A stretch of DNA of 41,723 nucleotides from a virus (Duplodnaviria > Caudoviricetes), in IMG/VR virus record IMGVR_UViG_3300038673_000125, positions 1-41,723 of that record; one strand, given 5' to 3'. The notes beneath the pieces are model-generated. The model did no database searches. It saw only the letters and a list, made by a program, of their open reading frames with translations, and was not told where the DNA came from. The position numbers and the translations under genes are program-made. Below are positions 1 through 41,723 of the stretch, piece after piece; the first letter of the stretch is position 1; the number at the start of each line of letters is the position of its first letter.

Positions 1-130
1 AAAGGCAATCTCAATTTTGACTTCCCCGGTATCAATATTGACAAGGCGGCGTATCGGCATGATCGGATGGGAACAAACCAAAATGACCCCAAACATGCCC
101 CACGTCGTAATGCCATCATCGCCGCAACTG
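1..130. repeat. Imperfect terminal direct repeat, copy 1 (pairs with 41594-41723); circularisation overlap
   Basis: 1-130 aligns without gaps to 41594-41723. The first 54 nt are identical, followed by 11 substitutions. Confidence 0.95.
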
Positions 131-414
131 TACCCGCCGCATTTGAGCGCAATCGGTTGATCGGTGAAATCCGTCACGTCTGATGTTGGATCAGAACGCC
201 CTTTCTGAACCGACTTCAAATACTTTTCCCACAGCTTTTTGAAATTGGAAACACCTTTTTCCTTGGCTGCAATCGTGACGCGCTCGACCATCTGCTGCAT
301 TTTGAGCGGATCGTCCTTGATCTGATACAGCCATTTGTACGGCGCGTTCGTTTCAAGAAAATCAGATTGCTCCCAAACGGGTATTAGGGCTGTGCTCTTT
401 GTGTCGTCTGGCAT
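1..414 (-). CDS. 5' part of the DUF927/Cch-like helicase gene (continues across the junction into 41593-39995)
   Basis: ATG at 414 with GAGG upstream. The open frame MPDDTKSTALIPVWEQ...SCGDDGITTWGMFGVILVCSHPIMPIRR runs into the sequence that begins the 39995..41689 ORF. Confidence 0.9.
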   Translation of the reverse strand, partial: MPDDTKSTALIPVWEQSDFLETNAPYKWLYQIKDDPLKMQQMVERVTIAAKEKGVSNFKKLWEKYLKSVQKGRSDPTSDVTDFTDQPIALKCGGYSCGDDGITTWGMFGVILVCSHPIMPIRRLVNIDTGEVKIEIAF

Positions 415-444
415 ATGGCATCCTCTTTCTTCGGGCGGTATAAG

Positions 445-651
445 CTATTTGCGTCCGGCTGGCGGCGTTTTTAGCAACGCCTCAATCGCATACATTCCTT
501 GGCTTCGGTTTGCTTTGTTTTTAGTCATTCGCGTTGCGATGACAGCCATACGACCGTTAAAATCGAACGGCTCGGAACATAGCTTAAGCGGCGTTTTATC
601 TTCCCTGTAATACGCCGTTGCTCCGCGCTGCATCCACTCATAACCCTTCAC
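445..651 (-). CDS. Hypothetical protein (68 aa)
   Basis: GTG at 651 preceded by AAGGAGG; fits the packed operon. Confidence 0.65.
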   Translation of the reverse strand: MKGYEWMQRGATAYYREDKTPLKLCSEPFDFNGRMAVIATRMTKNKANRSQGMYAIEALLKTPPAGRK

Positions 652-1207
652 TGGCGGCCCTCCTTTCATACTCCATCCGCTCGTACTGATCTTTCGCGGC
701 TGGAAGTTCCTCCATAGCATAGCACCATTGCGGCGAAAACACCGGATTGGTTCTGGTCGGTCGGTACTGGTCGGCCAGATTGAGCAGGAGCAGATACCGA
801 CGCTCTGTAGCGTCCAAAATGGCCTCTATTTCGCGTTTTTTTTCTGCCCTTGCATCTGCCTGTCTTTTGCGCTCTGACGCAACCTGACGCGCCCTATCGC
901 GTTCTGCGCTGGATAATTTATGGTCGAGCGGCAAGTTCAGCGCAAAATCGTCATTGAGCTGCCGAACCGCTTCGGGGAAAGTCTGATTGTTCAGCTTCAT
1001 CACGAGATCAATAACCGTGCCGCCCTGGTGACAACCGAAACAGTGGAATCCCCTGTCGCCCTCGTACAACTTCATGCTGGGTGTCTTTTCGCCATGGAAC
1101 GGGCAGCATACAAATCCGTGGCGAGAAACAACAAGGCCGTACCTGACCGCAACGTCGCGGGCCGTGACGCTGCTTTTGATCGCGTCGAGAAGCTCAGGCG
1201 GGATCAT
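638..1207 (-). CDS. CHC2 (DnaG-type) zinc-finger protein, with no primase catalytic domain
   Basis: CCPFHGEKTPSM...FHCFGCHQGGTVIDLV motif followed by a coiled coil; ATGA overlap with the upstream gene. Confidence 0.85.
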   Translation of the reverse strand: MIPPELLDAIKSSVTARDVAVRYGLVVSRHGFVCCPFHGEKTPSMKLYEGDRGFHCFGCHQGGTVIDLVMKLNNQTFPEAVRQLNDDFALNLPLDHKLSSAERDRARQVASERKRQADARAEKKREIEAILDATERRYLLLLNLADQYRPTRTNPVFSPQWCYAMEELPAAKDQYERMEYERRAASEGL

Positions 1208-1677
1208 TTCTTAATCACAATCCCAAGCAGTTCGCATACAGTCTGCCCTGTGCGCCGTTTCTCACAGAACATCCACTCAACGCCGTATTTGTCCCGGATC
1301 GTACACATCCGCTTGTACAAACCCTCGCCGGATAATGCATAAGGTGACTTTTTCAGGCGCGGATTGACCCAGCCTTTCACATCGTCCAAGGTTTTTACGC
1401 CGTGGCCGTGTTCGACCAGGATAATCATTCTTATGCCGGCCTGTTGCGCCCGGAGCAGCTCGGCGCGGAATCGTTCGTGCTGTTGGCAAAGATTGGAGCA
1501 AACTTCACTGAGGTGCTGTTTCCGGTCGATTGCAAGAGATTGGTTATCAAGGCGGGCATAGTCCCCGACGTACAACTTTGACCGGATATTCGCTATCCCG
1601 TGATGGTTCATGTAGTCCGTTACGTGGTTTTTCTGCTCGCGGGTATCCACCATGATAACCTTGCTCTTGTCGATCAT
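1204..1677 (-). CDS. ERCC4-domain nuclease (putative junction resolvase)
   Basis: VDTREQ...LYVGDY...IDRK motif typical of the ERCC4/XPF family. Confidence 0.85.
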   Translation of the reverse strand: MIDKSKVIMVDTREQKNHVTDYMNHHGIANIRSKLYVGDYARLDNQSLAIDRKQHLSEVCSNLCQQHERFRAELLRAQQAGIRMIILVEHGHGVKTLDDVKGWVNPRLKKSPYALSGEGLYKRMCTIRDKYGVEWMFCEKRRTGQTVCELLGIVIKK

Positions 1678-2033
1678 TTGCTTTCCTCCATGGGGCGGTT
1701 CCAGCAGACAGAACAGTCAGTTATATCATGCATACAAATAAATGCCGATGGTGTCTTGGCCTTGCCTTCCGGATATATTTTGCGTATGCATATTGCTGGA
1801 CATCCTGTAAACGGGTGCTTTTCGGCATCAGGGAACTTCTCGAAGAAGTCCTGCGCGTAGGTTTTCACGGGGTGGGCGGCATCCCATGCGTCGAGTTCGC
1901 TTAGAAAAGCGTTTATTCCTTTTCCGGTCGTTATGACCTCATCACCAATTTTTTCGAGAATGCGAACAGCGGTATAATCGTTGTCACTTTGCTTGTTCAT
2001 CCGTTCTAGTATCGCATCGTAATCCTTTCCCAT
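1674..2033 (-). CDS. Hypothetical protein, Cys-rich C-terminus
   Basis: Abuts both neighbours; DFFEKFPDA and CSVCWN motifs are of a type common in Clostridial phage proteins. Confidence 0.7.
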   Translation of the reverse strand: MGKDYDAILERMNKQSDNDYTAVRILEKIGDEVITTGKGINAFLSELDAWDAAHPVKTYAQDFFEKFPDAEKHPFTGCPAICIRKIYPEGKAKTPSAFICMHDITDCSVCWNRPMEESK

Positions 2034-2873
2034 TTAGAAATCCCCCAGCACAGTCGCCACGGTCAAAGTCTTAGTAGTTTTACACCAGTCGCATTCCTCA
2101 CAGCGCGTTGGCTCGATCTTACCGGCCTTTACTTCCGCGTATCGGTCAATGTTCTCCATGCCGATTTCAAACGCCGCGTCAAGTTCGCTCTGCCGGATGC
2201 TGAACAGCCCGATATCCGGCACCGTTTCTTTCGTCGCGCCAAGAATGTAGCAGGGCGGGGTTGTGCCGTCGCGCTCAAGAATCAAGCGCTGATAGATCGC
2301 CATGGAAAGATCATAGCCCCACGCTTCGACAAACGTGACGCGCCCCATACCTTCCTTGTAGATCGGCTGGAAATCGCGCATCACTTTTAGATCCACGATT
2401 GCGCTTGACTGGAAAAGCAGCCCGTCCATTTTCGGATAGAACTTGCTGATAGCGTCGCACAGGTTCGCGTCCAGAAGCATATCCAACATGCCCCTGAACG
2501 GCTGGCCGCAAAGCGTTCCGGTTACGATCACCTGATTCATGCTGTTCAGCATCATCATGGCCAGATCGTCGCGTTCGAGACGGGCGATAATATCGTTTGC
2601 TTTCAGGTATTCGCTCCGCAGGGTTCCGGTTCGGGTATAAATGTCCGGGTGTTGCGCCTTGAACAGGTCGAGCGTGCGGGAGAAATGCGCGTCAACATAG
2701 CTGCCAACCAACATTGACGGGGTTTCCTCTCGCTGCCATTCTCCGCGCAGCTCTGCCATGGTACGCGCCTCGCAGTCCTGAAACGATTTGAGTTGGCTGG
2801 CGCTGAAATACGCGAGATTGGCTTCTGGACTGTGGTAGTTTTCGGGCGTCAGAATCAGATTGCTCATGTTCAC
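2034..2873 (-). CDS. PD-(D/E)XK exonuclease, RecE/ExoVIII-like (DUF3799-type)
   Basis: FSASQLKSF, GSYVDAHF, GMLD...IVDLK, YDLSMAIY and a C-terminal CEECDWC. Confidence 0.85.
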   Translation of the reverse strand: MNMSNLILTPENYHSPEANLAYFSASQLKSFQDCEARTMAELRGEWQREETPSMLVGSYVDAHFSRTLDLFKAQHPDIYTRTGTLRSEYLKANDIIARLERDDLAMMMLNSMNQVIVTGTLCGQPFRGMLDMLLDANLCDAISKFYPKMDGLLFQSSAIVDLKVMRDFQPIYKEGMGRVTFVEAWGYDLSMAIYQRLILERDGTTPPCYILGATKETVPDIGLFSIRQSELDAAFEIGMENIDRYAEVKAGKIEPTRCEECDWCKTTKTLTVATVLGDF

Positions 2874-4306
2874 TCTCCCAAATATGTTACGGTCAGTTCA
2901 TCCTCATTCGTAGTACGCGAACTGATAAACTGTAACCCCTTTTCGCGGCAACGGTCGTACAGTTTCTTGCGGTTATCGTCGGACAGCTTCTCGGCGCCGT
3001 CAATCAGAATGATTTGCAGGCTGTTCGGTTTGGCAAGCGCAACCTCAACGCACAGATCCAGTTTTTCCCCGTCGGACAGGTTTGACACGGGCAGCCCATT
3101 GATAAGCGGTCGACCGTCCTCAACCGTCAGACCGGGGATAGGCAGTTTCGCCGTTTCAAGAATGGTGCCGGGAAGCGAACGGGCAAGCTCAATCTTTCGG
3201 GTCAGTTCTTCGCTGTCCGCAACCAGCCCGTCAAGTTCGGTCTGCATGGTTCTCATACGGGCGTACTCGCGCAGGTGCTTTTTCATCGCTTCGGCCTGCG
3301 TGACTTCGTTTTGCAGCTCGGTCGTGTCGTACAGTTTTTGATTCGCAGTTTCCTTCGCATCGCTGGCGGAGGATTTCAACGCAGCGATTGCTCCGTCGCG
3401 CTGGGCTTCAAGGACTTTTCGCTTGTCTGCAAGTTTATCCGCAAGCCCTTCCAGGCGTTCTTTTTCGGCCTTGATCTCGGCTTCCATGCGGGCGATGTTC
3501 TGCTGGATGGAGCTTTTTTCGCTCGCAATAGCGCGTTCTGCCGCCGCCATGCCGCCCTCAAAGTCCGCCACGATTGCCCGCAACTTACCTTGCTCGGTTT
3601 CGATGATTGCCTTTGCCCGTTCGACGGCGCGGTTGTGCTCGTTTTTCTTCTCGATCTCGCGGTACACGGCGCCGACATCGTATTCCTCCCATTTTTTCGC
3701 GTCATAACTGGCCGGGATATCCTTGGCAATATCGTCAATCGATGCCTTTTTGAACCGGATATCGCGGTTGATATCCTGACGTGACATGAAATACTCGCCG
3801 TTCTCAGCCTGGATATCATTCAGAACTTGGAGGATATTCTGTTCATAATCCACGCCGGGCGGAACCTCGCCGAATTGTTTCTTAATCCAGTCCATATCCC
3901 ATGGAAACTCGATCATGTCCAAGATTAAACGGTTCTGCTCGGCTTTTGGCATGTGAATAAACGCGACCGGGTCAAGTTGGAGCGGGGTAAAGATTGAACG
4001 CAGGAACGTCTCCGCGCTGCCAACTTCGCGCCCGTTATCTTTGACCGACTTGTAATCGGCCTGTTCCAACCGTTTCTTGCGCTGAATCCGCAGGGCAGAA
4101 CCGGCTTCAATGATAATCTCGCCCTCTTTCTCGCCCTGCTTGATGATGAAATCCCGCTCGGACGAGTTTTCCAGCGCGTATCTGATGGCATCCAGAACAG
4201 ACGATTTGCCGGTGCCGTTCTTGCCGGTCAGCTCAACGCTGCGCCCGTCAAGCTCCTGTTCGGCAATACCAAACAAATTTTTGATGGTTATTTTGGTAGT
4301 TTTCAC
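2870..4306 (-). CDS. SMC/Rad50-like ABC ATPase with coiled coil
   Basis: Walker A GKNGTGKS, long coiled coil, signature LSDGE, Walker B ILIDG. Confidence 0.88.
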   Translation of the reverse strand: MKTTKITIKNLFGIAEQELDGRSVELTGKNGTGKSSVLDAIRYALENSSERDFIIKQGEKEGEIIIEAGSALRIQRKKRLEQADYKSVKDNGREVGSAETFLRSIFTPLQLDPVAFIHMPKAEQNRLILDMIEFPWDMDWIKKQFGEVPPGVDYEQNILQVLNDIQAENGEYFMSRQDINRDIRFKKASIDDIAKDIPASYDAKKWEEYDVGAVYREIEKKNEHNRAVERAKAIIETEQGKLRAIVADFEGGMAAAERAIASEKSSIQQNIARMEAEIKAEKERLEGLADKLADKRKVLEAQRDGAIAALKSSASDAKETANQKLYDTTELQNEVTQAEAMKKHLREYARMRTMQTELDGLVADSEELTRKIELARSLPGTILETAKLPIPGLTVEDGRPLINGLPVSNLSDGEKLDLCVEVALAKPNSLQIILIDGAEKLSDDNRKKLYDRCREKGLQFISSRTTNEDELTVTYLGE

Positions 4307-4854
4307 CTAAATTCCTCCTGATTTTCCGGTTGTTCGGCTGCATCGTCGGCCTGATTTGGTTCGTCTTTCTTCGCCTTGCGCTTGGTCGCACAGTCCATAC
4401 AAAGCGGTACGCCATAACGGTCTTTCGCGCCTTTCGCAATGATGGCCGCCTTGTACCCGTCCTGATCTTTGATCTGCTTACCGCAATCAGCGCACGCCGG
4501 CAGCTCTGCCGGTTTTGCCTGAGCGACAGGTTTGCCCTTGACCCTGACGGCGTCCGTTACCTCGCCGAATGCTTTGATCTTCTGTGTATGCAGGGCGATT
4601 CGTTTCCCCGCCCAATCTTCTACGTTCGGAGAGCCGACCAACTTCGAGATCATCTTCCCGTTGGTGCTGTTCAAAACAAGCGGCTTGACATTTTCTTTGA
4701 AATACACGACCGGGCAATCGTCTTTTTTCCCCTCGGCCCCGTCTATGATTTCGCCTGAAACGTGGTCTATCGTGAGAATCTTTTCTTCGCCCGGTTCAAA
4801 ATCCCACGAACCAATATAATTTGGATTTGTTAGCTTCTTCCAATGTGTCGGCAC
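4303..4854 (-). CDS. Phage recombination-module protein (possible ssDNA-binding or annealing protein) with C-terminal zinc ribbon
   Basis: GTG at 4854 after GGAGG; THWKK...KPLVLNSTN...EDWAGKRI motif; CADCG...CMDC; lies next to the exonuclease and ATPase. Function is inferred from context. Confidence 0.6.
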   Translation of the reverse strand: MPTHWKKLTNPNYIGSWDFEPGEEKILTIDHVSGEIIDGAEGKKDDCPVVYFKENVKPLVLNSTNGKMISKLVGSPNVEDWAGKRIALHTQKIKAFGEVTDAVRVKGKPVAQAKPAELPACADCGKQIKDQDGYKAAIIAKGAKDRYGVPLCMDCATKRKAKKDEPNQADDAAEQPENQEEFR

Positions 4855-5052
4855 GGTTATTCCTCCTTCCAAGAATCGACGGGACCGGAGCGACCGGCCC
4901 CGTCTGTGCCGGTCTTTCCCGGCTGTCAACTAAAACCGCGTACGTCTCATTTTTTGAGCAATGTAAAGCTATCTCTTTGCGGCGCTCCTTCCCGGGCGCA
5001 TTGCCCGTGTCGTTGAGTGCGGTTGACTATGTAAGGGCCAAAGCCGTTACAC

Positions 5053-5256
5053 CTAGACTTTCTCAAGCCATTCCGAGAGGTCCGCTGCGACCAGATTCGG
5101 ATCTGCGCTTTTGACGATCTCATACACCGGGAAGCCGTTTCTATATGCCATCCAAACCAGCCTTGTACCGTTCCTGACGCGCTCAACTTTGCCGCGAAGT
5201 TCATACCGGCCGTCAGGTTCAAACGGCATTTTCTGTATTGTATCAGAATTCAGCAT
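5053..5256 (-). CDS. Hypothetical protein
   Basis: Fits the operon just downstream of the HNH gene. Confidence 0.55.
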   Translation of the reverse strand: MLNSDTIQKMPFEPDGRYELRGKVERVRNGTRLVWMAYRNGFPVYEIVKSADPNLVAADLSEWLEKV

Positions 5257-5259
5257 GTC

Positions 5260-5736
5260 TTAATCACTTCTCAGCGTTGATTTTTCTGGATAAAATGTTT
5301 TTTGCCTACATTTGAAACAAACATCGCTTCGTTTAGTCCTGGCCCCACAGTATTTGCAAAATATAGCCGGAAATAGCCCTGTTTCATATGCGTGCTTTAT
5401 GTTTTGGCTTGCAGTACACCACTCTAAATTTTCCACATTATTATTGCCAGGATTCCCGTCTTTATGATTAACCTGTGCATAGCCATGAGGGTTTTCAAGA
5501 AAGGCCATTGCCACAAGACGGTGAATGTATACAACAATCCGTTTGCCATTTACGCTATATGAAGTAATGCAGTATTTGCCGTTTCTTGTAGTATGGTTTA
5601 TTGCGGCCTTTTTTGTCCCGGCCGCATCCCTATATACAGCACCGTTTCTGGAAATAAAAAGCTTACCGCCGCACACAGATTTCAGCTGAAGATCCAACAC
5701 AATCACCTCATACTGCAAGTATACAACAAACAACAT
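5260..5736 (-). CDS. Free-standing HNH homing endonuclease (HNH_3 type); true start may be near 5700
   Basis: YIHRLVAMAFLENP...VNHKDGNPGNNNVENLEWCT; visibly more AT-rich than its flanks. Confidence 0.9.
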   Translation of the reverse strand: MLFVVYLQYEVIVLDLQLKSVCGGKLFISRNGAVYRDAAGTKKAAINHTTRNGKYCITSYSVNGKRIVVYIHRLVAMAFLENPHGYAQVNHKDGNPGNNNVENLEWCTASQNIKHAYETGLFPAIFCKYCGARTKRSDVCFKCRQKTFYPEKSTLRSD

Positions 5737-5784
5737 TGCAAAACTGTGACTTAAATGTTATTTATTTATTAAATCACAACAATT

Positions 5785-5997
5785 CTACACCCGTTCTTTC
5801 GGCGGTGCAATCAGTTCGTCCGAATGAACGCCGAGAGCTCTGGCAATTCCAGCAACAGACCACCAGCGAGGTTGCCTGGTTCCGGTTTCCCAGCCGCTTA
5901 TGAGCCGCTGGGATACTCCTAGCAGCTCTCCCATTTCAGCCTGACTCAACCTGCGGCGCTTCCGGTTCTTGCGAAGGTTATAGCCGAAGTATTTCAT
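5785..5997 (-). CDS. XRE-family helix-turn-helix regulator
   Basis: LRKNRKRRRLSQAEMGELLGVSQRLISGWETGTRQP...IARALGV. Confidence 0.9.
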   Translation of the reverse strand: MKYFGYNLRKNRKRRRLSQAEMGELLGVSQRLISGWETGTRQPRWWSVAGIARALGVHSDELIAPPKERV

Positions 5998-5998
5998 G

Positions 5999-6193
5999 TC
6001 AACCACCGTCTGCCGCCTCCTTGTTGATAGCCGATTCGACAAACCCGCGCGCCGTACCGATACAATCTGATGCCTGTGCCATCAGCCCGGACAACTGCTG
6101 CCGCATTCCCAGCGCAAGAGAATCGGCCTTGTCCATCGCGGCGTCAAGATGCCGCAGAATCAACTTTAGATCGTCAGTTAGGCTTTGCTTCAT
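5999..6193 (-). CDS. Hypothetical protein
   Basis: GGAGG upstream; packed in the operon. Confidence 0.6.
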   Translation of the reverse strand: MKQSLTDDLKLILRHLDAAMDKADSLALGMRQQLSGLMAQASDCIGTARGFVESAINKEAADGG

Positions 6194-6515
6194 CAGATTT
6201 GCCCTCCGCTGGATTAGTCACCAGCATTCCGGCCTGTGCCAAATGGATCGCGGCGGATCCAAGGTATGTGTCTTGCAGGATCGCGCCGGCAACTTCGGCC
6301 AGATTCACTTTGTGCGAAAGCGTGAAGCCCGGAGCGCGTGGGTCAGGCGGGTCGATCGCGCAGAACAGGACGAAACCGCGACACTTGATTCCTTCGCGCA
6401 GTTTCCGCCAGTATTCAGCTTCCTCGGGCGTTTCGGCCAGAACCATAGCGCCCTTGATGGATACGGTGATTTCGTTCGGATTGTTGGATTCGGTTTTCTT
6501 GTCTGATCGTCTCAT
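6174..6515 (-). CDS. Hypothetical protein
   Basis: AGAAAGGA RBS; packed in the operon. Confidence 0.65.
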   Translation of the reverse strand: MRRSDKKTESNNPNEITVSIKGAMVLAETPEEAEYWRKLREGIKCRGFVLFCAIDPPDPRAPGFTLSHKVNLAEVAGAILQDTYLGSAAIHLAQAGMLVTNPAEGKSDEAKPN

Positions 6516-6530
6516 AAAATATCCTTTCTT

Positions 6531-7139
6531 TTAGCCCCACTGTTCCGCCATTGCTTTGGCGACCCCGGAAAATGTTTTGCTTCTATTCTTCCTGTCGTCG
6601 CCGCGCTTTGCCGCGCCGTACTTGCTTCTGTCTTTCCGTCCAGTTCCTGCCGGACAATATGGGCGTTCTGGCGATACAATGTCTGTCGGCATAAGCGGCG
6701 GCAATCCTTTCAGCCATAACCGCGTCTTTTTAGTGACTGGGTGCCCGAACATCCACGGCTGTATTTCCTGTGAGTGTTTCGGCATTTCATATATTCCGCT
6801 TGATACTGGATTTTCGATTGCAATTCTTGGACTATCCGCATTATAGAACTCCATGAAAAACGCCTTTGCATCAAGCCCTTTTTGATAGCGTTTCTCGTTC
6901 AGGGTTCCCTTTTGCGGATATAGCCTGCAAGCACCAGCGTTAGATAGATAAGTACACGGTGGAAAGGCTATAATCATATCCCACGGCTGTTTCAGCAACG
7001 GCAACACGTCCTGCTGTAAATGCCACTCTGGATGCCCGCCAGAACACGGCTCCAAATCGCATGAATACGCTTCATGACCTAACCGCCGCAGTTCAATCGT
7101 CACCGCCTGGCTTTCCTCACAGGCTACAAGCACCTTCAT
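6531..7139 (-). CDS. Phage C5 DNA-cytosine methyltransferase-like protein (short form)
   Basis: ATG at 7139 after AAAGGAG; MKVLVACEES, SCD, FPPCT (motif IV-like), IENP (motif VI-like), KKTRLWL. Confidence 0.7.
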   Translation of the reverse strand: MKVLVACEESQAVTIELRRLGHEAYSCDLEPCSGGHPEWHLQQDVLPLLKQPWDMIIAFPPCTYLSNAGACRLYPQKGTLNEKRYQKGLDAKAFFMEFYNADSPRIAIENPVSSGIYEMPKHSQEIQPWMFGHPVTKKTRLWLKGLPPLMPTDIVSPERPYCPAGTGRKDRSKYGAAKRGDDRKNRSKTFSGVAKAMAEQWG

Positions 7140-7312
7140 GTAAAATCTCCTTTCTCGGTCTGTACAAACTGTACGTCCTTCTTGCAAACATAGCACCACG
7201 CGGTTTTGATGTGCCCGATTGCTGTTCTTCGCCGCTTCGGAAACTGCATCAGCGTACCGCATTCCGGGCATTTGAACGTGCGGATCACAACGCTTTTTAT
7301 TTTTCGGCTCAC
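7136..7312 (-). CDS. 58-aa zinc-ribbon protein resembling ribosomal protein L33 (absent from the ORF track)
   Basis: GTGA and ATGA overlaps with both neighbours; MSRKIKSVVIRTFKCPECGTLMQFPKRRRTAIGHIKTAWCYVCKKDVQFVQTEKGDFT. Confidence 0.7.
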   Translation of the reverse strand: MSRKIKSVVIRTFKCPECGTLMQFPKRRRTAIGHIKTAWCYVCKKDVQFVQTEKGDFT

Positions 7313-7635
7313 GGGTTCCCTTTCTGCGCTGATAGCGCGGTCTCGCTTAGCTTTTCTTCATTTGCTCTATCAAAGGCATCCCACGTGCCGGCTTTGATCC
7401 ATCCTGCGAATTTCTTCCTTCTTTCTAATGCTTTGATCATAAGAGATTCGTAAGCGGATTGGTCCGCAGCGCACGCTCTATACACCTTCCCGGCTTTTAT
7501 CAGGCAAAGCGCATAATGTATTGGCCATGATAAAAACCACCCGCAATGATAGGTTTTTTTGCCAACAATAATGAATTCGGCCCGCACCAGTTCGTTCATT
7601 GATTCAATCTTGGACAGTTTTGCGTACTTGCGCAT
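7309..7635 (-). CDS. Hypothetical protein
   Basis: ATG at 7635 after GGAGGGAG. Confidence 0.65.
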   Translation of the reverse strand: MRKYAKLSKIESMNELVRAEFIIVGKKTYHCGWFLSWPIHYALCLIKAGKVYRACAADQSAYESLMIKALERRKKFAGWIKAGTWDAFDRANEEKLSETALSAQKGNP

Positions 7636-7766
7636 GTTTCTCCCTCCGTTTTTTCTGCATCCAATATACGGCGCGCTCAAATCGTTCGATCTCACACCGG
7701 CAAGCGCATGGATGCGTACTGATGTGACCAAAGACGATCTGAGTTATTTCTGTTGGCTGGCCGCAC

Positions 7767-7940
7767 TTAGGACAGGTTTTCATCAGGATCCACCCCTAGA
7801 TCAGAAAGTTTTTGACGGTACACGAGGTTTTGGTACATCAGGTCTCCACGTTTGGCCGCCGCGCATAGTCCGGCGCAGAAGAAACCGAGGAATACAGAAG
7901 CGCACAGAATCGCCGCGAATAGGACTGGATTAATAAACAT
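7767..7940 (-). CDS. Small membrane protein (57 aa; absent from the ORF track)
   Basis: AGAAAGGA RBS; MFINPVLFAAILCASVFLGFFCAGLCAAAKRGD... has one hydrophobic helix. Confidence 0.7.
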   Translation of the reverse strand: MFINPVLFAAILCASVFLGFFCAGLCAAAKRGDLMYQNLVYRQKLSDLGVDPDENLS

Positions 7941-7987
7941 AGTGGATTCCTTTCTGCCGGGATATGCCGCCCGGCGCGGCGTGGTGG

Positions 7988-8278
7988 TTAGTTTCTTTTT
8001 ATTTGTTTCAATTCTTTTCCGATGGGATAATATCGTTCACTTCTTGCGAGACTTGCTGCCGTCAATGGCTTACAAAGCATCTCAACGCCGCTGGAAATGT
8101 GGACCTCGCTTTCCTCGATAGCATAGTGATATGTTCCTCGCTTGGCGGAGTGTTGCCAATGGGTAAACATTGCCTTGCGAGCATCGTTCAGAGTATCAAA
8201 GTCTCCGACCGGATGATAAATACGGCTACCCTTGGGCGTGACGCGCGTTACAGAATAACAGACTTTCCCTGTGTTCAT
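7988..8278 (-). CDS. Hypothetical early protein
   Basis: AGAAAGG RBS after an intergenic hairpin. Confidence 0.7.
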   Translation of the reverse strand: MNTGKVCYSVTRVTPKGSRIYHPVGDFDTLNDARKAMFTHWQHSAKRGTYHYAIEESEVHISSGVEMLCKPLTAASLARSERYYPIGKELKQIKRN

Positions 8279-8329
8279 ATGTGTGCCTTTCTGCCCGCCT
8301 TTGGCCGGACGGGCGCGGCTGGGCGAATG

Positions 8330-8509
8330 CTACGCTTCGTCCTTGTCCTGCAAGGCTTCGATTTCATGCAATGCGCTTAAAAGTATTTCGGACAGTTTAT
8401 CCCCGTAAGGATTTTCAACCTTGGCTAAAAGACCCATGATTGCCGCCTGAGATTCAGCCAACCGGTACGCATAGTATTCCTTGGCCGTCATGCCCTGCGT
8501 GGTTTTCAC
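8330..8509 (-). CDS. Hypothetical early protein (59 aa; absent from the ORF track)
   Basis: GAGGAGGGG RBS, GTG start, MKTTQGMTAKEYYAYRLAESQ...DKDEA. Confidence 0.7.
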   Translation of the reverse strand: MKTTQGMTAKEYYAYRLAESQAAIMGLLAKVENPYGDKLSEILLSALHEIEALQDKDEA

Positions 8510-8587
8510 GATGTTCCCCTCCTCATAATATGATGCCTTTCGGCTGGTCGCCGGCTTTTGTAGGGATGCCGGGCGAACCCTGCGAGG

Positions 8588-9463
8588 TTATTCTTCCGGC
8601 GCGTCAAGCTGCATTATCATTGCCACGGCCTTTTCAGCACGTCCGGCCGCCGATACGATCATGCTCTGATCGTCTTTCAGCGCTTTCAACCAAGACTGAA
8701 TATACGCTACATTATTGCGGAAAGTCGCTTCCGTTTCCAGCTTTAGCAGCGTCATGATGCACGCGGCGCCGATCTCTGCGGTCAATTCTTCCTTGCTGTA
8801 TACTTCGCTCCCAAATGCAGCATGGCCCGCGATCCGCTTCAATCGCTTTTCATGGCCGGTGCTGTGGACCGCTTCATGGAACGCCGTTTCATAGTATCCG
8901 CCGGCCGTCTGGAATTGGGTACGAAGCGGTAACGTGATGCTGTCTTTCATGGGCGTATAGTAGGCGCGATTACTTCCGACGTTCGTTACCGTGATATGTT
9001 CGCGCGTCGTGTATCCGTTGAATACCGATTCTGCTTCTTCTTCTGGTTCAAAAACGCGGGCCGGTTCGTTGTCCGTCTTGAAAATGCGTGCCGTGATGCC
9101 GTCTACCTGGTCGATGTGAAAAACGTTGTAGTAGCGCAGGTACGGGATTTTCTTCTGTTTTTCTACGTTGTTTTCGTCTTTCTCTGTGATCTCGATCTGC
9201 TTCCAGAATACGACGATCTTTGACTTCTCGCCTTTCCGTACCTGTCCGCCGGCTTCTTGTGCTTGCTTGTACGTCAGGTATTCGCCGGGCTTTCCAAGCA
9301 ACATTTGGTTGATCAGGCTGTACGGGTATCCGGTCGCCCGGCTGTACGCGCGGCCCTCTCTGCTTTGTACGCGGGATGGAATGCACCAGGGTTGATGCCA
9401 AGGAATAACGCCGTTTTCCAGTTCTTTGATGATCCGGTCGGTTACGATTTCGTTTACGTTCAT
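8588..9463 (-). CDS. ardC: ArdC-family antirestriction protein (ssDNA-binding N domain plus zincin-like metallopeptidase domain)
   Basis: VTDRIIKELENGVIPWHQPW, YSLINQMLL, TYKQAQEAGGQVRKGEK, YYNVFHIDQ, FHEAVHSTGH, YSKEELTAEIGA, YIQSWLKAL. Confidence 0.92.
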   Translation of the reverse strand: MNVNEIVTDRIIKELENGVIPWHQPWCIPSRVQSREGRAYSRATGYPYSLINQMLLGKPGEYLTYKQAQEAGGQVRKGEKSKIVVFWKQIEITEKDENNVEKQKKIPYLRYYNVFHIDQVDGITARIFKTDNEPARVFEPEEEAESVFNGYTTREHITVTNVGSNRAYYTPMKDSITLPLRTQFQTAGGYYETAFHEAVHSTGHEKRLKRIAGHAAFGSEVYSKEELTAEIGAACIMTLLKLETEATFRNNVAYIQSWLKALKDDQSMIVSAAGRAEKAVAMIMQLDAPEE

Positions 9464-9499
9464 TGTGATACATCCTTTCGTCAATATGATTTGCGGCCA

Positions 9500-9550
9500 T
9501 CCGCGACGCGCCTTTCAGCGCGTTTCGTCCTGCTGGACTCGTCAGGCGGA
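9500..9550 (-). ncRNA. Type I hammerhead ribozyme
   Basis: The minus strand reads UCCGC-CUGACGA-GUCC-AGCA-GGAC-GAAA-CGCGC-UGAAAG-GCGCG-UC-GCGGA: full conserved core, three Watson-Crick stems and a GUC cleavage triplet. Confidence 0.92.
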
Positions 9551-9850
9551 AAAGAATTTTTCAATCCGGCAGAAAATAGTGTCGTATCCGTTCATTCCTG
9601 GTAGCATGAGGTCCGCGATGCTTTCGGCGGTACTCTGCGCCGAGTGCATTTCTTCGCCTGAGCAGATTGACAGCAGCGCGCCATAGATTGCCGCATAGAT
9701 GATGTTGCCTTGTTCGTGTGTAGTTTCTTGCAGATAGTCGCAGCTGTTACCGTTGTTCATGGCCCGGACCATCATAGATTCCGATTGTTCAAGTGCGTAT
9801 GCTTTCATTTCTGCTTCCGTGTAGTGTTTTTTGTCGATGTAGTGTTTCAT
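9542..9850 (-). CDS. Hypothetical protein, first gene of the leftward operon
   Basis: ATG at 9850 after GAAAGGCGG; its TGA stop lies within the hammerhead core. Confidence 0.7.
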   Translation of the reverse strand: MKHYIDKKHYTEAEMKAYALEQSESMMVRAMNNGNSCDYLQETTHEQGNIIYAAIYGALLSICSGEEMHSAQSTAESIADLMLPGMNGYDTIFCRIEKFFSA

Positions 9851-9911
9851 GTGATAACCGCCTTTCATTTCTCGCCCAGCCCCATCCGGCTGCGGCGTTC
9901 GATCATGGCTC

Positions 9912-9941
9912 ATTCTAGCACACCTGCGCTAAATCCGTCAA
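9912..9941 (-). promoter_or_regulatory. Leftward sigma-A/70 promoter (putative early promoter)
   Basis: TTGACG-18 nt-TAGAAT with a TGn extended -10. Confidence 0.7.
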
Positions 9942-10131
9942 CACATTTTTCAGCAGTTCGCGAAAGTTCGGCAGATCAGAATAGATTTCGCGGTCAAGTT
10001 TTGTGCGATTCTGACAGTTTCGGGCCGATTTGGGGCGGGATGGCAGGATGATCGCGCCCAGGTTGTACACGCGCACATAAATTATTGAAGCGCATTTCGC
10101 CGCCTGGACCGGGCGGATCGGCAGCAAAAGA

Positions 10132-10159
10132 TTGACTTTTTCTATCACTTCGGTATAAT
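10132..10159 (+). promoter_or_regulatory. Rightward sigma-A/70 promoter
   Basis: TTGACT-16 nt-TATAAT followed by the RBS AAGGAGGTG (10168-10176). Confidence 0.75.
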
Positions 10160-10181
10160 AACAGTGAAAGGAGGTGAGATT

Positions 10182-10541
10182 GTGTACAGTGTCTACAAGG
10201 TTATTGACGAGACAAACGAACAGTCCATGGATATACGCGGGAAGGTCCTTTTGGATTGGCTTGGCAATGTGATCGTTCAAAACATGGCGCGCTTTACCGA
10301 GCATGACAGACTATCTCCGGACAAGATATGGGGCGTGATCGACTTCCCTGATCGCGTGTATATCAAATGTGCAGTCTTGGACAAGCTGCTAATGTCCAAG
10401 TACACAAGAGCGCGCCTGTTCGTTGCTTGGGCAAAAACAAAAGGATATCTCAGATGTGATCCAGGCAGGACATCTATTACAAAATGGATGCCACACGACA
10501 AGGCGTATCGATGTTACTGCTTCCCATTCAAAGAGCGCTGA
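10182..10541 (+). CDS. Stand-alone paralog of the DUF927 helicase C-terminal domain (putative winged-helix DNA-binding protein)
   Basis: GTG after AAGGAGGTG; 23/55 ungapped identities to the helicase residues encoded at 40232-40396. Confidence 0.85.
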   Translation: MYSVYKVIDETNEQSMDIRGKVLLDWLGNVIVQNMARFTEHDRLSPDKIWGVIDFPDRVYIKCAVLDKLLMSKYTRARLFVAWAKTKGYLRCDPGRTSITKWMPHDKAYRCYCFPFKER

Positions 10542-10549
10542 GCTTCACT

Positions 10550-10575
10550 GGCTGCCAGAAATGGTGGCCTTTTTT
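10550..10575 (+). terminator. Rho-independent terminator
   Basis: GGCTGCCA-GAAA-TGGTGGCC followed by TTTTTT. Confidence 0.85.
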
Positions 10576-10677
10576 ATTTTGTGTTGAAAGTGTACAATGC
10601 GGTGAAGCTGATTGTTTCGCGCATTTCCGCATAAATGAGATTTAAGGGCATATTTTATCCAGCCAGAACCCAGCAAT

Positions 10678-11036
10678 CGTATCCGCATATAACCAAACTT
10701 TGTGTATACTGTGAGTATTATATTGCGTCTGATTGTATGAATTTCATAACCGCGGTAAGGATCTGGCGATAAACTGCGGATACGCTCAAAGCCTTACAGC
10801 GCAAGGGTTACAGAGGTCATATAGCCGATATCCGCACATAACCGAACTTTCACTACACTATATAAGGGAGATACCCCCCCCCTGTAAGATAGTATATTCC
10901 TCACGCGCGTAGAGAATACATAAAAGTTTGGTTAAGTGGAGATATATTATATATTATATAAGAAACACTATATATAATAAGGGTTTGCCGCCATGTCCAA
11001 TTGTTTACCACTTACTTGCCAATTCCTTACCGTGGT
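10678..11036. repeat. Candidate replication origin: 22-bp iteron-like repeats, inverted repeats and an AT-rich tract
   Basis: TATCCGCA(T/C)ATAACC(A/G)AACTTT at 10680 and 10829, with an inverted 18/22 copy at 10923-10944; inverted pair 10749-10767/11018-11036; TA-rich tract about 10942-10980; no credible ORF. Confidence 0.6.
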
Positions 11037-11714
11037 GATAAAGCCATAAACTGTACTGGTGGTAGGTGCGTGGGTTTGGGCTGAGATAGATTTCTGCTTG
11101 GCCGCCCGAACCCTCAGACAAACTGATTTGACTAGTACGCTACCACAGTAGTATACTAGTCGACTTTGGCTAGATCGCGCAGATCAGCCCTGTTTTGCCC
11201 CTCCCAGACCGTGACTGATAGCATTATTCTAGGCGGCTTGTGGATAATCGGTAAAGTTGCACAAGAAACACAGCTATTCTTTGTGCATGTTTGTCACAAC
11301 TATTCGTGAAAGCATTCTTTAGCGAATAGTTAGGTCAGATCAGCCAATTCGCGCACGATATCCTTTGTTAGCAGGGCCTCCCGGGGTACCGGGGTGTAGG
11401 GGGTGCCGATCAAGCGGGGGGGGCCTAAACCTTGTCCGGCGGCGGTTTGCCGGCCAGGGCTATACAACTAGCATACCCTCCCGGCCTCAACCGACGCGGG
11501 ACGTCTCGAACAACTGTTCCCCATAGAAACGGCGTTCCCCATCAAGGCGGCGTTCGCGTTTAATATGGTTGAGCGGGGCTGGTTGCTCGGCCTTTTCCGT
11601 CTCAAAACAAACTTGAACGCCCTGGGCTTTGCGTGGTATACTGTGCCACGTGAAACAATCTTCCAGCCGGGGCAAACCTGCTCGCGGGAACAAACCTGAT
11701 TGGGGTTGAGCTTT

Positions 11715-12200
11715 ATGGCAAAGGTCGGGACAGTGAAGTTGAAGCGGAGTCAAAAAGCCGCAGCGCTTCTGCTCGCACACGGAAAATCAATGCAAAGCGT
11801 TGCGGAGAACCCTGATGTCCGCGTTTCGGTTGGCACGTTACGGAAATGGATGGAGGATACGGACTTCACCGATCTTCTGTATAAGGAACAGGATATGCTT
11901 CTGACAGAGGTGCGGCACAGATTGACGCCAATGTTCGTTGATAGCACACTCAAAGCGATGCGCACGCTCCGTTCTCAAGTCGCAGAAACCGATCCAAAGA
12001 CGAGAGAACCGAATGACCCGTGGATCCGTCTGAATGCAGCTAGGGCGCTTGTGCAGATGGGCCAAGGGTTCATAGAGAAAACAGAGGACAAGTCCATCAC
12101 AATCAGGTTTGATGGAATGCCTGTGCTCGGTTCGCCCGGAGCTGAGAAAGTTGAACCCGCTGACGGAAGCGATATCATCAACGGCCTGCTCGAAAAATAA
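11715..12200 (+). CDS. terS: Putative terminase small subunit
   Basis: N-terminal HTH (QKAAALLLAHGKSMQSVA...VSVGTLRKW); its stop overlaps the terL start. Confidence 0.7.
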   Translation: MAKVGTVKLKRSQKAAALLLAHGKSMQSVAENPDVRVSVGTLRKWMEDTDFTDLLYKEQDMLLTEVRHRLTPMFVDSTLKAMRTLRSQVAETDPKTREPNDPWIRLNAARALVQMGQGFIEKTEDKSITIRFDGMPVLGSPGAEKVEPADGSDIINGLLEK

Positions 12201-13798
12201 TGAAACAGGTTAAGATAGATTATCGGCCTACGCCGAAACAAATAATGTTCCACGCTTCACCGGCGAATGAAATCCTATTTGGTGGGGCAGCTGGCGGAGG
12301 CAAAACCAAGGCTCTTATCATGGACGCGTTTATGCGGTGCTTGCAGGCTCCAAATACTCGCGCCTATATTTTTCGGCGCACGTTCAAAGAACTTGAGGAC
12401 ACGGACATACGCGAGGCGCGAGCAAGCTACCCAAAAGAACTCGCCACGTACAATGTCGGCAGGCATGAGTTTTTGCTTATAAACGGCTCCAAGATACTTT
12501 TCAATCATTGCGAACACGTTGCCGACAAGTTCGACTATTCCGGCGCTGAGATAGACTTTCTGTACTTTGACGAGCTCACCGGATTTGAGCAGGAGATATA
12601 TGATTTCATCAAAACCAGATTGCGCTCAAAAACCCTGTCCGGCGTAACGCCCGTTGTCCGCAGCGCGAGCAATCCAGGCAACATCGGGCATATCTGGGTC
12701 AAGGATATGTTTGTCGATTCGGGGCCGTACATGGAATTGCGCGAAACAATTCAGTACAGCGAAACCCTGAACGAGCATAAAAAATTCACGATCCAGTACA
12801 TTCCTGCGTTGGCAACGGAGAACCCGCATATTACCAAGGATTATATTTTCGAGTTGGAACGCAAGCCTGAAAAACTTCGCCGGGCGCTTTTGTTTGGACA
12901 TTGGGATGCGTTTGAGGGACAGGTATTTACCGAGTTCGTCAACGATCCCCGACATTATGTTGACCGGGTTAGCACGCATGTTATTGATCCGTTTGAAATC
13001 CCGATGCACTGGCCGCGTTATATGAGTTTTGACCATGGATATACTGCTCCGTCCTCAATCGGATGGTGGGCCGTGGATCCAAAAGGCCGACTGTATCGAT
13101 ACCGCGAATGGTATGTTGACGGTCTTACTCCGCGACAGCTTGTAGACGGAATTCTTGAGCGCGAACGAAAAGAACGCGCCGACAACATCCACATCATCAG
13201 GGTTGCGGACCCGCACATATTCGATACTGAAAGCAACGGATTGAGCGTCGCAATGCAGATGGCCCCAAATTCCAGAAACGGGCTTTTGGGTTTGAATTTT
13301 CGGACCGGTGATAATGCGCGAATCGCCGGGAAAATGCAACTGCACGAGCGGTTACGGTTTGACAAAAACGGGTATCCAATGTTATATATATTTACGAACT
13401 GCGAGGATTGGATACGCACAGTTCCGAACCTGCCATATTCGAGAACAAAACCAGAGGATGTCGATTCGTTGGCAGAGGACCATTGCGTAATTGGCGAAAC
13501 AGAAGTCTTAACCAATCAAGGCTGGTTGCAAATAAAAAGCCTATGTGATACAATGGGTTATGTGGTGAGCCATGATGGGCTATACCATAAATATTACGAT
13601 TGCCGAAAAACGCAGAAAAATGTTGAAGTGTTTTCGATTGAAACGGACGATGGGAAAACCGTACAAGCGACCGCAAATCATAGGTTTATGTTGGCGGATG
13701 GCACTTGGAAAAGACTAGACGAACTGCAAGTAGGCGATGATCTTATGGAGGCCCGCCGTGAAAGTATCTATCTTGTCCCCAACGCAACAGGAGTTTAA
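12200..13798 (+). CDS. terL: Terminase large subunit N-terminal part (428 aa) fused to an N-terminal split-intein half (104 aa)
   Basis: PTPKQ, Walker A GGAAGGGKT, Walker B YFDE, SNPG, nuclease FDHG. After ...AEDH the sequence becomes intein block A CVIGETEVLT and block B ATANHRFM. Confidence 0.93.
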   Translation: MKQVKIDYRPTPKQIMFHASPANEILFGGAAGGGKTKALIMDAFMRCLQAPNTRAYIFRRTFKELEDTDIREARASYPKELATYNVGRHEFLLINGSKILFNHCEHVADKFDYSGAEIDFLYFDELTGFEQEIYDFIKTRLRSKTLSGVTPVVRSASNPGNIGHIWVKDMFVDSGPYMELRETIQYSETLNEHKKFTIQYIPALATENPHITKDYIFELERKPEKLRRALLFGHWDAFEGQVFTEFVNDPRHYVDRVSTHVIDPFEIPMHWPRYMSFDHGYTAPSSIGWWAVDPKGRLYRYREWYVDGLTPRQLVDGILERERKERADNIHIIRVADPHIFDTESNGLSVAMQMAPNSRNGLLGLNFRTGDNARIAGKMQLHERLRFDKNGYPMLYIFTNCEDWIRTVPNLPYSRTKPEDVDSLAEDHCVIGETEVLTNQGWLQIKSLCDTMGYVVSHDGLYHKYYDCRKTQKNVEVFSIETDDGKTVQATANHRFMLADGTWKRLDELQVGDDLMEARRESIYLVPNATGV

Positions 13799-14458
13799 CG
13801 GAAAGGTTTACTATTATTGTACCCCCTATTATCGAAAGGGCGGGAAATGCCTTCATCGCGCAGTATGGGAATATCATAATGGCGTGATCCAGGCTGGGTT
13901 TCATGTTCACCATAAGGATGGAGATAGAGAAAACAATAACATAGAAAATCTACAACTTATGCCAGGGCCTAATCATCGCAGTTTCCATGCAAAAGCCAGA
14001 CCTGAATATCTTGCGAAGCAAATAAAACTGATGCAAGATAAAGCAAAAGAATGGCATGGGTCAAAAGAGGGGCGAGAATGGCACGGGTTACACGCCAAGG
14101 AAATGTGGAAAAGCAAAGAAAGCCAAGAGTATCACTGTTGTCAATGCGGCAAAGCGTTCCTGACTAAGCACCTTTACGGCGATAGCCAAAACACGTTTTG
14201 TTCAAATAATTGCAAAGCAGCATATCGACGCGTTCTTGCAGTTGACAATGAGGTGCGTAAGTGCGTATACTGCAAAAGGAGTTTTACAACGAATAAATAC
14301 TCTAAGGCGCAGTGTTGTTCCAGAGAATGTTCGGCAAAGAAACGGTGGAACAAATGAAAGTAAAAAGTATAACTTATGCGGGAAAGGCCGACGTTTACAA
14401 CATGGAGGTCGAAGGTACCCATAATTTCGTCGTGAACGGTGGGCTTATAGCCCACAAC
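13484..14458 (+). mobile_element. Split intein / homing endonuclease element inserted in terL
   Basis: IntN (13484-13798), HNH gene, IntC (14354-14458, ends HN); more AT-rich than the flanks; exteins join as EDH|CFDETRY. Confidence 0.9.
13758..14357 (+). CDS. HNH homing endonuclease with C-terminal Cys4 zinc-finger repeats
   Basis: GGAGG then GTG at 13758; LHRAVWEYHNG...VHHKDGDRENNNIENL; CQCGKAF..FCSNNC and CVYC..CCSREC. Confidence 0.9.
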   Translation: MKVSILSPTQQEFNGKVYYYCTPYYRKGGKCLHRAVWEYHNGVIQAGFHVHHKDGDRENNNIENLQLMPGPNHRSFHAKARPEYLAKQIKLMQDKAKEWHGSKEGREWHGLHAKEMWKSKESQEYHCCQCGKAFLTKHLYGDSQNTFCSNNCKAAYRRVLAVDNEVRKCVYCKRSFTTNKYSKAQCCSRECSAKKRWNK

Positions 14459-14566
14459 TGCTTCGACGAGACTCGCTATCTCCTAATGGAACGCCCGTTG
14501 GGACCGCAGCCAATCAAGGTGCGCAGTCCAGAAGCAGAAGGACCGTACAGAGGGGTAGCAATTTAG
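14354..14566 (+). CDS. terL: C-terminal split-intein half (35 aa) plus terminase C-terminal extein (35 aa)
   Basis: ATGA coupling to the HNH stop; MKVKSITYAGKADVYNMEVEGTHNFVVNGGLIAHN|CFDETRYLLMERP... contains blocks F and G and a Cys+1. Confidence 0.92.
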   Translation: MKVKSITYAGKADVYNMEVEGTHNFVVNGGLIAHNCFDETRYLLMERPLGPQPIKVRSPEAEGPYRGVAI

Positions 14567-14567
14567 C

Positions 14568-16406
14568 ATGAGCGATACAACCATTGATTCCTTTATATCC
14601 GAACAGCCGCTTGAGGAAGAAGATAGAAAACTTCTCGAGACGGCTTATAATCGTCTTGTCGTTTTTGAGCAGGCGAATCGAATTTATCACGACGAAGCAC
14701 GCGGGGCGCGTGAAGTATACCGGCTGCGGGATCCGCAACAGGACGCGCCGAGATCGGATAACGTCGAATATTATGCCCCGGATGTAACGGACGATGAATC
14801 TGAAACGGTCGAGGTTAGCAACCAGAACCGCGATAAAAAGACTTTGCAGCTGCATACCTTGAAAAGCACGATCACGAACTGCATCGCGGACCAGATGCTT
14901 GCAATGCCGCAGGCAAAGCTGCTCCCGGAAACCCCGGATAAACAGAATGTATCCGACGCGCTGCAAGACGCGCTGAATCATATTATTTACGAGGTCAACC
15001 ACTTTGAACGCCTGCACCGGCGCAGGGTAGAAGATTTTTTTGTAACCGGATCCGCTCTAATGGAGATCGGCTGGGACGATACCGCGAGTTTCGGTGAGGG
15101 CGATGTATCTTTAGTGCGATGGCCGATTGAAGCATTCTGCTGGGACCCGAAAGCAGAGGACTTGCAGGAAGCCCGGGCGCTTATCAAGGTAAGCTGGCAT
15201 CCGCTGAGCTGGTATAGAGCGCATTATCCTGAAAACGGCCGATATGTCCAAGGCGAGGACCATCTGTATAACAATGTCGGTATGCCATCCACGCAGCAGG
15301 CAAATCACAATCAGGAAGATGAAGATCAGGCCATGCTGATGGAATATTGGTATCGCACGTTTGACGGTCAGAAATACCACATCAATGTCGCGCACATTGC
15401 CGGGCATGCGCTTCTCCAACACAAAACAGACGTATTCAAGCACGGGATGTACCCGTTTGTCATTGACACGCATTTTGTGGTTGACGGTCAACCGATTGGC
15501 GAGGGGCTTGTCGGTGCGCTCGTTCCGATGATGCGGTATATCAACCGGTATGCAAAGTACATGGATACCAACGCTAGGTTGTCCGCAAAGGCAAGACTGC
15601 TCAAAAGCACAAGCGCGAATATCAAAGACGCTGATTTTATGGATTGGGAAAAAGATGTTATCCCGGGCGACAGTATCCGCAAGGGCATCGATTGGGACTG
15701 GCTGACAAATCCTCCGTTCAACGGAATGATCGCCCAGCAAATGCTGAACATGCAGGCCCAGCTCAAGCAGGATAGCGGGGCCTCGCAGGTAACTCGCGGC
15801 GAATCGGTCGGCTCGCAGGTTTCCGGCAAAGCATATTCGCTTCTGATGCAGGCGGGCAGCAAGGTCGGCCAGGCGAATAGCGTATTCCTGAACGATGGTT
15901 TCGCACAAATGACGTGGCAGGTCCTTTGTTTGGTATCCGAGTTTTACGACAATGACCGGCTTCGCAAGATTACCGGCAAGGACGAAACCTTTGAATTCTT
16001 CGGCGATGATATGACGGTCCCGCGCTATACTGTGCAGGTTGAGGTCCAGCAGAAAGACCCGGCCCGGATTCAGGCGCAGAACCAGATGTTTATCGACATG
16101 TATACCATGTCAGCGCAGGCGCAGCAATATTTCCCTGTATCCGTTCTGATTCAGCTGATGAACCTTGACGGGAAAGATAAGATTCTGCCCGTCATTCTGG
16201 ATATGGAACAGAAGGGCGATAAGATTCGACAGTTGTCCGAGCAGAACACGCAGCTTATCGAAACGATTGCGCAGCTGCAGAAAGAAACAGATGCGCTTCG
16301 GTACGCGCAAACCGAATCTGTGGGAGCGCTCGCGTCGATGGGACGAAGCGCCCAGGTCAACCAAGGCAGACAGGCCGTCGTGGGTGGAATGGGAGGCCCT
16401 CGATAG
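14568..16406 (+). CDS. Portal protein (podovirus type)
   Basis: 612 aa directly after terL; HGMYPFV, GEGLV, QDSGASQVTRG motifs; Gln-rich coiled C-terminus. Confidence 0.82.
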   Translation: MSDTTIDSFISEQPLEEEDRKLLETAYNRLVVFEQANRIYHDEARGAREVYRLRDPQQDAPRSDNVEYYAPDVTDDESETVEVSNQNRDKKTLQLHTLKSTITNCIADQMLAMPQAKLLPETPDKQNVSDALQDALNHIIYEVNHFERLHRRRVEDFFVTGSALMEIGWDDTASFGEGDVSLVRWPIEAFCWDPKAEDLQEARALIKVSWHPLSWYRAHYPENGRYVQGEDHLYNNVGMPSTQQANHNQEDEDQAMLMEYWYRTFDGQKYHINVAHIAGHALLQHKTDVFKHGMYPFVIDTHFVVDGQPIGEGLVGALVPMMRYINRYAKYMDTNARLSAKARLLKSTSANIKDADFMDWEKDVIPGDSIRKGIDWDWLTNPPFNGMIAQQMLNMQAQLKQDSGASQVTRGESVGSQVSGKAYSLLMQAGSKVGQANSVFLNDGFAQMTWQVLCLVSEFYDNDRLRKITGKDETFEFFGDDMTVPRYTVQVEVQQKDPARIQAQNQMFIDMYTMSAQAQQYFPVSVLIQLMNLDGKDKILPVILDMEQKGDKIRQLSEQNTQLIETIAQLQKETDALRYAQTESVGALASMGRSAQVNQGRQAVVGGMGGPR

Positions 16407-16469
16407 TCTTTTGCATATACCGTATCCGCGAGTAAAAATTCCGCTGATACGAGATAAAGGAGTACCTTT

Positions 16470-17297
16470 ATGGCAGAAGAATTCAATACGGGTGCTGGTG
16501 TGCCCGAGTCCAGCGATATCGGAATGCTGGACGCTTCGGTCGAAATGTTGCCCGGTGAGAGCGCAGGGGACGACGCTTTGCAGGCTACCGAGAGTAACTT
16601 GGACGAATTCGCTGATAGCCCTGACGATCTGGACCTCGATAATGATCTTGACGAAACGCCCGAAGAACCGCGTGCTCAACAGAGCAAGCAGGAAAAGGGC
16701 ATCAACGCACGGATACGGGCTGGCGTCAAAAAAGGCGTACAGCGGGAAATGGCGAACATCCGCAGTTCGGTTATGTCCGAAGTGCAGAAAGCAGTCACCG
16801 CCGCTACCGAGCCGTTGAAAGCTCAGATCAAATCGTACCAGGACGCGGCTATTGAGCGAGAGGCACAAGCTCTCGTAGCTTCCGGCGACGTGAAAAACCT
16901 TGACATCGCAAAGGCTTACGTGGCACAGAAGTACGGGGCGGTAACACCAACTGTTTCCACCCCGAAGCCTGAAAACAATCCCCAGCAGCAAGCCCAGCAG
17001 CAGACGGATCCGCGAACTGATTTTCTCGCAAAACAGGCGGTGAAACTGAAAGCAAAGGGCATAGACGTTATCTCCGCTTACAAAACCAATCCGGCTATCC
17101 AGCAGAAGGTAAACAGCGGAGATTGGGATATGCACGATGTCGCCGAGTATATGCAGCGGGCGCAGAAATCCGGCAAGGTTCCGGCGCCTATGCGTGCAGC
17201 GAACAGCGGCGCGGTCCCGAAAATAACGCCTGGATCAATGAGCCCAGAGCAATGGGAGCGTTTCAATGCTGCGCTTGAAGAAGGGAAGGTTTATTAG
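16470..17297 (+). CDS. Putative scaffolding protein
   Basis: Acidic N-terminus and helical body; located between portal and capsid genes; AAGGAG RBS. Confidence 0.7.
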   Translation: MAEEFNTGAGVPESSDIGMLDASVEMLPGESAGDDALQATESNLDEFADSPDDLDLDNDLDETPEEPRAQQSKQEKGINARIRAGVKKGVQREMANIRSSVMSEVQKAVTAATEPLKAQIKSYQDAAIEREAQALVASGDVKNLDIAKAYVAQKYGAVTPTVSTPKPENNPQQQAQQQTDPRTDFLAKQAVKLKAKGIDVISAYKTNPAIQQKVNSGDWDMHDVAEYMQRAQKSGKVPAPMRAANSGAVPKITPGSMSPEQWERFNAALEEGKVY

Positions 17298-17327
17298 GCA
17301 GGGGTTCACGAAAGGAGATAACCCCTC

Positions 17328-18557
17328 ATGGCCGTCTTTGATAACCTGAACTATACCTATTCCGCAGGTGTAAAGCCTGAGATCACCCAATACTATCAGC
17401 GCGTTATGCAGGAACGCCTGCTACCCGAACTGGTGCATATGCGCGATGCGGCAACGCTTCCGCTCCCGCAGAACAACGGCAATACCATGACGTTCCGCAA
17501 GCTCGTTTCCCTGTCCGTCGATACTACGCCGCTTGCACAGGGCGTGACGCCCGCCGGTTCGACGCTGACTGAAACCTCGTTCCAGCTTCGCGTCAAGTCC
17601 TACGGCAAACACGTCGAGCTCACGGACGAACTGCAATACTATTCGATGTCCAACATGATGCGTGAGGCCGCCATCGCTCTGCGCGAGAACGCGATCAAAA
17701 CGCTCGATACTATTGCCCGCGATGCGTTCAATGCCGGGACAAACGTGCAATACGCCGGGTCCAATACTGTGCGCGGCACGATCACTGCGTCTGATAAGCT
17801 GACCTATGCGGAGGTTAAAGAGGCTGTCCGCACGCTTAAGCGTCAAGACGTGAAGCCGTTCGCCGATGGGTACTACCATGCGATCGTTCATCCCGACGCG
17901 GTATACGATCTGACCTCTGATTCGATGTGGACCGACGTATCGAAGTATCAGGATCGCATGAAGGTCGAGAAGTACGAGCTCGGCAATATCTATGGCGTGC
18001 GTTTCTATGAGAGCACGAACGCCAAGGTGTTTGAGGTCGAAACGTACGTGTACGGCACGACCACGAGCATTGTTGCCTCTGCGAACTATGACGCGACCAA
18101 CAATGAGATCACCTACGACACTACAATCAGCTACGACGAAGCCGCGCAAATGATCGGGAAACTTGTCAATGTACAGTACACCGATGGCAGTGATTACGTC
18201 ACGCCGATGTGTATTATGAGCATTGACACGACCAACAAAAAGATCAAATTCCGCTGGCAACCCGCCGCTGCTGTAACCGACAATTGGACAACCGCTAAGA
18301 CCCTGACGATCGTACCGACCGGCGCGGGCGCTTCCGACGTGGACGTATTCTCCACGCTGGTATATGGCCGCGATTCTCTCGGCACTCCCAAACTGGCCGG
18401 TGAGGGGCAGATTCGCACCACTGTCATTCCGCCCACTCCGACCAAGGACGATCCGCACGGCCAACGCGCTCTTGCCGCATGGACCGCAAAGGGCTTCGGC
18501 GCTGGCATTCTCGTACAGGATGCCGTTGTGCGTATCGAGCACGGCGCAACCGCATAA
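17328..18557 (+). CDS. Major capsid protein (N4-gp56-like family)
   Basis: LPQNNGNTMTFRK, TPLAQGVTP, YHAIVHPD, ELGNIYGVRFYEST, DPHGQR. Confidence 0.88.
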   Translation: MAVFDNLNYTYSAGVKPEITQYYQRVMQERLLPELVHMRDAATLPLPQNNGNTMTFRKLVSLSVDTTPLAQGVTPAGSTLTETSFQLRVKSYGKHVELTDELQYYSMSNMMREAAIALRENAIKTLDTIARDAFNAGTNVQYAGSNTVRGTITASDKLTYAEVKEAVRTLKRQDVKPFADGYYHAIVHPDAVYDLTSDSMWTDVSKYQDRMKVEKYELGNIYGVRFYESTNAKVFEVETYVYGTTTSIVASANYDATNNEITYDTTISYDEAAQMIGKLVNVQYTDGSDYVTPMCIMSIDTTNKKIKFRWQPAAAVTDNWTTAKTLTIVPTGAGASDVDVFSTLVYGRDSLGTPKLAGEGQIRTTVIPPTPTKDDPHGQRALAAWTAKGFGAGILVQDAVVRIEHGATA

Positions 18558-18564
18558 CTATTCA

Positions 18565-18598
18565 CGGGCAGCGGGTATGTAACAATACCCGCTGCCCG
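18565..18598 (+). other. Strong 14-bp hairpin after the capsid gene (attenuator or mRNA stabiliser)
   Basis: CGGGCAGCGGGTAT-GTAACA-ATACCCGCTGCCCG; no U-tract follows. Confidence 0.7.
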
Positions 18599-18620
18599 GT
18601 GTAAAATTAAGGAGGATAAC

Positions 18621-18947
18621 ATGCAAGAGCAAATCATGGAACTCGAAGAAGAAGAAACGACCGAAAAACCCAAGCGGCGAAATGCCAAGACCGCCGACAA
18701 GTCCGACGCGCTCACGGTGAAAAGGGTCCCCGGCGCAAAGACTGTCGCAATGGGCGACGTTCCAATCGTGAGGAACGTTGTGCTGCCGCTTCCTCCGGAT
18801 ATTGCTGACGATCCCAGCGTGGCTAAGGTAGATTTTGTAACCCACAACGGCTACAAGTACGAGATTAAGCTGGGGCAAGCCGTTGATCTCCCTGCGCCAG
18901 TGTATATGATTCTGAAACAGGGCAAATACAAGCACATTAACATCTAA
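18621..18947 (+). CDS. Hypothetical head-associated protein
   Basis: AAGGAGG RBS; follows the capsid gene. Confidence 0.75.
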   Translation: MQEQIMELEEEETTEKPKRRNAKTADKSDALTVKRVPGAKTVAMGDVPIVRNVVLPLPPDIADDPSVAKVDFVTHNGYKYEIKLGQAVDLPAPVYMILKQGKYKHINI

Positions 18948-18979
18948 CCAGGCAAGACTTCTTATCAGGAGGGGATAGA

Positions 18980-19348
18980 ATGAACGTCAGGGAAATCAAA
19001 GAGCGCGTGATGTATCAGACGAATAATGATGCTGATGATGTCGGCGACTTTTCCCCGCATCTTCTCGGCTATATCAACGACGGGTACGATCAGATATTAT
19101 TTGACGCGCTCGGCGTTCATGTAGGAGATACAGACTATCCCCTCCTTTCAAGCGACGCTGATACTCCGGTTTCTGGCGTTCCTGCATGGACACACAGCGC
19201 CATTGCGGACTATGCGACCTATTGCGTTTACATGAACGGCAGCGCACCGAAGCAAAGTCGAGGGTACGCATATCTGGCGCGGTTCAATAAAGTAAAGAGC
19301 CGCCTGTCCGTAGCGAATACCCCGGCCATAACGAACATACCGATGTAA
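18980..19348 (+). CDS. Putative head-tail adaptor
   Basis: Size, position, and INDGY...AIADYA helical pattern. Confidence 0.6.
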   Translation: MNVREIKERVMYQTNNDADDVGDFSPHLLGYINDGYDQILFDALGVHVGDTDYPLLSSDADTPVSGVPAWTHSAIADYATYCVYMNGSAPKQSRGYAYLARFNKVKSRLSVANTPAITNIPM

Positions 19349-19361
19349 TTGAGGTATTGTC

Positions 19362-21191
19362 ATGGCGACGTTCAACACGCTAAACCAATATGACGCTCAC
19401 TCAAGAATCCCAGCATTTTTGGGGCTGAGTCAGTTTGGCGACCAACTCAACCGCGATCCGCGTTATGCTGTGGAAGCCGAGAACATGGATACTGTCGGCG
19501 GCACTTTGCAGCCGATGGCGAAATGCACGATATTAACGCCGTCGCTGGATAATAAGATCGAAACGCTTGCAAGGCTGTATCGGCGGTGGTATGTCGGCGA
19601 GGAAGAAAACGAACTGCTGATTGCCGCGTCGAACGGGCAGCTTTACTATATGCACCCATCGGATGAAACCTGGACGCAGTTGACTCTGCCTGTAGAAATC
19701 GCGGCGGTCGCTGGGGCACGTTCCTACACGATTGCGGTCAATGCCGTTGCGGATGATACGGTTACTGTTGAGGGCGTGACGTTCACGGCGGTTGTATCAG
19801 GCGCGACCGGCAATCAGTTCAATGTCGGCGGCACGATAGCTTTGACCGCGACGGCGCTTTATACGGCACTGGCAGCCAACGCGACGATAACGGCGACCTA
19901 TACCGTGACGAATCCAAGTGACGGCGTAATTGTTCTGACAGAAACCAGCGCCGGCGATCTTGATACGCCCGGAGAAATGACCTTTACTGGCACAATCGAA
20001 GTGGAAAACGGCACGGCGACCGAATCGGCGGCAACTATCCCAGCTTGGACGGAAACACAAAGCGATGTTTGGAGCTTTGTGGCCTATGAAATCAATCCGT
20101 CCGGTTCGCCCGTGGACGTATTACTGATGTCAAATGCGCTCGACGGAATGATTATGATTCGCGGCGATGATAAGAGCGTCGTTGCGGTTGAAACGCCGAA
20201 ACTGTTTGGCGTGATCGAGCGTCATGCTGAAAGAATTTGGGGCGGCGCGATTCTTGATGACCCTGACATGCTCGTGTATTCCGCGCCGTTCGACCCTACG
20301 GATTGGGACGCCGACCTTGATATACCGGAAGATGGCGCTGGCGATATCACTCAACCATCTTGGGACGGGGACAGTTTTACTGCCCTGAAAGCGTTCGGCG
20401 ACCAACTGATTGCGTTCAAAAGCAATCGCGTGTGGAGAATCCTTGGCACCGACCCTGGCGAATATGTTTTCAAGGAACAGTTTGGCGGCGGCGCTCCGTA
20501 CTTCAACACGATAGCGATTGATACTGAGCGGATCCTGATGCTCGATACGGACGGGATTGTTGTTTACGATGGATTGAGCGTTATGCCGTTTTACCAAGAG
20601 TATGCCAAGGATGTATTCGCCGATATCAACCAGAGCGCAATCAGCCAGGCGTGCGCGGCGATATGGAAAAATCGGTATTACTGCGCCCTGCCGCTTGGAA
20701 CGTCTGAAATCAACAATGCTGTGCTGATTTATGATATCAAGGCAAACACATGGTTGCTGCGGACGGACGTTTCGGTTGAAGCATTTCTGCCGACGGACGA
20801 TGCGTTGTATTTTACCAGTTCGACTACTCCGGGGAAAATCTGGACGTGGAATGAAAACGCGTGGGAAACAGGTTATGCGACCGAAAGCGATACGCGCTGG
20901 GTCGGCCCGTGGAATGACCTTGGCTACAAAAACATCGTCAAGGGCGGGTTTGATGTCTACCTGACGATCGAGGTACAGGCCACATGCGCCTTGACCGTCA
21001 CGATTGAAACCGAGAAAAAGTCCAAGAGCAAGTCCTATTCTGTGCAGTATACGGCGAATGACTTCAAACAGAAACGGCTGCACTTTGGCGGGACTGGCCG
21101 CAGATTCCGGCTGATTATCGAAAGCAGCGACGGCGCCTTGTGGCGAACTGTTGGTGGCATCACGATCATTTCCGAGATTGATTCGGATTAG
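19362..21191 (+). CDS. Putative tail nozzle / P22 gp10-like stabilisation protein with an inserted Ala/Thr-rich domain
   Basis: Beta-propeller-like pattern (ERIWGG, LVYSAPFDPTDW, LIAFKSNRVWRILG, VLIYD); position in a podovirus-type module. Confidence 0.7.
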   Translation: MATFNTLNQYDAHSRIPAFLGLSQFGDQLNRDPRYAVEAENMDTVGGTLQPMAKCTILTPSLDNKIETLARLYRRWYVGEEENELLIAASNGQLYYMHPSDETWTQLTLPVEIAAVAGARSYTIAVNAVADDTVTVEGVTFTAVVSGATGNQFNVGGTIALTATALYTALAANATITATYTVTNPSDGVIVLTETSAGDLDTPGEMTFTGTIEVENGTATESAATIPAWTETQSDVWSFVAYEINPSGSPVDVLLMSNALDGMIMIRGDDKSVVAVETPKLFGVIERHAERIWGGAILDDPDMLVYSAPFDPTDWDADLDIPEDGAGDITQPSWDGDSFTALKAFGDQLIAFKSNRVWRILGTDPGEYVFKEQFGGGAPYFNTIAIDTERILMLDTDGIVVYDGLSVMPFYQEYAKDVFADINQSAISQACAAIWKNRYYCALPLGTSEINNAVLIYDIKANTWLLRTDVSVEAFLPTDDALYFTSSTTPGKIWTWNENAWETGYATESDTRWVGPWNDLGYKNIVKGGFDVYLTIEVQATCALTVTIETEKKSKSKSYSVQYTANDFKQKRLHFGGTGRRFRLIIESSDGALWRTVGGITIISEIDSD

Positions 21192-21203
21192 GAGGGATAG
21201 AAG

Positions 21204-22286
21204 ATGGCAGCGAACAAGTCAGTCCAGCAGTACCAGCCATTGCGTATCCCGTCAAATTGGGGCACGCAGGAAAAGAAATTCATTGTCCAGCTTACGGATA
21301 TCCTTGACGATATCTATAGGCGTTATGGTCGGTTCAAACTCACTGACCTTGGCGTTGAATTACGCGATCTTGTTGCCGGAACAATTACAGCAGACCGTAT
21401 TGACGTGGACAACCTATACGTGAAACATCTGGACGCTGCGGACGGTACTTTTAACGGGACCTCGACGATTGTAAATCCACTTAATACAGACGAGCAGATT
21501 ATCATAGGACTTAATTGAGAGGGTATCTTTGGAGGGTTTATCACTCGAGATAATGGAGCAACGTTTGTAAAGTGGCTTGATTTTAGTGGACTTGACGGTG
21601 GGGCGATTACGCCAGGAACGTTTGACCCGCTCGCTACGCCTACGTTCACTTATACAGGAACCTATACGCCCGTAAGCGATGGATTAAATGGCTGGCGCAT
21701 TAAATTCCTCACAAGTGGAACGTTTACGCCGGATAACGATATGACAGTCTATATCGTCCTTCTTGGCGCAGGTGGTTCTGGAGAATATGGCGGCGGGGGC
21801 GGAGGCTATACCTCTACGCAATCATCTGTGTCGCTTACCGGCGGGACCCCATATGCTGTCGTTGTTGGCGCAGGCGGTTCTGGTGGGTCAGCTGGGAACG
21901 CAAGCTCGATGGCAGGATATTCGGCGAACGGAGGAAGCGCCGGAAGTATATATTTTAACGGCGGTGCAGGCGGTTCTGGCGGCGGAGCAAGTTCCGGCGA
22001 TTATCAAGTTACCGGGGCAACAGGCGGAACAAATGGCGCTAATGGCGGGAACAGCTCAGCAGGTTCCGGCGGGGCGGGGCAGGGAACTACAACGAAAGAA
22101 TTTGGAGAATCGACGGGTACGGTATATGCCGGTGGGGGCGGCGGTTATATAAACGGAATAGGCGGAACTGGCGGAGGAGGAACTAACGCGAACGGCTCTG
22201 CCAACACGGGCGGCGGTGGGGGTGGAAGCGCGGGAACAACATCAGGCGGCTCCGGCCTCGTAATCATCCGAAATCACAGGGCATAA
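21204..22286 (+). CDS. Tail fibre / receptor-binding protein with a glycine-rich domain, interrupted by one in-frame TGA at 21516-21518
   Basis: ORFs 21204..21518 and 21741..22286 share a frame, and the 74 codons between them contain no stop. Confidence 0.75.
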
Positions 22287-22300
22287 CCCTTTATATATAG

Positions 22301-22329
22301 TTGCACCAAACCAAGAACCACCATATAAT
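22301..22329 (+). promoter_or_regulatory. Putative internal sigma-A/70 promoter
   Basis: TTGCAC-17 nt-TATAAT in an intergenic gap, with AT-rich sequence upstream. Confidence 0.55.
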
Positions 22330-22352
22330 GTATCCGAAAGGAAGGGATTGAA

Positions 22353-23852
22353 ATGGCAATCGCGCTGAACAAACAATATATGGGGCCTATCCCCGGCATG
22401 ATAAAGAATTCGGACGACACAAAGACTGATATCTTTACCGTGCTTGGGCTTACGCCTTCCGCCGTCCCAAAGACAACCTATAACCCTAGCGGTGAAATGC
22501 CGCCGCTTGCAACCGTTGTGATAAATGGGGTTGAGTATGATCTGTTGCCGATTCTGCAAGCGCTGGAAACAAACCACGTTGTAAACCACGTATTCAATGT
22601 TGACGGCTCTAGAACAGACATCTACACAGAAAACGGTTCACTGGCTCGTCCGTACAAAACGATAACAGCAGCGGCAACTGCGATCAATGCGGTTTCCGCA
22701 ACGTTGCTTGATTCGGCTGCGCATTTTGAGTTGTGTAAGTTCATCCTCAACATCGCTCCGGGACTGTACGAAGATGATGTGTCCTTTACGTCCGCGCGCT
22801 ATATCCGCGTCAATATGCAGGGCGTAGAGATTTCCGGCGATATTACAATTGAGCAGGAACAACAGGGCCTTTCAGACTACTACGGCAAGATTGAGTTTGT
22901 CGGCGGGAACAGCAACCGCGCAAATCGCGGCAACTGCGGCCTGATCTCCGGCAATATCACGTTCACGAAAACTGCCTACGATTCGCTGGCGTATTCGGCG
23001 TTCTCCGGTATCCACGTATCCGGCAATATCAGTTACGGCACGGCGGAAACTCCGACTCACGGGACTTGGGTTCTTTGCCTGCAAAACTTCTATATGAGTG
23101 GTACGGACAAGTTCATTTCCGAGTACACCACCGACGCGGGCGAATGTCTGCTGATCGAATCTTACGGCTACAACTACATTAAAGCGCACCTCGCTAAGCA
23201 GGACGGAAGTGCAGCGAAGATCAGCCTGTACGATTGCAACGATACGTACTTTGATTTAGTCAACATCACGCCCACGGAGAATATGCGCGTGAAGAACTGC
23301 ACGTTCAATTCCACCACGGCGATTGTCGCGGCCAAAACGCTTTCCATCGACGCGAACAGCTACCAATCGCTGAAAGCACAGGCTCCGACGCTGACCGGCA
23401 TTGCAATTTCTCCATTGGACGGGTTTGCGGCAGACAGCGGTATTACGGTCAGATATGCCAAGGCTGCGCTTGTGATTGCGGCCGATACGAATGCGCACGA
23501 CACGAGTATTGTCATTCCGGAAGGGTCGATCATCAAAAACGTATGGCTTCGCGTTGAAACGCAGGAGGCAACCGGAACGACAAGGACGGTCGATATCGGC
23601 ATTTCCGGCGGGAATGAGGACGGGTTCCTTGATGGTGTGTCGGTGGCTGCGTCTGGAACAATCAAGGGTACGCTTGTCAACACAGGGCAGACCTTGGGTG
23701 AACTGCTCTGCGTAGATGAAACCGGCGCTGGCGTTCTTGTGCCCGAACCGTATGTATGCGCGGCAGCAACCACGCTTTGCTATACGTTCGGCTCGGCAGA
23801 CTTCGCCGAATTGGTAGCCTACCTGATTGTGGAATATGTAACTATCGCATAA
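22353..23852 (+). CDS. Putative tail spike / structural protein (beta-rich)
   Basis: 499 aa; NGSLARPYKTITAA and NIAPGLYEDDV resemble the start of a beta-helix domain; lies in the tail module. Confidence 0.6.
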   Translation: MAIALNKQYMGPIPGMIKNSDDTKTDIFTVLGLTPSAVPKTTYNPSGEMPPLATVVINGVEYDLLPILQALETNHVVNHVFNVDGSRTDIYTENGSLARPYKTITAAATAINAVSATLLDSAAHFELCKFILNIAPGLYEDDVSFTSARYIRVNMQGVEISGDITIEQEQQGLSDYYGKIEFVGGNSNRANRGNCGLISGNITFTKTAYDSLAYSAFSGIHVSGNISYGTAETPTHGTWVLCLQNFYMSGTDKFISEYTTDAGECLLIESYGYNYIKAHLAKQDGSAAKISLYDCNDTYFDLVNITPTENMRVKNCTFNSTTAIVAAKTLSIDANSYQSLKAQAPTLTGIAISPLDGFAADSGITVRYAKAALVIAADTNAHDTSIVIPEGSIIKNVWLRVETQEATGTTRTVDIGISGGNEDGFLDGVSVAASGTIKGTLVNTGQTLGELLCVDETGAGVLVPEPYVCAAATTLCYTFGSADFAELVAYLIVEYVTIA

Positions 23853-23908
23853 TCAATCAAAAACGACAAATGGTCTAAACAAACGACCCGCCGCTTAGGA
23901 GTGATACC

Positions 23909-25534
23909 ATGTATGAAATAGAAAGCCTGCCGCAGTTAAATCTTGGACGGCTTGGGGAAACCGGCGTAACAACCATTCAGATTGATATTTCCGAGTGGGA
24001 AGCATTATGGCCGGGCATTTCCGTTGGTATTTCCATGATCGCTCCGGGCGGCGGAACCCCGTTTCTGGTAGCCGGAGTACCCGCTGACGAAGCTGACGGC
24101 GTACCCTATATCGAATGGGCCGTGGGAAATGACGCGACTGCACTATCCGGCGTAGGAACGATCGTTGTGCGCGGCGCTATTGATTCGGTTGTGAAACGCA
24201 GCGTTAAAGCTGACGTGATTATCGAACCGGGGCATCCTGCAACCGGCGATCCGCCCGATGGATACGATTCGTGGATGGACGATGCAATCGCGCTGGTGGC
24301 GGCAATGAGTTCATTCGATGAATGGACGTCGGAGATTGTTATCGCAAAGTGGGACGGAGTTACCCATAATGGTTTAAGCTATATCTGGACGCTCGATACG
24401 CCGGGGACTGGAATTGAGCCGCCTGCTACCGGCTGGCTCGCAACGCAAGATTTAAACAGTCTCGTATCGAATGTCCTGTTCACCGCGCACACCATCCTAT
24501 ACGCCACGACCAGTGGAGTACCTGCCGCCCTAACCGTAGCGGAACAAAAGCTCATAGGCAGACTGACAGGAGGGAATATCGCGGCAATCTCCATCGGCAT
24601 AGCGGACGATAACATCGTGCAGATGGATGATGCTAGCGCGGCATCTGGTCAATATCTACGGCTTACCGCAAGCGGCGCAGAGGGCAGAAGCGCGGCAGAG
24701 GTGCTTTCGGACATCGGCGCGGCCACTTCCGCGCAGGGCGCGCTTGCAGATACCATGCAGCATAGAAACATCCTGCACAACTGGTATTTCCTGTCTACCC
24801 CCGTAAACCAGCGAGCCGCGAGCGGAGATATTACGTCCGGCTACTTCTATGACCGCTGGATGCGATATGCGGGGACAATCACGATTGCCGCGACCTATTT
24901 ATCACTCCCTGCGGATGCGTCCATCGAGCAGCGCATAGAAGGATTAGGACTTGCTGGGAAAGTTGTTTCCGCATCTGTCATGGTCGGCGGTGCTGTTATT
25001 AGCGGCTCTGGGACATTCCCAACTTCTGCTGGAACGGTCAGCGTTACACTCACGGGCTTTGGTACCGCAACGCTCGGTTACAATGCGAGCTATATGTATG
25101 TTAGATTTACGGCAACAGATTCTACGCGGCAACTGCAAGCAGTAAAACTTGAACTAGGTTCCGTTTCCACCCTTGCCAACGACCCGCCAGCCGATTATGG
25201 AGAGCAACTGTTAAAATGCCAGCGATATTATCAAAAAGTATATGGTAATTTCATGTGCTACGCGACTGTTGCCGATACGCTGCGCGTTTTCTTTCCGCTT
25301 AATCCAAAAATGCGGATCAACAATCCGGCAATAATATCCGCAGCGTTTGACTGGGCGATTTGGAGCGGAGCCGGATATTTAGACGGTTCTGCTGTAACAA
25401 TTGATAGTTTCTCTGTGATTGCAGGGATGGACAGTGGGGTGGATGTAGCAATTATATTCACAACGAGCAGTTTAGAAACTACTCAGAAGCCCTATTTTAG
25501 CCGTGTTTCTGCTGCGTTTAGCGCTGATCTATGA
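23909..25534 (+). CDS. Putative tail fibre (BppU-like N-terminus)
   Basis: LGRLGETGVTTIQID N-terminus; RNILHNWYF..PVNQR..DRW and VKLELGSVST..EQLLKCQRYYQ fibre motifs. Confidence 0.75.
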   Translation: MYEIESLPQLNLGRLGETGVTTIQIDISEWEALWPGISVGISMIAPGGGTPFLVAGVPADEADGVPYIEWAVGNDATALSGVGTIVVRGAIDSVVKRSVKADVIIEPGHPATGDPPDGYDSWMDDAIALVAAMSSFDEWTSEIVIAKWDGVTHNGLSYIWTLDTPGTGIEPPATGWLATQDLNSLVSNVLFTAHTILYATTSGVPAALTVAEQKLIGRLTGGNIAAISIGIADDNIVQMDDASAASGQYLRLTASGAEGRSAAEVLSDIGAATSAQGALADTMQHRNILHNWYFLSTPVNQRAASGDITSGYFYDRWMRYAGTITIAATYLSLPADASIEQRIEGLGLAGKVVSASVMVGGAVISGSGTFPTSAGTVSVTLTGFGTATLGYNASYMYVRFTATDSTRQLQAVKLELGSVSTLANDPPADYGEQLLKCQRYYQKVYGNFMCYATVADTLRVFFPLNPKMRINNPAIISAAFDWAIWSGAGYLDGSAVTIDSFSVIAGMDSGVDVAIIFTTSSLETTQKPYFSRVSAAFSADL

Positions 25535-25573
25535 CGACTTTGGCGCGGTTGCGCTGTAAACAAGGAGAAAAGG

Positions 25574-25648
25574 ATGGAGAAAATAAAAGCATTGACGGAC
25601 AAGGAACGCTTAGAACGGCTTGAAGAACTGGCTGGAGTAGACCAATGA
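25574..25648 (+). CDS. 24-aa peptide translationally coupled to the endolysin
   Basis: AAGGAG RBS, MEKIKALTDKERLERLEELAGVDQ, ATGA overlap with the lysin start. Confidence 0.5.
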   Translation: MEKIKALTDKERLERLEELAGVDQ

Positions 25649-27069
25649 GGATCACTGTCCACTGCATCAACCCGCAGAACATGGCGTACTGGCAGAAGCC
25701 GAAGAACTATATGCGCGAAATGGACTTCGAGCGCGACTATATGCCCGGAAACGTTGCGGCAGAGATGGGCGATTGCCAAGAGACCGAAGCGTTGAAAGCA
25801 CAGGCGATTGCCGCGCGGAGTTTTGCCTATCAATACCTGCTGAAAAATGCCGCGATCTACGATACCGGGAAGGCGCAGGCGTTCCTCGCGTCGCGGGCGG
25901 CGTCGAAGAACTACCTACTGCACAGACAGGCCGCAGAGGAAACGGAAGGCATCGTTGTCTGCTACAACGGCAAGCCCTGCAATACGCACTATTCGCACTC
26001 CAACGGCGGGTATGTGAAGAAGTCCTCGAATAAGTGGGAGCCGGGCGGGTATGCCGACCCGTGGGACGACCAGAAAAAGAATGGTCACGGTTCCGGCATG
26101 AGCCAAGTTGGAGCGGAGAACATGGCCAAGGCCGGGAAAACATACCGGGAAATACTGGCGTTCTACTATCCGGGTACAGTTCTCGCGGCCGGATACGGCG
26201 ATACTGTGCTGACAGAGATAGAATGCGTAAAGATTGACGAACAGACCGAAACGGAGGTAACCCAGATGGCGCAGAAAACCAAAATGCAGGCCGTTATCGA
26301 CTTTATGCGGGCGCAGGTAGGAGAGCCGTATGATCTAGGCGACCACGGCCCCGACAAGTGGGACTGCTCAGGACTCACAATGGAGGCCGTTGAAGAAATC
26401 GGCCTGTATTGGCCGCACAGCTCGCATTATCAGTGGACAGAGAACATTAAGCCGGGCGGCGATTTCAACGCCTACGGCACGAGGGACACGCTTGACCGAA
26501 ACAAATCTGCGTTCCTGTTCAACTACGGCGAACGTACCAACGGCGAAATGGGTATGGTGCATGTTGGAGCATACGACGCGGCGACCGGAACCATCTTACA
26601 GGCTGGCGGCTATGGAAGCCCCGGCGTGTCCGACAAGCCGTACAATAGCGGATGGTTCTCACATTGGGCGACGCTGAAAGTTGCCGATGAACTGATTGAC
26701 GCGCCCGAAACGCCGCAGGACAAGCCCACTTCTACGCTTCGCATTGGCAGCCAAGGCGATCTGGTGCGAGAACTCCAGTATTTGCTGAATGCGGACGTTC
26801 TTGATGCGAACCTGAAAGTGGACGGCAAGTTTGGCCCGCTGACAGAAGGGGCTGTGATGAAATATCAAAGTCAATACGGTCTGAAAGTTGACGGAATTGT
26901 CGGCCCGCAGACTTGGAAATCGCTGTGGGAAGATAAGCCGGAACCTTCCGAAGAACCAGAAATTATTGATGATCCCCTGTTCGCCGTGACCGTGTACGAT
27001 CTGGACGCAGCGGCTCGAGATACACTTGTTGCACAGTTTCCCCGCACGACGTATACTCAACAGGAATGA
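25645..27069 (+). CDS. Endolysin: SpoIID/LytB domain + NlpC/P60 domain + peptidoglycan-binding domain
   Basis: VAAEM..EALKAQAIAARS and GHGSGMSQVGA..EILAFYYPG (SpoIID); QVGEPY..WDCSGL..HVGAY (NlpC/P60); LRIGSQG..VDGKFGPLT..VDGIVGPQTW (PG_binding_1). Confidence 0.9.
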   Translation: MRITVHCINPQNMAYWQKPKNYMREMDFERDYMPGNVAAEMGDCQETEALKAQAIAARSFAYQYLLKNAAIYDTGKAQAFLASRAASKNYLLHRQAAEETEGIVVCYNGKPCNTHYSHSNGGYVKKSSNKWEPGGYADPWDDQKKNGHGSGMSQVGAENMAKAGKTYREILAFYYPGTVLAAGYGDTVLTEIECVKIDEQTETEVTQMAQKTKMQAVIDFMRAQVGEPYDLGDHGPDKWDCSGLTMEAVEEIGLYWPHSSHYQWTENIKPGGDFNAYGTRDTLDRNKSAFLFNYGERTNGEMGMVHVGAYDAATGTILQAGGYGSPGVSDKPYNSGWFSHWATLKVADELIDAPETPQDKPTSTLRIGSQGDLVRELQYLLNADVLDANLKVDGKFGPLTEGAVMKYQSQYGLKVDGIVGPQTWKSLWEDKPEPSEEPEIIDDPLFAVTVYDLDAAARDTLVAQFPRTTYTQQE

Positions 27070-27094
27070 ACGATTAGAAATTAAGGAGGACAAC

Positions 27095-27298
27095 ATGGTT
27101 AACTGGAAAGATGTCATTGTTCGGGCGCTCAAGACCTTTGCGCAAACAGCCGGTTCGTATCTGATTGCGAACCTGTCCGGCGTAAACTTCTTTGAATCGC
27201 AGATCGAGAACTTCTGGCTTGGGCTTGGACTGTCTGCGGGAGCCGCCGGCATATCCGCCGCATGGAACATCATCATGGAAGCCATCAAGAACAAGTAA
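27095..27298 (+). CDS. Holin (r1t-like)
   Basis: AAGGAGG then ATG at 27095; WKDVIVRALKTFAQT; two hydrophobic segments. Confidence 0.82.
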   Translation: MVNWKDVIVRALKTFAQTAGSYLIANLSGVNFFESQIENFWLGLGLSAGAAGISAAWNIIMEAIKNK

Positions 27299-27319
27299 CC
27301 AAACGACCGAAGATAGGAG

Positions 27320-27604
27320 ATGATAGGCATGCCAGAAGCAGTTGTGACGGTTATTGTGGCCGTGTTAGGCTTGGCCGGGACATGGATCGGATCATACTTT
27401 GGGACAAAGAAGTCGGCTGTGCTGACTGCCTATCGTTTGGAACAACTCGAAAAAACCGTAGCAGAGAAAACAACCAGGAACTCAGAAAACAACGAAGCGC
27501 TCTGCTATCGCGTAAACAAACTGGAAGCTCGCTCTGATATCTTCGAGGAAAAGTTCAAGGTAACTAACCATCGGATTGATGATCTTGAGAAATCGAAAGC
27601 ATAG
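27320..27604 (+). CDS. Membrane-anchored coiled-coil lysis accessory protein (XhlA-like); start at 27320 or 27329
   Basis: N-terminal TM helix, YRLEQLEK, KVTNHRIDDLE. Confidence 0.7.
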   Translation: MIGMPEAVVTVIVAVLGLAGTWIGSYFGTKKSAVLTAYRLEQLEKTVAEKTTRNSENNEALCYRVNKLEARSDIFEEKFKVTNHRIDDLEKSKA

Positions 27605-27689
27605 GAGTGTTGCGGCAACCTCCCCGCAAGGGCAAGCCGCATCTGGGTGGGGCGGGGAGTAGGACTATCTAGCATAGGGGGCGCGAACG

Positions 27690-28445
27690 ATGGCAACTTA
27701 TACGGCCAAAACGGAAGAAGAAATCCGGGGCCAGGCCGAAACGGAATATCAGTCTTATTATGACCTGCTCAGGCAATCGGCGCAGCAGGATTATGAAACG
27801 GCCGATCTTTTGCTTGGTCAGCAAATTGAGGGGCTCGGCACAACCTACGGGAAACAGGCCGAGGAATCGAGAAAAGAATACGATCTTGCCTATTCGCAGT
27901 CCGCAAGAGAGGCCCTTTCGCGTGGGATGGGACGATCTTCCTATGCTGTCCAAACGCTTGCGAATGTCGATCAGGCCGGGATTGAAGCGAAGCAGGGCAT
28001 CATGGACGCACAGGCGGCGGCTGAGGCGAACCTTGAAGCGCAGCGCAAACAACTGGTTTCGCAACTCACTGAAAAGCTCACAACCTACGACGCGAGCCAA
28101 GCCGCTGATATCCTGAAACGAATTGCTGAGATTCAAGAAACCGAATACGCGAAACAGTATCAGGCCGAACGCGATGCGGCGGCTGATGCGCAATGGCAGG
28201 CCGAATACAACGAAATGGTTCGGCAGTTCGACGCGTCTTTGGCGGCGAGTAAAAAATCGTCTAGCAGTTCGTCTAAGAAAACAACCGCCGTTACCGAACC
28301 GACATATGACGCGGCTCAAGTATATCAAAACCTGATATCTGCATTGTCTAACGCGGATAAGCCCGCTACTTGGGTGGATAAGACCGTAGCTGATGAAACC
28401 GGAGATCCAGAGGTTCATTTGAATCTTGCTAAATTGTGGGGCTAA
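27690..28445 (+). CDS. Putative internal virion (ejection) protein
   Basis: Ala/Gln-rich helical protein with an ALSRGMGRSS motif; precedes the giant protein. Confidence 0.65.
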   Translation: MATYTAKTEEEIRGQAETEYQSYYDLLRQSAQQDYETADLLLGQQIEGLGTTYGKQAEESRKEYDLAYSQSAREALSRGMGRSSYAVQTLANVDQAGIEAKQGIMDAQAAAEANLEAQRKQLVSQLTEKLTTYDASQAADILKRIAEIQETEYAKQYQAERDAAADAQWQAEYNEMVRQFDASLAASKKSSSSSSKKTTAVTEPTYDAAQVYQNLISALSNADKPATWVDKTVADETGDPEVHLNLAKLWG

Positions 28446-28456
28446 GGAGATAGGCT

Positions 28457-31400
28457 ATGCCAAATTATTCTACGGTCGCAACAGCGCTTCAACAGCTTTT
28501 GTATGAAAAAGATGATTCTGATAAATGGTATTCTGGCGATGCTCCGACCGAAAGCGAAATACTAGCTAAAATTTACACCGTTTACGGGGCTGACACTAAG
28601 AGCACGAAACAGTATTTCAGTGCGCTTAATCTTTTGCACACCGATAAATCCAGCCCGCTATATAATCCATACACGGCGGCAACAAACTCCGCGCTGCGGG
28701 CGATTTCTGATTATGGTGTCGATACGTCACGCGGAATCACTGACGATTGGATTCAAGAATACTCTTATCTGAAAAACTATTATCGCGTAGGAGAGGGCGG
28801 CACGCCACTAGCGCCGTCTGCGAAATCCTCGAACGAGGAAAACGCTGCTTATTACTATTACAAGATTCTGAAATCAGAGGAAACCACGCGCAAGGCAGAA
28901 ACCGAATGGGCGGCTTTGCAGGAGGAAATCAATTATTGGGCCGCACGGACCGACCGGAATTATTCTGACCAGCAGATCCTTGACAAAATCGATTGGAGCA
29001 AGTATTCCACACTGACGGCTCTGGACGAGGATAAGAACCTTGGCACGCCAACTTCTTTGAACCGTGCAATCGATTACAGCACCGACGTATTGTCCGGTGT
29101 TGTTTGGGGCGCTCGGAACAAATCTACGGGCAATGTTTTTGTTGACAGCGTTCAGGCGGCGCTTGGGGCTGGCCGTCAGTATCGGCAGGACGCGGATATC
29201 GCCGCCAAACTTGACCCGACGAGCGATCAGTTTAATCCGTACAGTGTCGGAAGCACAGCGGACGCTGCCATGCTGTACTTTGGCATTTCTTCCGCTGATG
29301 ATGATTGGCTGACAAAGAATCGCGGGATCCTTTCGTCCGGCGACAAAACGGCGATCAACTACTACCAGACACTTTTTGATGCGCGGCAATTTACCAAGCA
29401 GGCCGAAAGCGAACTGGAACGCCTGTATGCCGATATCGATGAATATTTGCTGACGAGCTCTGACCCTGACCGAATTATCGACAATCTGCTGACCGACAGC
29501 GCGATTCGTTCCACGGAGAAATATGGCGAAGAAGGTTATCCTACGCTGCGAAAACTGGACAGCAGCCTGAAAAGCGGCGAACTGTACAACACGTCCGGCG
29601 CGATCGATTACAGGTGGAGCGATGTTGAACAGTATATCCGCGACCGTTGCGAAGAAATCAATGCAGAGAAAGCTGAAATCCTTCGCGTCAAGTCTGAGAA
29701 TTCTGTTACCGAGATTAAGAATGAAATCATCAATTCTGCCGGGGATACCATCAAATACGTCGGTACGGACGGCGAAAAAGATGCTTTCAATTTCACATAC
29801 AGTGCGAATTTTAACGAGTATGTCAATGCGATTAAGGCCGAGATTGACAACGGCAAAATGACGGGCGGCGCGACGTATGAGTACGCGCTTGGACGTGCGA
29901 ACGAATATGCGGCCAAGAACTATATGGCGCTCAAGGATACCGTCGCCAAATACGAATCTGCGCAAGCTGAACTGGCCGAAGCACAGGCCGGTCTTGCAGA
30001 AGCGGAAAAATCCGGCGAGAACATGCTGGCCCTTGACAGCGACGTAACCCGCATGAACATTGCCGTCAGTGAAAATACCGCCTATCTTGAGAAAAACAAA
30101 GCCAAGTATGAGAAAGCATTGCAGGGCATCACGGCGATAGAAGAAGCCTACACCGCTGCAAATGAGATCGGGGATATTGTTGGTGGCGATATTTCCGACG
30201 GCATTGTGCCTGTGATGAATTTTGCCTACGAATATGGCAGCGAGTACATCCCAACGGAGTGGAGCCCGCAGACTATTTACGATGCCGCGATTGAGGCCGG
30301 ATATTCCTTTGACGAGGTTTCCGCCATAGCAGAGGCGCAACTTCCGGTGCTTGAAGAAAATATCAAAACGATTGACTTTGCGCTTTCTGTCCTTAAAGAG
30401 AACAAGGTTCAGATAGACGGCTCATATATCAACAATTTGAACCGTCGCAAAAGTGAGTTCATACGCGATACGAAAGACGCTCAGTATTTATTATTGCAGA
30501 ATGAACAAGATTTCGAGTCAAAGTCTAGCGAATATGCACAAAAAGTAAAGGACGCATGGAAAGGATATAACCCGCTTGTAACGTTTAATAACAAACCGAT
30601 ATTAGGCACAGGATCAAAAGAAGGGTTCAGCTATCTTTCGCTTTGCATGGTTGATATAACAAAAAGCCTTGGACAGAATTACGCTGCCGCAATGACGGAA
30701 GCGGAACGAAACACTTACCTTTATCTGGCCGATACGCAGGGCGAAGAAGCGGCGCAGGAATATTATACCCATCTTACCGATGCGACGTATGGAGCCGTTA
30801 TAGTTCGGCAGTCGCAGAAGTTTGGGGAGATCGTACAGGACTTTGCAGATCAGAACGCCATCGGCGCGACAGTTCTTTCGATCGTGGCTTCTCCGTTGCA
30901 AATTTCCGGTACGATATACGCCGCGGGAACCGCCATCGCTGGAAATGAGATCAACCCGTATAATCCCGCTTTCTCCATGACAACGCTTGTGCAAGGATCG
31001 CGGGAAACCGTCAAGGCGAATATCACAGAAAGCCTTGGAGAAGGGACGTTCGGCGCGTTCGCGGCGAATCTGGCATACGATATCGGTACGACGAGCGCTG
31101 ACAGCCTGACGAGTGCATACTTGGGCGGGAGCGCAATTGGCGGCACGCTTCTGATGTCCGGGGAAGCGACGGCAGCTGTAATCCAGTACGCAAAACAGCG
31201 CGGAGCAACGGACGAACAGGCGCTATCGGTTGGCGGCATCGCGTTCGCCGCTGAGTTTGCCACTGAAATCATTCCGCAGACGTTAATGCGCAAGGCTTTT
31301 CGCGCCGGTGCTGCCGGGAACGTATCTGCATTCAAAAAGATTATCGCGGCAGACATAACATCCGGAACGCTCGGCGAAATGCTGGCAGAATTGATCGAGG

Positions 31401-34400
31401 GCACTTCTGATACGCTGATTATGGGCGAACTGTCGCAACGTGAACAGCGCGTGAATTCCTATATTGATCAGGGCATGACAGCGGAGGAAGCGGAGAAACA
31501 GGCTAATTGGGACTTCTTTTACGAGATCGGATACGCCGGACTGGTCGGATTGTTTGCAGAAGGAACCGGGCAAGTGTCGGCGTTCACTGCTGGTAAAATA
31601 TCCAGCGTATTCAAGCCTACGCAGAAAAATACGCCGCCTAGCGATAATGCTCCTGTGGAGCCCGAAAACGGCCCGAATTTGAACGATAATATTGCTGGTG
31701 CAAATATTCAGACTGAGGTTGAAACTCCTGCTGGTGAACAGGCAGGGAACGGACAGGGGCAAGTTGAAGCAGAGTCACCGGTCGTGGAGCCTGTGCAGGC
31801 CGAAAATGTTGCGTCGGTCGAGCCGCCTGCAGAGATTAACGCGGACCTGTCCGAAGAAAGCGAAGAAATCCAGCGCATTTTCCCGATAGCATATGATCGG
31901 GCCAGAACGGATACGATAACACGATACGCAGCCAAACAAATCGCAGACCAGATCAAAGCCGAGGGCCGGGTATATTCTGCTGGATCTTTGGCAAATGCAA
32001 TTATGGCGCTGTCCGATGCAACAACCGCAGAAAATTTTCTTTCCGGCGTCAAAGAGATTGCGGCGGATTTAGCAACGGATAATAGTGCCGTTACCGAAGA
32101 ATACTCGGAAATAAAACAAATTCTCCGTGATAGGGTTTTCCGGCTGAGTGATGCACAACGCTCAGAAGCGAAAAATTCTTCCGATGGAATGAGACGGTTC
32201 ATGAATTCCATAGTCGGGAAAACGAAAATGAGAAACGATGCGCAGATTACCCTGGATCAGTTGTGGCCAGAACTTAACGACAAGGCACCTAATTTGTTCG
32301 AAGCGGATATTGCTGAAACAGATATGCCAAGATTGCTTACCGAGGCACTGGATACAATTTATGCAAAAGGCAAACCTGATCCAAAGGCGCAACAAGAATA
32401 TCTTGAATTTATTTTATCGGCAATCGCTATAAGCGAAAAACCCAAAGAATCAACGGTGCGTTCGCTTGCCGCGCTGGGCGAAGCTCTTATGACGAATGAT
32501 CTTGCCGGGCAAGCGGCGGCTGTTGCCGCTTCATTGGAAGAATCAAGCGCGGATACGGACGCTGCGGTCGCGGCGAGCAAGGCGCTGATAAAACAACATG
32601 GCGCTCGTACCGTTGTCAAGACTATGCGCGACATCAAAAAGTTAGACGTACCGGGAGCAGAACTCGCGGTCATGGCGGCTGCGTTGAGCCAAGACGCCAA
32701 GGCAAACGCCGCGCTCAATACACTATTCCTCTCCCCGACTACCAAGAGAAACATCAATGCGCTTATCAACGCGGCAAAGGGTATTGCGGATAGAGGCGCA
32801 ATGCAAGCGGCCATTACTGACAGCATGGTTTCTGAACGCGTCAAGGAACTTGTCGGGGCTGGGAAATTGCAGGGGTTACAGTCCTTGCAAGCGTCCTTAT
32901 CACAATCGCGTCAAAACCTTACGGAATCTCAGGCCAAACTTGAACAGGCGCAACGTGATTACGATATATCGGGTGAAAACGCGCAGATCGCAAACGCACA
33001 GTTTATTCAGAACCCGTCCGCGCCGGAACTGCGCAACCGGGTATCTCAGGCGGTAAACGAGCTCAAGGGAAAAGCAATCGTTGTACAGCAGATGCAGGAA
33101 TCCGTTGAAAAATACACCACACAATTAGCCGCTGCGGATAAAATGCTCAAGTCCGCCCGGAATAATGCCATGAAAGATGTTCGGCAGCAGGCCATGGATG
33201 AAGTGAAACAGGCGCAAACGGAGCGCGAAGCCGGGATTAAGGCGGCCATATTGCGTGAGGCGGTTATGCCGGAACCGATGCAAGAGGTTCCGTTGTTTGC
33301 TAAGGCAAGCCAGCGCGGTACAGAACCGGCAGGGCGAACCAGAACGGCCGCTCCAGCACAGGTCGTCAGCCCGGTCGAAACTGCCGTACAACTTGCGGAC
33401 GCGCTGGGAATCGGCAAGACAATCAGCACGCGCAAAATGAACAGGTTCCCATCAAAAGTGAAAGGATATTATTTGGAACGGGCCCGGCACATGGCAATCC
33501 GGTCGGGAAATTCGAGCGATTTCACAATCACGATGCACGAGCTTGGACACGCCGTATCTGAGCGCCTTGGCATGGTTGGAACGGACGAAATGATTTCTAA
33601 TCTTCCGGGCATGTTTGCTGACCAGTATTCCGCAGACGCATTGCCGAAAGAATCGTTTGCCGAATTCTTCTGGCGATACATTGAGGACGAGGGAACCGCT
33701 CGTGCGTTTGCAGGGGATCCGTTCTATAATAACTTCGAGCGCGAAATGAAACGCGCCGGAATATATGATGCGGTTGCAGAATCCCGCGACAGGATACAGA
33801 CGTATAATTCTGTGTCAACCATCGAACAAACAAAAGCCCGGCTCGTTGACGCGAGCAAGAAAACCTATTCCAAGGACGGAATCCTAGACACGCTCCACAA
33901 TAGATTGCGCAACTTTGAAGCCGGGACGTTCAACTGGACCGCGTTTGCCCGTGATATTGACAAGCAGATCACCAAACAGGGCGGGAAAGCGGCTGTTGAA
34001 ACGCTGTTGCAGATGCGCAACTTCTCTGCGCGTCAGGCCGGAAACATGCTGAAAAATCCGCTGTTCGATCCTACGGGCCGGTATCAAATCGCCGGATCCT
34101 TTGCAGACACGCTTGCGCCGTACATAACTCCGCAGACGTTCGAGGACTACAATGCGTATCTTATCCTGCTACATTCTCTGGATATGGATGCGCTGAATAT
34201 CGAAGTCCTGAACACGCCAAGAGCGGACAGACAAGCCGCCGTCGCAGAAATGGAGCAGGCTAATCCTGAATTCAAGGAAGCCCGCGCCGCGTTAAGCGAA
34301 TGGTGGGACGCTCTTATGACGGCCTACATGGTTGAACCCGGATTGCTTTCCGCAGAAACCTATGCGGAGTGGAAGAAACAAAACCCGAACTATGTGCCGC

Positions 34401-36949
34401 AGCGCCGCCTTGTCGGAAGCGCCCCGTCCGTTGGAACATCAGCCGATTCGGGGAACATATTCAAAAAGCGGCTTGGGTCTGATCTGGATATCATAATGCC
34501 AATCGACAGCCTTATGAATTATCTGCCGCGTATTGTAGCTGAAATGCGTAAGGTGAGGGCAAAGCAAGAATTCCACCTCAGATACCAGGATACGCCGGGG
34601 CTCGGTCTTTGGGCGCGGCCTGTAACGCCTGATGCGGTGGAAAGCAGCGTGAGCACAGAGGGCATAAGAGAACTGCTCGAAAAAACGCTTCTGGACAAAG
34701 CGGATCCTGATGCGCTGGCGACCGTGTTTGATAAACTCGGAGAGCGCTGGTCGGAATGGCGCATGACGAAGGATACAAGCCTGCCAAACGTGATGGATGT
34801 ACCTTTGCCGGACGGGGAAACTGTTCTGTATCAAATTGATGATCCGAATGTGTTTGATATGTTCATGGGGAACAATGACAATATTCCGGCCGTGCCGACT
34901 GGTTTCAGGTATTTAGGCAAGTTCACCAAACTCTTGCAGCGCATGTATACGTCCGCTTCCCCTGCGTTCTTGGTTTCAAACCCGCTGAACGACGTCATTG
35001 AAGCGACGGTAAACAGCACGTTCGCTACAACCACCTTTGACGCCGTGGCAAAAGCTGTACCGCAAATGATTGACATATACCGCAAGCAGGGCAGGTTTCA
35101 AAACTTTATGGCACTCGGCGGCGGTGGATGGCATCGTGTCGATGTTGGCACGGAGCGCGGCATCAGCGATTATCGCAACGAGGTAATGAAAAAATACTGG
35201 CGATCGTCTGCGAAAGAGGTTGGGAAAGCAGCCGTGCAGACTGTTGGCGACGTTTTGACGATCGAGCCGGTTCAGGAAGCCAACGAAAATATGTTCCGGT
35301 ATCTTGAATTCCTAAGCAAGAATTACGATCGGTCAACAGAGATCGGGAATTACGAAGCGTTTGTTGCCGGACAGAACGTATCGACCAATTTTGCCGGGCA
35401 CGGAAGGTCAAAGACAGTCGCAATCCTGCGGACAATGGTGCCGTTCCTGAACCCTGCGCTTCAAGGAACCTATCGTGATGCACGGGCTATGACCGGTGAT
35501 CGTCGCGGGAAAGTTATTGCCAAACTAGTTTTCAACGGCCTGCTTCTGCGCGGGCTTGCGTTGGTCGCTCGGAAAGCGTTTTTCGATGATGATGATAAGG
35601 AATACGAAACGCTGCCGGCAGAAATCAAAATGAGCAATGTGATCTTCCCAAATATATTTGGCGAAGATGCTCCCGACTGGATGACCGCAGCGGACAGACG
35701 GTTTATCAGGATCCCGATGGGTAGGAGCCCGCTTGCGTATCTTGCATCAGGAACCGCCACGGCCTTGATAGACTACGCGGACGGTAAGGACGATATCGGC
35801 ACACAGGCTATCATGATGGCGGCGGCATTTGCTGACGATCTCACGTTTGGCGTTAGCTCGATATTCACAACCAGCGGCGAATTGAAAGAGCGTTTTAACA
35901 GTCTGATGCAAGGCACGGTAGCCGCGTCTTTATGGGGAGTTTCCACGAACCAGACATACTTCGGGGATTCGATTGAGAACGTCGGCATGAGCTACCTTCC
36001 GCAATCTTTACGGTACAATGATTATACTTCTTCGCTCGCGAAATCGATTGGTGGCGCGCTGAACGTTTCTCCTGTACAGCTTGATTATCTGATCCAGCAA
36101 ACATTCGGCGTAGGCGGGCAGGTTATCCTTGACTCAATCGATAAAGGCGGGAATGTGCTACAGTCTGTCGCTGATACGATCGCAAAACGGCTTACAATCG
36201 ATCCGTCGTACTCAAACGACATCACTGATATGTATTATGCCGATAGGCAAACCCTGAACCAGCTTGTGCAGGGCGGTACGCGCATGGATTCTGATGGCGG
36301 GCTTCTGAACCCTGGGCTTACCGATACGGAGCGCAAAAACGCATTCGAGGAAGCCAAGGCGCTTATTGCTGCTGATGGTACATTCGGGCAGATAGACAAG
36401 GCGATCACTACGGCATGGGACAAGATCAATGAGGTTGTTGCGAACGATACGCTGACGGCAAAAGAAAAGCGCCTGCTGACGCGCGATATTCGCGATCAGA
36501 TTGTTGCGCTCGAATTCAGCGCACATCAAACCATGGGCGAATTCAATGCGAAATATGTTTCTGGGAACAGCAGCTTGATCGAACTGATGCAGCCGCAGGA
36601 ACTTGTACCGTATAATGCGCTGGAAAAACTGAGCGAAGTATTCACAGGCGCGTACAATGACGGCAATCCGGTCATGACAAACCTTGTTGAGCTTTGGCAG
36701 GAAACTGGACTGGATAAATATTTGCCGACACCGCGAGCGAGCGATATCAGCAAAGAGGTCCCGGACGATAAGCTGGAAGATTGGGACGCTGCATATTGGG
36801 ACGGATTTTCAAGCTATATCGGAGCACATATCTCAGGATGGGATGGGCTGACCGAAGAAGAAAAGGCCAAGATTATTTCATCAGCGAAGTCCAGCGGGAC
36901 AACCGCCGCAAAGAATTGGTATGAGAAATTGAAAAGCCTCCAAGATTAA
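28457..36949 (+). CDS. Giant (2830 aa) internal virion / polyvalent-type protein with a zincin-like motif and possible LPD38-like C-terminal region
   Basis: Uninterrupted ORF with GGAG RBS; Gly/Ala-rich hydrophobic segment; coiled coils; HELGH...ESFAE; VPFLNPALQG...FIRIP region. Confidence 0.8.
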   Translation: MPNYSTVATALQQLLYEKDDSDKWYSGDAPTESEILAKIYTVYGADTKSTKQYFSALNLLHTDKSSPLYNPYTAATNSALRAISDYGVDTSRGITDDWIQEYSYLKNYYRVGEGGTPLAPSAKSSNEENAAYYYYKILKSEETTRKAETEWAALQEEINYWAARTDRNYSDQQILDKIDWSKYSTLTALDEDKNLGTPTSLNRAIDYSTDVLSGVVWGARNKSTGNVFVDSVQAALGAGRQYRQDADIAAKLDPTSDQFNPYSVGSTADAAMLYFGISSADDDWLTKNRGILSSGDKTAINYYQTLFDARQFTKQAESELERLYADIDEYLLTSSDPDRIIDNLLTDSAIRSTEKYGEEGYPTLRKLDSSLKSGELYNTSGAIDYRWSDVEQYIRDRCEEINAEKAEILRVKSENSVTEIKNEIINSAGDTIKYVGTDGEKDAFNFTYSANFNEYVNAIKAEIDNGKMTGGATYEYALGRANEYAAKNYMALKDTVAKYESAQAELAEAQAGLAEAEKSGENMLALDSDVTRMNIAVSENTAYLEKNKAKYEKALQGITAIEEAYTAANEIGDIVGGDISDGIVPVMNFAYEYGSEYIPTEWSPQTIYDAAIEAGYSFDEVSAIAEAQLPVLEENIKTIDFALSVLKENKVQIDGSYINNLNRRKSEFIRDTKDAQYLLLQNEQDFESKSSEYAQKVKDAWKGYNPLVTFNNKPILGTGSKEGFSYLSLCMVDITKSLGQNYAAAMTEAERNTYLYLADTQGEEAAQEYYTHLTDATYGAVIVRQSQKFGEIVQDFADQNAIGATVLSIVASPLQISGTIYAAGTAIAGNEINPYNPAFSMTTLVQGSRETVKANITESLGEGTFGAFAANLAYDIGTTSADSLTSAYLGGSAIGGTLLMSGEATAAVIQYAKQRGATDEQALSVGGIAFAAEFATEIIPQTLMRKAFRAGAAGNVSAFKKIIAADITSGTLGEMLAELIEGTSDTLIMGELSQREQRVNSYIDQGMTAEEAEKQANWDFFYEIGYAGLVGLFAEGTGQVSAFTAGKISSVFKPTQKNTPPSDNAPVEPENGPNLNDNIAGANIQTEVETPAGEQAGNGQGQVEAESPVVEPVQAENVASVEPPAEINADLSEESEEIQRIFPIAYDRARTDTITRYAAKQIADQIKAEGRVYSAGSLANAIMALSDATTAENFLSGVKEIAADLATDNSAVTEEYSEIKQILRDRVFRLSDAQRSEAKNSSDGMRRFMNSIVGKTKMRNDAQITLDQLWPELNDKAPNLFEADIAETDMPRLLTEALDTIYAKGKPDPKAQQEYLEFILSAIAISEKPKESTVRSLAALGEALMTNDLAGQAAAVAASLEESSADTDAAVAASKALIKQHGARTVVKTMRDIKKLDVPGAELAVMAAALSQDAKANAALNTLFLSPTTKRNINALINAAKGIADRGAMQAAITDSMVSERVKELVGAGKLQGLQSLQASLSQSRQNLTESQAKLEQAQRDYDISGENAQIANAQFIQNPSAPELRNRVSQAVNELKGKAIVVQQMQESVEKYTTQLAAADKMLKSARNNAMKDVRQQAMDEVKQAQTEREAGIKAAILREAVMPEPMQEVPLFAKASQRGTEPAGRTRTAAPAQVVSPVETAVQLADALGIGKTISTRKMNRFPSKVKGYYLERARHMAIRSGNSSDFTITMHELGHAVSERLGMVGTDEMISNLPGMFADQYSADALPKESFAEFFWRYIEDEGTARAFAGDPFYNNFEREMKRAGIYDAVAESRDRIQTYNSVSTIEQTKARLVDASKKTYSKDGILDTLHNRLRNFEAGTFNWTAFARDIDKQITKQGGKAAVETLLQMRNFSARQAGNMLKNPLFDPTGRYQIAGSFADTLAPYITPQTFEDYNAYLILLHSLDMDALNIEVLNTPRADRQAAVAEMEQANPEFKEARAALSEWWDALMTAYMVEPGLLSAETYAEWKKQNPNYVPQRRLVGSAPSVGTSADSGNIFKKRLGSDLDIIMPIDSLMNYLPRIVAEMRKVRAKQEFHLRYQDTPGLGLWARPVTPDAVESSVSTEGIRELLEKTLLDKADPDALATVFDKLGERWSEWRMTKDTSLPNVMDVPLPDGETVLYQIDDPNVFDMFMGNNDNIPAVPTGFRYLGKFTKLLQRMYTSASPAFLVSNPLNDVIEATVNSTFATTTFDAVAKAVPQMIDIYRKQGRFQNFMALGGGGWHRVDVGTERGISDYRNEVMKKYWRSSAKEVGKAAVQTVGDVLTIEPVQEANENMFRYLEFLSKNYDRSTEIGNYEAFVAGQNVSTNFAGHGRSKTVAILRTMVPFLNPALQGTYRDARAMTGDRRGKVIAKLVFNGLLLRGLALVARKAFFDDDDKEYETLPAEIKMSNVIFPNIFGEDAPDWMTAADRRFIRIPMGRSPLAYLASGTATALIDYADGKDDIGTQAIMMAAAFADDLTFGVSSIFTTSGELKERFNSLMQGTVAASLWGVSTNQTYFGDSIENVGMSYLPQSLRYNDYTSSLAKSIGGALNVSPVQLDYLIQQTFGVGGQVILDSIDKGGNVLQSVADTIAKRLTIDPSYSNDITDMYYADRQTLNQLVQGGTRMDSDGGLLNPGLTDTERKNAFEEAKALIAADGTFGQIDKAITTAWDKINEVVANDTLTAKEKRLLTRDIRDQIVALEFSAHQTMGEFNAKYVSGNSSLIELMQPQELVPYNALEKLSEVFTGAYNDGNPVMTNLVELWQETGLDKYLPTPRASDISKEVPDDKLEDWDAAYWDGFSSYIGAHISGWDGLTEEEKAKIISSAKSSGTTAAKNWYEKLKSLQD

Positions 36950-36959
36950 TCTTGGAGGC
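36936..36959. terminator. Perfect 24-bp palindrome at the convergence of the two genome arms
   Basis: GCCTCCAAGATT|AATCTTGGAGGC; contains the TAA of the giant gene; no U-tract on the plus strand, TTTT on the minus strand. Confidence 0.6.
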
Positions 36960-36979
36960 GGCATAGGCAATGTACTCAG

Positions 36980-37264
36980 TCAGCATTGGTCGCCCCACGG
37001 CGTATCCGCCATCTGCTCGGCGGTAAGGCTTTCCCTTTCACGTGTTTCCACTCCGGCTAATATTTCTATGGCGAGTTGTTTGCCTTCTGCCATTTCGCGT
37101 GATGCGGCAAGCTGGGCGGTCAGGCTGGCGTTTTGCTCAATGGCGTTCATTGGTATGTGCAATTCGTCAGCTCCAAGCGTGCATGGATAGCCGTGCTGCA
37201 GGCAGTAGCGAAGCCGATCTACAATATCCTGCTGATCTTTGGTCAAGATGTTATCCATTGTCAT
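36980..37264 (-). CDS. Hypothetical protein
   Basis: AAGGGAGAG RBS; last gene of the leftward arm. Confidence 0.6.
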   Translation of the reverse strand: MTMDNILTKDQQDIVDRLRYCLQHGYPCTLGADELHIPMNAIEQNASLTAQLAASREMAEGKQLAIEILAGVETRERESLTAEQMADTPWGDQC

Positions 37265-37568
37265 GCTCTCCCTTTAGTTCAAGAATTTGTTGTGCAAGTC
37301 CGATGTTAACCGCTTCGAGCGTAGCGTTTTCGATTTCTAGGCGGTCGTTATCGTCAAGCAGTTCGGGTACGGCGGTACGGGCGGCGGCGATAAACTCTTT
37401 ATCACAGCCGTGTATAAAGAGTCCTGCTTCTTCGTTGCTTTCCAATGTCGATTTGAGCACCACCGGAAACTCCCTGTCTGCGCAAAGGGTATCGTCAATC
37501 CAATTCCACGGCCCTTTGCTCGCCCTCTCGCACAGCCCCCGCAGTTCCTTGATACGCTGTTCAGTCAT
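37251..37568 (-). CDS. Ead/Ea22-like phage protein
   Basis: ATG at 37568 after AGGAGG; ELRGLCERASKGPW...DKEFIAAARTAVPELLD. Confidence 0.7.
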   Translation of the reverse strand: MTEQRIKELRGLCERASKGPWNWIDDTLCADREFPVVLKSTLESNEEAGLFIHGCDKEFIAAARTAVPELLDDNDRLEIENATLEAVNIGLAQQILELKGEHDNG

Positions 37569-37749
37569 TGGGTTGTTCCTCCTGTTCTTCGTTGGTTTGT
37601 ATTTCATACGGCTGTTCTTCGTACGGCGGTTCTTGTTGCGGTTGATTTCGGTCGTAAAATCCCCTTTGCTCCAAATCACATTCTTCGCAAAGTTCCCCAA
37701 AACGTCCGTACCCATCACCGCGCCGTCCGCAACGTAAGCAGTTTCCCAT
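37561..37749 (-). CDS. Small acidic Cys4 protein
   Basis: AAGGAGG RBS; CLRC...CEEC. Confidence 0.65.
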   Translation of the reverse strand: MGNCLRCGRRGDGYGRFGELCEECDLEQRGFYDRNQPQQEPPYEEQPYEIQTNEEQEEQPND

Positions 37750-37926
37750 TTATTGTTCCTCCTTAACGTCACATATGTCTGCGCAGAACGATCGTCCGCA
37801 TCCATACCAGCATTTGTGCTCCGGTTTGTATAGCCAATCCCCGGTAAGTTCAAACGGCGGCACGTCATTTTTTGGCGTGATAAGCATCGTTCCGCGAAAA
37901 GCTATATAACCCTCTACAATTATCAT
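37750..37926 (-). CDS. Hypothetical protein (58 aa; absent from the ORF track)
   Basis: RBS upstream; MIIVEGYIAFRGTM...CADICDVKEEQ; its stop abuts the next start. Confidence 0.65.
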   Translation of the reverse strand: MIIVEGYIAFRGTMLITPKNDVPPFELTGDWLYKPEHKCWYGCGRSFCADICDVKEEQ

Positions 37927-38033
37927 TCCCCTTGTTCCTCCTTAATCACCTTCAACAACAGTGCAATCAGCATATACGGCAAGTCTTTTATCCACTCAAA
38001 TATCTTCCGCATCCTAGTTTTGATGTAGATCAT
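37923..38033 (-). CDS. 36-aa peptide
   Basis: GGAGG RBS; ATGA overlaps at both ends. Confidence 0.5.
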   Translation of the reverse strand: MIYIKTRMRKIFEWIKDLPYMLIALLLKVIKEEQGE

Positions 38034-38323
38034 GGCGTATCCTCCATCATGCAAGCCCCGCAGTTCGGGCAGTAGTTTGAAAGAAAATACATGTCATCGT
38101 CTGCCAGAGCAATATGATCACAATTAGAGCAGCGCGGCCTATCATCATCTCCGTCAGGCAATATCCATTTGGCGGGAACCACTGGAGCAACGTCGGCGGC
38201 GGGAAGCCTGACGATTCTGCCGCGCGCTTCGATTGTTCCAATTCTATCACCATCAGGATCAAACGCATCGAGCGCATCTGCTCGCTTAATATAGTCTGTT
38301 GGCGGTTCGTATCGTTTACTCAT
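38030..38323 (-). CDS. Zinc-ribbon phage protein
   Basis: AAGGAGG then ATG at 38323; YIKRADAL..PAADVAPV..CSNC..YCPNCGA. Confidence 0.8.
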   Translation of the reverse strand: MSKRYEPPTDYIKRADALDAFDPDGDRIGTIEARGRIVRLPAADVAPVVPAKWILPDGDDDRPRCSNCDHIALADDDMYFLSNYCPNCGACMMEDTP

Positions 38324-38753
38324 GGTCGGCCTCCTTGTTGATGACTGTAGTCTTTTTTTCTCGCAGCTTGAATGATTGTGTCCACCCATGATCGTCCGTT
38401 GTTCGAACAAGCTCATTTTTCTGCAAGCATTCATAGATTTTGTGCAGGCAATAGTAGCATCCGTCGTGTTCTCCATCTTTACACGATTCGCAATCCGGAC
38501 AAATGAAAGTATCGCAAAATTCGCCACACGCATTCTGAAAATCTTCGTCCGTTACGCCACCGTCAGGGTCCATGTAATTCCACAGCTCGCTTACAATGTA
38601 AGAGCACTCTTTGTGAGATTTCCAGTCGTATATGCCGTCATATTTCAACGTCGCATAGTTGTAGACTTCACCCGGTTCGATGTACGCGCCGCAATAATCG
38701 CACTTATGGCGCTTCCTAGCTTTTCTTTCGCATTGCGTCAATAATTCACACAT
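38316..38753 (-). CDS. Cys-rich hypothetical protein
   Basis: RKARKRHKCDYCGAYIEPGEVY motif; overlaps its neighbours. Confidence 0.75.
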   Translation of the reverse strand: MCELLTQCERKARKRHKCDYCGAYIEPGEVYNYATLKYDGIYDWKSHKECSYIVSELWNYMDPDGGVTDEDFQNACGEFCDTFICPDCESCKDGEHDGCYYCLHKIYECLQKNELVRTTDDHGWTQSFKLREKKTTVINKEADHE

Positions 38754-39292
38754 TATTCTTCCCCCTCATACGCCGCCTGTCCGACGCGAGCCGCACAATG
38801 AAACGCCTTCATTCCGTTGTCTTTAAGCGTTCCCAGCAACCAAAGCATCAGGGCTTCTGTTTCTGGATGGATTATGCGCTTGTCACGCACACGCATATGA
38901 TAATTGTACGGGCTCTGCTGCTCCCATTTGGCGCTCTCGTATATCTTACCCGCCCCTATCCAATCGCACATCATTTCAACAACGTAGCGATAGGGCATCT
39001 TAATCGGGTCGTTCTTTCGTTCTCCGACGTTATCAATCCAGTATTCCCAATGGTGCGGATTGTGCCCTTTATGGTGCTGCCATGCAATAGAATATCCTTT
39101 GGCTTCCTTTTCCGCATCGATAGGGCTTCTTGTGCCTTGAAAGTATTTGGCGCTTGATGCAAACTCTGTGATGCCGAACTTGCTGTTATCGTGGATCAGC
39201 CCAAGCCAGAATTGACCGCACATAAAACATTGCCACATGACAACCATTTTATGCCTGAATATCACAGAAAAATGCCTAATGTATCTTGTCAT
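38753..39292 (-). CDS. DUF5662-like (HD-fold-like) protein
   Basis: HDNSKF, WQHHKGHNPHHWEYW, EMMCDWIGAG. Confidence 0.8.
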   Translation of the reverse strand: MTRYIRHFSVIFRHKMVVMWQCFMCGQFWLGLIHDNSKFGITEFASSAKYFQGTRSPIDAEKEAKGYSIAWQHHKGHNPHHWEYWIDNVGERKNDPIKMPYRYVVEMMCDWIGAGKIYESAKWEQQSPYNYHMRVRDKRIIHPETEALMLWLLGTLKDNGMKAFHCAARVGQAAYEGEE

Positions 39293-39510
39293 TCTTCCAC
39301 CTCATACTCCGCCCCACAAAACGGGCAAAAGCTATGCAATATTGCAATTCCCTTTTCCTGTTTCCCAGATTTGCAGCGCGGATTATCAATCTCATAGGTC
39401 ACATTTGTAAAGGTCTTTCCTGAAAACAGTTCAAACGGAACGGATACGTCGAGATTGTGGGTTTCTTTCATCCCGGCCTTGATTCGTTCGATGCATCCAC
39501 ACTGTTTCAT
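39289..39510 (-). CDS. Small Cys4 protein
   Basis: CGC...FCPFCG; AAGGGAG RBS. Confidence 0.7.
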   Translation of the reverse strand: MKQCGCIERIKAGMKETHNLDVSVPFELFSGKTFTNVTYEIDNPRCKSGKQEKGIAILHSFCPFCGAEYEVEE

Positions 39511-39632
39511 AAATTTCTCCCTTCATACGCCGCCCTTGCGTTCTTCACAAGCGCGTGTAGCTCGTCCGTCAAACTCGTCTAAGCAGCCAGTCCACGCCAC
39601 GATCGATCAGAACCGGAACGATCACGGCCAGT

Positions 39633-39980
39633 TTAATCATCCACAGAATCGCCCGGATTATTGTTGAGAGCAATCTTTGAACTCGCCATGTGATCCTCCG
39701 CATCGCGCAACCTCCCGTTAGCCGGATTGAATATGTTCCTTATCGAAACGCGCTTCATGTCTGCGCTCGGCTCAGAGTCTTTGAACGCGAACATTGTAAC
39801 GACCGCGCTGGTTCGGTTCATGATGCCGTGCCTGCTCACAACAAACCTGATCGCGCCGTTCTGTTCGAGCAGGGAAAGCAGCAGTTTTCCAGCTTCATCT
39901 TTCAACATTCCCGGATTCTTGCAGTCAACATTGGCGACATAAACTTGAATCTGATCTTGGTCAATCACGATTTTCGACAT
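39633..39980 (-). CDS. Hypothetical protein
   Basis: AAGGAG RBS after the helicase stop. Confidence 0.7.
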   Translation of the reverse strand: MSKIVIDQDQIQVYVANVDCKNPGMLKDEAGKLLLSLLEQNGAIRFVVSRHGIMNRTSAVVTMFAFKDSEPSADMKRVSIRNIFNPANGRLRDAEDHMASSKIALNNNPGDSVDD

Positions 39981-39994
39981 TGTTCTATCGCTCC

Positions 39995-41723
39995 TTAAAG
40001 AAATGGTAAATCTTCGACAGTTTTTTCGGCAGGTTCAGACGGTTGCGACGGTTCGGTCGGTGCTTCAATTTCCTGTGGATTAAATTCAACCGGGACATCC
40101 GGTACGCCGCTTTCGTCCGCGTCGCTGATAAGCTCGGGAGGAAGTTCTACCTGTTCATCTTCTTCATAAGGATTCTTCCCGTCCGCAGCGGGCGTTTTGA
40201 TCGCAATGCAGCGAGCGGCAATTTTTATGCTTGGTAGCCATTTGGTTATCGTCGTTCGGTTGTCCTCGCATCGGAGAAGGTTCTTGCGTTTCGCCCAGCT
40301 CAGGAAACTTTCGCTGCTGAAACTTGCATCCGACATAAGTTTATCGAAATGGCTTTTGATGATGTACGCATACCCGTCCGTTTCGATCTTGCCCCAGCAC
40401 TCGCCCTGATAATCCTCAAACTGGTTCGTCCCGAATCGGTTCGGATTGCTCGATATGGTATCCATCAGCCATCCATAAGCGCGTCGGTTCGCGTCGGCCA
40501 TTGCGGTCGTTGTCAGGTATGGGATAATATCGTCTGGTTTCAGGTTGTTCCCATCGTCGAAAATCAGCAGTTCGGCCAGCGCGTCAGCGGTCAAAATAAG
40601 TGACGCGGATAGGATCTGTTTGGGATCGGCTTTGCCGGCCAGTTGCTCTAGATAGTTGTTGTTGACATCGTGAGCTATATCCATTGCGTCCTTGGCTGAC
40701 AACTGCTCAACAAACATCTTTCCTGCATGTCCGTAATTTCTTGTCAGAGTTGAGGCGGCTCCGCGTGGATCCGCGAACAACCTTTCTGATTCGCAGTTCA
40801 GTTCGATAACACGCAGGACGGCGCCCATTCCGCTAGTCGGGCTTGTGATAGGCATTTCGCCCGTGGAAATCGTGCAGTTTCGCCACGTGGTAGTCCGTTG
40901 CAGGCCGCCCGTTCTGGATCCGCGAGTTTTGCCCGCGCCCTCGCAGAGCATGTAGATCAGTTCGTCAAATTGGTTTCGGTGCTGGTTCTTCACGCATTGC
41001 AGTTCGTCCAGGCAAAGCGGCAGATTCCCGCAGAATGCCGCCAGCAGTTCGTTTCCAACTTTGGTTCCATTGAATGTTTTCGTGAACTCGCCTGTATTTG
41101 GGCTACCCCATACGCTTGAGGCTAAGAACAGGCCCAATGTTTTGCCTGCCCCAGCGCCACCCCAAACATGCACAACGAACGGAAGCGCATCCATCTGACT
41201 GACCATCACGCTTGCGAAACTCGCCGCGAGCATAACTCTTGCGACAATACTGTTGCCGGCGCGTACCTGTTTGGCCAATTCTAACCACTTCTCATAGGAA
41301 CCCTCCGTCCTGACACAATTAAACATGTGCCGATTCTGTTCGTCGCCATCATAGATCAGGTTTTCCGTGTAGGGCGAGAAACCATATCCGTCCATCCAGC
41401 CGAGCCGGGAAACGCTTTTCACCTCCGGCAGATCGTCGTAGTTCAAATTTTCCATGGCCGACAAATACATTACAAGCTGTTTTGCATTTTCGCTATCAAC
41501 GCCGATACCGAATGAGGATAACGCGACGATTTTCTGCGACGCGGACAGGGTTTGCTTGTCAAAGATTGCCGTGCGCCAGACTTTCCCGCGACAAAAGGCA
41601 ATCTCAATTTTGACTTCCCCGGTATCAATATTGACAAGGCGGCGTATTGGCATGATCGGATGTGAGCAGACCATAATTGCACCAAACATGCCCCACGTCG
41701 TAATCCCCTCGTCGCCGCAACTG
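39995..41723 (-). CDS. DUF927/Cch-like replicative helicase (3' part; gene starts at 414 across the junction)
   Basis: VSRLGW, Walker A GGAGAGKT, Walker B LCLDE, GAGKTRG..TTWR..STGE, arginine-finger-like VLRVIE, NYGHAG. Confidence 0.88.
   Translation of the reverse strand, partial: SCGDEGITTWGMFGAIMVCSHPIMPIRRLVNIDTGEVKIEIAFCRGKVWRTAIFDKQTLSASQKIVALSSFGIGVDSENAKQLVMYLSAMENLNYDDLPEVKSVSRLGWMDGYGFSPYTENLIYDGDEQNRHMFNCVRTEGSYEKWLELAKQVRAGNSIVARVMLAASFASVMVSQMDALPFVVHVWGGAGAGKTLGLFLASSVWGSPNTGEFTKTFNGTKVGNELLAAFCGNLPLCLDELQCVKNQHRNQFDELIYMLCEGAGKTRGSRTGGLQRTTTWRNCTISTGEMPITSPTSGMGAVLRVIELNCESERLFADPRGAASTLTRNYGHAGKMFVEQLSAKDAMDIAHDVNNNYLEQLAGKADPKQILSASLILTADALAELLIFDDGNNLKPDDIIPYLTTTAMADANRRAYGWLMDTISSNPNRFGTNQFEDYQGECWGKIETDGYAYIIKSHFDKLMSDASFSSESFLSWAKRKNLLRCEDNRTTITKWLPSIKIAARCIAIKTPAADGKNPYEEDEQVELPPELISDADESGVPDVPVEFNPQEIEAPTEPSQPSEPAEKTVEDLPFL
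41594..41723. repeat. Imperfect terminal direct repeat, copy 2
   Basis: 119/130 identical to 1-130. Confidence 0.95.

Follow-up and report, generated by a model that had tools for sequence, protein, structure and literature searches.

How the replication of a phage might be affected when the DNA-reading domain of its helicase is also made as a free protein is the question raised by a small gene in a tailed phage (Duplodnaviria; Caudoviricetes). The window analyzed here is the whole 41,723-nt stretch of IMG/VR record IMGVR_UViG_3300038673_000125. The gene, which we term the mini-gene, encodes a relative of the C-terminal domain of the phage's own DUF927 helicase and abuts a repeat-rich non-coding region. 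The original prediction held that the mini-gene copies this domain and that its product could competitively inhibit initiation at the adjacent DNA. The mini-gene bears on how initiation is timed and limited in replicons of the SaPI/Cch type.

Expression signals and surroundings of the mini-gene

The mini-gene open reading frame (10182..10541, plus strand) begins with GTG and encodes a 119-aa stand-alone Cch-type winged-helix protein with a pI of 9.3. A sigma70-type promoter-like site (TTGACT-16-TATAAT; 10132..10159, plus strand) precedes it, matching the consensus at 11 of 12 positions and ranking first among the seven sites found on scanning 9000-12500; a single contig from a diverged relative (depth 2.7) has TTGACA and a similar spacer beyond 10118. 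A ribosome-binding site, AAGGAGGTG, is read from the sequence at 10168..10176 (plus strand) with the start codon seven bases 3' of its GGAGG, and an intrinsic terminator-like hairpin and T run follow the gene at 10550..10577 (plus strand; hairpin 10550-10569). A leftward promoter-like site of the early operon (TTGACG-18-TAGAAT with a TG extension; 9912..9941, minus strand) faces away from the mini-gene, and the promoter scan places a further site 5' of the terminase genes (11128..11157, plus strand). These signals bear out the original description of a 119-aa gene that has its own promoter, ribosome-binding site and terminator and that diverges from the early operon.

Positions 8500-12500 are tiled by Logan contigs of one run, possibly the source sample, which match throughout except for one 8-nt gap, and contigs from a run of another study show four differences in 10496-10679. 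Other sequencing runs cover little of the length of the mini-gene, and no RNA datasets occur among the runs listed as carrying its sequence. The element GTTGTACAC is present 5' of the mini-gene both in the window (10063-10071) and in the related locus L003 (3665-3673), and an inverted TTGTACAC is situated directly 3' of the window terminator (10592-10599). Other runs, from landfills, bioreactors and wastewater, yield contigs in which the non-coding stretches 9916-10118 and 11080-11640 are preserved at ~85-100% identity. GATCAG-type repeats recur in these kept stretches and a hairpin occurs at 11300-11331; they may possibly constitute a packaging or control site.

The mini-protein is a Cch-type winged-helix domain

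The mini-protein shares 34 of 88 residues (39%) with the phage helicase (blastp, E 9e-16), and a recount of the 55-residue block compared earlier again gives 23 ungapped identities. No other match in the window has an E value below 0.4 (tblastn), and blastn detects no DNA-level similarity between the mini-gene and the helicase gene. Pfam assigns residues 26-117 to PF18662 (HTH_56) with a score of 33 bits, above the cut-off of 26.2; three of the four further relatives scanned also exceed this cut-off, with P0001 scoring 25.1. No other Pfam domain is found up to an E value of 1, the only PHROG match is to primase/helicase, and the domain search shows no ATPase.

Structural similarity to Cch-type helicase domains is seen in an AlphaFold model of the mini-protein (pLDDT 82), built on an alignment of 11 sequences that includes helicase domains. 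The model superposes on the C-terminal domains of SaPIbov1 Rep (8TCH; Z 11.2, rmsd 5.7 over 113) and of SCCmec Cch (5DGK; Z 10.1, rmsd 2.3 over 83), which define the PF18662 fold. It also has the fold of TcpK (5VFX; Z 10.9, rmsd 2.3 over 90, 8% identity), a small stand-alone winged-helix protein to which no sequence similarity was detected. The next structural matches are a DUF1528 domain at Z 8.2 and others at 6.3 or less.

A CI-like repressor, with an XRE/Cro-type HTH and an S24 or dimerisation domain, was considered and rejected since the mini-protein has PF18662 alone. In agreement with the predicted lack of an integrase, tyrosine and serine recombinase searches (PF00589, PF00239) of the record (CheckV 94%) were empty, so no linked integrase of a temperate module was found.

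The phage helicase and its missing neighbor

The main part of the DUF927/Cch-type helicase is encoded at 39995..41689 (minus strand) and its N-terminal part at 1..414 (minus strand), the gene running across the record ends through a 130-nt overlap with 119 matches. The protein combines PF06048 (DUF927) with PF18662 at residues 399-499 (65.9 bits), so that a DUF927 ATPase and a C-terminal winged-helix domain occur in one protein; the latter maps to 40196..40495 (minus strand), with its wing, RTTITKW, at 40238-40258. The 11 differences between the record ends (1-130 versus 41594-41723) fall inside the helicase gene and suggest that two helicase alleles or strains were merged in assembly. The primase gene (638-1207, minus strand) contains only a CHC2 zinc finger and a helical tail, as do those of L005 and L186, and priming may therefore depend on a host enzyme. 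No partition gene came to notice in the open reading frames scanned, and general domain scans of these frames gave no relaxase.

In the SaPI arrangement the origin is located just 3' of rep, as described in two reports (PMC9371898, PMC7581432). No origin motif is found directly 3' of the window helicase because the next gene begins 15 nt past the helicase stop. The replicon is thus of the SaPI/Cch kind and the free domain is PF18662, yet the origin is not behind the helicase.

The mini-gene belongs to an old stand-alone family

A phmmer search of 1.84 billion representative proteins gave eight matches to the mini-protein. The best five are proteins of 112-161 aa with 87-47 bits, and helicases follow at 36-37 bits. 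The remaining three comprise a chance match to a Cys-rich protein (P0006) and a helicase fragment (P0007), which were both dropped from the family, and one full helicase. In a tree of 56 domains, in which long branches were flagged, all six short proteins group in a single clade with support of 100/99, and the domain of the phage helicase pairs with its sister from L186. A reduced tree of 23 of the 56 rows recovers the mini clade and rejects a clade of the mini-protein with its own helicase (p-AU 0.00012). Additionally, six diagnostic columns separate minis from helicases, and the acidic helicase tail is missing in the minis. These sequence comparisons indicate that the mini-gene is a member of an old stand-alone family and is no recent duplicate of the phage helicase. 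The statement that it copies the helicase C-terminal domain consequently holds as far as homology goes but misleads in implying a recent copy.

The family is rare, forming clusters of one or two members. A profile search with the mini alignment returned four known members among 641 candidates and no new one, and neither word-based searches with the mini-protein nor searches with the helicase domain against shorter proteins gave matches. DNA context is available for two of the six minis (window and P0004); the other four were judged to be stand-alone from their sequences, two of them being on contigs of ~1 kb, and no locus was found for P0005. In a back-translated motif scan of metagenome contigs one of three matches was true, this being L168, which is 99.7% identical to L003 and therefore not independent. 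None of four matches was true among genome contigs and none was obtained among viral contigs, a weak blank given that L003 was also missed. Genome sampling gave seven positives of 401 in one phylum sample (six long frames and one short frame from a decayed helicase); the order sample gave 4 of 51 and the class sample 1 of 73, with every frame long. Against phage and plasmid records, three matches of P0004 coincide with helicase-domain matches, one being annotated as an MCM-like helicase, and P0005 matches one DUF927 protein. Some ESM Atlas clusters (132-153 aa) carry partial HTH_56 annotation and may include fragments. The Atlas also holds a Bro-N cluster (280 aa, 86 members) whose aligned part is HTH_56, and the Cch-type domain may perhaps also have been recruited into Bro-type regulators. 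A trap in counting stand-alone domains is illustrated by L175 (G270:C1:1167782-1171108), in which decay of a primase-helicase gene has left behind a short frame with the winged helix.

Such decay, the rarity of the family and a compatible gene order (in L005 the helicase, origin and terminase are co-oriented) would allow the mini-gene to be a functionless remnant of a helicase 3' end left by an inversion or duplication. We regard this as highly improbable, given that open frames of 112-161 aa have been kept at 28-41% identity across six proteins together with the diagnostic columns, and given that the window and L003 genes alike have a ribosome-binding site, promoter-like site and terminator. 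In addition, no helicase is left upstream of the mini-gene, and the rejected mini-plus-helicase clade speaks against such a remnant as well.

A likely displaced origin behind the mini-gene

SaPI-type origins consist of opposed short repeats that flank an AT-rich part, according to PMC9371898. The DNA behind the mini-gene (10620..11060, no strand assigned) is by homology likely a displaced origin of this type, with eroded RTAWCC-like iterons and an AT-rich part. An nhmmer search with the helicase-adjacent origin of L186 gave its best window match at 10770-10926 (E 1e-4) and matched L003 at 4236-4376 (E 1e-3), both 3' of a mini-gene and in the same orientation. This homology upholds the view that the repeat-rich region is an origin. 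The three 22-bp repeats noted earlier in this non-coding DNA are confirmed, with pairwise identities of 20/22, 18/22 and 18/22. The first (10680..10701, plus strand) contains two iteron-like units, the second (10829..10850, plus strand) corresponds in the nhmmer alignment to the L186 origin's left iteron triad, and the third (10923..10944, minus strand) is inverted and occupies by alignment the place of the right triad, with a TA-rich tract next to it. A 34-bp imperfect inverted repeat, 74% complementary, frames the origin (left arm 10743..10776, plus strand; right arm 11009..11042, minus strand). The imperfect palindromic box AAAGCCTTA..AAGGGTT (10788..10809, plus strand) matches helicase-adjacent origins of relatives, and the core motif CGCGCGTAG (10904..10912, plus strand) is common to the origins of L035, L037, L041 and L186. 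The window contains a single copy each of the box, CGCGCGTAG and TAAGGGTTT, and all three lie inside the candidate origin.

In layout and motifs the region is homologous to opposed arrays of near-identical iterons around an AT-rich core, but its own copies are degenerate. The region lies outside the top five windows by crisp-iteron score, and a profile of 15 origins gives an E value of 0.14 for the window and 3e-5 for L003. L186-type iteron words number 5 in the window versus 1.6 expected (P 0.02), and 11 in L003 versus 1.0 expected. At the two origins next to a mini the right triad is irregular and a TA-rich tract has been added, whereas phages without a mini have crisp 9-bp triads. A cluster of ATATCC at 3500-4100 was rejected as an origin for it falls inside an SMC-like gene, and the turns of GC skew at 8851 and 37387 are uninformative because gene direction turns at the same places.

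Gene order in related phages

Helicase loci of related phages were collected from viral contigs (67 loci, many near-identical). A crisp two-orientation 6-mer iteron array is located within 400 nt of the helicase stop in 63 of them, with a weaker array in L199 and none in the other three. No short domain frame occurs in the flanks covered at any of the 67. Replicons of this type therefore work without a mini-gene. A scan for the origin palindrome recovered few helicase loci. The layout of the window is repeated in L003, where leftward small genes are followed by a divergent mini-gene (126 aa, 39% identity), a terminator, a non-coding origin, terS and terL. Its terminase is 70% identical, and its mini-gene likewise has a ribosome-binding site, promoter-like site and terminator. 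Of 33 terminase loci, L003 alone carries a mini; the rest are mostly distant, and the closest among them (L002) starts at terS.

The co-orientation of helicase, origin and terminase in L005 makes the window look like an inverted early block from which the helicase 3' end and the origin stayed behind. An old inversion or duplication would have left these before the terminase genes, and the leftover helicase 3' piece would have been retained as a separate gene. Two complete phages (G460 and G462, both 100%) encode a DUF927 helicase without a mini. G460 has no origin adjacent to its helicase and carries two crisp GTTACA origins, among head genes and before ardC (L261:9430-9630, L262:9330-9490); displacement of an origin therefore does not require a mini. 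G462 (L264-L266) has no iteron origin by the crisp-iteron score.

L003 also provides a hint that the domain might control transcription, with its own, the early leftward or the terminase promoter as target and the origin sites as operators. In that locus the 110 nt 5' of the mini-gene contain three copies of CGTAAC, two of them within the promoter-like site (noted post hoc), as against five copies elsewhere outside the origin. The position of the window mini-gene amid divergent promoter-like sites and, as a lead only, the Bro-N cluster of the ESM Atlas point the same way. We nevertheless consider such a switch unlikely, for promoter-to-origin similarity in the window is not above background (36-99% of random stretches equal it), the rightward promoter-like site has no L186-type iteron at up to one mismatch, and selection for a helicase-matched wing points to the origin.

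The wing strand and its predicted specificity

The predicted base-reading element of the mini-protein is the wing strand RTSITKW (residues 96-102; 10467..10487, plus strand; strand E99-102 in the model). Base reading in the major groove by a beta-wing is described for TcpK (PMC6137059) and for SaPI PriRep5 (bioRxiv 10.64898/2026.10.17.759575), and the wing of the mini-protein would be expected to read bases in the same manner. It matches the helicase wing RTTITKW at six of seven residues, the highest value among 300 mini-by-helicase pairs and one that none of 1012 distant helicase pairs reaches at 96-102. Over residues 23-95 the mini-protein shares 22 of 73 positions with its own helicase, which is not above several other helicases. 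Trp102 is found in none of 49 other helicase domains and in none of the five other minis. Four other mini-by-helicase pairs, among them the L003 mini with the window helicase, reach 5/7, and the match is therefore partly due to shared ancestry. However, six of the eight shared degenerate codons differ, which argues against recent gene conversion and indicates that the match was kept at the protein level.

Among 313 distant helicase pairs a shared iteron core is associated with higher wing identity (p 0.006 for 96-102, p 0.002 for 96-104), in shuffles that ignore phylogeny and with eight segments tried and the wing window picked after the match had been seen. The six other domain segments show no such association in the same pairs (p 0.2-0.99). 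Iteron-core labels were assigned by hand to 29 of 48 helicase rows, leaving out near-duplicates, three rows without an origin and two that were ambiguous. The covariation of wing and iteron across these ~29 helicase lineages is a first step toward a recognition code. The matched wing, its unique Trp and the tracking of the iteron core by the wing make it likely that the two proteins read the same sites, a suggestive case that comes from one comparable mini/helicase pair.

A related idea is that the mini-protein mainly blocks the origins of co-infecting or superinfecting phages with a similar iteron, its own origin having eroded to escape. The strong promoter-like site and early position of the mini-gene would suit this, as would the contrast between degenerate iterons of its own and crisp ones in relatives, in which GTAACC-type origins are common. 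We find such interference decidedly unlikely, as the wing matches that of the phage's own helicase and not those of GTAACC-type relatives (His96, Arg102), and as a resident state is without evidence.

Proposed function at the adjacent origin

The PF18662 assignment, the origin homology beside the gene and the wing match to the helicase all support the predicted detached domain of the origin-binding type, and this free domain probably acts at the adjacent origin with the specificity of the helicase. Specific binding to a putative origin is described for the C-terminal domain, taken alone, of SCCmec Cch2, a helicase of a different family, in PMC7581432. That the effect on replication is negative, with the mini-protein serving as a brake or timer, we hold to be plausible rather than probable. 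The mini-protein would bind the iterons of the origin directly behind its gene, where matched wings would mean common sites. It would be produced before the helicase, because the mini-gene is preceded by a near-consensus promoter of its own, with the helicase ~9.5 kb down the early operon. Having no ATPase, it would keep the helicase off until enough hexamer accumulates, and above a threshold the multivalent hexamer would displace it from the weak, eroded iterons. This reading is favored because the mini-protein lacks an ATPase, has a separate strong promoter-like site and is paired with a helicase at the end of the early operon; because relatives replicate without a mini; and because weak sites would favor a multivalent hexamer only above a threshold.

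Several points count against a brake. Matched wings are as compatible with cooperation as with competition, and high-level production of an inhibitor is a burden for a phage that shows no sign of a maintained state. By analogy, the nearest stand-alone structural match, TcpK, would also argue for the opposite effect, as it is described as a positive factor (PMC6137059). A TcpK-like helper, which would bind the outer iterons and inverted repeats, bend or bridge the DNA and aid helicase loading at an origin with decayed inner iterons, is thus possible, although we think it falls well short of probable. TcpK is the best stand-alone structural match, and PMC6137059 places its gene upstream of oriT and describes it as required for efficient transfer. 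The irregular right triad and TA-rich tract at both mini-associated origins would also fit a helper, for which matched wings are expected too. On the other hand, the phage helicase retains a full winged-helix domain of 65.9 bits, an origin without a nearby mini is present at 63 of the 67 related helicase loci, and the origins of G460, far from the helicase and without a mini, show that displacement alone needs no helper.

If the mini-protein is a brake, it represents a new means by which a phage that does not integrate can hold back its own replication. A carrier state and superinfection exclusion, both part of the original prediction, are conceivable as possible consequences of the mini-protein; among the observations made, the missing integrase is the single one that bears on them or on copy number. 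Rather doubtful is a further generalization, namely a family of detached domains whose wing co-evolves with the resident helicase as a built-in dominant-negative of initiation, providing copy-number control or a carrier state together with exclusion of phages that share the iteron. If true, the mini-gene would constitute an integrase-less podophage analogue of the truncated origin-binding repressors of animal viruses. For example, papillomavirus E8^E2 and HSV-1 OBPC retain a DNA-binding domain minus the effector part and dampen replication at shared sites; these are eukaryotic proteins of unrelated folds and are products of the initiator's own gene. The mini-gene places a free origin-reading domain, with a wing apparently tuned to the resident helicase, in a fixed position beside the origin. 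Three small parts (domain, helicase and a 450-bp origin) allow a direct test of whether loading is blocked or helped and whether the wing sets specificity.

Comparison with known systems

SaPIbov1 Rep and SCCmec Cch (8TCH, 5DGK) share the winged-helix fold of the mini-protein (Z 11.2, 10.1) and the DUF927 plus HTH_56 layout of the phage helicase. In those systems the domain is within the hexamer and the origin is behind rep, whereas in the phage the origin is behind a domain-only gene, ~10 kb from the start of the helicase gene, and its iterons are eroded. To our knowledge, SaPI/Cch-type helicases are described as loading themselves, with no accessory factor required. TcpK of the Clostridium perfringens plasmid pCW3 (5VFX) is, as described in PMC6137059, a small stand-alone protein that has the fold of the mini-protein, is encoded near the origin it binds and reads tandem repeats with its beta-wing. 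Together with a relaxase it acts at a conjugative oriT, where it promotes transfer, whereas the DNA beside the mini-gene resembles a replication origin. In that report TcpK is not described as homologous to any domain of its partner, whereas the mini-protein is homologous to a domain of the phage helicase. As judged from its model, the mini-protein would resemble TcpK as a stand-alone wing-reading protein near an origin, and it is at most a candidate member of a TcpK group.

Phage P4 Cnr is a small protein that controls the copy number of a replicon with an origin-binding helicase, according to PMC8628076. Cnr would be a functional analogue of the mini-protein for copy control. It acts on the alpha protein, a helicase of a family other than Cch/DUF927, and is not known to be a copy of the DNA-binding domain of alpha. 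In the literature covered, which takes in few subscription journals, we found no phage origin described with a Cch-type domain encoded on its own.

Other features of the phage genome

The terL gene is fractured over 12200-14566 (plus strand). The end of terL matches the N-part of an intein (PF14890 positions 41-93), an HNH gene follows at 13737-14357, and the frame at 14312-14566 contains an intein C-part (positions 110-155) and the terminase C-terminus. Both intein matches are below the Pfam cut-off, and terL of L003 is uninterrupted at the intein site. From its sequence the region has the appearance of a natural split intein enclosing a homing endonuclease, an arrangement known from fractured genes. 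Finally, a 2830-aa protein (28457-36949, plus strand) has an LPD38 large polyvalent protein domain at residues 2380-2567 and ArdC is encoded at 8588-9484, which together point to a podophage that bears polyvalent proteins.
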